This document shows positions 1-64,000 of a stretch of 64,000 nt of DNA, piece by piece. Below the pieces are notes generated by a model. It did not search any database, was not told where the DNA came from, and was given only the letters and a program-made list of their open reading frames with translations. A program made the translations under genes and the position numbers. Source of the DNA: Candidatus Zhuqueibacterota bacterium. Its GTDB lineage: Bacteria; Zhuqueibacterota; Zhuqueibacteria; Thermofontimicrobiales; Thermofontimicrobiaceae. The number at the start of each line of letters is the position of its first letter. Position 1 is the stretch's first letter. The DNA is taken from the NCBI GenBank assembly GCA_049322915.1, contig JBMOPW010000007.1, positions 308,246-372,245 on the forward strand, read 5' to 3'.

Positions 1-277
1 GGGTTACATCATTATCTTCGACTGGGACAGACCTGATATGCTGGAGGCAACGAACAATGTCTTAGATTATTTTGCCACCAACTCTGATGTGCCCATCATT
101 GTCGTTGCCAATATCAGGACAAAAAAAGAACCACCAATTCCAAAAAAGTTTTTTCATCAAAATGGAATTCAGCTTTCTGCAAACGCCCGATTCACCTTCG
201 GCCATGTGGATGATGCACAGAGCGCCAAAAAGATCCTGAAACTACTCGTGAATATGCTCATCGACAGACTCTCGTAA
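1..277 (+). CDS. 5'-truncated protein ending in a small-GTPase-like (MglA/Arf-like) domain
   Basis: Frame is open from nt 2 (GYIIIFDWDRPDMLEA...DVPIIVVANIR); this resembles the strand-helix-strand leading to G4 in small GTPases. Confidence 0.5.
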   Translation, partial: GYIIIFDWDRPDMLEATNNVLDYFATNSDVPIIVVANIRTKKEPPIPKKFFHQNGIQLSANARFTFGHVDDAQSAKKILKLLVNMLIDRLS

Positions 278-436
278 CGTGCATCAATCCTGTATTTTTC
301 AACACGATGATTTTTGAACAGGTCATCCGCTGCAACATACTTGCAGTGAAAATATATGTGTGAAGGAATTGGAAACGCATTTTGGAGTGCAGGTTTTGAA
401 TTCTGATGATGATTGAAATGTAGGAGTCGAAAGCCA

Positions 437-832
437 ATGATTACCGAGACGAGCGCGGGTTTGAAACTCAGCGACAGGGTGAAAATTTTATACCATTTAT
501 TTCATAATGAAAAAATCAGTAAATTGATCGATGATCTGGACAACCGCGACGTTGTGGCGTTCCAGAAATATGTCTGGGAAAAGACTGTTGAATTCGGTAT
601 CGTGTGCCGCGGAAAACATTTCGATCGCAAGGAAGTAACCCGCAACATGACTCCAACGCCCAATTATCAACGCCAGCAAGGTTGTTCTGAACGAATTTAC
701 TATTGCAAAGGTACGCATTGCATTCACTCCAATCCGAATTGTGCGCGCAAAAAAATCAAAGAGCATGTGGATGTCATGTCCAATGCGATCAAGGAATACA
801 TCCTCATTGAGCGTCAAAGGGAGTTAAAATAA
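437..832 (+). CDS. hypothetical protein with a C-x6-C-x4-C-x6-C cluster
   Basis: AGGAG at 422-426 and ATG at 437; GCSERIYYCKGTHCIHSNPNC. Confidence 0.7.
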   Translation: MITETSAGLKLSDRVKILYHLFHNEKISKLIDDLDNRDVVAFQKYVWEKTVEFGIVCRGKHFDRKEVTRNMTPTPNYQRQQGCSERIYYCKGTHCIHSNPNCARKKIKEHVDVMSNAIKEYILIERQRELK

Positions 833-839
833 CTGTGCA

Positions 840-1751
840 ATGCTGAAGAAAACGCGTGCGGTACTGCCATTCCTGATCCTCCTGTTCACCCCCATTTTTT
901 CATACACTCAACGCATTGATTGGCGCGTCAAATCGGTGGTCCCGTTTTATGTCTACTTCCAGGAAAATGACCAGGCCAATGCTGATTTTGTCCTGAAAAC
1001 CTGCGTCAGCGCTCAGCAGAAGTTAGCCGCTGAGTTACAGACTCAACTCGACGATTCCATCACCATTTTTTTATCGCCATCGCAGCAAATATTCCAACAA
1101 ATGGTCGGCCAGCATATCCCGAAGTGGAGCAATGGTCTGGCTGCGCCTTTTTTCAATGTGATTGTTTTGAAGTCGCCCTCCTGGCTTTCCCCTGAAAATG
1201 ATATTCGCGCAATCATTGTTCACGAGTTGACCCATCTATTCGTCAACAAAGCAGCCGGTAGTCAACCGGTGCCGCGTTGGCTGAACGAAGGCCTGGCGAT
1301 TTATTATTCCGGCGAAAAAGCCTATGCCTCCGGTTCTCAGGTTTCGAAGGCGCTGTTGACGGGATCGCTCGTCGAGCTCAGCGACATCGACGATGTGCTT
1401 GAATTCCATCAGGAAAAAGCGCAGTTGGCGTACCAGCAGAGCTATCTGGCGGTTGTTTATTTGATCGGTCAGTATCAACTGCCTGCCGTGATGCGCATCC
1501 TCTCCGAAATCTCTTCAGGTAAAACCGGCAACGATGCCTTTCTGACCGCCATCGGAATAGACCTCTGGGATTTTGAGGACGATTGGGTCGAGTATGTCCG
1601 GAGCAAATTTCGGTGGAATTTTTTAATCGACTTCGATACTTATTTCTGGATTTTGTTATTATTATTGTTTATATTAGTCCTCGTTTTTATCAGGCGGAGA
1701 AATAGAAAAACTCTTCAACGGTGGGAATCGGAAGACTCGGATCTGGAATGA
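840..1751 (+). CDS. peptidase MA-like zinc metalloprotease, with signal peptide and C-terminal TM anchor
   Basis: HELTH plus PRWLNEGLA gluzincin motifs; hydrophobic N-terminus; C-terminal TM followed by RRR. Confidence 0.85.
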   Translation: MLKKTRAVLPFLILLFTPIFSYTQRIDWRVKSVVPFYVYFQENDQANADFVLKTCVSAQQKLAAELQTQLDDSITIFLSPSQQIFQQMVGQHIPKWSNGLAAPFFNVIVLKSPSWLSPENDIRAIIVHELTHLFVNKAAGSQPVPRWLNEGLAIYYSGEKAYASGSQVSKALLTGSLVELSDIDDVLEFHQEKAQLAYQQSYLAVVYLIGQYQLPAVMRILSEISSGKTGNDAFLTAIGIDLWDFEDDWVEYVRSKFRWNFLIDFDTYFWILLLLLFILVLVFIRRRNRKTLQRWESEDSDLE

Positions 1752-2665
1752 GGCAATCGTTAAAATATCGCGTCGAATACCTTCTCTCAAAATCGCTGGC
1801 GTTTTTTGGCAAGATAATACCGCACCCCCTGGCTCTCTTAATGGGAAAAGGGATCGGCGACCTTTTCTATTTTGTCATCGGAATTAGAAAACGTGTCGCA
1901 CTGGAAAATATGAACCGCGCGTTTCAGTCCAAAAGGACAGAGCAAGAAATACGGCATATTCTTCGGAACCACTATCAGCATATGGGCAAGGTGCTCATGG
2001 AATTTGCCTGCATTCCCAAATTGAATCGGGAGAACATTGCCGAAACCGTCGCAATTCACAATGCCGAAATATTGACCGACGCAAATGCCCGGGGCCACGG
2101 CGCCATTGTGCTTTCTGCTCATTTCGGGAACTGGGAGTATCTGGCAATGAGTCTGGCTAATTTGCCGACTCCGTTTTACGCTGTGTTCATGGAGCAGAAA
2201 AATTTAGCAGTCGATCAAATCATCAAAGAATATCGGATGAAGACAGGACTTCGTCCGCTGAAAGTGGGGGGAGCCGCTCGCGGCGTGATCATGGCGCTGC
2301 GGGAGGGCAGCAATGTGTTGACGCTGCTGGACCAGGATGGCGGCTGGGATGGCAAATTTGTAAAATTTTTTGGCGCGCCGGCTTCTACTTCGACAGGTCC
2401 CATTTCCATAGCACTTCGCTACAAGGCGCCCATCCTGTTAGCCATGAGCGCGCGGGAGAAGGATAACAGGATTCACATCTATCTCGAAAAAATTTTAGAA
2501 ATAGGCGCCCTGCCTGACTCGGATGAAAGCGTTGAATGGGTACTCCATCAGTACCATGCAAAGCTCGAACACTACATCGACCGCTACCCGGAACAATGGT
2601 TCTGGATGCACCGCCGCTGGAAAACGCCGCCGCCTGAATCCCGTCACGCACGCACCAGGGAATAG
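1748..2665 (+). CDS. lpxL: lipid A biosynthesis lysophospholipid acyltransferase (LpxL/HtrB family)
   Basis: SAHFGNWE, LDQD, FFG and PEQWFWMHRRWK motifs; ATGA overlap with the upstream gene. Confidence 0.88.
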   Translation: MRQSLKYRVEYLLSKSLAFFGKIIPHPLALLMGKGIGDLFYFVIGIRKRVALENMNRAFQSKRTEQEIRHILRNHYQHMGKVLMEFACIPKLNRENIAETVAIHNAEILTDANARGHGAIVLSAHFGNWEYLAMSLANLPTPFYAVFMEQKNLAVDQIIKEYRMKTGLRPLKVGGAARGVIMALREGSNVLTLLDQDGGWDGKFVKFFGAPASTSTGPISIALRYKAPILLAMSAREKDNRIHIYLEKILEIGALPDSDESVEWVLHQYHAKLEHYIDRYPEQWFWMHRRWKTPPPESRHARTRE

Positions 2666-2705
2666 GTGTGATTTTCCCGCCTGTTCGTTATTGAGTGTAT
2701 ACCGC

Positions 2706-3764
2706 ATGAAAAAAATTCTGATCGTACATACTGCATTTATTGGCGATATCATTTTAGCGACGCCGCTCATTGAAGCTGTCAAAGATCGCTTCGCGGATGC
2801 GCAGATCGATTTTGTGGCGATCCCGGCCACGGCCAATCTGCTGGAGACGAATCCCTTTTTGCGGGAAGTGATTGTCTACGACAAAAAAAATCGGGATAAG
2901 GGATTTCGGCGCGCCGCTCAACTGGCGCAACGTCTGCGACGCACAGCCTACGACCTGGCAATTGTGCCGCATCGGTCGTTGCGCAGCGCTTTGATCGTGT
3001 TCAGCGCCGGCATCCGGAAACGAATTGGCTTCGACAGGAGCGCCGGAGCGTTTTTGTTCACCGAGCGGGTTCGTTACAACAGGGACGCGCACGAGGTGGA
3101 GCGGAATCTGGCTTTGGTCGGATTGAGTGAATCTGAAATCAAAAAATATTCGCCGCGAATTTTTCTGGATGAATCGGACAAGGCCGGTGTTGATCTGTTC
3201 CTTGAGAAATTTGCATTGGCCGGGAAAAGCGCATTTGTGGCGATGGCGCCGGGTTCGGTCTGGCTAACAAAGCGCTGGACTGAAGACGGTTTTGCCGACG
3301 TCATTCACAAGCTCGTCGAATCGGAAGATTCGCTGCGCGTCATTTTGATCGGCGGGAAACAGGATGGCGAAGTGTGTCGGCGGCTGACCGACAGATTTCC
3401 CGACCACGTCATCAATACTGCCGGTCAATTCAGCTTGCGACAGTCGGCCTATCTCATATCACGCTGCCGGGCGCTGATCTGCAATGACAGCGGCCCCATG
3501 CATCTGGGCGTTGCTGTCGGGACCAGAGTGATTGCCATTTTTGGTCCAACCGTGCCGGCGTTTGGATTCGCACCCTACGGCGACGGGCATATTGTGGTGG
3601 AGCATCCTGGACTGTATTGCCGACCCTGTCATATTCACGGGCCGAGCAAATGCCCGGAAAAACATTTTCGATGTATGAAAGAAATCTCCGGCGACGATGT
3701 ATTGCGCGCAGTCCGCGCTGCGACTGGCCCTGTTGCCACGAACTCGCTGGATAGCAGCCGATGA
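2706..3764 (+). CDS. waaF: lipopolysaccharide heptosyltransferase II (GT9)
   Basis: IGDIILATP, APGSVWLTKRW, NDSGPMHL and IFGPT motifs; C-terminal CRPC..HG..KCP. Confidence 0.85.
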   Translation: MKKILIVHTAFIGDIILATPLIEAVKDRFADAQIDFVAIPATANLLETNPFLREVIVYDKKNRDKGFRRAAQLAQRLRRTAYDLAIVPHRSLRSALIVFSAGIRKRIGFDRSAGAFLFTERVRYNRDAHEVERNLALVGLSESEIKKYSPRIFLDESDKAGVDLFLEKFALAGKSAFVAMAPGSVWLTKRWTEDGFADVIHKLVESEDSLRVILIGGKQDGEVCRRLTDRFPDHVINTAGQFSLRQSAYLISRCRALICNDSGPMHLGVAVGTRVIAIFGPTVPAFGFAPYGDGHIVVEHPGLYCRPCHIHGPSKCPEKHFRCMKEISGDDVLRAVRAATGPVATNSLDSSR

Positions 3765-3942
3765 GCGACTGTGCCCGGCGCCCGCGCTTTCGATGCGCAT
3801 TGCGACAGCGCAGAGAGTCGCTCGAAATTCCGGACGATAGCAGATGCGCTCTGAATGAATCAATGGCTCTGGCCGTACAGTCTCGAGCGGCAGTACCCCG
3901 GCTGTCGTTGTTCACGTTCATTTGTCCGAGGCGGAGCGAACC

Positions 3943-4581
3943 ATGATGATGCTGAAAATCAATCCGGTTCATCCTGAATCCGAACGAATTCACCGCGCGG
4001 CTGAAATTATTATGAGCGGCGGCGTAATTGGCTACCCCACGGAAACGGTGTACGGACTGGGCGCTAACGCCTTCCTGCCCGACGCAGTTGAGAGAATCTT
4101 CACGCTCAAACAGCGCGTTGCCTCTCAGGCCATTCTGTTGATTGCAGCCGATCTGGATCAGGTGGCGCAACTCGTGTCGGAAATACCGAATGTTGCACTG
4201 AGGTTGGCCGAGTCTTTCTGGCCCGGGCCGCTCACGCTCATATTCAATGCCGGGCCAAAAGTCATCCCTGAATTGACCGGCGCATCCGGCACGGTGGGCG
4301 TGCGCATTCCGGGCAATGCCATTTGTCTTGAGCTATTGAAGGCAACCGGCATTCCCATCACATCCACCAGCGCCAATATTTCAGGGCAACAAAATCCAAT
4401 TTCGGCGGAGGAAGTGTTAAAGTATTTTGGCGAAAGGCTCGATTTAATAATTGACGGTGGAAAGACCCCGTCGCGCGTTCCTTCGACCGTGCTGTCGCTC
4501 GTGGACAGCAGGCCTGTGCTGATTCGCGAGGGCGCGATTCAGAAATCTGACATCGAAAAAATCATAGGGATCAAATTTTGA
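3943..4581 (+). CDS. tsaC: L-threonylcarbamoyladenylate synthase (YrdC/Sua5 N-terminal domain only)
   Basis: YPTETVYGL, FWPGPLT, STSANISG and PSTV motifs. Confidence 0.93.
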   Translation: MMMLKINPVHPESERIHRAAEIIMSGGVIGYPTETVYGLGANAFLPDAVERIFTLKQRVASQAILLIAADLDQVAQLVSEIPNVALRLAESFWPGPLTLIFNAGPKVIPELTGASGTVGVRIPGNAICLELLKATGIPITSTSANISGQQNPISAEEVLKYFGERLDLIIDGGKTPSRVPSTVLSLVDSRPVLIREGAIQKSDIEKIIGIKF

Positions 4582-4592
4582 AGACTCCAAAG

Positions 4593-5099
4593 ATGAATGA
4601 ACCGGAAAATTACACCATCCTGTTTGTCTGCTCCGGAAATAGCTGCCGAAGTCCCATTGCCGAAGGGCTGCTGAAGAAGAAATTGTATCCGGACTATGGC
4701 AGTCAACTGAAGGTGAAATCGGCTGGTACGCTGGGAATAAACGGGAATCCGGCCACATTGCACGCCATCGCAGTGGCCAAAGAGAACGGCGTGGATATTT
4801 CCAGCCATGTCTCGCGGGGAGTGACAGAGCAATTGCTGGCCGAAGCGGATCTGGTGATTGTCATGGCCGAACACCACAAAGAATATCTGGATCGCCACTT
4901 TCCCCGGTACCAGGAAAATGTTTTTCTGCTCAAATTATTTGGCCTCAAAGGAGATAAGCCTGAAAAGATCAATATCAAAGATCCCATCGGCGAAAACCTG
5001 TCATTCTATCGACGCGTTCTCAGCGACATCGATCGCGAGCTGGATCGAGCCATTCCTCAGATAAAATTATTCATTGATGACAAAATCAAGAAAAATTAA
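4593..5099 (+). CDS. low-molecular-weight protein phosphatase, probably arginine phosphatase (YwlE-like)
   Basis: P-loop CSGNSCRS, SAGT, DPIG; alternative TTG start at 4578. Confidence 0.85.
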   Translation: MNEPENYTILFVCSGNSCRSPIAEGLLKKKLYPDYGSQLKVKSAGTLGINGNPATLHAIAVAKENGVDISSHVSRGVTEQLLAEADLVIVMAEHHKEYLDRHFPRYQENVFLLKLFGLKGDKPEKINIKDPIGENLSFYRRVLSDIDRELDRAIPQIKLFIDDKIKKN

Positions 5100-5123
5100 C
5101 CGCTGTAACCTTGCAAGGGAACT

Positions 5124-6176
5124 TTGGATTTATTGGATTTAAAAAAGATATTGGTGATTCGTACTGACCGTATCGGCGATGTGGTCCTGTCAACGCCGGT
5201 GTTGACTGCCCTGAAATCGCGCTACCCGCAGAGTCACGTGACCATGATGGTTCGCCCCTACACCCGGGAAATTGTCGAAGGCCACCCGGATGTGGATGAA
5301 ATTCTTGTCTTCGATGAACGCGTGTTGTCGGATAAAGTCGCCTACCGTTCATTCGTCCGGGAGATTCGGAATCGGCGTTTCGACGCGGCAATCACGGTGT
5401 ACCCCACGTTTCGGTTGGCCCGGCTCATTTACGCCAGCAAAATTCCGGTCCGATTGGGCACCGGCTATCGCTGGTATTCGATCCTTTTCAACAGGCGGGT
5501 GTACGAACACAGGAAACTCTCACTGCGTCACGAGCTTGAATACAATTTGCGAATGCTGCAAAAAATCGGGGTGCCCTACCCGGAGATGATCGATTTCAAG
5601 TTTAACGTCCCTGAATCTGCGTTGCAACGGGCGCGCGACTGGTTTACCTCGAATTCAATCGATCCGACAAGAGACAAAATTGTGCTAGTTCATCCTGGCA
5701 GCGGCGGTTCCGCGCTGGACTGGCCATTGGAGAAATTCGCGGCGTTCAGCGATGCATTGAACCAAATCCGGGACGTGAAAGTCATACTGACGGGCGGTCC
5801 CAATGAGCACGAGGTTGTGGACAAAGTGTACCAATTGACCCAGTCCCGGCCGATGCGCGCGGTGGGGATTTTTTCCATCAAGGAAATGGCAGCGTTCATC
5901 AGACTGTCACATTTGTTTGTGGCCAACAGCACCGGCCCGCTGCACATCGCTGTGGCAGTGGGCACTGAAGTGATTGGCTTTTTTTGTCCGCTGGTTCCGT
6001 GTCTGCCGCAACGGTGGGGGCCCTATGGCCGGATTGCGGATTCGGTTTTAATGCCGGAGGTGGATGCCTGTAAAAAATGCACGCGCAAAGGCTGCAAAAA
6101 CTGGAACTGTATGGAAATGATATCCGTAGAAAATGCCATGCACATGGCGAAAAATAAACTGAAGGTTGAAGCATGA
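5124..6176 (+). CDS. glycosyltransferase family 9 (LPS heptosyltransferase-like)
   Basis: RTDRIGDVVLSTP, HPGSGGSALDW and NSTGPLHIA motifs. Confidence 0.88.
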   Translation: MDLLDLKKILVIRTDRIGDVVLSTPVLTALKSRYPQSHVTMMVRPYTREIVEGHPDVDEILVFDERVLSDKVAYRSFVREIRNRRFDAAITVYPTFRLARLIYASKIPVRLGTGYRWYSILFNRRVYEHRKLSLRHELEYNLRMLQKIGVPYPEMIDFKFNVPESALQRARDWFTSNSIDPTRDKIVLVHPGSGGSALDWPLEKFAAFSDALNQIRDVKVILTGGPNEHEVVDKVYQLTQSRPMRAVGIFSIKEMAAFIRLSHLFVANSTGPLHIAVAVGTEVIGFFCPLVPCLPQRWGPYGRIADSVLMPEVDACKKCTRKGCKNWNCMEMISVENAMHMAKNKLKVEA

Positions 6177-7255
6177 AGAAGTACCCGGGACGCGCGAATG
6201 CATCCATGAAAGAAAAGCGCCGCCTGCAGGGAAACATTATCCTGGGCATCAGTCTGGTATGTCTATTCCAGGCGTGGGCGCAACAGGGACAGAAGTCAGC
6301 GGCGGACACGACCAAAGCGAAAGAGGCAGCCACGGCGATTCCGGCTTTGGAATATGCAGCCCTGCCGGACTCGGTTATTCCGGACAGCACGGTTCACCTG
6401 CTGGATTCTTTGAAAAATATATCGGACGTAGATGAAATTCTGGAGAATGAAAATTATATCATTCCCACGCCTGAGGATACGGTTGGTAAAATTAAGCTGC
6501 CCGTCAACGTGAAGAAAGACCAGTTCGCCTGGTTCGACGCAATGCAGTCCATCGATCGCGTTGTTGACAATGAGGCGTTTCAGGTCGGCGAGAAATTGAC
6601 ATTCACCATTCGGTATGGCATCATCAAAGCCGGTTCAGCCACCATGGGCATCCCGGATGAGGTGAAAGTACGGGGAAATAAAAGCTATAAAATTGTCACC
6701 GAAGCGCGATCCAGCAACTTTTTCTCAGCATTTTACAAAGTGCGCGACCGCGTTGAGTCCATCATGGATAAGGATGGATTATTTACGTGGCATTTCAAGA
6801 AGCAGCTTCGCGAGGGCAAGTATCGCGCGGAGCAATCGGTGGAGTACAACCAGGTCGCTGGTTGGGCAGTCACCAATAAAAAGGATAGCCTGCGCATTCC
6901 GCCCTGCGTCCAGGACATTCTCACGTCGTTCTATTACATCCGCACAAAAAACCTGGAGGTGGGAAAATCGCATTACATCGACAACCATGCCGACAATCGG
7001 CTCTATCCCCTCGAAGTGAAAGTGCATAAAAAAGAGCGCGTCAAGGTGGGCGCCGGGGAGTTCAACTGCATTGTCGTGGAGCCCATTATTCGCGCGAGCG
7101 GATTGTTCAAACAAAAAGGCCGGCTGCTGGTTTGGCTTTCGGATGATGAACGCAAGGTTCCGGTGCAGATGAAGAGCAAAATTATCATCGGTTACATCAC
7201 CGCCGAACTGATGAAAATGGAAGGAGTGAAAAAGCCGAACCATGCCCAATTATGA
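6173..7255 (+). CDS. DUF3108 domain exported protein
   Basis: Signal peptide; AFQVGEKLTF.IRYG, YKVRDR.ES and VWLSDDERKVPVQMKS patterns. Confidence 0.75.
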   Translation: MKKYPGRANASMKEKRRLQGNIILGISLVCLFQAWAQQGQKSAADTTKAKEAATAIPALEYAALPDSVIPDSTVHLLDSLKNISDVDEILENENYIIPTPEDTVGKIKLPVNVKKDQFAWFDAMQSIDRVVDNEAFQVGEKLTFTIRYGIIKAGSATMGIPDEVKVRGNKSYKIVTEARSSNFFSAFYKVRDRVESIMDKDGLFTWHFKKQLREGKYRAEQSVEYNQVAGWAVTNKKDSLRIPPCVQDILTSFYYIRTKNLEVGKSHYIDNHADNRLYPLEVKVHKKERVKVGAGEFNCIVVEPIIRASGLFKQKGRLLVWLSDDERKVPVQMKSKIIIGYITAELMKMEGVKKPNHAQL

Positions 7256-8207
7256 AAAAATTGATCTCTCGAAAATAACCACCTATTCGATACAAGACCG
7301 TCCCAGTAAAGTCGCTATTGCCACCTTTGCCCGACGCTATCAACCTGGCGCCGGTTTCGCTAATTTCATTGACAACCTGCCGCAAATTCTCATCGGCGCT
7401 GATTTCAAAGAACTCGTCGAACGGATCGTTCAGGCGCGAAGGGCGAACAAGCAGATCATCGCCATGATGGGCGCGCATGTCATCAAATGCGGCCTCAGCC
7501 CGCTCATCATTCAATTGATGGAGGAAGGCGTCATCCACGCGCTGGCGCTGAACGGCGCAGGGGTGATTCACGATACTGAAATCGCCAACTGGGGATATAC
7601 GTCCGAAGACGTGGCCGAAGCGCTCAACAACGGCAGCTTCGGCATGGTGCGCGAGACCGCCGATTTTATCAATGGTGCGCTGGAATCAGGTCGCGCTCAG
7701 GGATTGGGACTTGGCGAGTCGGTTGGCAAGCGAATTCTGGAAGCGAACAGCCGGAACGCCCATTTGAGCGTATTGGCCAATGGCTATAAAAACAATGTCC
7801 CGGTGACGGTGCACGTGGCAATTGGGACGGATATCATTCATCAGCACCCAAATACCAACGGCGCCACTGTGGGGGAGTTGAGCTTCCGCGATTTCCAGAT
7901 TTTTGCGCATCAGGTCAGTCGATTGGAACCTGGCAGTGTGGTGCTCAATCTGGGCTCCGCTGTCATTCTGCCTGAAGTTTTTCTCAAAGCGCTCACCGTT
8001 GCCCGCAATCTGGGACACAACGCCCATGGGTTTTTCACAGCAAATTTTGATATGCTCCGCCACTACCGGCCCCTGGTCAATGTCGTGCAGCGTCCGACCC
8101 AGACCGGCGGCAAAGGGTATCAGTTCACCGGCCATCATGAAATCATGATTCCGCTGCTGGCGGCTGCGGTGCTGGAAAAACTGGCATCTTCGGATACACC
8201 GCAATAG
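7242..8207 (+). CDS. deoxyhypusine-synthase-like NAD-binding protein (GSU2086-like family)
   Basis: MMGAHVIKCGLSP...ALNGAGVIHD, GSAVILPEVFLKA and GHHEIMIPLL motifs. Confidence 0.75.
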   Translation: MPNYEKIDLSKITTYSIQDRPSKVAIATFARRYQPGAGFANFIDNLPQILIGADFKELVERIVQARRANKQIIAMMGAHVIKCGLSPLIIQLMEEGVIHALALNGAGVIHDTEIANWGYTSEDVAEALNNGSFGMVRETADFINGALESGRAQGLGLGESVGKRILEANSRNAHLSVLANGYKNNVPVTVHVAIGTDIIHQHPNTNGATVGELSFRDFQIFAHQVSRLEPGSVVLNLGSAVILPEVFLKALTVARNLGHNAHGFFTANFDMLRHYRPLVNVVQRPTQTGGKGYQFTGHHEIMIPLLAAAVLEKLASSDTPQ

Positions 8208-8501
8208 CGACTTCACCATCCCGCCGACGACATGCCGGCAAGGCGCATGGCGAGGCAAACTCCCTATTCCGCACAATGTAAACAAATGGTTATTTATCTG
8301 TAACGACTGTGTAATATGAAATGATTATCATATCCTGCAACCGATTGAAATGCTTCACAGGGTAAGAAGCAATTTCAGCGACAGGCCAGGTTTTGTTCTT
8401 TCTTATACTCTATTGCCTGAGGCGTATCCTTCAAGTTTACCTGGCCTGACGCATTTTTAACCCATCTGAGAATTGACACCTGCCAACGAAAGGATTCGGG
8501 G

Positions 8502-8756
8502 ATGAAGACTGAGGAAGAACTTGCACTGGAATTTTTTAATACGGTACGTGGCAAATACATCATTTCAAAAGCGCTGTTTCTGGCGATCGAGCACCTGGAG
8601 TCTCAGAAAGAAAACAACACCAACGCCAATCTCATCTTCGAGATGAAATATCTGATGGATAATTTATTCCCTCTGTGCAAAAAGCTTTACGAAACAAACG
8701 CGCCCGGACAAGCGAAACAGCAGCGCCTGTCAGCGTCGCCTCATTTCGAAAAGTAA
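8502..8756 (+). CDS. small hypothetical protein
   Basis: 84-aa ORF with helical, globular-looking composition; AAGGA upstream. Confidence 0.55.
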   Translation: MKTEEELALEFFNTVRGKYIISKALFLAIEHLESQKENNTNANLIFEMKYLMDNLFPLCKKLYETNAPGQAKQQRLSASPHFEK

Positions 8757-8929
8757 TTTGCTGAAGCCAGATGGGCGCCATCGCAACGATCGCAGTTATG
8801 TTCTAGAGAGCAGACATCAGGGCAGCAATAGAGACGTCCGCGGTTGAACATTCTCGCTGCTCCGATTCCAGTGAAATCAAGTGGAAATGACATACATAAT
8901 TCATTGTTCGAGAATTCAATTACAACCAA

Positions 8930-9751
8930 ATGCAAAAAATGGTTCGAAAAATAAACCACACAACACGACTGGCATGGCTTCTGTTCCTGGCCATCATTTC
9001 TCTGCCAGCCCTATCATTCGGCCAGGACGCATCGCCGCTGTTTGTCGTCGGCCAGAAATTGCAGTACCGGGTACACTGGATGCACATTCATCTGGGGACG
9101 GTCACGTTTCACATCAGCGACAGCCTGCAGATGCACGACGAGACTGTCTATCGGGTTCGATTCGATATCGATTCCAATCCGATGCTCTTCTTTGTCGACA
9201 TCCACAATCACTACGAAAGCTACGTGGACGCCCAATACCGGCCTCATCTCTACGTTTCAAATGAGCATGAAGAAGAGGTTGTGAAGCAGTTGCGCTACGA
9301 GTTCAATTACGCGCAACGCCAAATATCAGCCCGAAAAGAGATTCTGGCCGACAGCCTGGAAAGGTATGAAACGACCATCCCATTGCAGCAGCCGGTGTTC
9401 GAGGGAATGTCGCTGCTTTTTTATCTCCGCAACCAGGTGCATCAGAAAAAGGCCGATGAACTCAGTATCATTGAAAATTGTGAACTGAAAACGCTCACCA
9501 TTGAAAACACCCTGGCGCTGAAGAGAATGCCGTCCGTGACTGACGGTGCGGCGATTGAAGCCTATGAGCTGTTAGGCCATGCAAAATTCGCCTCGACCGC
9601 CGGACTGTCCGGAAAATTCCGCATCTGGGTGTCGAACGATGCGCATCGCATCCCGTTGAAGATCGAACTGAACGTGTTCCTCGGAAAGATAAAGATGGTG
9701 CTGGAACACTGGCATGATCCCAATGTCCTGGCGGCTAAGTTCGCGGAGTGA
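8930..9751 (+). CDS. DUF3108 domain exported protein
   Basis: Signal peptide; GQKLQYRVHW and IWVSNDAHRIPLKIELNVFLG patterns. Confidence 0.72.
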   Translation: MQKMVRKINHTTRLAWLLFLAIISLPALSFGQDASPLFVVGQKLQYRVHWMHIHLGTVTFHISDSLQMHDETVYRVRFDIDSNPMLFFVDIHNHYESYVDAQYRPHLYVSNEHEEEVVKQLRYEFNYAQRQISARKEILADSLERYETTIPLQQPVFEGMSLLFYLRNQVHQKKADELSIIENCELKTLTIENTLALKRMPSVTDGAAIEAYELLGHAKFASTAGLSGKFRIWVSNDAHRIPLKIELNVFLGKIKMVLEHWHDPNVLAAKFAE

Positions 9752-9769
9752 TGCGGACAGCCGTTGCGG

Positions 9770-11647
9770 CTATTCGAATCGGAAAGTGAACAGTGGGTAA
9801 TTGCCCGATTCCGTCGAGACTTCAACCGCAAGATCGCGCTGCCCCTCAGACGCCGGCGCTGGATTGTCAATGAAGAGCGCGTCGCAAATCACGGCATTGA
9901 CAGGCCAATCTTGCAGGGCGAATCGGCCAAACACCGGCTGATGCGTCAACTCGTGGCTCCTGCCATCCATCGTAACGACCAGTTGAATACCCCTACCTGA
10001 TCTCCATGTCTCAGATTTTTCCCAATAGATGCGAAAATACGCTTGCCGGGAGTCAATGTAAATCGGCTTCCAGCCGCGACATGTGATGCCGTCGCCCAAA
10101 TCGCTGGTGACTACCGGACGTGTCTCTTGCGGCAATTCATCGGAAATCGCCCATTGCGCGAAGCTTTCCCGGGGATCGACATGCCGCTGCATGCAGAAAA
10201 TATCATCCTGCTCAAAGAGCAATCCCAACGAGGTATCGCTGAGGGCGGAGCGAGTGTGGGCGTTCATCGCCGGAACTTTAGCGGTTGGAAATTTCCCCGC
10301 CGGATTCCTGATCTCGACTCCGGGCCGATTCAGTTCAATGCACACGATGTCGACGCTGTCGGCGTGCTGCGGAAAGTGATAGAGATTTTGTCGGGCCGCC
10401 AGGTGCGGTCCCAGACGGGCTGTGGCTGAGACCGAGTGCTCCGGCGCAATGGAACGCAGCTTGCCCGAGAGCGCGATCTGATTTTCCGCGGGCTGCCAGG
10501 TGCGATGAAAGCGCAGAATGGAGTAGTGCCCGGTAGCAAACATCGACGCGACAAGGATTGCGCCTGAAGCGACGAGCAAAATCCGGTGTTTCTTTTCCCC
10601 TGACAGGGAGGGTCGATTCAGTCGCTTCGTGAGATGGGCCAATCCCTGAACTGCGGCTAAAAACAGGAATGGGGTGATGGCTGCCGTGTATTGATATTCG
10701 ATCTGGCGCATGGGCGACCAGTCGCTGAGCAGGTTCAGCAGCAATGTGGGAAGGCAAATCATGAGAATGGCAGGCGCCAGCAGGCACATCCCCAAAAGCG
10801 GCAGGAGCAGTTTGATCAGATACAGCATATTCTCCGCGCTGAACAGCGTGTGCAGGAAATACGCCGGCCGCAGCAGGGGCGCTGTGAACAGCGAGAAAAT
10901 GCCATGGTCGCCCAAATGGCTCCAATTGGATGCCGCGCTTGTCTCACTTAATATTTCCGTCGTCGCAAACAGGTGTCCGCGCAGATAAAATAACATGAGC
11001 CAGATAGCGCCCAGGCTGATGAGCGGCAGACCAATGCGCTTCATCTTTTTGAAAAGAATGGCGTACACGCCCAGCATGAAAACGGCGATGGCGACGTCTT
11101 CGCGGCAGGAGATGGACAACAGCGCGAAGATGATGGTTCCGGATACCGAGCCGCGATCCAGAAAATAAAACGCGTAGAGAAGAAAGGTCGAGGCAAATGT
11201 CAGTCCGTGCAGATCGAATAAATTCGCCCCGTGCAGCGCCGGGTAAAACAGGTAGGCGATGGCGATCAGCACGCCGGACGTTTCGGAAGCAAGCCGTTTT
11301 CGCGCAAAAAGATAAATGGGAAAAACGCCCAGCGCCAGCGTGGCCGTTTGAATGTGCAGCAACAATGGGACAGAATGGAACAGTCGGAAGATCAACGCCA
11401 GCGGCAGGTAAATGAATTCCCAATGAGCCACGGCAATCCGCGACGTGGAAATTCCCATATTAATGCTTTCGTGCAGCACTCGGCCGTGGGCAGTGTTCCA
11501 GATGGACTGGATCATGATGCCGAGGTCCCAAAACGTGGCGTTGAAGCTGAAAAAACGATTGCCCGCCCAGTGGCCAATAATTGCAGTGTAGGCGATGGCG
11601 CTGGCTGAAAGGCCGATCCGCGGGAGCATATTTGTATTTCGTTGCAT
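9770..11647 (-). CDS. DUF2079 family multi-TM membrane protein (GT-C-like) with C-terminal soluble domain
   Basis: WDLGIMIQSIWN, LFDLH, SCRED and YQYTA motifs; many TM segments; start could also be 11629. Confidence 0.78.
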   Translation of the reverse strand: MQRNTNMLPRIGLSASAIAYTAIIGHWAGNRFFSFNATFWDLGIMIQSIWNTAHGRVLHESINMGISTSRIAVAHWEFIYLPLALIFRLFHSVPLLLHIQTATLALGVFPIYLFARKRLASETSGVLIAIAYLFYPALHGANLFDLHGLTFASTFLLYAFYFLDRGSVSGTIIFALLSISCREDVAIAVFMLGVYAILFKKMKRIGLPLISLGAIWLMLFYLRGHLFATTEILSETSAASNWSHLGDHGIFSLFTAPLLRPAYFLHTLFSAENMLYLIKLLLPLLGMCLLAPAILMICLPTLLLNLLSDWSPMRQIEYQYTAAITPFLFLAAVQGLAHLTKRLNRPSLSGEKKHRILLVASGAILVASMFATGHYSILRFHRTWQPAENQIALSGKLRSIAPEHSVSATARLGPHLAARQNLYHFPQHADSVDIVCIELNRPGVEIRNPAGKFPTAKVPAMNAHTRSALSDTSLGLLFEQDDIFCMQRHVDPRESFAQWAISDELPQETRPVVTSDLGDGITCRGWKPIYIDSRQAYFRIYWEKSETWRSGRGIQLVVTMDGRSHELTHQPVFGRFALQDWPVNAVICDALFIDNPAPASEGQRDLAVEVSTESGNYPLFTFRFE

Positions 11648-11700
11648 GGCATTCCTGAAAGTGTGTGAAAGACAAGCGGCCGGAACATCTGCCGGTGCGT

Positions 11701-14019
11701 TCAATGATGCAGGCGAATCCATTTTTGCAGCCGCGTGGGACTCATGACGCCCCATTCGACAAAATACAGCCGGCGTCCGCCCGGCTCGACCGCGATCCCT
11801 TTGATGATGCGCTGCGGCGCCGCAGTGTCGTACAGGTAGTCGATATTATTTCGCCGGGGATCGAATCGGGCCACGGTGTTTTTATCATGCAGCGAGATGA
11901 AAACCCTGCCGGAATCGTCGGTGGCAACCAGCCCCATTCCCACGCCGGATATGGGCAAATCGTCTTTTTTGCGATAGTCCGCCCGCGCGTTCGCCGCAGT
12001 TCCCTGCCAGCAATGCACGGTTCCCTCGGCCTGACAGGCAATGTACACCCGGTCCCCGGCCGGACTCACCGCTATGCCCTGGTTGAGATGGCCGCCGAAA
12101 ATCGGGCTGCCCGATAGCTCATCGAGTCGCGAATTAAAAACATGCCAGGCAGGGCCATCCTGTTCAATGACGAAAATCGTCCCGGCAGAATCGACGTCCA
12201 ATTCGCCAGGGAAAAAGGTAACCTGTTTCACAAGTTCGGCTTTACCGGTGAAACTGTTTATTTTGGCCAGGAGCCCTTTGTTGGCGTACAGCGCGAGCCA
12301 GATCGCGCCGGTCGCATCGCAGGCAATCCCGGTCACATTCGTGACCGGAATGGGCGCATTGCCCGGGACGTACAACTGCCGGATCGGCGAGATGGCGGAT
12401 TCCCTTCCGTTCGGGTCAATAATCCGCACCTGATTGCTGCCGCGCTCTGCCACCCAGATTCTATTCTGCAAATCGACATCCGCATATTCAGCATTCTGCA
12501 ACAGCGGCCCCCATGACTCGAAAAATCGATAGCGCTGCTCCTTCGGCAAAATGGGCATCCGCTGCATCGGGGATAACGCTATCGCAGAATCGGACCCACT
12601 GTGCGACAGCACTTTTATTTGAAAATAAATTTCTTGTATTTCGTCGGGATTGGGAACAGGCAGCGTGGTTTTCCAGTCCGTACTATTTCGTTCGAACAGC
12701 GATTGCCGGATACTGTTGTTCGGGAACGGCCGGTCGCTCCACAGCAACCACGGTTGAATGAGCTGTTGCGCAGGAAGGTCTGAGCCGATCAGGGTGCACG
12801 TCACGGTCGCTGTCTGGCCCGGCGCTGGCAGGTCCGGAAGCCAGGCAATGCTGTCGATTCTCACCTCAGCCATGTGATTTTCCGGCCAGGTCAATTTCGG
12901 TGCAGTCTGACGGTAAATCTGATTCTTCAGAATTCTGACCGACTGAGTGTTGCCGTTATCGAAAAGATCTTTCCAGGCGAAAAGACAATGGCCGTTCAGC
13001 CCAGCCTGGCGGGAGTAATAGACCTGCTCCAGCAGCGCAGCGTTATTCGCCACAATCATTCCGGGGTAGACAGGGATGGCGCCGGCAAGATCGGAATAGC
13101 TTTTCACGAGGCGCCGGAACAGCGTCATGTGTGGTGTGTAAATCATGGGCACGATGAAATCGACGATGCCCTGTCTGAGCCATGTTTCCACGTCCTGGAA
13201 ATAGAGAAATTTTCCCATGTGTAAATTTTTGACTACAGCGCAGGAAACGGCAATGTCCTTTGGTCCGGCGTGGGCGAGCGAGTAAATTTTTGTCAGCAAC
13301 TCCGTGATGGCGTCGCGGCGGAAGTCATCCCATGCGTCCGAATCCGCCCGGGGATCGGATCCGTGGCGCTGGAGAAAGCGGAGGATCGATTCCTCGTCAT
13401 AGGAATAGCCCGGCCCGGGATAGCGGATGTAATCCAGATGCAGCCCATCAATGGCATAGCCGTCGATGATCTCCTCCACTAATTTCAGCAAATGCGCCTG
13501 CACCCGGGGATGCGTGGGCGAGAGCCAGAAATAATGATCATGGCCCGCCTGCGGCCGCTGTTCTTCATCGATGACGAACCATTCCGGATGGGCTCGATAC
13601 AGGGATGAAGCGTTCTCAGCGAGGGAATTGCCATTGCTGCCGGGATAGACGTTCATCCAGGCGTGAAGCTGCAAGCCCAGTTCGCGCGCGTAATGGACGG
13701 CTGTCGCCAATGGGTCCCATGAGGAATCGGAGCGGCTGTTCAACCAGCCAGAGGGCTCAATCGTCGAGCGAAAATAGACCGAGCCGGCCCCGCGGATTTG
13801 AAAGAAAATCGTATTGAAGTGATGCTCCCGGGCCAGGGCGAAAATGCGGGCAATGTCGCCGGGCGAAGAAAAATCCCAGCGGGTGACCCAGAGACCGCGG
13901 AGTTCCGCGTCCCCGGCATCGGTTTCCCGGCAGAATCCCGGCGTTTGCGGAAACGGGCCGGGAAGTAATGCGATTGACAGTAACAGTGCCAGGAAGAGAG
14001 ACTGATTCTTTGTGTTCAT
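11701..14019 (-). CDS. glycoside hydrolase-like 10 family protein (YddW/DigH-like) with C-terminal beta-propeller-like region
   Basis: ELRGLWV, WDPLA, LQLHAWMN, DGLHLDYIRYP, QD..W...G.VD..VPMIY motifs; NHL-like repeats (IWVAERG, GIAVSPAGDRVY); signal peptide. Confidence 0.85.
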   Translation of the reverse strand: MNTKNQSLFLALLLSIALLPGPFPQTPGFCRETDAGDAELRGLWVTRWDFSSPGDIARIFALAREHHFNTIFFQIRGAGSVYFRSTIEPSGWLNSRSDSSWDPLATAVHYARELGLQLHAWMNVYPGSNGNSLAENASSLYRAHPEWFVIDEEQRPQAGHDHYFWLSPTHPRVQAHLLKLVEEIIDGYAIDGLHLDYIRYPGPGYSYDEESILRFLQRHGSDPRADSDAWDDFRRDAITELLTKIYSLAHAGPKDIAVSCAVVKNLHMGKFLYFQDVETWLRQGIVDFIVPMIYTPHMTLFRRLVKSYSDLAGAIPVYPGMIVANNAALLEQVYYSRQAGLNGHCLFAWKDLFDNGNTQSVRILKNQIYRQTAPKLTWPENHMAEVRIDSIAWLPDLPAPGQTATVTCTLIGSDLPAQQLIQPWLLWSDRPFPNNSIRQSLFERNSTDWKTTLPVPNPDEIQEIYFQIKVLSHSGSDSAIALSPMQRMPILPKEQRYRFFESWGPLLQNAEYADVDLQNRIWVAERGSNQVRIIDPNGRESAISPIRQLYVPGNAPIPVTNVTGIACDATGAIWLALYANKGLLAKINSFTGKAELVKQVTFFPGELDVDSAGTIFVIEQDGPAWHVFNSRLDELSGSPIFGGHLNQGIAVSPAGDRVYIACQAEGTVHCWQGTAANARADYRKKDDLPISGVGMGLVATDDSGRVFISLHDKNTVARFDPRRNNIDYLYDTAAPQRIIKGIAVEPGGRRLYFVEWGVMSPTRLQKWIRLHH

Positions 14020-14142
14020 ACTGAATTCCAGGGTGCGATAATGTCTTCGGAGACAATTCAGGCTGCCGAATGGGAGGATGACCGCCGTCGCCCGTGACAG
14101 CCTGCTCACTGCGTCAATGTCTCCCAATTAGTGGGCATCGTC

Positions 14143-16026
14143 TCAGGCGTTGCTCTTTTTTCTGCCGAATTCCGGATCAATGGGGAGCAGTTTCGCCAAC
14201 ACAATGCCGGGGATGGTCGAAATGCACACCCAGATGAAAAAGTTGGTGTACCCGATCAACTCCTGAATCCAGCCGCTGATCATGCCGGGAATCATCATGC
14301 CCAGCGCCATGAACCCGGTTGTGATGGCGAAGTGCGCCGTTTTAAATTCGCCCTCGGAGACAAGGATCATGTACAGCATGTAGGCGGCAAATCCGAATCC
14401 GTAGCCAATTTGCTCAATGCCGACGCAGAGATTGATGATGTACAGATTGGCGGTTTGCGTGTAAGCCATATAAATGTAAACCGCGTCCGGGATGTTGATG
14501 GCGAGCGCCATCCACACGATCCATCGCTTCAAGCCATGTCTTGCGGCTAAGAATCCGCCCAGCAGGCCGCCCACAGTCAGCATCAAAATGCCGACGGTGC
14601 CATAAATGAAACCGACCTGTCCGGTGGTGAGCCCTAAACCACCGGTCTCCTGAGAGTCCAGTAAAAAAGGCGAGGCCAACTTGATGAGCTGGGATTCGCC
14701 CAACCGGTAGAGCAGCAGAAAGGCGATGGATAAGCCGATATGTTTTTTCTTGAAAAACAACACAAAGGTATTGCCGAAATCTTTAAAAAAAGAGGACAGG
14801 GATTCGTGTTTGCGGGGCACGTCCGTGGCTGGTCGCGGCAGAACGAAATGATGGTACAGGGAGAAAAGGACGAATAATGCAGCCATGAAGAAAAATGTCA
14901 CCATCCACGACAGGGGGATATTGCCGGCTCTGGCTGCGAAGGACGCGGATGTCTGAGATTTCAATTTTGGATCCAACTGAATGACGGCCATGAGTGGCTT
15001 ATTCCAGTTGGCCTCAGTGAACGTCGCGCGGGTGCCTTCTTTCAGCTCGATGCTTTTGTCGCCGGCCTCCCGGCCAAAATTGACGACGATCTGTTCCCCC
15101 GGTTTCGGCTGTCTGGAAAGATGCAAATACATGACAGCGACATTGCCGGCCGCGGCGTCTGTCACGATGGCCGGCTGCTTTTCGCCAAATGCCTGGCGAA
15201 TGAATGTTTCGATCTTTGTGACAACCACGCGCTGCCACCAGGATTGCTCTGAAGGTGATTGTTTTTTCTGCGCTGCATGATGCTGGCTGTTCGGGAAATT
15301 GGCCGCGTTCCATTCCCGGGCATACGCGACGATGGAATCGGCTTCAGCCCGTGTTCTTTTAACGATTGGAATTTCCAGTTTCTCGGGATGCAGTACCAGC
15401 CGCAGGTCACCATCCAGCGGTTGAAAAGTCAGTCTATCCGGCGCGATGGGCTGTTGAACAACAGTCTGCTGGACGGATTCGACGCGCAGGTTGACGCCGG
15501 GCAGGCCACTGTGGCTTTCGAGATAGCCGGCGAGAATGACCAGAAGTCCCTGGCCGGTCAACATGGCGAATCGGTAAAATGTGCTGCGCACGCCGACGAA
15601 CCAGGCCTGTTGGTGCTGGGTCAATCCCAGCATGTAAAATCCATCGGCGGCGATATCGTGCGTCGCTGAACTGAACGCCATCAGCCAGAAAAATGCCAGC
15701 GTGAACTGGAAGAAGCGGGCGACCGGAATGGTGAACGCGACGCAGGCCAGGCAGGCGCCAATGAAAAGCTGCATGCCTATGATCCAGAGCCGTTTGGTTC
15801 GGAACAGGTCGACAATGGGACTCCAGATCGGTTTGATGACCCACGGCAGGTAAAGCCAGCTTGTGTACAGTGCAATATCCGTATTGGAAATTCCCATGCG
15901 TTTGTACATGATCACTGAGATAGTCATGACGACAATGTAGGGTATTCCTTCGGCATAATAGAGGCTCGGTACCCAGACCCACGGAGATAACGAGTTTGAA
16001 GCTTTTTGAGTTGCGGTTTTCGCCAT
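14143..16026 (-). CDS. AmpG-like MFS permease with a ~190-aa soluble insertion
   Basis: YYAEGIPY, LPWVIKPIWSP.VD, SATHDIAADGFY and LLYRLGE motifs. Confidence 0.88.
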   Translation of the reverse strand: MAKTATQKASNSLSPWVWVPSLYYAEGIPYIVVMTISVIMYKRMGISNTDIALYTSWLYLPWVIKPIWSPIVDLFRTKRLWIIGMQLFIGACLACVAFTIPVARFFQFTLAFFWLMAFSSATHDIAADGFYMLGLTQHQQAWFVGVRSTFYRFAMLTGQGLLVILAGYLESHSGLPGVNLRVESVQQTVVQQPIAPDRLTFQPLDGDLRLVLHPEKLEIPIVKRTRAEADSIVAYAREWNAANFPNSQHHAAQKKQSPSEQSWWQRVVVTKIETFIRQAFGEKQPAIVTDAAAGNVAVMYLHLSRQPKPGEQIVVNFGREAGDKSIELKEGTRATFTEANWNKPLMAVIQLDPKLKSQTSASFAARAGNIPLSWMVTFFFMAALFVLFSLYHHFVLPRPATDVPRKHESLSSFFKDFGNTFVLFFKKKHIGLSIAFLLLYRLGESQLIKLASPFLLDSQETGGLGLTTGQVGFIYGTVGILMLTVGGLLGGFLAARHGLKRWIVWMALAINIPDAVYIYMAYTQTANLYIINLCVGIEQIGYGFGFAAYMLYMILVSEGEFKTAHFAITTGFMALGMMIPGMISGWIQELIGYTNFFIWVCISTIPGIVLAKLLPIDPEFGRKKSNA

Positions 16027-16104
16027 TTCAGCTCTCCGATCTGCCAGTTTAATGAGATGTATTTTCGATGGGAAGTAATTTGTTCGCTGCGAAAAAGAAG
16101 TCTG

Positions 16105-16133
16105 AATATAGTAGATTCTATTAAATTATGCAA
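16105..16133 (-). promoter_or_regulatory. putative sigma70 promoter for the AmpG-like gene
   Basis: TTGCAT-N17-TATATT on the minus strand. Confidence 0.45.
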
Positions 16134-16274
16134 GAGAATTGTCAGTGTTCACGAAGCGGCTGGTGAGAGATTTGGTATGCGCCGGCTGCTTCCGGACTTT
16201 GCGCAATAATAGGGGAGAACGGTTGGCAATAAATTTTCGGAATGCGACGAGTTCGACAGGCATGATTATAAACG

Positions 16275-16307
16275 AAAAAGACCGCAGGCGATGGGCCCAT
16301 GCGGTCT
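16275..16307 (-). terminator. Rho-independent terminator after the DUF151 gene
   Basis: AGACCGCA...TGCGGTCT stem followed by a T-run on the minus strand. Confidence 0.65.
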
Positions 16308-16339
16308 GAATATATTTTCACGTCATTGACGAAAGTGGG

Positions 16340-16912
16340 TTATGTCTGGTGTCGCTCGTTTTTCAGTCCGATAATTTCGTCGCGAATTCGCGCGGCATCT
16401 TCGAATCGTTCTTCGCGTACTGCTTTTTGAAGCAGGATGTTCAACTCTTCTAACTGGTCGACATCGCTGATCGGCCGCTCCACTTCGCCGATGATATCTT
16501 CCTCTGAAGGCTGTTCCAGCACGGCGGCGCGTTTCATCACGCTCTCCTCGACGTAGATCGGCGCCTGCATTCGCAGGGCCAGGGCGATGGCGTCGCTGGG
16601 ACGCGCGTCGATGTCCTGGGAAGCGCCGTTGCTCTTCAGGCTGATGGATGCATAATAGGTATTTTCACGCAAATCATTGACGACAATTCGGGTCACCTGG
16701 ACTTTGATGGAATTGAGCAGGTTCTTCATCAGGTCATGTGTCAGGGGACGAGGCGGGCTAATTTTTTCAAGCTGTAATGCAATCGCCTGGGCCTCTGTCG
16801 ATCCTACCACAATCGGGAGCCAACGACCATGGATGTCGTCTTTGAGAATGACGACAAATCGGTTGGTGGATGTGTCTAAGGTGACTCTATCTACTCTGAC
16901 TGCAACCAGCAT
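16340..16912 (-). CDS. bifunctional nuclease family protein (DUF151) with C-terminal UVR domain
   Basis: LPIVVG.TEAQAIA, RPLTHDL, DARPSDAIALA, and AVREERFEDAARIRDEI (UVR); strong RBS. Confidence 0.92.
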   Translation of the reverse strand: MLVAVRVDRVTLDTSTNRFVVILKDDIHGRWLPIVVGSTEAQAIALQLEKISPPRPLTHDLMKNLLNSIKVQVTRIVVNDLRENTYYASISLKSNGASQDIDARPSDAIALALRMQAPIYVEESVMKRAAVLEQPSEEDIIGEVERPISDVDQLEELNILLQKAVREERFEDAARIRDEIIGLKNERHQT

Positions 16913-16999
16913 GTGATGATTCCCTCCTCTCCTGTAAAAGGATACTCTCAGGCCCAAAAGTGCGGCATGCCCACGAATTTCCAGCTTTTTGGTTACTTA

Positions 17000-17028
17000 A
17001 TTATATAAAATTAATTGGCAACTGTCAA
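17000..17028 (-). promoter_or_regulatory. consensus sigma70 promoter for the DUF151 gene
   Basis: Perfect TTGACA-N17-TATAAT on the minus strand. Confidence 0.8.
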
Positions 17029-17223
17029 GTGAAATTTTAAAAAAGTTTTGACATAAACCGGTGATAATTTTTTTGAAAAATGATCAGTTTGCACACCGGA
17101 GGGCTGACGATCCCCAACCAGGGAGAACTGTTTTTCAATTGTAAACAATGTCATTGCCAGGCACACGGGAAATGCCGGTACGTTCATCAGTTCGGGACGC
17201 TGCCAGCCCAACATCGCGGAGGA

Positions 17224-18123
17224 TTATTTCTCTTTTTTGGCGATTGAAACCAGCGTTGGCGTCACATCCACCAGCGAGTTGATGGGCTCAATGATTTTCT
17301 CTTTCAGCGGTCCCCAAACCATGAGAGGCACCTTGTTGTTAGTGTGCGTTTTGACGCTCAGATCTTCGATATTGCCGTGATCGCTGGTGATGAGCACCGT
17401 GGTGGTTGTCAAATCGGTATGGTTGAAAAAGGCGTGAAGAAATTGTTCAATTTCAAAAAGCAGCGTCACTGATTTGGACCTGTGCTGGGCATGCCCGGCT
17501 GTATCGGTCTTGAAATATTCATACAGGCAGAAATCGTACTGCTGGCTGCATTGAACCAGTATTCTTCCGGCGGTTTCAGGCGTGAATTCGGGTACATTGA
17601 ATCCTTTGCGGAGCAACTCGTGATTGGTAAAATCATGATAGATTGCCCGCTTGGCGCGCAAATCATCGAAGCTGAAGAAGGGCAGACCGGCTTTCCAGTT
17701 CGCAATGCTGGTTGTGGAAAGAAACCGCAGCAGCGCATCCGGACCCATCTTAAAAAAAATCGGTCGATAGACATTGATGAATGCCGCGCGCTTTCCCTGG
17801 TCTTTGAACTGTTTCAGAATGGAGTGTTCCGCCAGCACGGCGCGAAGCTGGTTATTGGGGAAACCGCTCAAATGTTTCCCGATGAGGCGGGATGCATTTT
17901 TTCCGGTGAACAGGGCTGTTTGTCCTGTGGCGCTTTGGGGTAAACCATCGACACCCAATTGCGCATCGATTGGCTTCACCAGCCCGCTGTAAATGGTCGC
18001 TTTGGGATAGGAGTCGGTGGTGAAATGATTGAAAAATTGCAAGCCGGGAACGGCGCAGGGATTTTTCGCGTTATCGTCAGCGCCGATTCCGAGTCCGTCA
18101 ATGAAAATGAATACGATCCGCAA
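17224..18123 (-). CDS. alkaline-phosphatase-superfamily metalloenzyme (iPGM/phosphopentomutase-like core)
   Basis: FIDGLG, PQSATGQT, D.AGH, SDHGN and HTNNKVP metal-ligand motifs; TTG start. Confidence 0.82.
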   Translation of the reverse strand: MRIVFIFIDGLGIGADDNAKNPCAVPGLQFFNHFTTDSYPKATIYSGLVKPIDAQLGVDGLPQSATGQTALFTGKNASRLIGKHLSGFPNNQLRAVLAEHSILKQFKDQGKRAAFINVYRPIFFKMGPDALLRFLSTTSIANWKAGLPFFSFDDLRAKRAIYHDFTNHELLRKGFNVPEFTPETAGRILVQCSQQYDFCLYEYFKTDTAGHAQHRSKSVTLLFEIEQFLHAFFNHTDLTTTTVLITSDHGNIEDLSVKTHTNNKVPLMVWGPLKEKIIEPINSLVDVTPTLVSIAKKEK

Positions 18124-18288
18124 GAATTATCCGTCGTTTTGTGTGATGTTGATTCAGGATCCGATTTGTTTGGGAATGAATAGTTCATTAACGTTGAGCG
18201 CAGCGGACCGAGCTATATGAAGCAAGGGCGGCAGGTCATCCCCCCGGACCAGGCAGCCTGCACTCAAACGCATGCCGGACATTGTCCG

Positions 18289-19899
18289 TCAATACAGCGA
18301 CTGAATCGATGTATTTTGATAATAGTGGTTGAGTATCTGTTTATAGTTCTGGCCTTTGAGCGCCATCATGGCCGCGCCGGTCTGGCACATTCCGACACCG
18401 TGTCCCCAGCCGGCGCCTTTGAAAATAAAGTCGTTTCCGTCCCTGTCCACGACGAAACAGGAACTGTACAAATAGGTGGGGGAGAGCGCTCGCCGAATTT
18501 CCAGTTCCTTTTCGATGACGATGGTCCTGACCGAACCGCGAATCTCTATTTTTTTCAGTCGTCCCGAAACACCCCGTTCCAGCGGGACGATCTGATTGAC
18601 GCTGCCGATGGTCTGGCCGGTTTTCTCGGCGATGATGCGACTCAATTCATCCCGTGTATATCGCGCCTGCCAGCGAAAATATTTTTTGGTGTAATTGAGA
18701 ACTTCGGGCACTTCGCCTCTGGTGGTGTTGCAATAGACATCCGGGCTGCTTTCGATCCACTGGCGGACACGGTTTTCGTCCTGCAGAAAATCCACCGGCA
18801 GCCGGCCGCTATAGGGCGAATCAAACACGCCGCGCAGGAAAGGCTGCGCATCGCCGTTCCACACATTTTCGTTGTGCTCGGAATGACCACCGCAGACGCC
18901 GGCGTAGAACGCTTCGCAAATGGCGCCCTCGAACATCAGCACCTGGCCTCGCGTTTGGGCCACGGCTTCATTGATCAACGGCGATTCCTTTTTCACGCCG
19001 CCATACACATGGCAGTGAACTTCGTCGCAGAGATCAAATGGCTCCAGCCGATGCTGTTTGCCGATCCGGGACAGGGAAAAGCCACGGGCGGTGACGGCCT
19101 GTGCTTTCAACGCTTCCAATGGAAATTCCGGATGCATTTCCGAACCGACCACGCCCTTCAAATATTCCTCCATCGGGAGGATGTTGACGACGGTGATTTT
19201 CCCGAAACGATCGAGCCAGAATTCTAACTGCCCCTTGTAGCTGCGCTCGGCATCGCCCTCGAAATGATAGCCTTCGCCGGTCTTGACCTGAATGGTGAAG
19301 AGGTTGCCCCGAATGCGGATGAATCCCTGGGACGAGAAGCGCTGGCCAGTCGCGTCATTGGTCAGGACGATTTCGCCAGCCGGCCGTTTTTCGAGGAAGA
19401 TGAGAATGGTCGTGGCCACCTTGTTTTGAATCGATTGCTGGTAGCTTTTAGCCGCGGGCTCAGAATCGAATACCGTGTTCAGCAGAACCTGATACGAGGT
19501 GACCGGGCCAAATTTCCCCTCGCGGAAAATGTGTTTGGTCACCGTATGGGTGATGGACGCGAAGCCAAGCTGCTTTAGCTCCGCGACCAGCCGCTCAGCC
19601 ACTTCAGGATAGAACACTTCGCGATACAGCAGGCCGTAGCGGAGATTGGTTGGCGTTGCATTTTCAACGGAGACATGCCATTTTGCGGCGTTCTGACCCT
19701 GGCTGATTTCCTGTTCGTATTGATCGAAAATGTCGATTGGGCCATCCGAGATGAGCGAGATGCCATCCTGCTTTTCGACAATGCCGACTCGAATCGTCGG
19801 GCCTTTGTCGGAGATGTAGGTGGGCAGGGGACCGATGGCGCACTGAAGCAGAATTGCCAGCAGCGCGTAGCCGATGAATAGGATGTATTTTGTTTTCAC
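18289..19899 (-). CDS. SpoIID/LytB domain lipoprotein (lytic transglycosylase-like) with a SPOR-like segment
   Basis: EEYLKGVVGSEM, EALKAQAVTAR, GWGHGVGMCQ.GA, ILNHYY; lipobox-like LLQC. Confidence 0.9.
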   Translation of the reverse strand: MKTKYILFIGYALLAILLQCAIGPLPTYISDKGPTIRVGIVEKQDGISLISDGPIDIFDQYEQEISQGQNAAKWHVSVENATPTNLRYGLLYREVFYPEVAERLVAELKQLGFASITHTVTKHIFREGKFGPVTSYQVLLNTVFDSEPAAKSYQQSIQNKVATTILIFLEKRPAGEIVLTNDATGQRFSSQGFIRIRGNLFTIQVKTGEGYHFEGDAERSYKGQLEFWLDRFGKITVVNILPMEEYLKGVVGSEMHPEFPLEALKAQAVTARGFSLSRIGKQHRLEPFDLCDEVHCHVYGGVKKESPLINEAVAQTRGQVLMFEGAICEAFYAGVCGGHSEHNENVWNGDAQPFLRGVFDSPYSGRLPVDFLQDENRVRQWIESSPDVYCNTTRGEVPEVLNYTKKYFRWQARYTRDELSRIIAEKTGQTIGSVNQIVPLERGVSGRLKKIEIRGSVRTIVIEKELEIRRALSPTYLYSSCFVVDRDGNDFIFKGAGWGHGVGMCQTGAAMMALKGQNYKQILNHYYQNTSIQSLY

Positions 19900-19918
19900 T
19901 TCATTCCTCTCACTGAAT

Positions 19919-20845
19919 TTATTTGTAACCGAATTGCCGCAGGTCCGAATCGTTGGTGCGCCACTTCTCTTTCACTTTGACGTACAGTTCCAAAAATACC
20001 GGCCGATCGAGCATTTCTTCAATTTCCTTGCGGGCCAACTGCCCCACCTGTTTGAGCGCAGCCCCTTTTTTGCCGATGAGTATTCCCTTCTGGGAGTTCC
20101 GCTCCACGATGATGGTTGCGCTGATGAAATCCTTCCCGGCTTCGCGCTCTTTGAATTCCTCCACCACGACTGTCGTGGAATAGGGTATCTCAGCGCTGAA
20201 TCGCTGGAACACTTTTTCGCGAATGATTTCAGCGACGAAGAATCGCTCCGGATGCTCCGTGACCATATCCATCGGGTAAAAGGGCAGGCCAGGCAACAGA
20301 TTCTGAATGAGCACTTGTTTCAACTCATCCAGCCCGTCCAGTTTGAGCGCAGAAATAGGCACGATGGTTTGCAGTGAAAATCGGGTCGAATATTCCTGCA
20401 TCAGCGGCAGCAACCTGTCTTTCTCGATGGCATCGACCTTGTTGATGACCAAAACCACTGGCTTCCTAGCGGCGATCAGGTCGGTCAGGATCGACGCATT
20501 GGCCGACGAAACCTTCGCTTCCGGTTCGACAAGAAATAGCAGCACATCGGATTCTTCAATGGCTGATTTGGCCGCCTGAACCATGGTTTCCTGCAATTTA
20601 TATTTTGGAATGAGCAGTCCCGGCGTATCGAGGAAAATCATCTGAAAATTCTCCTCGCTCAAAATGCCCAACACCCGATGCCGCGTCGTCTGCGGTTTGG
20701 GCGTGACGATGGATAGCTTTTGCCCCAACAGCGCGTTCATCAGGGTGGACTTGCCCACATTGGGTCTGCCGATGAGCGCAATGTACCCGGATTTGAACGC
20801 GGCCGGATCGATGGCGGCTGATGGTGTCATGTGATCATCATTCAT
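19919..20845 (-). CDS. era: GTPase Era
   Basis: GRPNVGKS, QTTR, DTPG, NKVD and KH-domain ILIGKKG motifs. Confidence 0.97.
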   Translation of the reverse strand: MNDDHMTPSAAIDPAAFKSGYIALIGRPNVGKSTLMNALLGQKLSIVTPKPQTTRHRVLGILSEENFQMIFLDTPGLLIPKYKLQETMVQAAKSAIEESDVLLFLVEPEAKVSSANASILTDLIAARKPVVLVINKVDAIEKDRLLPLMQEYSTRFSLQTIVPISALKLDGLDELKQVLIQNLLPGLPFYPMDMVTEHPERFFVAEIIREKVFQRFSAEIPYSTTVVVEEFKEREAGKDFISATIIVERNSQKGILIGKKGAALKQVGQLARKEIEEMLDRPVFLELYVKVKEKWRTNDSDLRQFGYK

Positions 20846-20902
20846 AGCAATTGAGTCTCTCGAATTTTGTGCGAACCAGGCGCGTGCAGCGCGCCAACGC
20901 CG

Positions 20903-22336
20903 TCAATAGGCTTTGGCGCATATCACCCGCTGTTTTGAGGGCGCGCCACAGATCAGGCATGTGCCATTTTCCCTGTAAGGATTATTGAGCGGAATGCCGC
21001 GAATGGTCGCTTTGGTCTCTTCCTGCATCTGCTCTTCGCAGCGCGTTTCACCGCACCAGTGAACCCAGTAAAAACCGCCGGGCTCCTCAATCTTGGTTTT
21101 GAATTCCGCGTAGTCGTCAATCAGATGCGTGTTCTCGTCGCGGAATTTCAACGCCTTTTTGTACAGGTTGAATTGAATGGCATCCAGGGTCTTTTCGATA
21201 GTCGCTGTCAACTCGCCCACAGGCACGGCGGACTTTTCACCGGTGTCGCGCCGAACCATCGTGACCTGCTTTTTCTCGAAATCTTTGGGGCCGATTTCCA
21301 ACCGAAGCGGCACACCGCGCTGCTCCCATTCATTGAATTTCCAGCCGGGACGATAACCTTCGCGATCGTCAACTCGGAAGGAGAATTTTCCATTCCACGA
21401 GATGGTGATCTGTTCCACAAAAGCCAGAATGTCGTTGCGCTCCTGATCGCCTTTGAAAATGGGCACGACGACGACCTGAATGGGCGCCAGTTTCGGCGGG
21501 AGCACGAGACCGCTGTCATCGCTGTGGGTCATGATAATGCCCCCAATCAGTCGGGTGGACACGCCCCAGCTTGTAGCGTAGACATATTTGAGTTTTTCAT
21601 CTTCATCCTGAAACGTCACATCGAACGCCTTGGCAAAATTCTGTCCCAGGTTGTGGGACGTGCCGGCCTGCAGCGCCTTACCATCCTGCATCATCGCTTC
21701 GATGGAGTAGGTATGGACTGCGCCGGCGAATTTCTCCCGCTCGGTCTTTCGTCCCTGAATCACCGGCATGGCCATAAAATCTTCCGCGAATCGGGTGTAG
21801 ACGTTCAAAATTTTGAGCGTCTCTTCTTCGGCCTGTTCCGCTGTGGCGTGGGCGGTATGGCCCTCCTGCCAGAGGAATTCGGTCGTGCGCAGGAAAAGCC
21901 TTGTTCGCATTTCCCAGCGCACCACATTGGCCCACTGGTTGATCAAAATTGGCAGGTCGCGATACGATTGAATCCACTTTTTGTACATGCTCCAGATGAT
22001 CGTCTCCGAAGTCGGCCGAATCATCAGCGGTTCCTCCAGCTTCTTGCCGCCGCCGTGAGTGACGACAGCGCACTCAGGGGCAAAGCCCTCCACATGCTCG
22101 GCCTCCTTTTTCATGAAGCTTTCCGGAATGAACAGCGGAAAATATGCATTTTCATGGCCGGTGGCTTTGAACATTTTATCCAGTTGCGATTGTATGTTTT
22201 CCCAGAGTGCGTATCCATTGGGACGAATCACCATGCAGCCCTTGACCGGTGAATAATCAGCCAACTGGCCGGCGGCAATCACATCCGTGTACCATCGTGA
22301 ATAATCTTCCTCGCGTGTCGTAAGTCGGTTTGCCAT
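20903..22336 (-). CDS. proS: proline--tRNA ligase (archaeal/eukaryote-like type, no editing domain)
   Basis: [41 protein letters not shown] and C-terminal AKAY. Confidence 0.97.
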
Positions 22337-22389
22337 AATACCTTTCTATCCTCCATTTGCTATTTTAATTGGGCCTGATTTCCTGAAAG

Positions 22390-22525
22390 GGTAACGATTC
22401 AGGTGACCTAGCTGAAGCATGGCGCTGGTTTAAAATTGTACTAACACCACGAGTTGTCGGGGTGTTCAAAAATCAACCAGCCAGCTAACCAGCCGCTTCC
22501 GGAATACGTGAACTGAGTCGTTACC
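22390..22525. mobile_element. 136-bp MITE-like element
   Basis: Ends GGTAACGATTCAG and CTGAGTCGTTACC form a 12/13 inverted repeat; TGAAAG is duplicated directly on both flanks (22384-22389, 22526-22531); internal palindrome. Confidence 0.75.
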
Positions 22526-22552
22526 TGAAAGTAATAATTTCTCTGCGACTCT

Positions 22553-23422
22553 TCACTGCGGGCAAAATTGGGTCTCTTCAATTTGAGTTGTCTCTGTCGA
22601 ATAAATGCAATCATTAGGATCGGCGTAGTTTTTCAGGCAGAACAACTGGCGTCGGCGCTCCAACTGTGGCTTTGTCCTGTCGATGACATCCACCAGCATC
22701 CCCTGGTCGCAGTGATAACATTTCTGCGGCTGACGATCGAATGGAATCAGCGTATGCTGAATCACCAGTGCTTCGCTATTGGACCAGGCCGGGCGATTCG
22801 AGCGAAAGGAAAAGTCAATGGAATTCAGCTTTTTGAAAACGAGCCGCCCCTGATCCAGCGTCACTCGGGCGCGGAAATCCAATTCGTCCCCGGCTGCGAA
22901 GTTGAACCGCTGCTGCTGATCCGGGTAGATCACGGCGTAGCAATGATCTTCCCAATGGCTGCGGTCAATGAACGACTCGTTGAAATGCAGGAGATAGCCC
23001 TTCAGTTCCAGCCGCTCGCTGCGGTGCGTGATGATCTTTGTCAGCGCTGGCTTCACCGATGCGATTCTGCCCTGTATATCGATATTCCGATCGTGCAATT
23101 GTTCCAGCCAATCTTCGAACTCTCCCAACTGCTCCAGAAATTTTTCGTACTCCGCTTCGGTGATCAAAAGCACCGGCTGGCTGTGAATTTTAATATCAAA
23201 AAACTCGCGACAGCCGAAGCACTTTCGCCCAACGTGCTTGAACCCGCGGGTACAGCGCTTGCCCTTGTTGAGCAGATGGCAGCGCCACAGGAATTGGATG
23301 CATCCCTGGGGATAGCAATTCTTCTGTCGCAGCACATGAAAAACGGACACCCTGTTCTCGAATTTGGCATGCCCGATGGATTTGCACCTGAATATATTGA
23401 GTCGTTTGTATGGATTCAACAT
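22553..23422 (-). CDS. Cys-rich hypothetical protein with a central OB-fold-like region
   Basis: 13 Cys, including CFGC and CYHC; beta-rich middle (IQGRIASV...AAGDELDFRARV); same strand as its neighbours. Confidence 0.75.
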   Translation of the reverse strand: MLNPYKRLNIFRCKSIGHAKFENRVSVFHVLRQKNCYPQGCIQFLWRCHLLNKGKRCTRGFKHVGRKCFGCREFFDIKIHSQPVLLITEAEYEKFLEQLGEFEDWLEQLHDRNIDIQGRIASVKPALTKIITHRSERLELKGYLLHFNESFIDRSHWEDHCYAVIYPDQQQRFNFAAGDELDFRARVTLDQGRLVFKKLNSIDFSFRSNRPAWSNSEALVIQHTLIPFDRQPQKCYHCDQGMLVDVIDRTKPQLERRRQLFCLKNYADPNDCIYSTETTQIEETQFCPQ

Positions 23423-23537
23423 AGAAGCGATATTCAAAATATTCTTTTGGAAGTTGGCCGAAAAAATACAAAATATTTTTAAATAAATCAATCAAAATAA
23501 TGAACGGATGGGTCTCGCGCTGCCGGGGCGACCCATT

Positions 23538-24689
23538 TCATGGCGTCACAAATCGGCTGCAAATTTCATCGTACAGCACCAGCCCTTCCGGAGTCAGTGA
23601 AAAATGCTGAGGATCGAGCCGAAACAGAGGCGTCGGCGCATCAGCCCGGAGCGTTTCGATTGTTGTTTTGTACGCCGATTCAAATTCAATGCCGAACCGG
23701 CGCTTGAATTCCGGCAGATCGACGCCGTCTGTGGTGCGCAGGGACAGCATGATGCATTCGAATTGCTGCTGCTCCCGGGTCAATATTTCAGCCCCGTCAA
23801 CTGGGCGCACTCCTTGTTCAATCAGCGCGAAGTATTTCGGCACATCCGCGACATTCCACTGGCGCGTTGCCTGCCAGAACGAATGGGCCGAAGGACCCAG
23901 TCCCAGATACGGCGAGCCATCCCAGTATTTTTTATTGTGCCGGCACTCCTGTCCCGGTCGGGCAAAATTGGAAATTTCGTACTGGCGATAGCCCTGGGCA
24001 CTGAGCCGTTCGATACTGGTCAGATACATGGCGCGCTCCATTTCCTCGCTGGCTTTGTGCAGTTTCCCTGAATGAATTCGTCGGTGAAGCGCCGTGCCCG
24101 GTTCAACAGTCAGACAGTAAATCGACAGATGCTCCGGCGAAAATGTCACCGCGCGGTCGAGATTGGCCTGCCAGGAAGAGAGACTTTGCCCGGGAAGGGC
24201 GAAAATTAAATCCAGACTCAGGTTCTCAAAACCCGCCTGTCGCGCCCGGCCAATGGCTTGTTGCGCCCGGTCGCTATCGTGAATTCGTCCCAGCAGTTTC
24301 AACTCAATATCAGAAAAAGATTGCACGCCGATGCTCAACCGGTTCACGCCCATAGAACGGAGCGATTGCAGGTAATTCAAATCCACGGTCTCAGGGTTCA
24401 CTTCGAGCGTGATTTCGCCGGATTGAAGTGTGGGAAAACTCTCGTGAATCCGGGCGAGCATCGCCTCGATGGCGCGCGCCGGCAACACCGACGGAGTTCC
24501 GCCGCCGAAGTAGATCGTGCTCACCGGGGTTGCAGAAAAAACAGGGTGATTCTGATTCAACGCCATCTCCTGCATGACGGCGGCCAGATATATGTCGCTA
24601 TATTCCGGCAGAAATTTCTTCGAGAAAAAATCACAGTAGGCGCACTTTTTCAAACAATAGGGAATATGAATATAGAGCGCAGCTGACAT
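23538..24689 (-). CDS. hemW: radical SAM heme chaperone HemW
   Basis: YIHIPYC..KCAYCDF, YFGGGTPS, YEISNFA and HN.KYW motifs. Confidence 0.92.
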   Translation of the reverse strand: MSAALYIHIPYCLKKCAYCDFFSKKFLPEYSDIYLAAVMQEMALNQNHPVFSATPVSTIYFGGGTPSVLPARAIEAMLARIHESFPTLQSGEITLEVNPETVDLNYLQSLRSMGVNRLSIGVQSFSDIELKLLGRIHDSDRAQQAIGRARQAGFENLSLDLIFALPGQSLSSWQANLDRAVTFSPEHLSIYCLTVEPGTALHRRIHSGKLHKASEEMERAMYLTSIERLSAQGYRQYEISNFARPGQECRHNKKYWDGSPYLGLGPSAHSFWQATRQWNVADVPKYFALIEQGVRPVDGAEILTREQQQFECIMLSLRTTDGVDLPEFKRRFGIEFESAYKTTIETLRADAPTPLFRLDPQHFSLTPEGLVLYDEICSRFVTP

Positions 24690-24694
24690 GGGTC

Positions 24695-24737
24695 AAATAA
24701 AAGCCACGACTTGCCGCACAACCGGGACAAGCGTGGC
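24695..24737 (-). terminator. terminator-like hairpin between lepB and hemW
   Basis: GCCACGCTTG...CAAGTCGTGGC followed by TTTTATTT on the minus strand. Confidence 0.45.
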
Positions 24738-24791
24738 ATCTATCCTCATTCAAAATTCTTGGGTGCAGAAAAGCGACGACAACCAGATCCG

Positions 24792-25526
24792 TCAGCGAAT
24801 GATGTCTCCAATTCTCGTCCAGCGGATTTTTTTGTAGATTTTATAGAGCGGCACATTGCTATTCCACGACCAGTAAATGATCAGCGCCTGTCCCACCAGA
24901 TTTTCCTGCGGGAGAAATCCCCAGACGCGACTGTCGGCGCTGTTATCCCGGTTATCGCCCATGGCGAAAAGATGATCTTTGGGAACGGTGACCGGCCCAT
25001 AATTATCAAAATCCCGATTGAAATCTTCATAGCGGCGAATCACGTAGGATTTGCCGTTGTCCTTCGTGATGCGATAGTGAAGCACGTAATGCCCCTCGGC
25101 AGCATCGTACTCCTTCTTGACGAATTCGGATTTTCCCTCCGGTTTGCCATCGATAAACACCTCGCCACGCCGCACTTCCACAGTCTGGCCTTCCAGCGCC
25201 ATACAGCGTTTGATGTAATCCAGCTTTTCGTCCAATGGGTATTTGAAAACAATGATTTCCCCTTGCTTCGGTTCCTTGAATGACGGCAGTCTGAAATGGG
25301 GGATATTTACATCGATCAACGGAATGCGGTCCGGGGTTCGAACGCCATAAATGAATTTATTCACTAATAGAAAATCTCCGACAAGCAGGGTATCTTTCAT
25401 GGACCCGGTTGGGATGCGAAAGGCCTGGACAACCAGAATTCTCAGAATCATTGCAGCGATCAAAGCCACTAAAATAGCCTCCACGTATTCTCGGACGATG
25501 TTTTTCTGGCGCGGTTTTTTGGTCAT
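24792..25526 (-). CDS. lepB: signal peptidase I
   Basis: IPTGSM, YIKRC and MGDNRDNSADSRVWG motifs. Confidence 0.96.
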   Translation of the reverse strand: MTKKPRQKNIVREYVEAILVALIAAMILRILVVQAFRIPTGSMKDTLLVGDFLLVNKFIYGVRTPDRIPLIDVNIPHFRLPSFKEPKQGEIIVFKYPLDEKLDYIKRCMALEGQTVEVRRGEVFIDGKPEGKSEFVKKEYDAAEGHYVLHYRITKDNGKSYVIRRYEDFNRDFDNYGPVTVPKDHLFAMGDNRDNSADSRVWGFLPQENLVGQALIIYWSWNSNVPLYKIYKKIRWTRIGDIIR

Positions 25527-25601
25527 GTTTTACTCCGTAATAGTTCAATTTCCAAGTCAATCGAAACGATATAATGTCTGTCCGAAAACTGCTACTATTG
25601 A

Positions 25602-25633
25602 CCTCACCCCAACCCTCTCTTAAAAGGAGAGGG
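25602..25633. repeat. REP-like palindromic element
   Basis: CCTCACCCCAACCCTCTCTTAAAAGGAGAGGG matches a widespread CCTCACCCCAACCCTCTCC...GGAGAGGG intergenic hairpin type. Confidence 0.6.
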
Positions 25634-25862
25634 CGGACAGACTCGAAATAAATTCGGTGAAAAGACGAAATTGTGGTCAAAGAATGCTGGCTGAAATTGC
25701 CGAACGATTGTTTGGGAGGCCTGTTCGGAAACATACGTTCCAATCCATTCCCGGCGCTGGATGAATATCCAGCGCAATCGTGTGGCTATATAGTAACAGG
25801 CGATTTATTTCAACTAACAATGATATTTAAACTTTACTTCATGTTTTTTGTTCACGAAAAAA

Positions 25863-27545
25863 TCACAACTCCCACTCCATGTGGCTGAATCGATGCACAG
25901 CCAGCATTGTCATGATGATGGCGATGATAGCGGACGCAATGAGCGCAACTCCAGCGGCCAGCAATTCGAGACTGGCAGTCGCCATCTCCAGGCTTTTGCC
26001 GATGTAAAAAAGCCCGACAGCGAATCCGCCTATGATGCCGATGAGCACCATCGATGAAATGGACATTAAAAAGGAGCCCGATTGTTTGATCATTCGTTTG
26101 GGGTGGTCCCACGAAAAATTGGCGAAGGACACTCCGAAAAATAGGCCATGGGCGGACAGGGCGCCTGAGATCGCCAGCGAGATCACCAGGGCTAACACGG
26201 TGATCCGGAAAGGGTGGTGAAAATAGATGCCGATTGTGATCACGGCGATCCAGGCCAACAGCGTGTTGAACAGAAATGCGACGAGAAGTTTGCCTGAGAG
26301 GAGCCTGAAAGGCGACTGCGGGAGCAACCTGGTAATCCAGAATGAACCGGCTTCGATGGGTATCAGTCGGGAACTGATTTGCGCTGCAATGATGGCGTTG
26401 AACAGGAAAATGAACATGTACGGGAAATACACGCTGAAAGCCGGGTCCATGTTCTCCGGGCGCTGAATGAGCGGGAAAACAATCATCATGGCGGTGAACA
26501 TCAGCAAATTGACCAACTGTCTGCTATCGCGGGTGAACAGCTTTGTGTCGCGAAGCAGCATGGACGCGGCCGGACCGGAGAAGAGAGTCTCCGCGAACGA
26601 ATGCCGGGTCGCGGGTTCCTGTTTCGCACGACTTTTCTTTTTAATAGTGACTGACTGGTTGTTGCTGATGAGGCCGTTTTTGAAGGCGGCCCGACTCAAT
26701 GCAATGCTGGCGTACACCATCAATGCGGTCAATGCCAGCAGCGGCAAAAAATTGTCCCGGATGAGCGCGAAATTCCCATGAGCAAATCCAGCGAGCGACT
26801 TTGCCGCCCAGGTCGAAGGCAGCAAATTGAGCCAGGCAGTGCGAGAGATGTGCTCCAGTCGCTCAATGGATTTGGGATTGAAATCCGAAGACGACCGATC
26901 GAATTGGGAGGCGCGAACGAGTTGCAACGCCAGCCAGATGCCCAGCGACACAGCCCCGAGCAGGATGCTCATAAATTCTTTGGCGCGCGCCGGCGGTATC
27001 AGCCGGATGACGAGGAGCGCGCCCAGGAAAGAGAGCGTAATGGGAGTCGCTAAAAAACAAAACGCGTTGATCAGCATGAGTGGATAATAGAGCCAACCTG
27101 CGTGATTCATCAGCCCGAAGGCGATGAACGTGGGCATGCCCAGGAAGAAGAAAAACGTGGAGTTGGCGAAAATAGCCTCGATCAATTTGAAGCTGAAAAT
27201 TGTCTGGTTGGAAATGGGCATCGTCATCAACAGCGGCAGGTCGCTGGAAATGAACAGGTAGTGGATGGAGATGGTGATACCGCTGGCGAAGAGAAAGATG
27301 AAAAATCCGAAAAAGATGACAGCCAGCGAATTGTTCATCAGCGTCATTCCCAAGCCGGAATCCTCTCCCAGGACGGTGAAGATTTCAAATATCCATTTAT
27401 AGATGAGAAAGAAAATGACGCATCCGCCGATGAGCGCCGCGAATTTCCGGAAGCGTTTCTTTGCCGGACCTCTGCGGAACCCGTTCAGCAGGATCGCGAA
27501 CTTGACGTTCAGGAGAAGGATAAGATGCTTCAGGCCCCGTGTCAT
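25863..27545 (-). CDS. putative ABC exporter permease (multi-TM)
   Basis: SSDLPLLMTMPI, LLRDTKLFTRD and IEAGSFW patterns; ATGA overlap with the ATPase gene. Confidence 0.82.
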   Translation of the reverse strand: MTRGLKHLILLLNVKFAILLNGFRRGPAKKRFRKFAALIGGCVIFFLIYKWIFEIFTVLGEDSGLGMTLMNNSLAVIFFGFFIFLFASGITISIHYLFISSDLPLLMTMPISNQTIFSFKLIEAIFANSTFFFFLGMPTFIAFGLMNHAGWLYYPLMLINAFCFLATPITLSFLGALLVIRLIPPARAKEFMSILLGAVSLGIWLALQLVRASQFDRSSSDFNPKSIERLEHISRTAWLNLLPSTWAAKSLAGFAHGNFALIRDNFLPLLALTALMVYASIALSRAAFKNGLISNNQSVTIKKKSRAKQEPATRHSFAETLFSGPAASMLLRDTKLFTRDSRQLVNLLMFTAMMIVFPLIQRPENMDPAFSVYFPYMFIFLFNAIIAAQISSRLIPIEAGSFWITRLLPQSPFRLLSGKLLVAFLFNTLLAWIAVITIGIYFHHPFRITVLALVISLAISGALSAHGLFFGVSFANFSWDHPKRMIKQSGSFLMSISSMVLIGIIGGFAVGLFYIGKSLEMATASLELLAAGVALIASAIIAIIMTMLAVHRFSHMEWEL

Positions 27546-28300
27546 CGATCCTCCAGATATTTCAGGACTTCGTCGTATTCGCTGCCGCCGGTGATCTCCA
27601 GAAAAATCTCCTCGAGGCTCTTGTCTTTCTGTTTCGAATGGCGACGCATTTCTTCCATGGTGCCGCAGGCGATGATTTTCCCTTTATCGATGATCGCCAC
27701 CCGGTCGCACATGGCTTCAGCAATTTCGAGAATGTGGGTGGACATGAATACGGTGGCGCCTTTGTCCACCAGTCCGCGCAGGATATCTTTCAAATTGCGC
27801 GCACTCTTGGGATCCAGGCCCACAGTGGGTTCATCCAAAAATAGCACGCTGGGATCGTGGATGAGGGCGGCAGCCAGAATGGCCTTTTGTTTCATACCGT
27901 GAGAAAAATTTTGAATCAGATCGTCGAGTCGTTTCTCCAGGTCGAACAGCTCAATGAGATTGGTGAATCGCCGTTTGAATACCGCGCGGTCCACCTCATA
28001 CATATTGGCGATGAACTGGATGAATTCTTTCAGGGTGAGCTTTTCGTAGAGCACAGGCGTGTCCGGGACCAGTCCGAATAATCGTTTCGCTTCAATGGGC
28101 TGTTCGAATACATCATACCCCTGAATGGTCACGCTGCCGGAACTTGGTCTGATCAGGCCGGTCATCATTTTGATCGTGGTCGTCTTGCCGGCGCCATTGG
28201 GCCCGAGAAAGACGAAGAGCTCCTTCGACACAGTGAGATTCAGGTCGTCGACAGCAATGAGATTATCATAGGTTTTTGTGAGATGATCCGCAACGATCAC
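27542..28300 (-). CDS. ABC transporter ATP-binding protein
   Basis: GPNGAGKTT, FSHGMKQK, LFLDEP and STH motifs. Confidence 0.95.
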   Translation of the reverse strand: MIVADHLTKTYDNLIAVDDLNLTVSKELFVFLGPNGAGKTTTIKMMTGLIRPSSGSVTIQGYDVFEQPIEAKRLFGLVPDTPVLYEKLTLKEFIQFIANMYEVDRAVFKRRFTNLIELFDLEKRLDDLIQNFSHGMKQKAILAAALIHDPSVLFLDEPTVGLDPKSARNLKDILRGLVDKGATVFMSTHILEIAEAMCDRVAIIDKGKIIACGTMEEMRRHSKQKDKSLEEIFLEITGGSEYDEVLKYLEDR

Positions 28301-28366
28301 AATCGCGCTCCTTTCGCAACCGGGAAAATCGACAGCAGTGAGTTTAGCTGACAGAATTGCTATATT

Positions 28367-30163
28367 TTAATCAACGCGCAGCACGGCTAAAAACGCTTCC
28401 TGCGGCACCTGAACGTGGCCCAACTGCTTCATGCGTTTCTTGCCTTCTTTCTGTTTCTCCAATAATTTCCGCTTTCGGGTGATATCGCCGCCGTAGCATT
28501 TGGCAGTCACGTTCTTTCTCATGGGCCGAATGGTTTCGCGGGCGATGATTTTGCTGCCGATGGCCGATTGAATCATCACTTCGAACATCTGGCGGGGAAT
28601 GATCTCCTTGAGTTTCTGGCAAATTTTCCGGCCCCAATCATACCCTTTGGAACGATGGACAATGATGGATAACGCATCCACCTGTTCTTTGTTGATGAGT
28701 ATATCCAGTTTGATCATGTCGCCTTTTATATAGTCCATGAATTCATAATCCAGAGACGCATATCCTTTGGAGACCGACTTCAATTTGTCATAGAAATCAT
28801 AAATGATTTCCGCCAGGGGGAATTCATAATGGAGGTCTGCCCGGTTGGGATCAATATAGTCGGTGTTGATGTAAACGCCGCGTTTGTCCTGAGCGATTTT
28901 CATGATATTGCCGATGAATTCGGTCGGCGTGAGGATGCTGGCTCTCACATACGGCTCTTCGATGATGTCAATATTGCCCTGGGGCGGAAGATTGACCGGA
29001 TTGTCCACCATGATCACTTCGCCGCTGGTCTTGGTCACGCGGAATTCCACGCTGGGAAGTGTGGTCACCAGGTTCAAATCGTATTCGCGCTCCAGCCGTT
29101 CCTGTACAATTTCCATGTGCAACAGGCCCAGGAAACCGCAGCGAAAACCGAAGCCCAGTGCGAGCGAATTTTCCGGCTCGTACATGAGCGAAGCGTCGTT
29201 CAGCTTGAGTCGCTCCAGCGCATCGCGCAGATCCTCGTAATCGTCATTGTCCGCCGGGAACAGGCTGCTGAAGACCATGGGTTTCACGTCCCGGTAGCCG
29301 GGCAGCGGTTTGGGCGCCGGATTGGCGACCGAGGTGATGGTATCCCCGACTTTTGTGTCCTTCACCTCTTTGGCGCCGGCGATGACATAGCCGACCTCGC
29401 CTACTGAGAGTTTATCGTGCGGTACATTTTTCAATCGGAGAATGCCCACCTCGGTGACGTCATAGGTTTTATTGTGTGCGAAGAACTTCACCGGCATGCC
29501 GGTTTTTATTTCTCCCTGAAAAATTCGAATATAGGCAACGGCGCCGCGATAGCTGTTGAACATGGAATCAAAAATCAACGCCTGCAGCGGGGCCGAGTTA
29601 TCTCCTTTGGGCGCGGGCACCCGATGGACAACAGCTTCCAGCACATCCTTGATGCCAATCCCGGCGCGGGCGCTGCACAGCACAATTTCATTTTCGTCCA
29701 CCCCCATTATTTCGACAATCTGATGTTTGACCAATTCCACCTGTGCGCTGGGCATATCGATTTTATTGATGACCGGGATAATTTCCAGATTGTTTTCCAG
29801 CGCCAGGTACAGGTTGCTGATGGTCTGAGCCTCAATCCCCTGAGACGCATCCACAACCAGCAGCGCGCCTTCGCACGCGGCCAGGCTTCGCGAAACTTCA
29901 TAGGAAAAATCAACGTGACCCGGCGTGTCGATGAGATTGAGAATATATTGCTTGCCATCCATTGCGCTGTAGTTCATGGTGATCGCGTGCGATTTGATCG
30001 TGATGCCGCGTTCACGTTCCAGATCCATGCTGTCCAAAATTTGATCCACCATCTCTTCTTTTTGAAACGTGCCGGTCACTTCCAGCAGCCGGTCGGCTAG
30101 TGTTGATTTTCCATGATCAATATGGGCGATGATGCAAAAATTTCTGATAAGTTCTGTTTTCAT
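28367..30163 (-). CDS. lepA: translation elongation factor 4
   Basis: [21 protein letters not shown] and [25 protein letters not shown] motifs. Confidence 0.98.
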
Positions 30164-30654
30164 ATAAAAAAAGCCTCGAATGTTCCGTGTAAAAAATTTA
30201 AAATTTAACGCAATCGGCTCGCTATTGTTTCGGAGGTTGCGCTGCTGAATTCAGCATGCCTCGATCAAAGACCGTAGTCCGTGCCTGGATTCTTTGTCCA
30301 TCAAACGAAAAAACATCAGGCATCCGGCTGGTGAAATTAAAACTGATAATTATATGAAATTTTTTATAATTAATCAACATAAAAATATTCCAAATTCGGC
30401 TGGCGCGGGGCAGGCGTCCGGAGCGGGCGCCGCATGGCAATTGTTCACGAGGGCGAGGGACGTCTGACTGTTGGCGAGGAGGCATCGCTGCCAGTGGTTC
30501 AACCAGATCGCCGGGCGATTTTGGGGCGGGTAGTCGTTCGAGTGCGCCGGTCAACAGTTTCAGGGAGAGAGGCGAGCGATGAAAAATCTGTCTATGAGTC
30601 GCGCCAGGGTGAGATTCAACGGAGCGTTGTCGTTTTGCGGTAGAGCGCCGATGT

Positions 30655-30690
30655 AAAAAGCCATAATGATTGCATCATCACAATGGCTTT
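30655..30690 (-). terminator. terminator after the DedA gene
   Basis: AAAGCCAT...ATGGCTTT stem ending in a T-run on the minus strand. Confidence 0.5.
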
Positions 30691-30754
30691 GAAATACATC
30701 GGCCAAAAGCTCGATGTGAAGAAGATGTATCCGTGTCGGAGGCTGGTCGTCATA

Positions 30755-31426
30755 TCAGGCAATGTCGCGCACGCTCTTTCGTGAGCGGGATCGTTCTCTG
30801 AAAAACTCGATCACGCCCGGCAGCACGGAGATCAGGATGATCGCCACGATGACCAGGGAAAAATTTCGTTTCACAACCGGCAGGTTGCCGAAGAAATAGC
30901 CCCCAAGCGTGAACAGCAACACCCAGAGCAAGCCGCCAGCGACATTGAAAACAATGAACCTTCCGTAGGACATGGCTCCAACGCCGGCCACGAACGGCGC
31001 AAAAGTACGGATGATGGGGATGAACCGCGCGATGACGATGGTCTTGCCGCCGTGGCGTTCGTAGAATGCGTGGGTTTTTTCCAGGTATTCTTTCTTGAGA
31101 AAGCGAACGCTGCCGCTGAAGGCGCGCGGGCCGATATAGTTGCCGATCCAGTAATTGACCGTGTCGCCCAGAATCGCTGCGATGGATAATAGAATAAGGA
31201 GCTGTTCAACGCCAAGAGACCCCAGCGCGGCAAAGGTGCCGGCTGCAAACAGGAGCGAATCGCCTGGCAGGAACGGCGTGACAACCAGTCCTGTCTCACA
31301 GAAAATGATCACAAATAAAATGAGATAGGTCCACACGCCATAGTTGCTGATGATTTCGTTCAGATGTTTGTCCAGATGCAGAAACAGCTCGAATAATGAT
31401 TTGCCCAGTTCCAACAAGGCGTCCAT
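30755..31426 (-). CDS. dedA: DedA family membrane protein
   Basis: [22 protein letters not shown] and [16 protein letters not shown] motifs. Confidence 0.93.
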
Positions 31427-31622
31427 GTAGCCGGTTCCTTTAAGATAGAGTGAGGATTCAGAGAATTCGCTTTGTCAAACGTTCAACGCGAGCGCGGAGT
31501 TCCAATTGTTTAAAAATTGTGATGAAAAAAACGACCGCGGCGAGCGGGAATTCCCGGGTCCCAATACGTGAACGGCGATGGAGCGGCCGCCCCGTTTAGC
31601 GCCGAAATGACTAAAAAAAATC

Positions 31623-31651
31623 TTGATATTTATCGGTGAGATAAGTATAAT
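31623..31651 (+). promoter_or_regulatory. putative sigma70 promoter for the CDF gene
   Basis: TTGATA-N17-TATAAT. Confidence 0.65.
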
Positions 31652-31731
31652 ACAGCCGCGAAGTAATCGGGCTTTCTGGTGAATTCATCCGAACGATGTG
31701 GCGCAGCGTAACCTCATTCCATTTCATAAAT

Positions 31732-32634
31732 ATGGCTGACGAAAATAAAACCATCAGACTGGGCATTGTGACAGTCATTTTGAATGTTGCATTGATGGCT
31801 GTAAAAATTGCGACCGGCATTCTCGGCAACTCCTACGCCCTCATCGCCGATGGCATTGAATCGGCGACGGATATTTTTACTTCGCTCATCACCTGGGTAG
31901 GATTCCAGCTGTCGCTGCGTCCGCCTGATAGCAAGCATCCCTTCGGTCACGGCAAAATAGAGTCGTTGGCCGGAATTTTTTCAGGACTGGCGCTGTTCTT
32001 TGCCGCAGGAATGATCGGCTATCACAGCATGCGAGAGATTTTAACGCCGCACCACAGTCCGGAATGGTTCACGCTGCCCGTGTTGATTGGCGTTGTCATC
32101 ACAAAAGAGCTGCTATCCCGGCGCATCCAGTCAGTAGCCGGCCAGTTGGACAGTCGCGCCCTTGAGGGAGACGCCTGGCATCATCGCTCCGACGCGCTGA
32201 CGTCCGGCGCTGCCGCAATTGGCATTGCCATTGCGCTGATCGGTGGGCCCGGTCTGTCCATGGCCGATGACTGGGCTGCGCTCCTGGCCTGCACGATTAT
32301 TGTCATAAACGGATCGAGAATCATTTCACGCTCACTGCACGATACCATGGATGGCAGCATCGATCCTGCCTTTGCTGAGTCCATCCGCGCCCAGGCCGTC
32401 AGCATTGAGCGCGTGGCCAGGGCTGAAAAATGTCTGGTTCGGAAGAGCGGAACGAGATATTTCGTGGAGCTGCATATTCAGGTGGATGGTGGACTCTCCG
32501 TGGCCACAGGTCATGAGATCGGTCACCGGGTGAAAGCCCATCTGCTGAAGTATTTTCCCAAATTACAGGACGTCGTTATTCATCTGGAACCCAGCGAGGT
32601 TCACATCGATCCGGGGAGTGACAGCGATGCGTGA
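31732..32634 (+). CDS. cation diffusion facilitator family transporter
   Basis: ADGIESATD, HPFGHGKIE, DAWHHRSDA and C-terminal VIHLEP motifs. Confidence 0.93.
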   Translation: MADENKTIRLGIVTVILNVALMAVKIATGILGNSYALIADGIESATDIFTSLITWVGFQLSLRPPDSKHPFGHGKIESLAGIFSGLALFFAAGMIGYHSMREILTPHHSPEWFTLPVLIGVVITKELLSRRIQSVAGQLDSRALEGDAWHHRSDALTSGAAAIGIAIALIGGPGLSMADDWAALLACTIIVINGSRIISRSLHDTMDGSIDPAFAESIRAQAVSIERVARAEKCLVRKSGTRYFVELHIQVDGGLSVATGHEIGHRVKAHLLKYFPKLQDVVIHLEPSEVHIDPGSDSDA

Positions 32635-32795
32635 GGCCATGAAGCGAAACGATTGCGGCGCGTCCTGCCGGAACTGACGCTCGGCCTTCCGCTGCTGCTT
32701 TGGGACAGGAACGCCGCCTTTAACTTCCTTAAAATCCAATGCAAGCTTCCATGCGAAATCGCTTCTGAAATGGCTGGCTATTGCTAAAATTATAC

Positions 32796-32824
32796 TTGCA
32801 TATAAGTGATAGAATGATTATTAT
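32796..32824 (+). promoter_or_regulatory. putative sigma70 promoter for the two-component genes
   Basis: TTGCAT-N17-TATTAT. Confidence 0.4.
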
Positions 32825-32930
32825 CTTCTGCAGAAAAAAGAATCGCTGGTGAGGTGGAGAGGGTAGCTTTTATCGGTGGTAGCAGAGCGGATTGAGCCAG
32901 CGAACCAATCACGCAATTTCGGATGAGCGT

Positions 32931-34793
32931 ATGAGCAGCCTGCGTTATAAATTAGGAATGGGGTATTTCATCCTTGTCGGCATTATCATTACTACCAGCG
33001 TTTTCTCGATTTATCATTTCTCGAAATTCGGATCGTTGATTGAAAAAATTCTTCGCAGCAATTATAATGGCATCATCGCTGCAGAGGGGATGGTCATTGC
33101 ACTGGAACGGCAGGAACTGGCCTTGCTATCCGAGTTTGTGGGTAATCAGAAAGAATCAAAAAAGGCATTTGATAAAAACCATTTTCAGTTTCTCTACTGG
33201 TACGAACATGCAATCGAAGGGATGGCCCAACCGCTGGAACCGGTGTTTTTAGACAGCATCAAGATTTCCTATAAACTCTATCTTCAATCCACCGATTCTT
33301 TGTACCATTTCATCCAGATGGAACAGGATTTTTCAAAAGCAAAAGCCTACCAATTCGCTGCGGTCAGGCCCATCGTCACTAAACTCAAGCAGCAATGTAT
33401 TAATTTAATGGAAGTCAATCATAACGCCATAGTGCTGTCCAATGCCGAAGCCAAACGGACGTCGCAGGAGGCGATCATCGCTGTCATCGTTGTCTCGATC
33501 ATTGCCATTTCGACCAGTATCTTCACCTGGTACCAATTGACGCGCATCATTCTCAGGCCGCTGGATAAATTGACCAAGACGATTCGCCGCATCGGCCAGG
33601 GTCATCTTCATCATAAAATTGATATTACGACAGACGATGAAATTGGAGAACTTGGACGCGAATTCAACAAAATGACAGAACGGTTGTACGAATATGATAA
33701 AATTAATCTGGCGCAACTGATCACTGAGAAAAAGAAGACGGAAGCGATTGTCGCCAGTATTCCGGAGCCGATGGTCGTCACCAGCGAAGATAACTCCATT
33801 GTCCTGATGAACAACGAAGCCGCGCATATTTTGCATTTGAAAAACGATGAATGGCCGGGTAAAAAAATCAATGACGTGGTTTTGAATGAGCAATTGAAGC
33901 AACTGCTGACGTTCAATCAGAATCAGATAGATGAAACGGCGATTTCGGAGAACGTTGTTCATGTTCTGGATGGCGAACGAACAAGCTATTATCGGTTATG
34001 CCGGACAAAGATTTTCGACGAGGTGAGCCATGTACAGTGGCTGGTGACCACGCTGCAGGACGTGACCCGTTTCAAACAACTGGATCAGATGAAGACCGAA
34101 TTCATGGCCACGGTCTCCCATGAGTTCAGGACGCCGCTGACGTCCATCAATATGGTGATCGACATTTTGCTGCAGGAGCTTTTGGGCAAGCTCAACCAGC
34201 AGCAGCGCGATTTAATCGCTTCAGCCAAAAACGATTCCGAGCGGCTTTCAAAAATGATGAAAGAATTGTTAGACCTGTCGAAGTTGGAATTGGGCAAATA
34301 TAAAATGAAGATCAGCAGTGTGAACTTCAGAGAGCTCATCGAAACAGCGATCCGTCCGTTGCAGTTGCCGTTTCAGGAAAAGGGGATCGCCCTGGAAATC
34401 TCGGTTGATCCGACACTGCCGGAATTGGCGGTGGATCAGATGCAGATTACATCGGTCATCGTCAATCTTGTGAATAATGCGCTTCGCTACACAGACACCG
34501 GCGGTCGTGTTTCCATCATTGCGTCCCTGGAGGGGGATGACGTGCAAGTGTGCGTGGCCGATAACGGCCGGGGCATTCCCACTGAATCCATAGGCTCCAT
34601 TTTCGATAAATTTGTCCAGGTGAAACAACCCGCGGATTTAACCCCCGGCAGCGTCGGTCTCGGTTTGTCCATCGCCAAAGAACGGGTAAAAATGCACGGC
34701 GGTCAGATCTGGGTCGAGAGCAAAGTGGGTCGGGGCAGCCAATTTTATTTTACGCTTCCCTTGCAACGAAATTCAGAGGATCAATCAGAATGA
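32931..34793 (+). CDS. sensor histidine kinase (periplasmic helical sensor, HAMP, PAS, HisKA, HATPase), KinB-like
   Basis: Two TMs; DEIGELGREFNKM (HAMP); SHEFRTPLT; NLVNNALRY; DNGRGI; GLGLSI. Confidence 0.93.
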   Translation: MSSLRYKLGMGYFILVGIIITTSVFSIYHFSKFGSLIEKILRSNYNGIIAAEGMVIALERQELALLSEFVGNQKESKKAFDKNHFQFLYWYEHAIEGMAQPLEPVFLDSIKISYKLYLQSTDSLYHFIQMEQDFSKAKAYQFAAVRPIVTKLKQQCINLMEVNHNAIVLSNAEAKRTSQEAIIAVIVVSIIAISTSIFTWYQLTRIILRPLDKLTKTIRRIGQGHLHHKIDITTDDEIGELGREFNKMTERLYEYDKINLAQLITEKKKTEAIVASIPEPMVVTSEDNSIVLMNNEAAHILHLKNDEWPGKKINDVVLNEQLKQLLTFNQNQIDETAISENVVHVLDGERTSYYRLCRTKIFDEVSHVQWLVTTLQDVTRFKQLDQMKTEFMATVSHEFRTPLTSINMVIDILLQELLGKLNQQQRDLIASAKNDSERLSKMMKELLDLSKLELGKYKMKISSVNFRELIETAIRPLQLPFQEKGIALEISVDPTLPELAVDQMQITSVIVNLVNNALRYTDTGGRVSIIASLEGDDVQVCVADNGRGIPTESIGSIFDKFVQVKQPADLTPGSVGLGLSIAKERVKMHGGQIWVESKVGRGSQFYFTLPLQRNSEDQSE

Positions 34794-36118
34794 CGAGCGA
34801 AAAACCGAAAGTCATAATCGTGGACGATGAGCCCAACATTTTGAGAACCATGAGTATTTGTTTTGATTCGATTGGATTTCAGACCTATTCGTTTTTGAAG
34901 CCGCAGGAAGCGGTGAAGACGCTTCAACAGGAGCGATTCGAATTGGCGTTTGTCGACCTGAAGATGTCGCCGATCAATGGAATGGAAATGCTGGATGAGT
35001 TTAAAAAATATTCGCCGGATACTACAGTGGTCATTATCACCGCCCATGGTTCGATCGACAGCGCCATTGATGCGATAAAAAAAGGCGCATACAATTATCT
35101 GCAAAAGCCTTTTGATTTCAAAGAGCTGCAATTGTTCGCACAGAAGGCGCTGGAATACCATCGTTTGAATAGCGAGGTCAAAGACCTGCGCCGGCAATTG
35201 GCTGCCGGGCAGCATACGACTGAATTTATCACCCGCAATTCCCAGATGAAGGCGATACTGGACCTCGCTGCGCAGATTGCGGATAGCTCCATGAGCGTGC
35301 TTATAGAAGGGGAGAGCGGCACCGGCAAGGAATTGATTGCGCGGTTGATTCACCAGAATAGTCCCCGAGCCGATAAACAGATGATTAAGGTCAATTGCGC
35401 TGCATTGCCCGAAGGCCTGCTGGAGAGTGAGCTGTTTGGCCACATCAAAGGCGCATTTACCGGCGCGATAAAAGATCGGGATGGCCGGTTTAAATTGGCC
35501 GATGGCGGCACAATATTCCTGGATGAGATTGCTGAAATGTCGCTGGCGACACAAGCCAAATTGCTGCGCGTCCTGCAGGATAAAGAATACGAACGGCTGG
35601 GAGAAGACATCTCGCGAAAGGTGGATGTTCGCGTCATTGCAGCGACCAATAAAAATATCGATGAAGCATTGAAAGAAGGCAGCTTTCGTGAAGATTTATT
35701 TTACCGCCTGAACGTGGTTCGTTTTCGACTCCTGCCTTTGCGGGATCGCCTGGAAGATATACCGCTGTTGATTCACTTCTTTCTCGAAAAATATACTCAG
35801 GGTAAAGAGGTTGACATTTCTGCGGAAGCGATGAAGGCGCTCTGCACGTATCGATGGAGCGGCAACGTGCGGGAACTGGAACACGTGATGGAGCGGGCGG
35901 TATTGTTAGCGAAGAATGACATAATCGAATTGATCCATTTGCCGGAAGAAATCAATTCCACTCTGGAACGGCCGCAATCCACTTTTTCGCTGGAAGAGAT
36001 AGAGAAGTCCCATATCAAGCGGGTTCTGCAACATGCCAAAGATTACGATGAAGCTGCGCAAATACTCGGCATCGATCCAGCTACCCTCTGGCGAAAGCGA
36101 AAAAAATACAGCCTGTAA
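34790..36118 (+). CDS. sigma54-dependent response regulator (NtrC family, AlgB-like)
   Basis: Receiver domain (VDDE, DLKM); GESGTGKE; intact GAFTGA; HTH LGIDPATLWRKRKKY. Confidence 0.95.
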   Translation: MTSEKPKVIIVDDEPNILRTMSICFDSIGFQTYSFLKPQEAVKTLQQERFELAFVDLKMSPINGMEMLDEFKKYSPDTTVVIITAHGSIDSAIDAIKKGAYNYLQKPFDFKELQLFAQKALEYHRLNSEVKDLRRQLAAGQHTTEFITRNSQMKAILDLAAQIADSSMSVLIEGESGTGKELIARLIHQNSPRADKQMIKVNCAALPEGLLESELFGHIKGAFTGAIKDRDGRFKLADGGTIFLDEIAEMSLATQAKLLRVLQDKEYERLGEDISRKVDVRVIAATNKNIDEALKEGSFREDLFYRLNVVRFRLLPLRDRLEDIPLLIHFFLEKYTQGKEVDISAEAMKALCTYRWSGNVRELEHVMERAVLLAKNDIIELIHLPEEINSTLERPQSTFSLEEIEKSHIKRVLQHAKDYDEAAQILGIDPATLWRKRKKYSL

Positions 36119-36227
36119 TTTTACAATTTTTTCATAATCATGAATTTTGCAATTAATGTCATCTAATTATTCTGAAGAGGTTATAAGTTATTTTTCAACC
36201 GAGCGCAAAACCATCTTGCATTTTGCA
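36114..36227. promoter_or_regulatory. candidate enhancer (UAS) sites for the NtrC-type regulator
   Basis: Three related dyads: TGTAATTTTACA (36114), TGAATTTTGCA (36141) and TGCATTTTGCA (36217). Confidence 0.4.
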
Positions 36228-36300
36228 GTGGCCGATAGTAGATGATTTCGTGACCACCACAATATATAGACAAAACCGGGACAAAATTGCCTAAATTTTG

Positions 36301-36316
36301 TGGCATGACTATTGTA
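36301..36316 (+). promoter_or_regulatory. candidate sigma54 (-24/-12) promoter
   Basis: TGGCATGACTATTGTA versus consensus TGGCAC-N5-TTGCW (GT instead of GC at -12); directly downstream of a sigma54 activator gene. Confidence 0.55.
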
Positions 36317-36374
36317 ATCAGTGAAGCGCGAGCTAAATAAACGGTGGGGCCTTTAAACAAAAACGAGAAAACCT

Positions 36375-36734
36375 ATGGGACTAAAGATCTTGACCTTAGA
36401 CAATCTTGACATCGCTATTATCGAGCCGCATGGCACGATAACCGGCGGCAACGAGATTGACGAGCTGAAAGTGAAAGCGCGTGATTTGCTCGATCAGGGA
36501 AATAGAAAGCTGATCATCGATCTGGGCAAAATCACGTACATCAACAGTATGGGAATTGGCACTCTGGTCCACATTTACACCTCGTATCAAAATGCCAAAG
36601 GCAAAATTAAACTTTGCAATCTTGGCAAGAGTGTCCAGAACATTTTCGTCATCACCAAGCTTTCAAGTGTCTTTGATGTCTTAGATACTCGCGAAAGCGC
36701 CATTGAGAGTTTTCAAGCAAAGGCTAATAGTTAA
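36375..36734 (+). CDS. STAS domain protein (anti-sigma factor antagonist-like)
   Basis: LIIDLGKITYINSMGIGTL and IFVITKL motifs. Confidence 0.9.
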   Translation: MGLKILTLDNLDIAIIEPHGTITGGNEIDELKVKARDLLDQGNRKLIIDLGKITYINSMGIGTLVHIYTSYQNAKGKIKLCNLGKSVQNIFVITKLSSVFDVLDTRESAIESFQAKANS

Positions 36735-36766
36735 TTAACTTGTTCAAAATTTAGGAGTAACTAACA

Positions 36767-37507
36767 ATGAAACAATCAGTCTTTATCACTGTTCTGCTTG
36801 TTGTAGCAACTGTCATTTCAGTGCTCATCTATATGTATCTGTTACCTGATTTTATTAAAGATGGTGGTCCGCTCGTAGTGGTTTTGATCATTCTCACTAT
36901 CATGGTCGCAACATTCATTTTTGAACGTCTGTTTTCATTGCGTAAAGCGCAAGGCACCGGTTCCCTGGGTGTTTTCTTAAGACAAGTGCAACAGCATATC
37001 AATGATGGCGCCATTGACGAAGCCATCGCTGCCTGCGATAAACAAAGAGGCTCATGCGCCAATATTCTCCGTACCGGACTTGATCGGTATCGCGTTCTGA
37101 AGAGCGAAGGCGATGTAGTCGGTCAGCGTGAAATTCTCGAAAAAGTGCAGCAGTCCATTAACGAATCCATGATGCTGGAAGTACCGCTATTGGAGAAAAA
37201 TCTGGTAGCTTTGTCGACGATTGCTTCCATCGCGACCATGGTCGGTTTGTTAGGTACAACGATCGGAATGATTCGTGCATTTAGAGCTCTAGCCCATTCC
37301 GGCGCCCCGGATGCCGTTCAATTGTCAATTGGTATTTCTGAAGCCCTTATCAATACCGCTGGTGGCCTCATTGCCGCTATCGCCGGTATCGTTGCATATA
37401 ACTTCTTCACTACAAAAGTTGATAACTTCACCTACATGATTGATGAGGCGAGCTATTCCATCGTTCAGTCTCTCACAGTGAATCCGGTTAAGACACGTAA
37501 TCGATAG
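36767..37507 (+). CDS. exbB: MotA/TolQ/ExbB proton channel family protein
   Basis: LSTIASIATMVGLLGTTIGMIRAF and GISEALINTAGG motifs. Confidence 0.92.
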   Translation: MKQSVFITVLLVVATVISVLIYMYLLPDFIKDGGPLVVVLIILTIMVATFIFERLFSLRKAQGTGSLGVFLRQVQQHINDGAIDEAIAACDKQRGSCANILRTGLDRYRVLKSEGDVVGQREILEKVQQSINESMMLEVPLLEKNLVALSTIASIATMVGLLGTTIGMIRAFRALAHSGAPDAVQLSIGISEALINTAGGLIAAIAGIVAYNFFTTKVDNFTYMIDEASYSIVQSLTVNPVKTRNR

Positions 37508-37520
37508 ATAGAGGTTCAAT

Positions 37521-37985
37521 ATGGCAAAACCGAAAATGAGGCGGGTTTCGATCCGCATTGATATGACCCCAATGGTGGACGTTGCGTTCTTATTGTTGAC
37601 ATTCTTCATGTTGACGACGCAATTTCGCCCACCGGAAGAAGTGGTTATTGAACTTCCTTCGTCACATTCGGCCTTCAAAGTGCCGGATTCGGATGTGCTG
37701 ATTCTCACGGTGGACAAGGACGGCAACATCTTTGTCGGACTGGATTCCCAGGTTCTCCGCGCCCGCGTGTTTGGCGAAGAGAATAAATACCGCATGGGAA
37801 TTCAGGTGGATAAAAATGATCTGGGCAATATCCTGATCCAGGCGCGTATGGCCAATCCGAAATTACGCACGATCGTCAAAGGGGATAAAAATGCACCTTA
37901 CGGCCCCATTGAAGATGTGATGACGATCTTGCAAAAAGTAAAAATTACTCGTTTCAATTTAGTGACCGATCTTGAAAGGACATAA
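37521..37985 (+). CDS. exbD: ExbD/TolR family protein (copy 1)
   Basis: IDMTPMVDVAFLLLTFFMLTT with the conserved TM Asp; KGDKNAPY. Confidence 0.92.
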   Translation: MAKPKMRRVSIRIDMTPMVDVAFLLLTFFMLTTQFRPPEEVVIELPSSHSAFKVPDSDVLILTVDKDGNIFVGLDSQVLRARVFGEENKYRMGIQVDKNDLGNILIQARMANPKLRTIVKGDKNAPYGPIEDVMTILQKVKITRFNLVTDLERT

Positions 37986-37997
37986 AGGAGAATTAGC

Positions 37998-38507
37998 ATG
38001 GGCGGTCTTAATGCAGGTGACGAATCAAAGAGTCGCTCTAAAAAGACTAGCAAGAAGTTTAAAAAGAAGCCTCGCGTAGGCCTTCGTATCGATATGACGC
38101 CGATGGTGGACGTTGCATTTCTGCTGTTGACTTTCTTCATGTTGACAACGCATTTCGCAAAACGCCAGACCATGGAAATCAACCTTCCTCCGGATGAAAA
38201 GACAACCGTCGAAGTGGCTGAATCGAATTTACTCACATTGCTGGTTGGAAGCGATTTTTCAATTTATTGGAACATGGGCTCCGAAGCGCCACAGAAAATA
38301 GAGTTCAAATCTCTGCGCCCCTTGCTATTGGAGCGATCTCAGAGCAATCCCAAACTCATCACGCTGGTAAAAGTGGATCGGGAAGGAACCTATTCAATGA
38401 TGGTGGATATAATGGATGAACTGAATCTGGCCAACATCACACGATTCAGTTTAGCGCCTATGTTACCAAAAGATAAGGAAACGTTGGCCAAAATTGCTGG
38501 TACCTAA
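37998..38507 (+). CDS. exbD: ExbD/TolR family protein (copy 2)
   Basis: IDMTPMVDVAFLLLTFFMLTT and Y.MMVDIMDEL motifs. Confidence 0.92.
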   Translation: MGGLNAGDESKSRSKKTSKKFKKKPRVGLRIDMTPMVDVAFLLLTFFMLTTHFAKRQTMEINLPPDEKTTVEVAESNLLTLLVGSDFSIYWNMGSEAPQKIEFKSLRPLLLERSQSNPKLITLVKVDREGTYSMMVDIMDELNLANITRFSLAPMLPKDKETLAKIAGT

Positions 38508-38528
38508 AATACAGAAGGAGAAATAGCA

Positions 38529-39263
38529 ATGGCGGAATATGTGATACCTTCGCCCTTTCAGTATGGCGCCCCAGAGCTTAAGAAAAATTATAAAAAGTAT
38601 TATACGCGTGCACTTGCGATTGCCGTTATTTTGCACATCATTGGAGTTGGCACTTATTGGGGTTCAGTGTACCTGGCAAGAGAAGAGGAACCACAATATC
38701 AGGTTCGCATTATGAAGTATAGTGAACTCGGCCCCCCACCGTCCATCACAGACACACAGGCTGCGCCGGCGATTGCCGTGGCAACCGGTGGCGTGAGACC
38801 GTCGGTGGGTATACCAGTCCCGGTTCCTGATGCTGAAATCAATCCCGAACAGACAATTGCGACACAAGCGGAGATGAGCTCCATCACTGCGCCTCTGCTG
38901 ACGGAGGGCACTGGAGAAGGCGGTGGGGCAACAATGATCGAGCAGGACATCAAAGATATCGTGATTGATGAAGCGCCACCCGATTTTGTGCCCTATGAAA
39001 AAGCACCCATGGTTGTGAAACGCGTCGTCCCGGTCTACCCCGATTTAGCCCGACAGGCTGGATTGGAAGGAACGGTGTGGCTTAAGCTATGGATCGATAA
39101 AGAGGGTAAGGTTAAAAAAGCTGTCATCGTAAAATCCGATGCAGAAATCCTCAATCAGGCAGCAATTGATGCAGCGACACAATGGTTATTTACCCCAGCC
39201 TTGCAGCAGGATAAACCGGTTGCAGTATGGATGGCGGTTCCATTCAAATTCAGTTTAAAATAG
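38529..39263 (+). CDS. tonB: energy transducer TonB
   Basis: YGAPELKKNY N-terminus; single TM with His; Pro-rich linker; YPDLARQAGLEGTV...W.FTPA C-terminal domain. Confidence 0.9.
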   Translation: MAEYVIPSPFQYGAPELKKNYKKYYTRALAIAVILHIIGVGTYWGSVYLAREEEPQYQVRIMKYSELGPPPSITDTQAAPAIAVATGGVRPSVGIPVPVPDAEINPEQTIATQAEMSSITAPLLTEGTGEGGGATMIEQDIKDIVIDEAPPDFVPYEKAPMVVKRVVPVYPDLARQAGLEGTVWLKLWIDKEGKVKKAVIVKSDAEILNQAAIDAATQWLFTPALQQDKPVAVWMAVPFKFSLK

Positions 39264-39266
39264 GTT

Positions 39267-39479
39267 ATGAAAAATCTGTCGCTCTCTATGTTGTTGGCAT
39301 ACGGAGTTTCTATCATCGTTGGGGGGAGCGGCATAGCCATTCTTGTAGGCTTTGCCGTCCCACCCTATGTGCCTAAAAAGATACGATTGACATTTGGAAT
39401 TGTGTTGCTTTTATTGGGAATTTACCGATTTGCCATCAGCCGAATAAAAGCAACTCAAACTCGAGGAGATGGAAAGTGA
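39267..39479 (+). CDS. small 2-TM membrane protein
   Basis: 70 aa; two hydrophobic segments, the second ending in GIYRF; tightly packed between tonB and the next gene. Confidence 0.7.
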   Translation: MKNLSLSMLLAYGVSIIVGGSGIAILVGFAVPPYVPKKIRLTFGIVLLLLGIYRFAISRIKATQTRGDGK

Positions 39480-40390
39480 AGAAGATTTCATTTCTCATCT
39501 TTTTTATTTTTTTTATAGCAGCTTTCATTGCGTGTCAGTCACCGAAAAAAGAGACGCCGACACGCGGCTCATTAGAGATACTGACTTCAGAATCCCATGC
39601 CTCTCTCATGATGAAGGAAGCAGAGGAATTCCAGCGATTATACACAAGCGCAGCGATCACTATTACAGCAACATCGACGCGGGATGCAATTGTCCAGTTG
39701 CTCAATGATAGTGTGGCAACGATTTGCGTCGACCGGCCGCTCAATCCGGAAGAGCAGGCCGTTGTCCAAAAAGCGAACATGAAGCTGTCCACAACAAAAA
39801 TTGCCAAAGATGCCCTGGCAATTTTTGTGAACAAGCAAAATCCAATTCGCCAAATCTCTATTCAAAGTCTTTCAGATATTATCACCGGCCGCGTGCTGGA
39901 CTGGCAACAGGTGCCTGAGTCCCAATGGTCGAATGGTAAAATTCGATTAGCGCTCACGGGTCGCAATTCTGGCTTGTACGAACTTTTGATCCCTCATTTT
40001 TTGAAGCTTTCCACAGAGCCAGCCATCAGCTTTTTAGCTGAAAATCAGAACCAGGTACTCGACTTTGTCATTTCCCATCCCAATGCAATCGGTGTCGCTT
40101 CGGTCCCGGTCGTTCATGACACAACCCGATTCAATAATTCAATCCGGTTGCTCAATGTCGAAGCGACAGATTCCACCAATACGATCACGTATGTGAGATT
40201 GCATCAGGCCAATATCTATCGCGAAACATACCCGTTGAATTACCCAATTTATATGTACTCGACCACCGCTTATGGGAGCCTCGCATCAGGCTTTACGTCG
40301 TTTGTGGCAAGCGCCTCCGGTCAAAAAATTATTCTCAATGCCGGCCTTGTGCCAGCGACTATGCCAGTCAGGTTAGTTCAATTAAAATAG
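39476..40390 (+). CDS. PstS-like (PBP type 2) substrate-binding lipoprotein
   Basis: Lipobox FIAC; IAKDALAIFVNKQNP, W.QV, YPL.YPIY.Y and GQKIIL.AGLVP motifs. Confidence 0.85.
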   Translation: MKKISFLIFFIFFIAAFIACQSPKKETPTRGSLEILTSESHASLMMKEAEEFQRLYTSAAITITATSTRDAIVQLLNDSVATICVDRPLNPEEQAVVQKANMKLSTTKIAKDALAIFVNKQNPIRQISIQSLSDIITGRVLDWQQVPESQWSNGKIRLALTGRNSGLYELLIPHFLKLSTEPAISFLAENQNQVLDFVISHPNAIGVASVPVVHDTTRFNNSIRLLNVEATDSTNTITYVRLHQANIYRETYPLNYPIYMYSTTAYGSLASGFTSFVASASGQKIILNAGLVPATMPVRLVQLK

Positions 40391-40403
40391 GAGATTTCAT
40401 CGC

Positions 40404-42107
40404 ATGAAACTGAAACGAATATTTTTATCATTCATTATTTTTTCTCTGATGATTCCCATGCTCGCTCACGGCCAGACAGCGAAAGGAAAAGAACTTCTCC
40501 AACAGGGCAAGATCGATGAAGCGCTCCAAGAGCTACATAAGGTGATTGTGAAATATCCGAAGAGCGAGGAAGCATGGCTATTGTTGGGCGAAACGTATTT
40601 GAAGGCGGGAAAGACAGATTCCGCATTGATCGCCGGAGAGCGCGTCGTAAAGCTCAATAAAAAGAATGTCCAGGCTTATATATTTCTATCCGATGTAAAT
40701 CTGGCTACAAATAACTACGCCAGCGCATCCAAAGTCCTCGAGACAGGATTGGTGCCTAACAAAAATAATTCAACGCTGTTGACTAAACTTGGCTATACGT
40801 ATTTGGCCGCTGATTCTGCGGATGAGGCGCTGGTCGCATTCTCTAAAGCCAAAGAATATGAACCTGATAATTCGGCGATTCATAATGGCATTGGTGACGC
40901 CTATATGAAGCAGGGCTTCACCGCCATGGCCATTATTTCTTTTGAGAAAGCCCTGGAACTCGATTCAACGAATGCGCCCATTCGGTACAAAATAGCCAAA
41001 GCGTACACCAAAGACCGGCGATACGATAAAGCCGCTCAAACCTATCTGAAGATCGTCCAACTCGATACGACCAATATGGAAGCGCTATTGGAATTGGGGC
41101 AACTCTTTTATTCAGCAAAACAGTATACCAACGCGGCCAGATTCCTGCACCGGTACATCCAACGGGAAGATGAAAGCCAGGAAGTGTTGGAGCATTACAT
41201 GGAATCTGCGTACCTAGGTCGGTTTTATGAGGACGCGCTGAATGCAGCCGAGGCATACTTCAAAATATCTCCGCAGTCGTTGCGTGCGAAGCAGATTATC
41301 GGCCACTCACAATATGAACTCAAGCAATACCAAAATGTCATTAAAACTTACAATGAACTGAGCGCGCAGGATACTCTTGAATTCGAAGAGATACGCCGTT
41401 TGGGAAAAGCATATTTGTACTCAAGCCAGGATTCGCTGGCTGAAAAAACATTGCTTCAGGTGATTGAAAAAGATCCGACGCAGACTGAAATATACGGTGA
41501 TCTGGGCGCAATTTACATGCGCTTGAAAAAATGGGACAAGGCTGCGGCAATGTTCGAGCAGAAGTTTGAGAGAGACTCCACGTCTGTCGCTTCCTACCTC
41601 AATTATGCGTTGTCGAATATGGTGCTTGAGCGCTGGGAGCTGTCCCGAAAGGCGCTCCGCACCGCGTTGAAATTAAAGACAGACTATTTACCAGCTCACA
41701 TGTACCTCGGTAGTGTGCTCATGCAAACAGATTCGCTGGATGCAGCAAAGGAAGAATATAAAAAAGTAATCACCCTGGCTGATACTGCGGTGAGCAAGTA
41801 TAAGAATGAACTTGCTGATGCTCACAAGGGCACAGGAATGGTGTGGCTGCTCAAAGCGGCTCGCATGAACAAAATGATCACCGACGATGATATTGCCGAG
41901 CGTAACCGCAGATTGAATCAGGCATTGGAGTCGTTCAACGTTTCGCTGCGCTTCAAAAATAGTGATGTGGCAACGCATCTTTCTAAGGCACAAACACTTG
42001 CGCTTTTGAATAAGCGCGAAGAAGCCATTGCTGAATACAAAGTTGTGCTCCGGCTCGATCCAAAAAATAAAACCGCACAGGAAGATTTGAAAAAGTTGAC
42101 CCAGTAG
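40404..42107 (+). CDS. exported tetratricopeptide repeat protein
   Basis: Signal peptide (AHG-Q); TPR-like helical repeats over the whole length. Confidence 0.9.
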   Translation: MKLKRIFLSFIIFSLMIPMLAHGQTAKGKELLQQGKIDEALQELHKVIVKYPKSEEAWLLLGETYLKAGKTDSALIAGERVVKLNKKNVQAYIFLSDVNLATNNYASASKVLETGLVPNKNNSTLLTKLGYTYLAADSADEALVAFSKAKEYEPDNSAIHNGIGDAYMKQGFTAMAIISFEKALELDSTNAPIRYKIAKAYTKDRRYDKAAQTYLKIVQLDTTNMEALLELGQLFYSAKQYTNAARFLHRYIQREDESQEVLEHYMESAYLGRFYEDALNAAEAYFKISPQSLRAKQIIGHSQYELKQYQNVIKTYNELSAQDTLEFEEIRRLGKAYLYSSQDSLAEKTLLQVIEKDPTQTEIYGDLGAIYMRLKKWDKAAAMFEQKFERDSTSVASYLNYALSNMVLERWELSRKALRTALKLKTDYLPAHMYLGSVLMQTDSLDAAKEEYKKVITLADTAVSKYKNELADAHKGTGMVWLLKAARMNKMITDDDIAERNRRLNQALESFNVSLRFKNSDVATHLSKAQTLALLNKREEAIAEYKVVLRLDPKNKTAQEDLKKLTQ

Positions 42108-42147
42108 TTGCAGCAGGTTGTTATTTAATCCATTAGGAGGAATCAGT

Positions 42148-43149
42148 ATGAAAATGAGGCAATTATCGTTTATATTTATCGTTGTCGCCCTGTTCTGGGG
42201 ATGCCAAAAATCCCAGCAGGTATCGCTTATTACAGGATGGGAAAAATATAAAGATCCTTACTTCAAAGTCCAATTTGCCCAACCGGTGAATTGGTTTGTC
42301 AATGCCGAAGGTTCGCGCATTCGGCTTTACTCCAGTCCTCAGTCGGTCGATAAATTCATGACACCAACTGCAAAAGGCGTGGAAGGCGTTCAGTTCATCA
42401 TTTCATTTCAACAGATGGAACAGCTCAAAACGTTGGATGAGTATTCCGCAGAGTATCAGAGCGAGTTATCCGCTTCTGGCCTGATGTTGAAAACTGAAAA
42501 GAAATCAGTTGATAATATCGACGCCGCGCTGTTCGAATACACCGAAGTGTACGGTAAAAACGCCAAAGTAACAACCATCGAGACAGTGGCTATTAAAGAT
42601 ACCGTGCTTTACATCATTGGGTACAAAGCGTTCAACGAATTGGCGACTATGTACCGGCCGGCCCTCGACACGCTATTGGCTTCGATTAAGCTGCCCCAGT
42701 CAAAGGAAAAGCCTTTAGATCCTTCGCTGCCATCGGCAGAGTTTACTTCCTTTTCAAATAATTTCTTGAAAATCTCCCACCCGGACAATTTCTCGTCCGC
42801 CGTTATACCATTGAAAGGCGAGACTAAATTTTCTTTGGAACTCAAAGGCTATCGTCAGGATAGCAACATCAGAATCGATATCCTGCCGGCCAAAGGATTA
42901 ACCGTGGAGAAAGTGGTTGAACAGAATATCGCCAAATTCCCCAGAGCTGTGGGCCCCAATGAAACGACAATCAGCGGCCAGAAAGCGCTGTCACTCAACT
43001 ATTCGCCAGCAAAAGAAATTTCCAGCCGCGTCTATTTCACAGTGAAAAACGACCAGGTCTATCGAATCATCATGAACTACTATCAGCCCATGAAAGAAAG
43101 CTTTTTACCGGCATTCGAAAAGACAGTTTCATCCTTGCAAATTCTGTAA
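42148..43149 (+). CDS. lipoprotein with two PsbP/Mog1-like domains
   Basis: Lipobox FWGC; repeated unit YKDPYFKVQFAQPVNW...LDTLLASIKL and FSNNFLKISHPDNF...FEKTVSSLQI; AGGAGG RBS. Confidence 0.75.
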   Translation: MKMRQLSFIFIVVALFWGCQKSQQVSLITGWEKYKDPYFKVQFAQPVNWFVNAEGSRIRLYSSPQSVDKFMTPTAKGVEGVQFIISFQQMEQLKTLDEYSAEYQSELSASGLMLKTEKKSVDNIDAALFEYTEVYGKNAKVTTIETVAIKDTVLYIIGYKAFNELATMYRPALDTLLASIKLPQSKEKPLDPSLPSAEFTSFSNNFLKISHPDNFSSAVIPLKGETKFSLELKGYRQDSNIRIDILPAKGLTVEKVVEQNIAKFPRAVGPNETTISGQKALSLNYSPAKEISSRVYFTVKNDQVYRIIMNYYQPMKESFLPAFEKTVSSLQIL

Positions 43150-43608
43150 TGAATTTTTTCTGTAGTTCGACGCATTGCATGTGTTAGAAAGAATTTGTTT
43201 CAAAGAATCACCGATCCAAACCGCGAGCGCTGCTCACGCAGATTCACCAAATCGAAACCGTGGGCAGCAACAACGCATAGCACATGGCCTCTGGCTGCCA
43301 AAACGAATCTGGCGCATGTGTTCAGCGGCTCGCGAATCTTCTTATCTCTGTTCTCATTTTAAAATTTTTGCCGAAACGCCACGGCATTGAAATTGCCGGG
43401 TGAACCGCTGCAGGAAGATGTATTTCTTTTTGTGTACTTCATCGGAATGACCTGCACCCACGGCTGCTCATTGCAGAAGCAGAGTAGGCGTTGAAAATCA
43501 GTCATGCCTGAGTCGGATTTTCTGTCCAGGCATGCTGCGTGACCATGTTTGTACTGTATTAAGCCACCGTTGTTTTAACGTGCAGTTACAATTGACAGGA
43601 GCGACGAA

Positions 43609-44016
43609 GTGGAATTCGATTTTGGAATCATTTTTTTGTTTGTAATTCTGGGTATGGGATTTATTCTGGCGGCCTTGCTTGTCGGGAGGTTCGTTCGACC
43701 CGGTCGTCTGCGCAAGGAGCGAGACGCTACGTATGAATGCGGAGAAGCGCCCATCGGGGAAAGCTGGTATAATTTCAATCCGCGGTTCTACATGTTAGCC
43801 ATTCTCTTTCTCATCTTCGATGTAGAATTGGCGGTGACCTACCCGGTGATTGCTGTGCTGCGCAACTGGGGCGAACGCGGCCTGGGGCTGATCGCATTTC
43901 TTGAAATTTTGCTTTTCGTCGTCATCATCGTTACCGGTCTTGTATTTTTATGGGTTCGGGGCGATCTGGAATGGATAAAAAAGATTGAATTGTTAGGACA
44001 AGAGGAAAAGATATGA
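43609..44016 (+). CDS. nuoA: NADH-quinone oxidoreductase subunit A
   Basis: YECGE and FLIFDVE motifs. Confidence 0.95.
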
Positions 44017-44522
44017 TGAATGAATACGCCTGGGGCGAAGGACTGGCCATACCCACCAAACTGGATTGGCTCATTAACTGGCCTCGAAAGAATTCGCTGT
44101 GGTACCTGCTATTTGCGACTGCCTGCTGCGGAGTGGAACTTATGCAAACCGGCGGCCCTCGCACAGATTTAGATCGCTTTGGAATGGTGTTCCGGGCCTC
44201 GCCGCGACAGGCAGATATTTTGCTGGTCGCCGGAACAATTACTTATAAAATGGCTGATGCGGTGCGGCGTCTTTATGACCAGATGCCGGAACCAAAATAT
44301 GTACTGGCCATGGGCTCGTGCGCCAATTGCGGTGGATTGTTTCAATTGAGCTATTCAGTCGTGAAGGGCGTTGATAAAATTGTCCCGGTGGATATTTATC
44401 TGGCCGGTTGTCCGCCCCGTCCCGAAGCATTGAATGAAGCGCTGATCAGTATTCAAAAGAGAATGGAAAAGGATCACTGGGCGCAGCGCATGAATATAGA
44501 TTCGGAGGCATTGGCTCTATGA
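44013..44522 (+). CDS. nuoB: NADH-quinone oxidoreductase subunit B
   Basis: ACCGVE, SPRQAD, MGSCA and GCPPRPE motifs. Confidence 0.96.
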
Positions 44523-45061
44523 CTCTCACAGAGGTTCTTCATTCTCTACAAAAACACCTTCCTGATATTACATTGGACCAGCAACAAAGTGAAAAGGGCG
44601 ATTCCTGGATTGTAGCGCCGGCCGAGGAAATTCTTCGTGTGCTGTCCTGCCTGAAAAATGATCTGGGCATCTCCTACTTAGCCTGTCTTTCGGGCGTGGA
44701 TAATGAAAGCGCATTCGGCGTTGTCTATCATCTTCGCTCGCTGAAGGATAAAATTGATGTCACCATCAAGGCGGCGTTGCCAAAGGAAAATCCCGGCATA
44801 GCATCGGTCAGCGGCCTTTTCGCGGTTGCTCAATGGTTCGAGCGGGAAACATTTGATATGCTTGGCATTCAATTTCAAGGTCATCCTGATTTGAGACGCA
44901 TCTTGTTACCAGAAGACTGGGTCGGCTATCCTTTGCGCAAAGATTATCAACCGCCAACCGAATATAATGGCATTCCGGCGGACCGGCCTGATGCGCATGC
45001 ACTGTTTGATAAATTTTATCCGAAACCCAAACCAGCAGATGACCCGTCTCAGGCATCTTAA
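44519..45061 (+). CDS. nuoC: NADH-quinone oxidoreductase subunit C
   Basis: [24 protein letters not shown] and YPLRKDY motifs. Confidence 0.95.
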
Positions 45062-45103
45062 CGAATTTGAAAAAAGTACGGTAGAAATTTAAGGACGGTT
45101 TAC

Positions 45104-46237
45104 ATGACCAAATTGGCTGTAGAGACTCTGGATAACGGATCAACTATCATTAATATGGGACCCCAACATCCTTCCACGCATGGGGTCATCAATTTCAGAT
45201 TAAAACTCACCGGCGAAATAATCGAGACCATCGATCCCAACGTCGGATTCCTGCATCGCGGACTGGAAAAGATCGCGGAAATGGTTCCGTACACCGGCTA
45301 TATTCCCTACACCGATCGTATCGATTACGTTTCAGCGATGTTCTGCAATCAGGGCTGGTGCATGGCAGTCGAGAAACTGCTGGGACTTGAGGTGCCGCGT
45401 CGGGCGGAATACCTGCGCGCCATCGCCTGCGAATTGAACCGCATCATCAACCATCTGCTTGCGTGCGGAAGCCTTGCCATGGACTGCGGCGCAGTCACTC
45501 CTTTTCTGCACTGCATCCGCGAGCGCGAGCATGTGAACGACCTGATGGAAAAAATCTGCGGCGCCCGACTGACTTATAATTACATGCGCTTCGGCGGTGT
45601 GTCGTGCGATTATGCGCCGGGACTTGATAAAGAGATTCTCACCTTTATCGACCGGTTTGAAAGGTTCCTGCCGGAATTAAATCGCCTGATCACTGACAAT
45701 GAGATCTTTGTGAATCGATTGATACACCTGGGCGTCATCGATGCGGATTCTGCGATAAGTTACAGTCTTGGCGGACCGAATCTGCGCGCGTCCGGGGTGG
45801 ATTTTGACCTGCGCCGCGATTATTCCTACAGCGCCTATCCTGAATTGAAATTCAAAGTGGTCACAGGCAATGGCTATCGGGGTGAAGTTGGCGATTCGTT
45901 CGCCCGGTACATGGTGCGCATCGACGAGATGAGCGAATCGGCAAAGATTGTACGGCAGGCAATCGAGGGTCTGCCCGAAGGAGAAATTCAAGCGAAAGTG
46001 TCGCGAAATCCGTCCATCGCTCCCGGGGAGATTTATAGCGTCGTCGAAAGCAATCGAGGCGAGCTCGGCTATTACGTGGTGAGCAATGGCACAGATCGGG
46101 CCTTCCGCGCCAGAATCCGAACCGGCTCATACACGGCCATGTCGCTGCTCCAGAAATTTGTGCCGGGACTGATGGTCGCAGATCTCGTGGCGTTCTTTGG
46201 CAGCCTGGATGTCGTAGCGCCGGAAGTCGACCGCTAA
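45104..46237 (+). CDS. nuoD: NADH-quinone oxidoreductase subunit D
   Basis: NMGPQHPSTHG, LHRGLEK, DRIDY and C-terminal EVDR; no NiFe CxxC motifs. Confidence 0.95.
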   Translation: MTKLAVETLDNGSTIINMGPQHPSTHGVINFRLKLTGEIIETIDPNVGFLHRGLEKIAEMVPYTGYIPYTDRIDYVSAMFCNQGWCMAVEKLLGLEVPRRAEYLRAIACELNRIINHLLACGSLAMDCGAVTPFLHCIREREHVNDLMEKICGARLTYNYMRFGGVSCDYAPGLDKEILTFIDRFERFLPELNRLITDNEIFVNRLIHLGVIDADSAISYSLGGPNLRASGVDFDLRRDYSYSAYPELKFKVVTGNGYRGEVGDSFARYMVRIDEMSESAKIVRQAIEGLPEGEIQAKVSRNPSIAPGEIYSVVESNRGELGYYVVSNGTDRAFRARIRTGSYTAMSLLQKFVPGLMVADLVAFFGSLDVVAPEVDR

Positions 46238-46382
46238 ATCGACTGGCGCCAATGTATCGCGGCTGATTTATTGGCATGCTGGGAATTGTCTCATCGGCAG
46301 GTAGATTCTTCAATTGAACGATCCTTGTACATGAATTACAGATCGCGTCTTTTTCATATAACCATAGAATGAACGAAGCCTT

Positions 46383-47615
46383 ATGAAAGAACTTTTTCTC
46401 TCTCTGTCAGAAAGCTGGAAACTCAACCCTGCTCAAATGACGCTGGTGACGGTGCTGTGGCTACTGGTTGTGAGCATTCTTGTGCTGGTATTCATGGCCC
46501 TATTCGCCGGCATTACTTCCTGGGCGGAGCGCCGCATCGCCGGACGCATGATGTCCCGAATCGGACCCAATCGCGTTGGGCCGGTGGGATTTCTTCAATG
46601 GCTCGCCGATGGTCTGAAATCTTTCCTCAAAGAAGATGTCATACCCGCGGCCTCGGATCGGCTGATGTTCCGCTTTGCGCCGTACGTTGTTTTCACCGGC
46701 GCATTCGGAGCGTTCGCAGCGCTGCCATTTGGGTACGGCATCGCTGCAACGCATATCGATATCGGCATTGTCTATGTCACAGCGATTGCGACGCTGACGG
46801 TGCTGGGAATTATGATGGCCGGCTGGTCGAGCAACAACAAATGGTCGCTCATCGGCGGCATTCGCAGCGCGGCTCAGATTGTCTCCTACGAAATTCCCTC
46901 GGGGTTGGCAGTGATGTCAATCGTTGTTATTGCCGGCTCGTTGAACATGGAAGAGATTATCAAACAGCAGGGGGGATGGCCCTGGCATTGGTTCATCTTC
47001 CACAATCCGTTTACATTTATTGCTTTCTTCATCTTCTTCGCATCGATTCTGGCTGAAGGAAACCGCACGCCGTTCGATCTGCCCGAGGCAGAGAGCGAAC
47101 TGGTTGCCGGTTATCTCACCGAATATTCCGGAATGCGCTTTGTATTTTTCTTCTTTGCCGAATGGGCGAATCTCTGGGTCATGTCCGCGTTGGTCACCAC
47201 GCTATTTTTAGGCGGCTGGCAGATTCCCGGCATCTCTGACCTGGGCGCCATGCTCGCCACGGCGACATTCCCGATCAAAGCGTTATGGGTGCTGTTGAGC
47301 CTGGTTGTGTTCTGCACCAAAACGTTGATCCTGGTCTTTGTCGTCATCTGGATTCGATGGACTTTGCCCCGCTTGCGCGTTGACCAACTGATGGTCATGT
47401 GCTGGAAATATTTTACACCCATCGGTTTTGTGGCGCTGCTCGGATCGGCATTGTTCAGCATTATGCCGCACTCCGGCGCCTGGTTGTATTTCCACTGGGC
47501 TGTAAAAATCGGGTTGACTGCCCTGGGTTTTACCATTGTACTCATGTTGCTCCTGCGATCCGCATACAATCTTCGTAAATCAAAAGATGAGATTGATTTG
47601 AAAATCTGGATCTGA
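46383..47615 (+). CDS. nuoH: NADH-quinone oxidoreductase subunit H
   Basis: ERRIAG..M.RIGPNRVGP and NRTPFDLPEAESELVAG motifs. Confidence 0.96.
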   Translation: MKELFLSLSESWKLNPAQMTLVTVLWLLVVSILVLVFMALFAGITSWAERRIAGRMMSRIGPNRVGPVGFLQWLADGLKSFLKEDVIPAASDRLMFRFAPYVVFTGAFGAFAALPFGYGIAATHIDIGIVYVTAIATLTVLGIMMAGWSSNNKWSLIGGIRSAAQIVSYEIPSGLAVMSIVVIAGSLNMEEIIKQQGGWPWHWFIFHNPFTFIAFFIFFASILAEGNRTPFDLPEAESELVAGYLTEYSGMRFVFFFFAEWANLWVMSALVTTLFLGGWQIPGISDLGAMLATATFPIKALWVLLSLVVFCTKTLILVFVVIWIRWTLPRLRVDQLMVMCWKYFTPIGFVALLGSALFSIMPHSGAWLYFHWAVKIGLTALGFTIVLMLLLRSAYNLRKSKDEIDLKIWI

Positions 47616-47718
47616 CAATGCGCGAATCCAGCGAGTGCCCGATCGATGCGCTGTACATGTTTAGCTGTGTTCATTTAAGTATTGAATAAAAACAATTCCA
47701 CGTAACTTATCAGGAGTC

Positions 47719-48306
47719 ATGCCTGTGCCGCACGCTGTGGTGAATTATTTTTCGAGTATCAGAAAAACCTTTGTCTCTATATTTGAAGGAATGGCGGTGA
47801 CTTTATCGTATATGGTTCGAAAACCAATGACGATTCAGTACCCGGATCGCATTCCCAAACCTTTACCGGAGACGTTGCCATCTAATTTTCGTGGCGTTCT
47901 TGAAGTGGATATCAGTACTTGTACCGGCTGTTTAGCCTGCATGAAACGATGCCCAATTGACGTGATTCTCATTGTAACAGAACGAGACCCGGAGACGAAA
48001 AAAAACTTTCTGACCCGATTCGAGATTGATGCGAGTAAATGTATGGTCTGTGGGTTATGCACCGAAGTCTGTCCCACAGGCGCCATCCGTCACAGCACCG
48101 AATTCGAAGCGAGTTCCTGGAATATTATGAATCTGGTCTTGTTGTATGTTCAGCCAGGTGAAAAAGTACCGGTCTATAAAATGGTCAAAGATCAACCCGC
48201 TCAGGGATTGCCGCAGAACAAGCCGTTTCAGCATATTCGCAAGGCCTGGGATAGTCCCGCGCCAATCAAGCTGGACTCCGCCCGCGGCAAAGTTCGCTGG
48301 AAGTAA
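47719..48306 (+). CDS. nuoI: NADH-quinone oxidoreductase subunit I
   Basis: Two CxxCxxCxxxCP motifs; TIQYP. Confidence 0.93.
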   Translation: MPVPHAVVNYFSSIRKTFVSIFEGMAVTLSYMVRKPMTIQYPDRIPKPLPETLPSNFRGVLEVDISTCTGCLACMKRCPIDVILIVTERDPETKKNFLTRFEIDASKCMVCGLCTEVCPTGAIRHSTEFEASSWNIMNLVLLYVQPGEKVPVYKMVKDQPAQGLPQNKPFQHIRKAWDSPAPIKLDSARGKVRWK

Positions 48307-48411
48307 TGAGTGCGGGTCGTTTTGCGAACCGTGTGCCGGACGTGGGGTAATCAACCGGATCGACAAATCAATATTTGCTGAATAATTTATTGAATCGCAG
48401 GAGGTTTCTGA

Positions 48412-48960
48412 ATGACTCAGATCGCGAGTCAGGCGCTTTCGTATGCGGACGTCTTATTTTATATTTTAACCGGCTTCATTTTGATGTGCGCGCTGGTAGT
48501 CGTCTTCTCTAAAAACATCATTCATTCGGCATTTTCGCTGTTGGGGGTCTTCGCCGGAGTGGCCGGTCTGTACGGTTTAATTGTCGCTAATTTTATCATG
48601 GCTGTCCAGTTGCTGGTGTATGTCGGCGGCGTGCTGGTCATTATTTTGTTCGCCATCATGTTGACGCGAGGCATCAAGGACGTCCGTCAATCCAATCCTT
48701 CGACCGGACTGTTAACCGCCAGCATTATTGGCGTCATCGTGGCGGTTTTGCTCGTCGCTGTCGCCGTCACTTTCCCCTGGAAAATTCAAGCGATGACCGA
48801 CGCCACGTCCACAGTCCCACGGATTGGAAATGCACTGCTGGATCAATATCTGATCCCATTCGAAGTGCTGTCCGTGCTGCTGTTGGCCGCTTTGATCGGC
48901 GCTGTGATGTTAGTCCGCAAAGAAATTAAATCTGAAAACTTAACAGAGGAACAGGAATGA
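48412..48960 (+). CDS. nuoJ: NADH-quinone oxidoreductase subunit J
   Basis: QLLVYVGGVLV and PFEVLSVLLLAALIGA motifs. Confidence 0.95.
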   Translation: MTQIASQALSYADVLFYILTGFILMCALVVVFSKNIIHSAFSLLGVFAGVAGLYGLIVANFIMAVQLLVYVGGVLVIILFAIMLTRGIKDVRQSNPSTGLLTASIIGVIVAVLLVAVAVTFPWKIQAMTDATSTVPRIGNALLDQYLIPFEVLSVLLLAALIGAVMLVRKEIKSENLTEEQE

Positions 48961-49271
48961 ATTTGACCCTTAGCTTGCAGCATTATCTTGTCGTGGCGGC
49001 ATTATTGTTCTCGTTAGGGATTGTCTGCGTCCTCTCCCGGCGCAATGCTATTGGTTTGTTGATGGGGGTGGAACTCATTCTTAACTCCGCCAATATCAAT
49101 CTGATCGCTTTCGCCAATTACATCGAAAATGGCATTTCCGGCCAGGTGTTCGCCCTGTTTGTGATTGTGCTGGCTGCGGCGGAAGCGGCCATTGCCATGG
49201 CAATCGTATTGGCTATTTATCGATCTTTTAAAAATATCGATGTCGCACTGACGGTTAACTTGAAGGAGTAA
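48957..49271 (+). CDS. nuoK: NADH-quinone oxidoreductase subunit K
   Basis: GVELILNSANINL and AAAEAA motifs. Confidence 0.95.
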   Translation: MNLTLSLQHYLVVAALLFSLGIVCVLSRRNAIGLLMGVELILNSANINLIAFANYIENGISGQVFALFVIVLAAAEAAIAMAIVLAIYRSFKNIDVALTVNLKE

Positions 49272-49275
49272 ACTT

Positions 49276-51405
49276 TTGGAACATATTCATGAAGCCCGTT
49301 GGTTATGGTTAGTCCCGGTATTACCGTTGATTGGCGCGTTCATTAACGGCGCGTTTGGATTGAAAATCCATCGCCGCTATGGTGAAAAACCGATTCACAT
49401 CATTGCGGTTCTGATGCCCTCATTATCGTTCATCATTACGGCATTTTATTTTCTGCAATTGCTGCCTCTTCCGGCAGAAGAACGCCAGATGCTGTGTCAG
49501 CTCTATGACTGGATTAAAATTGGCGATTTCAGTGTTCCTTTGGCTTTCTGGCTGGACCAACTCTCCGCAGCAATGACCCTCATGGTCACCTTTGTCGGCA
49601 CGCTCATTCATATCTACAGCATCGGCTACATGCACAAGGATCCGAGCTACTGGCGCTTCTTCGCCTTCATGAATTTGTTCATGTTCTCCATGCTGACCCT
49701 GATCCTCGGCGATAACTTCCTGCTGATGTTCGTCGGATGGGAAGGCGTCGGCCTGTGCTCGTATCTGCTCATCTCGTTCTGGTATCATGACGTGGAAAAA
49801 GCTAAAGCCGGGATGAAAGCGTTCATCACCAATCGCATCGGGGATTTCGGTTTCATCATCGGTATGTTCGCGCTCATCTGGTCGCTCGGCGGCGGCTGGA
49901 GTGACAGTGGTTATTCGTTCCAATTCCCGGATCGTCTGACATTCGTCTTCCGCGAAATTCAGGAACTGGCGCCATTCCTGGTTGACCAGAAAATTTTCGG
50001 CGTTGGCGTGATCACATTCGTCTGTCTGTTCTTCTTCTGGGGCGCCACGGCAAAGAGTGCGCAAATTCCTCTGTACGTCTGGCTGCCCGATGCCATGGCT
50101 GGTCCAACGCCGGTCTCGGCATTGATTCATGCCGCAACAATGGTGACTGCCGGCGTTTACATGGTGGCGCGGTTGAATTTCCTGTTCGCTCTGTCGCCAG
50201 TCGCCATGACAGTGGTCGCCACAGTGGGGGTGGTCACCGCGCTGTTCGCAGCAACAATCGCGTTATTTCAATATGATATTAAAAAAGTATTGGCCTATTC
50301 GACTGTCAGCCAGTTGGGATTCATGTTCCTCGGCGTTGGCGTCGGCGCGTACGGCGTCGGGATTTTTCACCTGCTGACCCATGCGTTCTTCAAAGCATGT
50401 CTCTTCCTCGGCTCAGGCAGCGTCATTCATGCCATGCATCATGTTTATCACAAACTGAATGACCACCACCGTGATCCCCAGGATATGCGAAACATGGGCG
50501 GATTGGCAAAGCATCTGCCGGCCACACGATGGACGTACCTGGCAGCCTGTTTCGCCATCTCCGGATTCCCGCTGATGTCGGGCTTTTTCTCCAAAGACGA
50601 AATTCTCTGGATGGCTTTCGCCAATGCCAATACGTTGATCCCGGGCCAGGTGCTCTGGACCATCGGCGCAATCACCGCAATCCTGACCGCATTTTATATG
50701 TTCCGTTCGTACTTCATGACCTTCACCGGGACATTCCGCAGCGGTAGTGATGCCGAGAAACACCTGCACGAATCGCCCGCCACCATGACGACGGTGCTCA
50801 AAATTCTGGGCGTCCTTTCCATCATTGGCGGGGTGATCGGATTGCCGCATCTGTGGCATCTGCCAAATTTACTGGAAGGCTGGTTGGAGCCGTTGTTCGA
50901 ATCCGCTCATCACCACGTGCACTGGCATCATTATGCTGTTTCAATCGAATGGCTGCTGATGTTGACTTCCATCGTCATCGCGCTGGCCGGCATTTCCCTG
51001 GCTTATAAACTTTATAATGATAATAAATCCACCGTGCCCGCCCGGTTTCTGAAGACCTTTCCGACCTACCATCGGATCGCTTTCAACAAGTATTATGTCG
51101 ATGAATTGTATCAAAAGACCGTCATCAATGGCACTTTGGCATTCTCGAAAGTAAGCGGCTGGTTTGATTCCCACATCATCGATGGGCTGGTCAATTTGAT
51201 GGGCTACATCGCGCGCTTCTTCTCGTGGCTGCATGGCCTCTGCGATACCTACATTGTCGACGGGGCGGTGAATGGCCTGGCCGCTATCAATTCGTTCTTT
51301 GGCCGGAAGCTGCGACGCGTTCAGACTGGTCGAATCAATTCCTATCTGTATGGCTTGATGGGCGGGGGATTGCTGCTCATTTTAGTGCGGTATTTGTTAG
51401 GCTAG
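49276..51405 (+). CDS. nuoL: NADH-quinone oxidoreductase subunit L
   Basis: WEGVGLCSY, KSAQIPLYVWLPDAMAGPTPVSALIHAATMV and THAFFKA motifs. Confidence 0.96.
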   Translation: MEHIHEARWLWLVPVLPLIGAFINGAFGLKIHRRYGEKPIHIIAVLMPSLSFIITAFYFLQLLPLPAEERQMLCQLYDWIKIGDFSVPLAFWLDQLSAAMTLMVTFVGTLIHIYSIGYMHKDPSYWRFFAFMNLFMFSMLTLILGDNFLLMFVGWEGVGLCSYLLISFWYHDVEKAKAGMKAFITNRIGDFGFIIGMFALIWSLGGGWSDSGYSFQFPDRLTFVFREIQELAPFLVDQKIFGVGVITFVCLFFFWGATAKSAQIPLYVWLPDAMAGPTPVSALIHAATMVTAGVYMVARLNFLFALSPVAMTVVATVGVVTALFAATIALFQYDIKKVLAYSTVSQLGFMFLGVGVGAYGVGIFHLLTHAFFKACLFLGSGSVIHAMHHVYHKLNDHHRDPQDMRNMGGLAKHLPATRWTYLAACFAISGFPLMSGFFSKDEILWMAFANANTLIPGQVLWTIGAITAILTAFYMFRSYFMTFTGTFRSGSDAEKHLHESPATMTTVLKILGVLSIIGGVIGLPHLWHLPNLLEGWLEPLFESAHHHVHWHHYAVSIEWLLMLTSIVIALAGISLAYKLYNDNKSTVPARFLKTFPTYHRIAFNKYYVDELYQKTVINGTLAFSKVSGWFDSHIIDGLVNLMGYIARFFSWLHGLCDTYIVDGAVNGLAAINSFFGRKLRRVQTGRINSYLYGLMGGGLLLILVRYLLG

Positions 51406-51576
51406 CGCTCCACATTGAATCCGAAGCATGAGTGAGTTTCAGGAAGGATTCATAAAATAGTCCGGACGGAGCGTGTATGTAAGATGTGACTTCGCGAAGT
51501 GAAATTAAAACGATAATTGAAAAGCAAACCAGAAATCTATAAACGATCATTTCCGTTGTAAATTGGAGCATTTTCT

Positions 51577-53097
51577 ATGACTGAATCAACATTGTTGACC
51601 TGGATTATCTTTATCCCGTTACTTGGAATTCCTGTCATTTTAGCGATGCCTGAAGGACGCAAACAACTCATCCGCTGGATCGCTACGATCGTTTCGGGCA
51701 TTTCATTTCTAGTCGCTGTATATGTACTCTCAATGTTCGACCAATCCAATCCGGGGATGCAGTTCCAGCATCACTTTGTCTGGATTCGTACGTTCAATAT
51801 TGAATATTTTGTCGGTGTGGACGGGCTTTCAATGATGATGATTATCTTGACGGTGTTGATCACATTCATTGCGACGATTGCATCCTGGGGCATCGAAAAA
51901 AATGTCCGCGGTTATTTCTCCCTGTTGATGCTGCTGGAAACGGGTATGTTGGGCACGTTCTGTTCGCTGGATTTCTTCCTGTTCTACATTTTCTGGGAAG
52001 TGATGTTGCTGCCCATGTACTTCCTGATCGGCATCTGGGGCGGCCCGAGAAAAGAATATGCAGCCATTAAGTTCTTCCTGTACACTCTGTTTGGCTCATT
52101 GCTCATGCTGCTGGCTGTCATCGCCCTTTATTATAATTCAAGTCCGACGACCCTGGTCGATGGCACACCGGCAAAACACACCTTCAACATTCTGAAGCTC
52201 ATTGCTGAAAACGATTTCTCCACGGCAGCGCCGCTGCTGGGATTTGAATTCACCAAAATCATCTTCATCGCCCTGTTCATCGGCTTTGCCATCAAAATTC
52301 CCATGGTGCCATTTCATACATGGTTGCCCGATGCACACGTGGAAGCGCCGACGCCAATCTCAGTGATTCTGGCCGGCATTCTGTTGAAAATGGGCGGATA
52401 CGGTATATTGAGGATTAACTACGGCATCCTCCCTGAAGCCACCAAGTGGGCGGCGCCGGCAGTGGCGTTGTTAGGCGGCATCAGCATTGTGTATGCGGCC
52501 TTTGTATGCATGGCGCAGAAAGATCTGAAAAAACTGATCGCTTACTCTTCGGTCAGCCACATGGGATTCGTGCTGTTAGGCATGGCCGCTTTCACGGATC
52601 AGGGCATTTCCGGCGCTGTCATGCAAATGTTCACCCACGGACTGATCAGCCCCATGCTCTTCCTTCTGGCGGGCGTCATTTATGACCGCGCCCATCATCG
52701 CGAAATCGACGGATTCGGCGGACTGGCAGTACAGATGCCCGAATACACCGGCGTGCTGGGATTGGCGTTCATGGCCTCTCTCGGTTTGCCCGGCCTGTGC
52801 GGATTTATCAGCGAAGTCCTGGTTTTCCTGGGCGCCTTCCCGGTCTACCGAACGATCACCATCATCTCCGCGCTGACCGTTGTCATCACTGCGGCGTATT
52901 ATCTCTGGTCGTTGCAACGGATGTTCCTCGGCAAGTTGAATGAAAAATATGCCAATCTGCCGGATTTGACCTGGCGCGAACGAGTGACCCTGTATCCATT
53001 GGGCGCGTTGATTGTAATCCTTGGCGTCTATCCGATTCCTGCATTAAATTTAATCAACAAAACAATGCTAACGATCATTCAAGTTTTTCAAAGTTAA
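51577..53097 (+). CDS. nuoM: NADH-quinone oxidoreductase subunit M
   Basis: FWEVML.PMY and HTWLPDAHVEAPT motifs. Confidence 0.96.
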   Translation: MTESTLLTWIIFIPLLGIPVILAMPEGRKQLIRWIATIVSGISFLVAVYVLSMFDQSNPGMQFQHHFVWIRTFNIEYFVGVDGLSMMMIILTVLITFIATIASWGIEKNVRGYFSLLMLLETGMLGTFCSLDFFLFYIFWEVMLLPMYFLIGIWGGPRKEYAAIKFFLYTLFGSLLMLLAVIALYYNSSPTTLVDGTPAKHTFNILKLIAENDFSTAAPLLGFEFTKIIFIALFIGFAIKIPMVPFHTWLPDAHVEAPTPISVILAGILLKMGGYGILRINYGILPEATKWAAPAVALLGGISIVYAAFVCMAQKDLKKLIAYSSVSHMGFVLLGMAAFTDQGISGAVMQMFTHGLISPMLFLLAGVIYDRAHHREIDGFGGLAVQMPEYTGVLGLAFMASLGLPGLCGFISEVLVFLGAFPVYRTITIISALTVVITAAYYLWSLQRMFLGKLNEKYANLPDLTWRERVTLYPLGALIVILGVYPIPALNLINKTMLTIIQVFQS

Positions 53098-53105
53098 GGT
53101 GAACA

Positions 53106-54593
53106 ATGCCTATCAATAAATTGCCGTTTGTCTATCCCCAACTGGTATTAACTGCCGGGATACTTGCGATTCTGCTGGTTGGACTATTCAAAACGCACTC
53201 CGAGCGGATGCGAACCGTACTGAGCGTGGTTGGCTTGATTTTCCTCGCGCTAACCGCCATTGTGTGTTTGATGAGCCCGGATTACGGCAGTCTCGGCGAC
53301 ATCTTACAATTTGATTTTTTCACAAAATTTTTCCTCCTTTTTGTCTTGCTTGCCATCACCTTGACCATGCTGGCAGCGTCGCGGTCGAATGAAATTTCTG
53401 CGCGGCGATTCCCTGAGTTCACCGCTCTGCTGTTCACCATTGGCCTGGGCATCTCGTTCATGGCGTCGGCGCAGGATGTGCTCTTCGCCTATTTGGCGAT
53501 GGAAACAGTCAGCCTGTCATCCTACATGCTGACAGGATTTAAACGCACCGACCAGTCATCGCACGAAGCAGCGTTGAAATATGTGATTTTCGGCGGGGTC
53601 GCCTCCGGCGTGATGATTTTTGGAATGTCCCTGCTCTACGGCATGGCTGGCACCACGTCTTTCAGCGGCATTGCGCAGGCTCTGTCATCCATGAATCCGA
53701 CGCTCGCCGACAACTCTATGGGAACACTGGCGATCATCATCGCGCTGGTCATGGTTTTCACCGGATTCTTTTTCAAAATTGCAGCGGTGCCTTTTCATCA
53801 GTGGTGTCCGGATGTGTATCAGGGCGCACCCACGCCGTTCACAGGCTTTCTGAGCGTGGCGCCCAAAGCCGCCGGCTTCGCCCTTATCCTGAGATTTCTG
53901 GCGCTGTTACTGCCCCAGGTCGATGTATCTGTCAAGCAGCTTTTACTGCCCATCATTGGCATCGTCTCTGCGGCAACCATGACGCTGGGAAATTTCACAG
54001 CCATTCACCAATCCAATGTGAAACGTCTGCTGGCCTATTCTTCCATTGCGCATGCCGGGTATCTGCTCATGGGCGTCGTTGTTTTGAACATCGCCGGTTC
54101 GACCGCTATTATGGTATACCTGGTCATCTATCTTTTCATGAATCTCGGCGCATTCACTGTCGTGCAGACAATCGTCGATACGTATGGCAGTGAAGAATTA
54201 TCAGCCTACCGCGGGTTGGGGAGTCGCTCGCCATTCCTGGCCATTGCCATGGGCGTGTTTCTGTTTTCACTGGCAGGCATTCCTCCACTGGCCGGGTTCA
54301 TTGGAAAATTCCTGCTATTTGCAGCCCTCATTCATAATGGTGGATTCTGGTATGTGCTGCTGGCTGTGATCGGCATTTTGAACAGCGTCATCGCGCTCTT
54401 TTACTACGCCATTATTCTGCGGGAAATGTTCCTGCGACCGGCCGAAGCAAATGCACCCGCTGCAACAAAATTGAGCCGGCTAAATTCCGGGCTCATCGCT
54501 GTCATGGGAGCAATGGTGCTGGTGCTGGGTATTTACTGGGAGCCGTTGTTGAATGCAGCGAACAAAGCGGCGACAGTGCTGGGGTTGTTGTAG
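53106..54593 (+). CDS. nuoN: NADH-quinone oxidoreductase subunit N
   Basis: FKIAAVPFHQWCPDVYQGAPTP and KRLLAYSSIAHAGY motifs. Confidence 0.96.
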   Translation: MPINKLPFVYPQLVLTAGILAILLVGLFKTHSERMRTVLSVVGLIFLALTAIVCLMSPDYGSLGDILQFDFFTKFFLLFVLLAITLTMLAASRSNEISARRFPEFTALLFTIGLGISFMASAQDVLFAYLAMETVSLSSYMLTGFKRTDQSSHEAALKYVIFGGVASGVMIFGMSLLYGMAGTTSFSGIAQALSSMNPTLADNSMGTLAIIIALVMVFTGFFFKIAAVPFHQWCPDVYQGAPTPFTGFLSVAPKAAGFALILRFLALLLPQVDVSVKQLLLPIIGIVSAATMTLGNFTAIHQSNVKRLLAYSSIAHAGYLLMGVVVLNIAGSTAIMVYLVIYLFMNLGAFTVVQTIVDTYGSEELSAYRGLGSRSPFLAIAMGVFLFSLAGIPPLAGFIGKFLLFAALIHNGGFWYVLLAVIGILNSVIALFYYAIILREMFLRPAEANAPAATKLSRLNSGLIAVMGAMVLVLGIYWEPLLNAANKAATVLGLL

Positions 54594-54746
54594 TTTTTAA
54601 TGCTTCATGTTCTTGAAAACTCGCTTGACTAACGGAGAGAAGCATGATTTCAGCTTCGATCCATGGAGTTCCGATTGATGAAATGTTGAAAGATGTGATG
54701 AATGGAATAGCGAAAAAGATTGATGTAAATTGATTGATGAACTGTT

Positions 54747-54777
54747 GGCAAGCGAAAACGCGCTTGCCTTTTTTTTT
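54747..54777 (+). terminator. Rho-independent terminator of the nuo operon
   Basis: GGCAAGCG-N6-CGCTTGCC followed by T9. Confidence 0.85.
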
Positions 54778-54818
54778 ATTTGCCGGCCGATAAAAAGTAT
54801 TTAAATCCAGGAAGTGAA

Positions 54819-55379
54819 ATGACACTACCCACCAAACTATTCGCCTTCGTTATCCTGACGATTATTCTCATCACCATTTCCCGACCTTCGCTTGGCTCGC
54901 CGCGCTCCCATGGCTTCTATCGTTTCTTCGCCTGGGAGTCCATTGTGATCCTGTTTCTGCTCAATGTCAATATCTGGTTCCATCAGCCATTGGCCTGGTA
55001 CCAACTGGTTTCGTGGTTCTTTCTCTTTGCGAGTTTTGTACCGCTGGTGTATGGCGTTCGCACTCTGGTGGGCCGGGGCAAACCGGTTCCGCATCGGGAG
55101 ACGGAACCGCACTTGCTGGCTTTTGAAAAGACGTCCGAATTGGTGACCAGCGGCATTTATCGCTACATCCGACATCCGCTGTACAGTTCGTTGCTGTTGC
55201 TGGTGTGGGGCATTTTCTTCAAATCAATGAACTGGCATGGGTTTGGCATCGCCGCCGCAGCCTCGCTCTTTTTATTCGCCACCGCCCGGGCGGACGAGCA
55301 GGAGTGCATTCGTTATTTCGGCCCGACGTATCAAACTTACATGAAGCAGAGCAAACGATTCATACCGTTTCTGTTTTGA
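54819..55379 (+). CDS. isoprenylcysteine carboxylmethyltransferase family membrane protein
   Basis: LVTSGIYRYIRHPLY and DE...YFG..Y..Y....RFIP motifs. Confidence 0.88.
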   Translation: MTLPTKLFAFVILTIILITISRPSLGSPRSHGFYRFFAWESIVILFLLNVNIWFHQPLAWYQLVSWFFLFASFVPLVYGVRTLVGRGKPVPHRETEPHLLAFEKTSELVTSGIYRYIRHPLYSSLLLLVWGIFFKSMNWHGFGIAAAASLFLFATARADEQECIRYFGPTYQTYMKQSKRFIPFLF

Positions 55380-55559
55380 CAATTGGATAGTGAACGATTG
55401 TGACTGACAGCCCGGTTTGGAGCGATGCGCCTTTATTCAGTTCTTGTTCGACGCATAAAGGCTGCACCGCCAGTCATTCACAAAATTTATATCTTGTCAC
55501 ATGTTTGTTGAATGCATTTCTCTCATGAAAAACTAACGAAGTAAACTTCCAAACAAATC

Positions 55560-55601
55560 ATAGAACGCAGATGACACTGATTACGCGGATTTGCACGGAT
55601 A
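55560..55601 (+). repeat. single arm of an ATAGAACGC..GAT..CGCGGAT repeat family
   Basis: ATAGAACGCAGATGACACTGATTACGCGGATTTGCACGGAT; related to the element at 61351. Confidence 0.55.
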
Positions 55602-55896
55602 AAAAAATTTTTTAATTTGACGCCCCTGTAAAAAGTCAGAAAAAATTTCGACGCTACAATATATAGACAAGAATATAACATAAAAGAACTATATAATGTG
55701 CTTAAATTGTGTGCGTCGGACATTTTACGAGTTCATCTAATTTAATAAACTGAAAAAATTTTCCTTCAAGTTGATTTCTGATTTTTCAGAAAATCGTGAA
55801 CAAAATTCACGTTTTTCGGGTAGTAAGAATTTAAGGAGATAGAAATGTAATCGAGAGAGTTGTCAGGCATGCAGTATCGCCACAACGACCGAAACC

Positions 55897-57282
55897 CTAC
55901 TCGCCGGATTCATCCAGATTGTTATTCCACAAATATTTTCTCGTCTCGGCCACAATCACACCACTTAATAACAGGAGCGAAATCAAATTGGGAATGGCCA
56001 TCAGGCCGTTGGCAATGTCCGCGAAGGACCAGACCGCGGGCATGGTTGCGACGGAACCCACCATGACCATGACCACCCAGAGCCAGCGATATGGTTGGAT
56101 AATTTTATTGCCGAATAAGTACTCGGCGGCTTTTTCGCCGTAATAGGACCAGCCGAGGATGGTCGAGAAAACAAACGTGAGTAGACCAATCGTGAGGACG
56201 ATCGGGCCGACAACGGGAATGTCGGAGAAGGCGGCTTTGGTGAGCGCTGCGCCGCTATGGCCATCCATCCACGCCTGGGAATTCACCAGCACCAAGCCGG
56301 TCATGGCGCAGACAACAACCGTATCCCAGAACGTGCCAGTCGAGGAGACCAGCGCCTGACGAATCGGATTTTTTGTCTGAGCCGCAGCAGCGACGATTGG
56401 CGCGCTGCCCAGCCCTGATTCATTGGAAAAGAGTCCCCGGGCAATACCGTAGCGGATCGCCTCCCGAACCCCGGCGCCGAGAAATCCGCCAACAGCGGCC
56501 TGGCCGGTGAATGCGCTTTTAAAAATTAATTCCAATGTGTCGGGGAGAGTCTTCGCGCCCATGACTAATAAAATGACGCACCCAACGACGTAGGTTATAG
56601 CCATGAAAGGCACCAGTCCCTCGCACACTCTGGCGATGGATTTTATCCCTCCCAGAATCACAATCGCTGTGAGAATCGTCATCAGCACGCCGGTTATCCA
56701 GGGCGAATACTGAATAATCCATGGAAATTTCTGTGTTATCCAGGTTGAATCTTTGATTGTCGCTGCGACCATGGATGAAATCGAGTTGGCCTGCACCATG
56801 TTGCCGATGCCGAAAGCGGTGACTGCGGTCAGGGCTGCGAAAACAACGCCCAGCCATTTCATTTTCAGTCCCCGTTCCAGAACGTACATCGGTCCGCCGG
56901 CCATTTGACCGGATGGCGTTGTGATCCGATATTTCACTGACAAGACAGCTTCGGAAAACTTGGTTGCAATGCCGAATACGCCGGTCAGCCATGTCCATAA
57001 AACCGCGCCGGGACCACCGGCTGCCAGCGCTGTGGCGACTCCGACGATATTTCCGGTGCCGATGGTTGCCGCCAGCGCCGTGGTCAGCGCGCCGAATTGA
57101 CTGATGTCCCCGGTTCCTTCGGATGTCCGGCGAAAGGACAACTTGATCGCCTTGCCAATGTAGCGCTGAATGAAGCGAAGTCGGAAGGTGAGGAAAAGGT
57201 GCGTTCCAAACAGCAAAACCAACAGTGGGGTGCCCCAGACCCAGTTACTAATTTCGCCTAATAATCTTTCCAGACTCTGCAT
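55897..57282 (-). CDS. sodium:alanine/glycine symporter (AGCS family)
   Basis: ATIGTGNIVGVA, GGPMY, RGLFSNESGLGSAP and WSYYGE motifs. Confidence 0.95.
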   Translation of the reverse strand: MQSLERLLGEISNWVWGTPLLVLLFGTHLFLTFRLRFIQRYIGKAIKLSFRRTSEGTGDISQFGALTTALAATIGTGNIVGVATALAAGGPGAVLWTWLTGVFGIATKFSEAVLSVKYRITTPSGQMAGGPMYVLERGLKMKWLGVVFAALTAVTAFGIGNMVQANSISSMVAATIKDSTWITQKFPWIIQYSPWITGVLMTILTAIVILGGIKSIARVCEGLVPFMAITYVVGCVILLVMGAKTLPDTLELIFKSAFTGQAAVGGFLGAGVREAIRYGIARGLFSNESGLGSAPIVAAAAQTKNPIRQALVSSTGTFWDTVVVCAMTGLVLVNSQAWMDGHSGAALTKAAFSDIPVVGPIVLTIGLLTFVFSTILGWSYYGEKAAEYLFGNKIIQPYRWLWVVMVMVGSVATMPAVWSFADIANGLMAIPNLISLLLLSGVIVAETRKYLWNNNLDESGE

Positions 57283-57330
57283 GGATATTCCTTTCAGTGA
57301 AAGTTCGCCTTGACCTCGGAATTGTCACAA

Positions 57331-57359
57331 ATAATAATTAAATTGGCAACCAAAGTCAA
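57331..57359 (-). promoter_or_regulatory. putative sigma70 promoter for the AGCS symporter
   Basis: TTGACT-N17-TATTAT on the minus strand. Confidence 0.6.
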
Positions 57360-57486
57360 GTTCATTTTTGGGTTATGGTTGATTGAACTAATGGAATAGG
57401 GAGCAATTCTGAAAAGTTGGTATTGGGGATAGCACATAAGAATAATGAAAACTACTGAAGCAGTTCATTGATAATTTTTTATTTGT

Positions 57487-57554
57487 TAACACCCAGATAA
57501 ATCTGGGTGTTAGTTCAACGTTCCATTGAACGATCACCCCGATTCATCGGTGTG
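57487..57554. repeat. REP-like palindromes
   Basis: Perfect TAACACCCAGAT-AA-ATCTGGGTGTTA, plus CACCCCGATTCATCGGTGTG. Confidence 0.6.
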
Positions 57555-57614
57555 GAATTATTCCTTGATTCTTATTAAAAATCTCATTATGTTTCTGAAA
57601 AAAAAGGAATTTCA

Positions 57615-59312
57615 ATGTCGACCTGGACTCAGATTTACACACCGGTTTTTCATAGTTTGGCTTTATCGGCTCTTGTGGCGGCTGTGCCCGTTGTCGTCTT
57701 ACTGGGATTGCTTGCCTGGTTTCGGGTGAAAGCCCATCTGGCAGCGGTGATCGGTCTGATTAGTTCATTGTTGATCGCCCTGCTCATTTACAGAATGCCT
57801 GCGCCGCTGGCGCTCATGGCCGCTGCGAACGGCGCTGCCTATGGTCTGTTCCCCATCGGCTGGATTGTGTTGAGCGCGATTTTCATCTACGACATCACCG
57901 TGGTGACCGGCAAATTTGAAATTGTCAAAGCGTCGATTGCCCGGCTGGGCGGCGACCGCCGCGTCCAGGTGCTGTTGATCGCTTTCAGCTTTGGCGCTTT
58001 CATCGAAGGGGCGGCTGGCTTTGGTACGCCAGTGGCGATCTCCGCTGCCATGCTGATCGGGCTTGGTTTTAAACCATTGCCGGCGGCAGGACTGGCGCTG
58101 CTTGGCAATACCGCGCCGGTGGCATTCGGCGCGTTGGGGACGCCCATCATTGCGCTGTCCGCAGTCACCGGTTTGCCGGTGGAGACATTGAGCGCCGCAG
58201 TGGGGCGGCAGCTTCCTTTCTTCTCACTGATCGTCCCGTTCTGGTTGGTCTGGGCTATGGCTGGCTTTAAAAAAACACTGGAGGTATTTCCAGCGTGTTT
58301 GACAGCCGGACTGAGCTTCGCTGTGGTGCAATTTCTGGTGAGCAACTATTTCGGCCCCTGGGTGGTGGACATTGCCGGTTCGATGGTATCCATGGCGGCG
58401 ATGATTCTGCTGCTGCAATTCTGGCAACCGCGAACGATCTGGCGTTTCCCTCATGAGAGCGAAGAATCGCGGCACTCCTCACTGAATGCGCCGATTCAAA
58501 CGGCAGCGACATCAGCGACGCAATCGAATCACACGTCGCGGCGGGAAATCTTCATTGCCTGGATGCCGTGGCTGATACTATCGATATTGGTGTTTCTCTG
58601 GGGGTTACCACTCGTGAAAGAACTGCTGAACAGATGGAGCGGCATTTCAATTTTCAAATTTCCGGTGCCGCTGCTTCATCAGGCGGTGTTGCGGACAGCG
58701 CCCGTGGTGCAACACGCCAAAGCCGAGGACGCTGTTTTCACCTTGAACTGGCTGTCCGCCACCGGCACGAGCCTGCTGATCGCCGGCATCGTTTCCGGGT
58801 TGTTGCTGGGGATCAGGCCGCTGGCATTGCTGCGCATTTTCGGGAAGACGCTTCATCGGGTCAGGCTGTCCCTGTTGACTATCGCTGCCATGTTGGCGTT
58901 GAGTTTCACGACGCGGTACGCCGGTCTGGACGCGACGTTAGGCCTGGCGTTCGCCAGCAGCGGGGTGTTATTTCCCTTTTTCTCGCCGCTGCTTGGCTGG
59001 CTGGGCGTCGCTCTCACGGGCAGCGATACATCGTCCAACGTGCTGTTCGGCAATCTGCAACAGATCACGGCGCAGCAGGTGGGCATTTCGCCGGTGCTCG
59101 CCGCATCCGCCAATAGCACCGGCGGCGTGATGGGAAAAATGATCGACGCTCAAAGCATTGTCGTCGCCAGCGTGGCTACAGGCCAGGAGGGCGAAGAAGG
59201 GACCATCCTGCGCTACGTGTTTCTGCACAGCCTCGTCCTGGCAATTCTGGTCGGGATCATGATTTTGCTGCAAGCGTATGTTTTTCCGGGTATCGTCCCG
59301 GTCGTGGAATAA
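57615..59312 (+). CDS. lctP: L-lactate permease
   Basis: [37 protein letters not shown] and GGVMGKMI motifs. Confidence 0.93.
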
Positions 59313-59422
59313 CGGCAGGTGGATTCCCATCGCCGGAGTGAATCGACAATTGGAGATTCCTTTTGCTGGCTCGGAAAGACTACTCGGCCTCCGGGTTCAT
59401 TCCCCGATGAATCCCTGACGGC

Positions 59423-59465
59423 AAAAAAAAAATCCCCTGCTCATGTATTTCCCGGAGCAGGGGAT
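59423..59465 (-). terminator. Rho-independent terminator after the M49 peptidase
   Basis: ATCCCCTGCTC-N12-GAGCAGGGGAT followed by T9 on the minus strand. Confidence 0.85.
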
Positions 59466-59499
59466 GATTCAATTTTCAACTTCGAATTTCTATTTCATT

Positions 59500-61167
59500 C
59501 TACTGCTCAATCTGATAAATCGGTTTAATATCCACCGGGACATGACCCAATCCGGCCAGCGCCGATGCCATCACGTCCGTCATGGTTCCGTACCGGGAGT
59601 AGAAGTCCTTCGCGCCGGAATAATCGCCCCGGGCCTGAATGGTCAGCAGCGCATTGGCCAGCGATTTGATCGCATCCTTAACCTTGCTTTGATCCACGCT
59701 GAATCGCCTGGTAGCTTCATTGAACTGGAACGCGCCTTTTTCCATGAGGTAATTGAACTGGATCATGTTAGCGCGGCCGTGGGCGGATTCGATACCGAAT
59801 CGCACGGAACGAAACATGCCAGCCAGATAGGTGATGTACAGCGATTTTTCGAGTTCTGCCGGAAAGACGCCGGCGTCGATTAAATACTGCACATTGAAAT
59901 TTCCGCAGACATCGGCTTTCGCTTCTTCCATGGTGGAATAGGTTTCAGCCAGCATTTTATTGACAGTGGTTTTTTCGCCGCTTGGCAGCGTGATGAAACC
60001 CGGCCCAAGACCATGGCTCACTTCGTGCAACAGAATATGGTTGAAATACGCTTCGAACGTCACATCAGCAAGCTGGGCTTCATCGATCACCTGTTCCGCG
60101 ATAGGTTTCAGAATTTTATCGAACTTGGCTTCCTGCACGTTTTTCAGCATGACCTTTTTACTGCCCTTGGCTTCCCGAACGCGTTCGTCATTGGGCAGAT
60201 TGAAAGCCAATGTCTGCACCCCTGCGCGCGTATCGCCTGAAGTGAGAATTTCCTGCACCACTTTGATCGGAGAAGAACTTCCCCGCGTGAAGTTTTTATA
60301 GATATCGTCGTAGGGAAGATTTTTTTCCATGTTATCCAGTTGACTGGTAATGACCATCAGTTTCTGGCTTTCCACCGGATCCGCTACGGTGAGGAACATT
60401 TCAAATGCCGCTTTGTAGCCCAGCAGCGCATCTTCGTAAACCTCGTACGGCCCAATTACGACCTCGATGGGGCTGTCCAAATCCATCCAGTCCATGTCGC
60501 TCTGATAATAATCATTGCTCAAAAACGCCTCGGCGCGACTGGTGAGAAATTTTTTCAGCGATTCATTTTCCGATAGCGCGGCAGCTTGTTTCAGCAGCGT
60601 GGCGCAGGCCTGCAACTTTTCTTTGTAGGCTTCAGAATAGGGTACTGCCACAAGCCCTTTGTCACCGCGGCGAATGACGGTGAAATTGCTTTCGAATGCT
60701 TCTTTATCATGTGGATTATTCTGTAGCCATTGGAGAAATTCATCTTTCGACATGTCTTCAGGGTAGAAATTGGCGCCGTCCGGTTTGGGCAGCGAATCGA
60801 TGAACGGACGGTTTTCAGACAGTCGGTCAAATGGGCCATACATGATGGTAAAAAAATCCAGATAGGGCGCATCAGCCGGGTCATGGGATTTTTTCAGCGA
60901 TGCCAAAAGGGTTTCGTTTTTTGAATAGACCTGACTGAGGAAAATCGCATCGATAAGCTTTGAAGCCTCGACCAACTTGTCCACCACCTGTTGATCTTTT
61001 TCAGAGAGGATGGTTCGATCATAATCGATGTTGACCGGGGCGAACTTCGCCAGTTGAGTTTGAACGTACTGGATGTCTGCTTTTTTTAACTTCATGGGAT
61101 GCTCGCAATTTAAAAGGATGGTGAGAAGAAAGATGCCACTGAAAATTGACCGCAACATTTTGACCAT
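59500..61167 (-). CDS. peptidase family M49 (dipeptidyl peptidase III-like), probable lipoprotein
   Basis: IGPYEVYED, AFNLPND, HEVSHGLG and EEAKAD motifs; LLNC lipobox-like; AAGGAG RBS. Confidence 0.88.
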   Translation of the reverse strand: MVKMLRSIFSGIFLLTILLNCEHPMKLKKADIQYVQTQLAKFAPVNIDYDRTILSEKDQQVVDKLVEASKLIDAIFLSQVYSKNETLLASLKKSHDPADAPYLDFFTIMYGPFDRLSENRPFIDSLPKPDGANFYPEDMSKDEFLQWLQNNPHDKEAFESNFTVIRRGDKGLVAVPYSEAYKEKLQACATLLKQAAALSENESLKKFLTSRAEAFLSNDYYQSDMDWMDLDSPIEVVIGPYEVYEDALLGYKAAFEMFLTVADPVESQKLMVITSQLDNMEKNLPYDDIYKNFTRGSSSPIKVVQEILTSGDTRAGVQTLAFNLPNDERVREAKGSKKVMLKNVQEAKFDKILKPIAEQVIDEAQLADVTFEAYFNHILLHEVSHGLGPGFITLPSGEKTTVNKMLAETYSTMEEAKADVCGNFNVQYLIDAGVFPAELEKSLYITYLAGMFRSVRFGIESAHGRANMIQFNYLMEKGAFQFNEATRRFSVDQSKVKDAIKSLANALLTIQARGDYSGAKDFYSRYGTMTDVMASALAGLGHVPVDIKPIYQIEQ

Positions 61168-61272
61168 GGGGGTTCTCCTTGATTGGGTGAAATGGAAAAG
61201 GCACTTTGTTTCAAGTGAAACGCCACGCACAGAATCTGTCTGCGCACCGATAAGCGGTGCCGGGCGCTCATG

Positions 61273-61301
61273 AATATACAATTTTCCCTAATAAAAATCA
61301 A
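61273..61301 (-). promoter_or_regulatory. putative sigma70 promoter for the M49 peptidase
   Basis: TTGATT-N17-TATATT. Confidence 0.45.
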
Positions 61302-61350
61302 TGGGTAATATCGGGACTCCTAACCTTGACAAGCCAGAACCAAAAAAGAA

Positions 61351-61481
61351 ATAGAACGCTGATTACGCGGATGATCCTCCTAAAAAATCGGCGGACGTTC
61401 CGCGCTGATCTTCACGGATTCTTAATCAGTGTAAATACACTGCACCTTTTTGGCGGATCATCAGCGTCAATAGTATTCTAT
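61351..61481. repeat. 131-bp nested imperfect inverted repeat element
   Basis: Left arm ATAGAACGCTGATTACGCGGATGATCC versus reverse complement of right arm ATAGAATACTATTGACGCTGATGATCC; additional inner hairpin. Confidence 0.65.
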
Positions 61482-61642
61482 CCTGAATTATTCATGAACT
61501 TGCTCAGAATTTGAGTCGACATTCAGATTTTCAATTAGCTAAAGGCTAAGCTATTTTGTAACTCAGTTTATTTACGTTTATTCTAAAAAGAGCACCATTC
61601 AGGTTAGCCAGCCTCCTTTAAAAATACTATGAATAATGCAGG
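61482..61642. mobile_element. 161-bp MITE-like or IS-end remnant
   Basis: Ends CCTGAATTATTCAT and ATGAATAATGCAGG form a 13/14 inverted repeat; AT-rich noncoding interior; no clear TSD. Confidence 0.5.
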
Positions 61643-61691
61643 CTTTAAAATTTTCTGCCAAAAAAAAGTTTGAAAAATATTGCATCAGATA

Positions 61692-64000
61692 CTAGTTTGT
61701 TCTGGCAGTCCGTTCGATTTTCTGGATGGAAATTCTCAATCGGCGTTGAATGTCTTCGGGCAGTGAGGCGCTTTGCAGCGATTGCAACGCGTTCAGGGCT
61801 TTTTCTGTCTTGAAAGAGCCGAGAATTGTGATGGCTTTTTTCTTCAAATGCAGGTCATCTTCAGCCAACAGCTCGATCAGGAGTTGCTCCGCCCGGGCAT
61901 TCCCGATGCCGCAATCGTTGAGTAAGGACAGCGCGCTGAAGCGACGATAGGATGATTGGGTGCTGTCCTGCGCAAATCGAACGGCAATGGGCACTGCGCG
62001 TTCGTCTCTGAGCTGTTGCAATGCATGAAACGCAGCCGAGCGAATGGCATCGTCATCAGAGTCCATGTCAATGAATTGCGCGAAAAAGTCGAAGCTCTGT
62101 TCGTCGAAAACATGGCTGAGCGCGTAGATCGCGTTGGCCACGACCGTGTAACTGGAATCCGTTCGGGCAATTTTTCTGAAAAATGGGAGATACTTTTTGT
62201 CATTGAATGTACCCAGCGCCATGACGGCGGCGGCGCGGACTCGGGCATCCGGGTCATGGCAGGCCGCTTCCAGTGCGATTTTCGATGATGGTCGATTGAA
62301 TTCAATGAACAAATAAGCGGCCTCTTTGCGCACCGCCCAAAATGGATCGGAGCCAATGCAGCGCTCCAACGCCTGTGCTGTGGCCGATGTGTCAAATGTC
62401 GCTTCCGGCAAATGCTGCAGGGCGGACAATCGCGCGGCAACGTGGTCGTGATGCTGAAGTTGGTAAATCCATTCCTGCTGCGTTTTGTAGAACGTCACCT
62501 CTTTGAGAATCCGATTGTCGCTGTCAAACAGGACGAGGGTGGGTTTGTTGTTCAATTGAAAAGAAAATGTGTCGCGACGGGAATCCACAAGAATCGTTTG
62601 CTGAAGCCGGCCAGCGCTGTCGGCCAATTCAATTGTCACAGGCATGGTGAACACCAGTGGAACCAGCCCCAGTGAATCCTGCTGGGTTTGTTCGACGAAC
62701 AATTGAAATTGGCCGGTTGAGCCATCCCAGTTGGTTTTAAGGGAAAAAATCGGATGCCCGCCTTTGAAAATCCATTGATCGAAAAACCATTCCAGATCGG
62801 AATGGGCGGTTTGCTCGACGCAGTGTATGAAATCGGCTGTCGTGGCAGTGCCAAAGGCAAACTGGCTCAGGTAGTTTTTCAGGCTGGCGAAAAAGACGGA
62901 ATCGCCCACCACGTACCGCAGCATGTGAAGCACCTGTCCCGCCTTTTGGTATTCGATGGCGTTGAACATTTCTTCCGGATGATGGTAGCTCTCGAAGAAG
63001 ATTGGCTGATGAAATTTGGGATCAGCCATTTCCAGATACAATTTTTGATCTTTGAAGACGGCGTAGTCCGCTTCATCCGGGCTTCCGCTGAACTCTTTGT
63101 ACAAAATTTCCGCGTAGGTCGCAAAGCCCTCGTTCAACCACACGTGCGGCCAGTCGGAACAGGTGACGAGATTGCCAAACCACTGATGCGCTAACTCATG
63201 CGAAACAAGGTCGTCGCTGTCCTGGTCGAGATGCGCACGATCGTCATGGATAGTTTTGTCGTACAGCGATGTGGCGCCGGTATGTTCCATGCCGGCAGCC
63301 TGGTAATTGTGGATGATGATCTGCGCATATTTATTCCACGGGAAGGGATGGCCGAATAGCCGCTCGAAAATCCCGATCATTTTGGGTGTGTTTTCAAAGG
63401 TATTGGCAGCAATGTGTTCCTGGCCCGGGTAGACGTAGTAAAAAAGCGGCAGCGATTTGTAGCGATCTGCAATCTCGACATACTCCCCGGCGACCAGAGA
63501 GATGAGATAGCTGGAATGCGGCTTGTCCTGCAACCAATGATATATCCTCTTTCTGCGATGTGCGTTGTGCCGGGTTGAAACCAGCCGACCATTGGAGAGC
63601 AGAAAAAACGAATCCGGCACTGTGGCCACAATCTCGCTGGTAACCTTATCATCCGGCGCGTCGTAGCAGGGAAACCAGGTGCGCGCTGCGATGGGCTCAG
63701 AGTGGGAGTAAATTTGCACCGGGCAGTCCGGGTCTTCTGCATTGGGCGCATTGAAGTGCAGGCCGCTCGATGGTTGGCAGGTGTAATGGATCGAGATCGT
63801 GATTTTCTCGGAAGTCGAGTACGCCCGGGGCAGCGTAATTTGAAGGACATCCAAATCGGTGGTGAAGGAGAGACTATCCGCTTCATTGAGCAAGATGCTG
63901 AGGATATCCAGTTGCTTCGCGTGTAATTTTATCGTCGTGAGTTTCGATTCAAGCGGTACAATCGTGAGTGTGGCTTTCCCTGAAAGTAATTTCTCCGGCA
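61692..64000 (-). CDS. M1 family aminopeptidase with C-terminal HEAT repeats (5' end lies beyond the window)
   Basis: ARTWFPCYD.P, AGMEH, HELAHQWFG and WLNEGFATY motifs; HEAT-like repeats; frame open to the window edge. Confidence 0.93.
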   Translation of the reverse strand, partial: PEKLLSGKATLTIVPLESKLTTIKLHAKQLDILSILLNEADSLSFTTDLDVLQITLPRAYSTSEKITISIHYTCQPSSGLHFNAPNAEDPDCPVQIYSHSEPIAARTWFPCYDAPDDKVTSEIVATVPDSFFLLSNGRLVSTRHNAHRRKRIYHWLQDKPHSSYLISLVAGEYVEIADRYKSLPLFYYVYPGQEHIAANTFENTPKMIGIFERLFGHPFPWNKYAQIIIHNYQAAGMEHTGATSLYDKTIHDDRAHLDQDSDDLVSHELAHQWFGNLVTCSDWPHVWLNEGFATYAEILYKEFSGSPDEADYAVFKDQKLYLEMADPKFHQPIFFESYHHPEEMFNAIEYQKAGQVLHMLRYVVGDSVFFASLKNYLSQFAFGTATTADFIHCVEQTAHSDLEWFFDQWIFKGGHPIFSLKTNWDGSTGQFQLFVEQTQQDSLGLVPLVFTMPVTIELADSAGRLQQTILVDSRRDTFSFQLNNKPTLVLFDSDNRILKEVTFYKTQQEWIYQLQHHDHVAARLSALQHLPEATFDTSATAQALERCIGSDPFWAVRKEAAYLFIEFNRPSSKIALEAACHDPDARVRAAAVMALGTFNDKKYLPFFRKIARTDSSYTVVANAIYALSHVFDEQSFDFFAQFIDMDSDDDAIRSAAFHALQQLRDERAVPIAVRFAQDSTQSSYRRFSALSLLNDCGIGNARAEQLLIELLAEDDLHLKKKAITILGSFKTEKALNALQSLQSASLPEDIQRRLRISIQKIERTARTN

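Follow-up and report, generated by a model that had tools for sequence, protein, structure and literature searches.

The window analyzed here, a 64,000-nucleotide stretch of DNA, contains a run of nine co-oriented ORFs that encode a STAS protein, ExbB, two ExbD proteins, TonB, a helper trio (a 70-aa two-transmembrane (2-TM) protein, a PstS-fold lipoprotein, and a TPR protein), and a PsbP-type lipoprotein (Table 1). An earlier reading of the sequence alone (the sequence-only reading) had described these nine ORFs, and they were borne out at the same positions, separated by 3-40 nt or overlapping by 4 nt; for the last ORF, the ATG at 42148 is the more likely start (333 aa, a protein on record with exactly this sequence). 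The functional unit begins upstream of 36375, where that reading had started it, and includes the kinase and regulator genes as well as enhancer and promoter sites at 36137-36316. A Pfam search of the nine ORFs found no match for the 70-aa and last ORFs, and scans for sigma-70 promoters and terminators gave counts near chance (17 vs. 12.6 and 11 vs. 8.9, respectively). The GC content of the cassette is 0.457 against 0.488 for the genome, a comparison that does not demonstrate horizontal gain, though a genome of the same genus lacks the block. The window had been described as free of TonB-dependent receptors, TolB, Pal, and ABC permeases. None of the 45 plug-domain matches, six OmpA/Pal-like matches (all below the Pal cut-off), or the single weak TolB_N match (on another contig) of the genome falls in the window, in agreement with the first three points, but the last does not hold, as a putative ABC membrane protein (PF16949) lies at 25863-27545 on the strand opposite to the operon. 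This protein is distinct from PstA and PstC and seems unrelated to the operon.

Table 1. Genes of the cassette and its predicted control elements
Feature	Position	Strand	Basis
Sensor histidine kinase, predicted operon regulator	32892..34793	+	Pfam HAMP-PAS-HisKA-HATPase
Sigma-54 enhancer-binding response regulator (REC-AAA-Fis HTH)	34790..36118	+	Pfam
Degenerate upstream copy of predicted enhancer	36137..36151	+	Direct repeat, 87% identical, 76 nt before next site
Predicted enhancer TTGCA-N3-TGCA(A)	36213..36227	+	Motif conserved at regulator-linked loci
Predicted sigma-54 -24/-12 promoter TGGCAY-N5-TTG	36301..36316	+	Motif conserved at regulator-linked loci
Cytoplasmic STAS protein (anti-sigma antagonist superfamily)	36375..36734	+	PF01740; TIGR00377 above cut-off
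ExbB, distinct FCB subfamily	36767..37507	+	MotA_ExbB PF01618
ExbD1, transmembrane Asp motif	37521..37985	+	PF02472
ExbD2, transmembrane Asp motif	37998..38507	+	PF02472
TonB	38529..39263	+	TonB_C PF03544; TIGR01352 above cut-off
70-aa two-TM protein (helper trio, part 1)	39267..39479	+	Position before PBP-TPR pair
PstS-fold lipoprotein, degenerate phosphate site (helper trio, part 2)	39476..40390	+	PBP_like_2 PF12849
567-aa exported all-TPR protein (helper trio, part 3)	40404..42107	+	TPR families along full length
Tandem PsbP/Mog1-fold lipoprotein	42148..43149	+	PF18933 in homologs, AlphaFold model, Foldseek

Judged from their sequences, the four motor genes encode an intact ExbB-ExbD1-ExbD2-TonB motor of a family that is widespread in KSB1, Ignavibacteria, and Bacteroidota. 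T164 and T197 of ExbB are invariant in 31 aligned rows, and the transmembrane Asp motif is found in 120 of the 129 homologs of ExbD1 and 124 of the 133 homologs of ExbD2; we take these channel threonines and the Asp to be the equivalents of the E. coli residues. The ExbB subfamily scores 329 bits or more, compared with at most 174 bits for other ExbBs, and ExbB and the ExbDs do not reach the E. coli-type NCBIfam equivalog cut-offs. TonB has a transmembrane anchor with His36, a Pro-rich linker, and a C-terminal domain with a YP motif (Y170 in 53/60 and P171 in 59/60 homologs), its TonB domain scores 73.5 bits with PF03544 and 57.7 with TIGR01352 (cut-off 27.1), and all five of its PDB matches are TonB proteins.

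The gene order is common to KSB1, Ignavibacteria, and Bacteroidota. The expectation that the accessory genes co-occur with the motor was supported by a synteny survey, in which all 54 well-covered close loci have ExbB and TonB beside the trio, as do 32 (ExbB) and 37 (TonB) of 48 loci of a broader Bacteroidota sample. The TPR gene follows the PstS-fold gene in 82 of the 84 rows of the close set, and its product carries a signal peptide as read from the sequence. Of the 131 PstS-fold/TPR pairs, 129 have the 2-TM protein in front of them or fused to them, a count that is partly circular because the HMM was built from position-defined ORFs, and fusion of the 2-TM protein to the PstS-fold lipoprotein is seen in 6 of 144 distant representatives. 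Its family is conserved and unnamed: the 70-aa protein has no Pfam or NCBIfam match, its Atlas matches are unnamed Bacteroidota clusters only, and a weak search for longer relatives, which missed the known fusions, returned one match among 7997 scored candidates. We found no published study of the trio in the open-access literature searched. The STAS and PsbP-type genes are lineage add-ons, the former present in 11 of the 48 broader loci and the latter in 30 of the 54 close and 7 of the 48 broader loci, so that neither belongs to the core. The N-S-x-G pattern occurs in 50 of 76 STAS homologs, leaving 26 unmatched. The last ORF was read correctly as a two-domain PsbP-fold lipoprotein, since PF18933, which matches 39 of its 51 aligned homologs, agrees with the predicted AlphaFold structure (pLDDT 89.9) and with its best Foldseek matches, which are PsbP.

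The PstS-fold lipoprotein, in which the lipoprotein Cys20 is invariant, is predicted to adopt a type II periplasmic binding fold (pLDDT 95.3), and the best structural matches of the model are phosphate-binding proteins. It is similar to PstS in fold (Foldseek E about 1e-22) and in being a lipoprotein, whereas the two share 23-25% identity, the TIGR02136 score of 120 bits lies below the cut-off of 206.6, a FastTree tree places it on a separate branch, and its family-specific C-terminal tail is unlike PstS. The phosphate site of PstS is marked by the motifs GSDT, GGGSG, S-R, and R-x-x-SGT. Against a motif reference of 11 pst-linked rows, two of them misassigned permeases, the 127 rows of the PstS-fold family read V/A/T-D/S-E-S at the GSDT position, lack the glycine loop, have D/T/P in place of the Arg before SGT, and keep S165-G166 and R87. 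Neither pstA nor pstC was found at any of the 131 PstS-fold/TPR loci, whereas lower-scoring true PstS loci do hold them, and a separate pstSCAB set is encoded elsewhere in the genome. A role in phosphate import (PstSCAB) was therefore rejected, as pstA/pstC are not linked and the phosphate-site motifs are lost.

The operon is predicted to be under the control of the adjacent kinase and sigma-54 activator. Two predicted transmembrane segments flank the periplasmic domain of the kinase, the sensor domain has no PDB match, and no NCBIfam equivalog among those listed for the two-component proteins reached its cut-off. About 31 related loci have a kinase ortholog (38-59% identity) in front of the cassette, regulator orthologs (57-72% identity) hold the same position there, and kinase/regulator genes occur in 11 of the 48 broader loci. 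The enhancer motif is found in 29 of 49 regulator-linked loci vs. 6 of 80 others, and the promoter motif in 35 of 49 vs. 6 of 80 (<0.2 expected by shuffling), with both patterns derived from the same loci in which they were counted. The predicted -24/-12 element and upstream palindromes thus stand together with an activator gene and with RpoN, which is encoded in this genome, as is characteristic of sigma-54 promoters. The combination of enhancer and promoter occurs once in this genome and once each in 9 of 21 genomes, eight times at the cassette and once before an integrase-like ORF, and therefore no further regulon targets were found.

The label 'receptor-less' fits the window and fails for the genome, in which 42 of the 45 plug-domain matches are above the cut-off and 42 TonB-dependent receptor ORFs (623-1023 aa) lie elsewhere; the ExbB, ExbD, and TonB parts of a Ton system and TonB-dependent receptors are all present in the same genome. 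In 6 of the 21 genomes, a chosen set, the cassette-type ExbB is the only MotA/ExbB match, with 17-24 plug matches in each, as counted in assembled genomes from which genes may be missing. Five of these six single-motor genomes have the kinase, regulator, STAS, and trio all at the locus. Because of these sole ExbBs, and because a tonB2 deletion at the same-layout locus of Riemerella anatipestifer impairs hemin and iron uptake, according to the accessible part of that report (PMC4446302), the cassette motor most likely energizes unlinked receptors. These two observations, together with a TonB domain that passes the TonB cut-offs and the missing Tol parts, argue against the earlier suggestion that TonB engages the TPR, PstS-fold, and PsbP proteins rather than a nutrient receptor. 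Two plain exbB-exbD-tonB sets are also present in this genome, and 13 other Thermofontimicrobiaceae genomes showed no such cassette; since other Ton motors are present and these relatives lack the cassette, it is an extra motor here and may be specialized.

We consider it likely that the motor energizes receptors encoded elsewhere and that the trio is a periplasmic helper module that supports coupling without replacing the receptor. Protons would drive an ExbB pentamer around the ExbD1/ExbD2 pair, TonB would pull on the TonB boxes of receptors, the 2-TM protein would hold the lipoprotein at the inner membrane beside the motor, and the TPR protein would act as a scaffold, by analogy with the TtpD2 requirement in Vibrio TonB2. 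In this genome the operon would supply an additional, inducible motor next to the two plain sets, switched on by the kinase and the sigma-54 activator. In its favor, all 16 genomes in which exbB and the trio lie apart retain a cassette-type ExbB. Against this explanation, such separation affects 16 of the 48 broader loci, and five genomes that have the motor gave no full-length TPR match; one of these has a single ExbB alongside 20 receptors, implying that not every such motor requires the trio. In addition, Bacteroides thetaiotaomicron TonB5 (BT2665-BT2668), which lies beside exbB-exbD-exbD, is not the TonB needed for the polysaccharides tested, as far as the accessible text of that study goes (PMC10350073). 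More tentatively, and with considerable doubt, the FCB Ton motor might be a seven-part machine, made of the ExbB pentamer, an ExbD1/ExbD2 heterodimer, TonB, and a dedicated 2-TM/pseudo-PstS/TPR coupling module. Docked on TonB, this module would be required for engaging, gating, or redirecting it. The entire machine in KSB1 and Ignavibacteria would then be all that its own sigma-54 two-component system controls, and STAS would serve as a cytoplasmic clutch.

The detached loci also bear on an unlikely alternative, in which the cassette TonB mainly pulls a TPR/PstS-fold complex for an envelope job (Tol-like membrane upkeep or lipoprotein handling) and nutrient uptake is left to other TonBs that share its ExbBD. 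TonB stays with the trio in 5 of the 16 detached loci where exbBD is relocated (37 vs. 32 of 48), a receptor gene is present in just 2 of the 131 loci, no Pal reaches the cut-off in the genome, most single-motor genomes have further TonB_C proteins (2-11 matches), and B. thetaiotaomicron relies on TonB4/6 for glycans, with TonB4 and not TonB5 mattering for those tested in the accessible text (PMC10350073). However, the TonB domain is standard, the Riemerella deletion gives an uptake defect, and one single-motor genome lacks another plain TonB, its one other TonB_C protein (431 aa) having a long N-terminal part that is unrelated. The 13 related genomes without the cassette further imply that within Thermofontimicrobiaceae it does not generally stand in for Tol-Pal. 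We also find it improbable that the trio is a sensing module without a mechanical role, in which the PstS-fold protein binds a non-phosphate periplasmic ligand and adjusts the motor by signaling via the 2-TM protein, kinase, or STAS. The absence of a nearby permease at all 131 loci, a sister branch of the PstS-fold family that directly precedes membrane diguanylate cyclases (12 rows), and the linked kinase, activator, and STAS at many loci would fit such a role, but the trio persists where the kinase/regulator and STAS are each limited to 11 of 48 loci, and residues at the PstS ligand-site positions vary widely, unlike a conserved pocket. It seems very improbable that the trio works in the envelope independently of the motor, sharing an old operon with it by inherited order or co-expression only. 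The 16 detachments and the complex I genes, another large membrane neighbor, that follow the trio in 12 of 48 loci agree with this view. However, the linkage to the motor survives a change of gene order, with the motor upstream of the trio in 91 and downstream in 14 of the 131 loci, the 2-TM gene still follows tonB at loci that have lost the PstS-fold or TPR gene (L158, L189, L194), and the TPR gene stays before STAS-exbB where the PstS-fold gene is lost (L199, L200).

Bacteroidota and their relatives rely on dozens of TonB-dependent receptors served by few motors. The four motor genes were already known, but annotation routinely mislabels the three conserved neighbors, one as a phosphate ABC protein, and one is usually left without a name. 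If the trio proteins are motor subunits, they would be new parts of Ton systems and would account for a complementation that failed in a published study; if they turn out not to be needed, what remains is an ordinary Ton operon. The sigma-54 switch offers a means of telling when the extra motor comes into use.

Among known systems, Myxococcus AglRQS/Glt combines a TolQ-type motor, two TolR-type genes, and a TPR protein with the GltG/AgmX transducer and an outer-membrane Glt platform. The TonB domain of the cassette is plain, with neither FHA nor AgmX-type parts, the AgmX/PglI model scores 23.4 bits (cut-off 40) and GltE 56 (cut-off 225), and an Agl/Glt reading was rejected, as neither such a transducer nor Glt platform genes were found at the mapped loci. 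Closer Agl-type look-alikes occur elsewhere in this genome. Tol-Pal also uses an ExbB/TolQ-type motor (PMC12204202, accessible part), and this reading was rejected because neither tolB nor pal accompanies the motor at the locus. In Vibrio vulnificus TonB2, TtpB2, TtpC2, and the TPR protein TtpD2 are required for receptor-dependent iron uptake, so both systems are Ton motors with co-encoded accessories, one of them a TPR protein; the Vibrio system has one ExbD, other accessories, and, in the accessible text, no PstS-fold or PsbP protein, and the likeness to TtpD2 is one of analogy (PMC6957404). The B. thetaiotaomicron TonB5 locus (PMC10350073) and the two-exbD system of Flavobacterium psychrophilum, in which an exbD2 mutant is reported to point to a role in iron uptake (reviewed in PMC4229322), both have exbB, two exbD, and tonB in one run with unlinked receptors, like the cassette, as described in the accessible parts of these papers, and orthology of the former was judged from layout and size only. 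B. fragilis TonB3 is a different, TatD-linked locus in the accessible text (PMC11467351). Riemerella TonB2 (exbB2-exbD21-exbD22-tonB2) likewise has one exbB, two exbD, and tonB, with LeuRS upstream, a gene annotated as a phosphate ABC substrate-binding protein downstream, and no linked receptor, and the accessible text does not treat the downstream genes as parts of the system (PMC4446302). One of our surveyed loci (L161) reads LeuRS-exbB-exbD-exbD-tonB-2TM-PBP-TPR and matches this layout with similar sizes, by which, rather than by sequence, orthology was judged. The four Riemerella TonB2 motor genes alone fail in E. coli, where the TonB1 set works, which fits a missing helper, though other causes are possible, and which the seven-part machine, if true, would explain. 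Compared with Riemerella TonB2, the operon described here encodes shorter motor proteins and adds STAS, the tandem-PsbP lipoprotein, and the sigma-54 two-component system.

The nine open reading frames predicted by the sequence-only reading were borne out as a closely packed set on the + strand (36375 to 43149), and inside the window we likewise found nothing that matched a receptor plug, Pal or TolB. Across this cassette, Pfam and NCBIfam searches matched STAS, ExbB, two ExbDs, TonB, a PBP-superfamily protein (PBP) and a TPR protein, and gave no match for the 70-aa two-TM (2-TM) ORF or the last ORF. The last ORF, whose best start is 42148, encodes two PsbP/Mog1-type domains by fold, judging from its predicted structure and homologs, and its lipoprotein cysteine, Cys19, is invariant. 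From its residues the motor looks intact: T164 and T197 of ExbB are invariant (31 rows), the Asp motif is kept in both ExbDs (120/129 and 124/133 homologs), and TonB, whose PDB relatives are TonB domains only, retains the YP motif.

Gene order was compared in two sets of loci. For the close set, genome representatives were scanned, at least 579 of 598 pattern stretches were confirmed as PBP relatives, and the best 80 were fetched; four loci from relatives were added and one duplicate removed. For the broad set, 201 genomes of the Bacteroidota phylum were searched and 147 matched, true PstS among them; 80 regions among the 150 matches listed (60 with high and 20 with low scores) were fetched and two duplicates removed. 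Because kin are not independent, the resulting counts are descriptions and not statistics. The TPR gene directly follows the PBP gene in 82 of 84 close-set rows, both exceptions being one split gene, and in 49 of 85 broad-set rows, the remainder of which are true PstS beside pstCAB, a diguanylate cyclase-associated branch or paralogs. Close loci with sufficient sequence (n = 54) all contain ExbB and TonB; of these, 39 have STAS, 30 have PsbP and at least 26 have the regulator; among 48 broad-set loci with room, TonB adjoins in 37, ExbB in 32, STAS and the regulator in 11 each, and PsbP in seven. The motor lies upstream of 91 and downstream of 14 of the 131 PBP-TPR pairs; none of these loci contains pstA/pstC, and two contain a receptor, on the opposite strand.

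The 2-TM gene lies 5' of, or is fused to, the PBP gene in 129 of these 131 pairs, with fusions in 6 of 144 distant representatives and in three genomes from one family of the source phylum. All 16 genomes in which this trio (2-TM, PBP, TPR) is detached from the motor still encode a cassette-type ExbB, and the order exbB-exbD-exbD-tonB was found in all 13 that were fetched. In seven of the 16 the motor shares a contig with the trio and lies ~19-21 kb downstream of it, with complex I genes occupying the gap in the four fetched. Five other genomes having the four motor genes gave no full-length TPR match in a search run without a positive control. The motor linkage, the detachment and the TPR-less genomes together indicate a core made up of the four motor genes. 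The trio, a tightly bound module, accompanies this core in most cases, and STAS and PsbP are additions to it. The earlier proposal of a motor with its own envelope accessories stands in part: accessory genes do accompany the motor, but its acting on these partners instead of nutrient receptors is not supported, and STAS and PsbP are not core. The motor itself is already known; our literature search turned up no account that treats the trio as a module.

Several variant layouts were seen among the fetched loci of relatives (L-numbers). In L178-L181 the trio and exbB-exbD-exbD-tonB are separated by an entire nuo operon, all on one strand, so that a proton pump sits within the motor cassette. Second motor copies (L199, L200, L012, L206) read TPR-STAS-exbB-exbD-exbD-tonB without PBP, or tonB-PBP-TPR-STAS-exbB-exbD-exbD. 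A tandem pair of tonB genes is frequent (L022, L030, L032, L045, L047, L059, L065, L088, L117), and L031, L203, L207 and L208 carry an additional tonB 5' of STAS.

The PBP has the PstS fold (model pLDDT 95.3), but its identification as PstS was rejected on lost motifs and a separate tree position. PstS proteins (nine pst-linked rows plus one) split off on a long branch of their own (support 100), and GSDT, GGGSG and the Arg preceding SGT, which we take to be phosphate-site motifs, are all lost in 127 PBP rows, in which conservation is seen instead at R87, Q244 and a GLVPAxxPxR tail. The PBP is accordingly predicted not to bind phosphate. The source genome encodes pstSCAB separately elsewhere. 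Within the PstS-fold family, members of a sister branch (L134, L137, L149, L168-L173, L177), in many cases paired in tandem, lie directly 5' of a membrane diguanylate cyclase gene and FtsX/MacB-type permease genes. A paralogous PBP branch (L130, L135, L138, L147, L151) has neither TPR nor motor nearby, though these genomes also encode the motor.

A kinase and a sigma-54 activator, overlooked in the sequence-only reading, lie directly 5' of the cassette, and their orthologs hold the same position in ~31 close loci. TGGCAY-N5-TTG was found 5' of STAS or exbB in 35 of the 49 loci linked to the regulator versus 6 of the 80 others, and sites of the TTGCA-N3-TGCAA type occur in 29 and 6 loci of these two groups, respectively; since the patterns themselves came from those loci, the evidence is the between-group contrast (expectation in shuffled sequence, <0.25 per group). 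The source genome encodes RpoN and contains the combined enhancer-promoter pattern once. The cassette operon is likely inducible there; a literature search found no description of its control by sigma-54. One decayed copy (L027), with PBP split and tonB and TPR uncalled, keeps promoter, enhancers and the PsbP gene.

Predicted regulatory sites 5' of the cassette
Feature	Position	Strand	Basis
Predicted degenerate enhancer copy	36137-36151	+	direct repeat of the next site
Predicted enhancer (TTGCA-N3-TGCAA-type)	36213-36227	+	pattern scan
Predicted sigma-54 promoter (TGGCAY-N5-TTG)	36301-36316	+	pattern scan

A search of 80 other members of the phylum turned up the cassette PBP in 14, spread over three families, and 13 other members of the source family yielded none; the distribution of the cassette ExbB agrees, except that one genome of the order has a fragment of it at a contig end. 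As the cassette is missing from these relatives, it is an extra motor in the source genome. A same-genus genome has lepA in common and lacks both the cassette and the complex I block. This block, a complex I-like operon (43609-54593; nuoA-D, H-N), begins 460 nt 3' of the cassette without nuoE/F/G between D and H, nuoA being assigned by Pfam and the other genes recognised from sequence; nuo genes also lie 3' of the trio in 12 of 48 Bacteroidota loci. A putative ABC membrane protein (PF16949) and an ATPase adjoin lepA at 25863-28300, and the same ATPase adjoins lepA in the same-genus genome. DedA-like and cation-efflux-like genes, again recognised from sequence, lie 5' of the kinase (30755-32634), and a similar cation-efflux gene lies 5' of the second cassette in L206.

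The source genome (6.25 Mb, 96% complete), whose closest named homologs belong to KSB1, has nine MotA/ExbB, seven TonB_C and 45 plug matches; the 42 plug matches above cut-off all lie within ORFs of 623-1023 aa. It also encodes two plain exbB-exbD-tonB sets and several further motor loci. Two of these (G000:C4:34495-42548, G000:C32:160650-171906), each with one ExbB and two ExbDs, also encode large exported proteins and contain a long gene that is TonB-like or AgmX-like; they presumably resemble Agl/Glt more than the cassette does. In two others (G000:C7:292211-302453, immediately left of the window, and G000:C32:84786-93057) ExbB is enlarged (525 and 477 aa) and is accompanied by two ExbD-like genes and a membrane-anchored gene of 380-400 aa, following large exported proteins.

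TonB-dependent receptors require an ExbBD motor. We picked 21 genomes as carriers of the cassette motor and searched them for MotA/ExbB and plug matches; in six, the cassette ExbB is the sole MotA/ExbB match beside 17-24 plug matches each, and the other 15 have 2-5 MotA/ExbB matches. Given this requirement, the cassette ExbB must serve the receptors in the single-motor genomes, unless assemblies miss genes. In one of these the lone other TonB_C protein, 431 aa in length, has an extended N-terminal part that is unrelated, and the other four tested have 4-11 TonB_C matches.

The cassette is therefore most likely, and we consider probably, an FCB Ton motor serving unlinked receptors, supported by the helper trio. 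A dedicated envelope role, in which TonB would engage the TPR, PBP and PsbP partners as proposed earlier, seems improbable. A Ton operon lacking a receptor is a common arrangement: in B. thetaiotaomicron the majority of tonB genes are solitary (PMC10350073). Counted against a receptor-serving motor, B. thetaiotaomicron uses TonB4 and TonB6, not TonB5, for the glycans tested (PMC10350073), and B. fragilis imports via a different, TatD-linked locus (PMC11467351). To a sensing role of the trio we give little credence. In favour of a receptor-serving motor with helpers, a co-encoded TPR protein is necessary for uptake by Vibrio TonB2 (PMC6957404). L161 (LeuRS, exbB, exbD, exbD, tonB, 2-TM, PBP, TPR) has the layout given for Riemerella TonB2 (PMC4446302), where the four TonB2 motor genes cloned alone in E. 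coli energised no tested receptor, the TonB1 set worked, and tonB2 deletion strongly reduced hemin use and low-iron growth.
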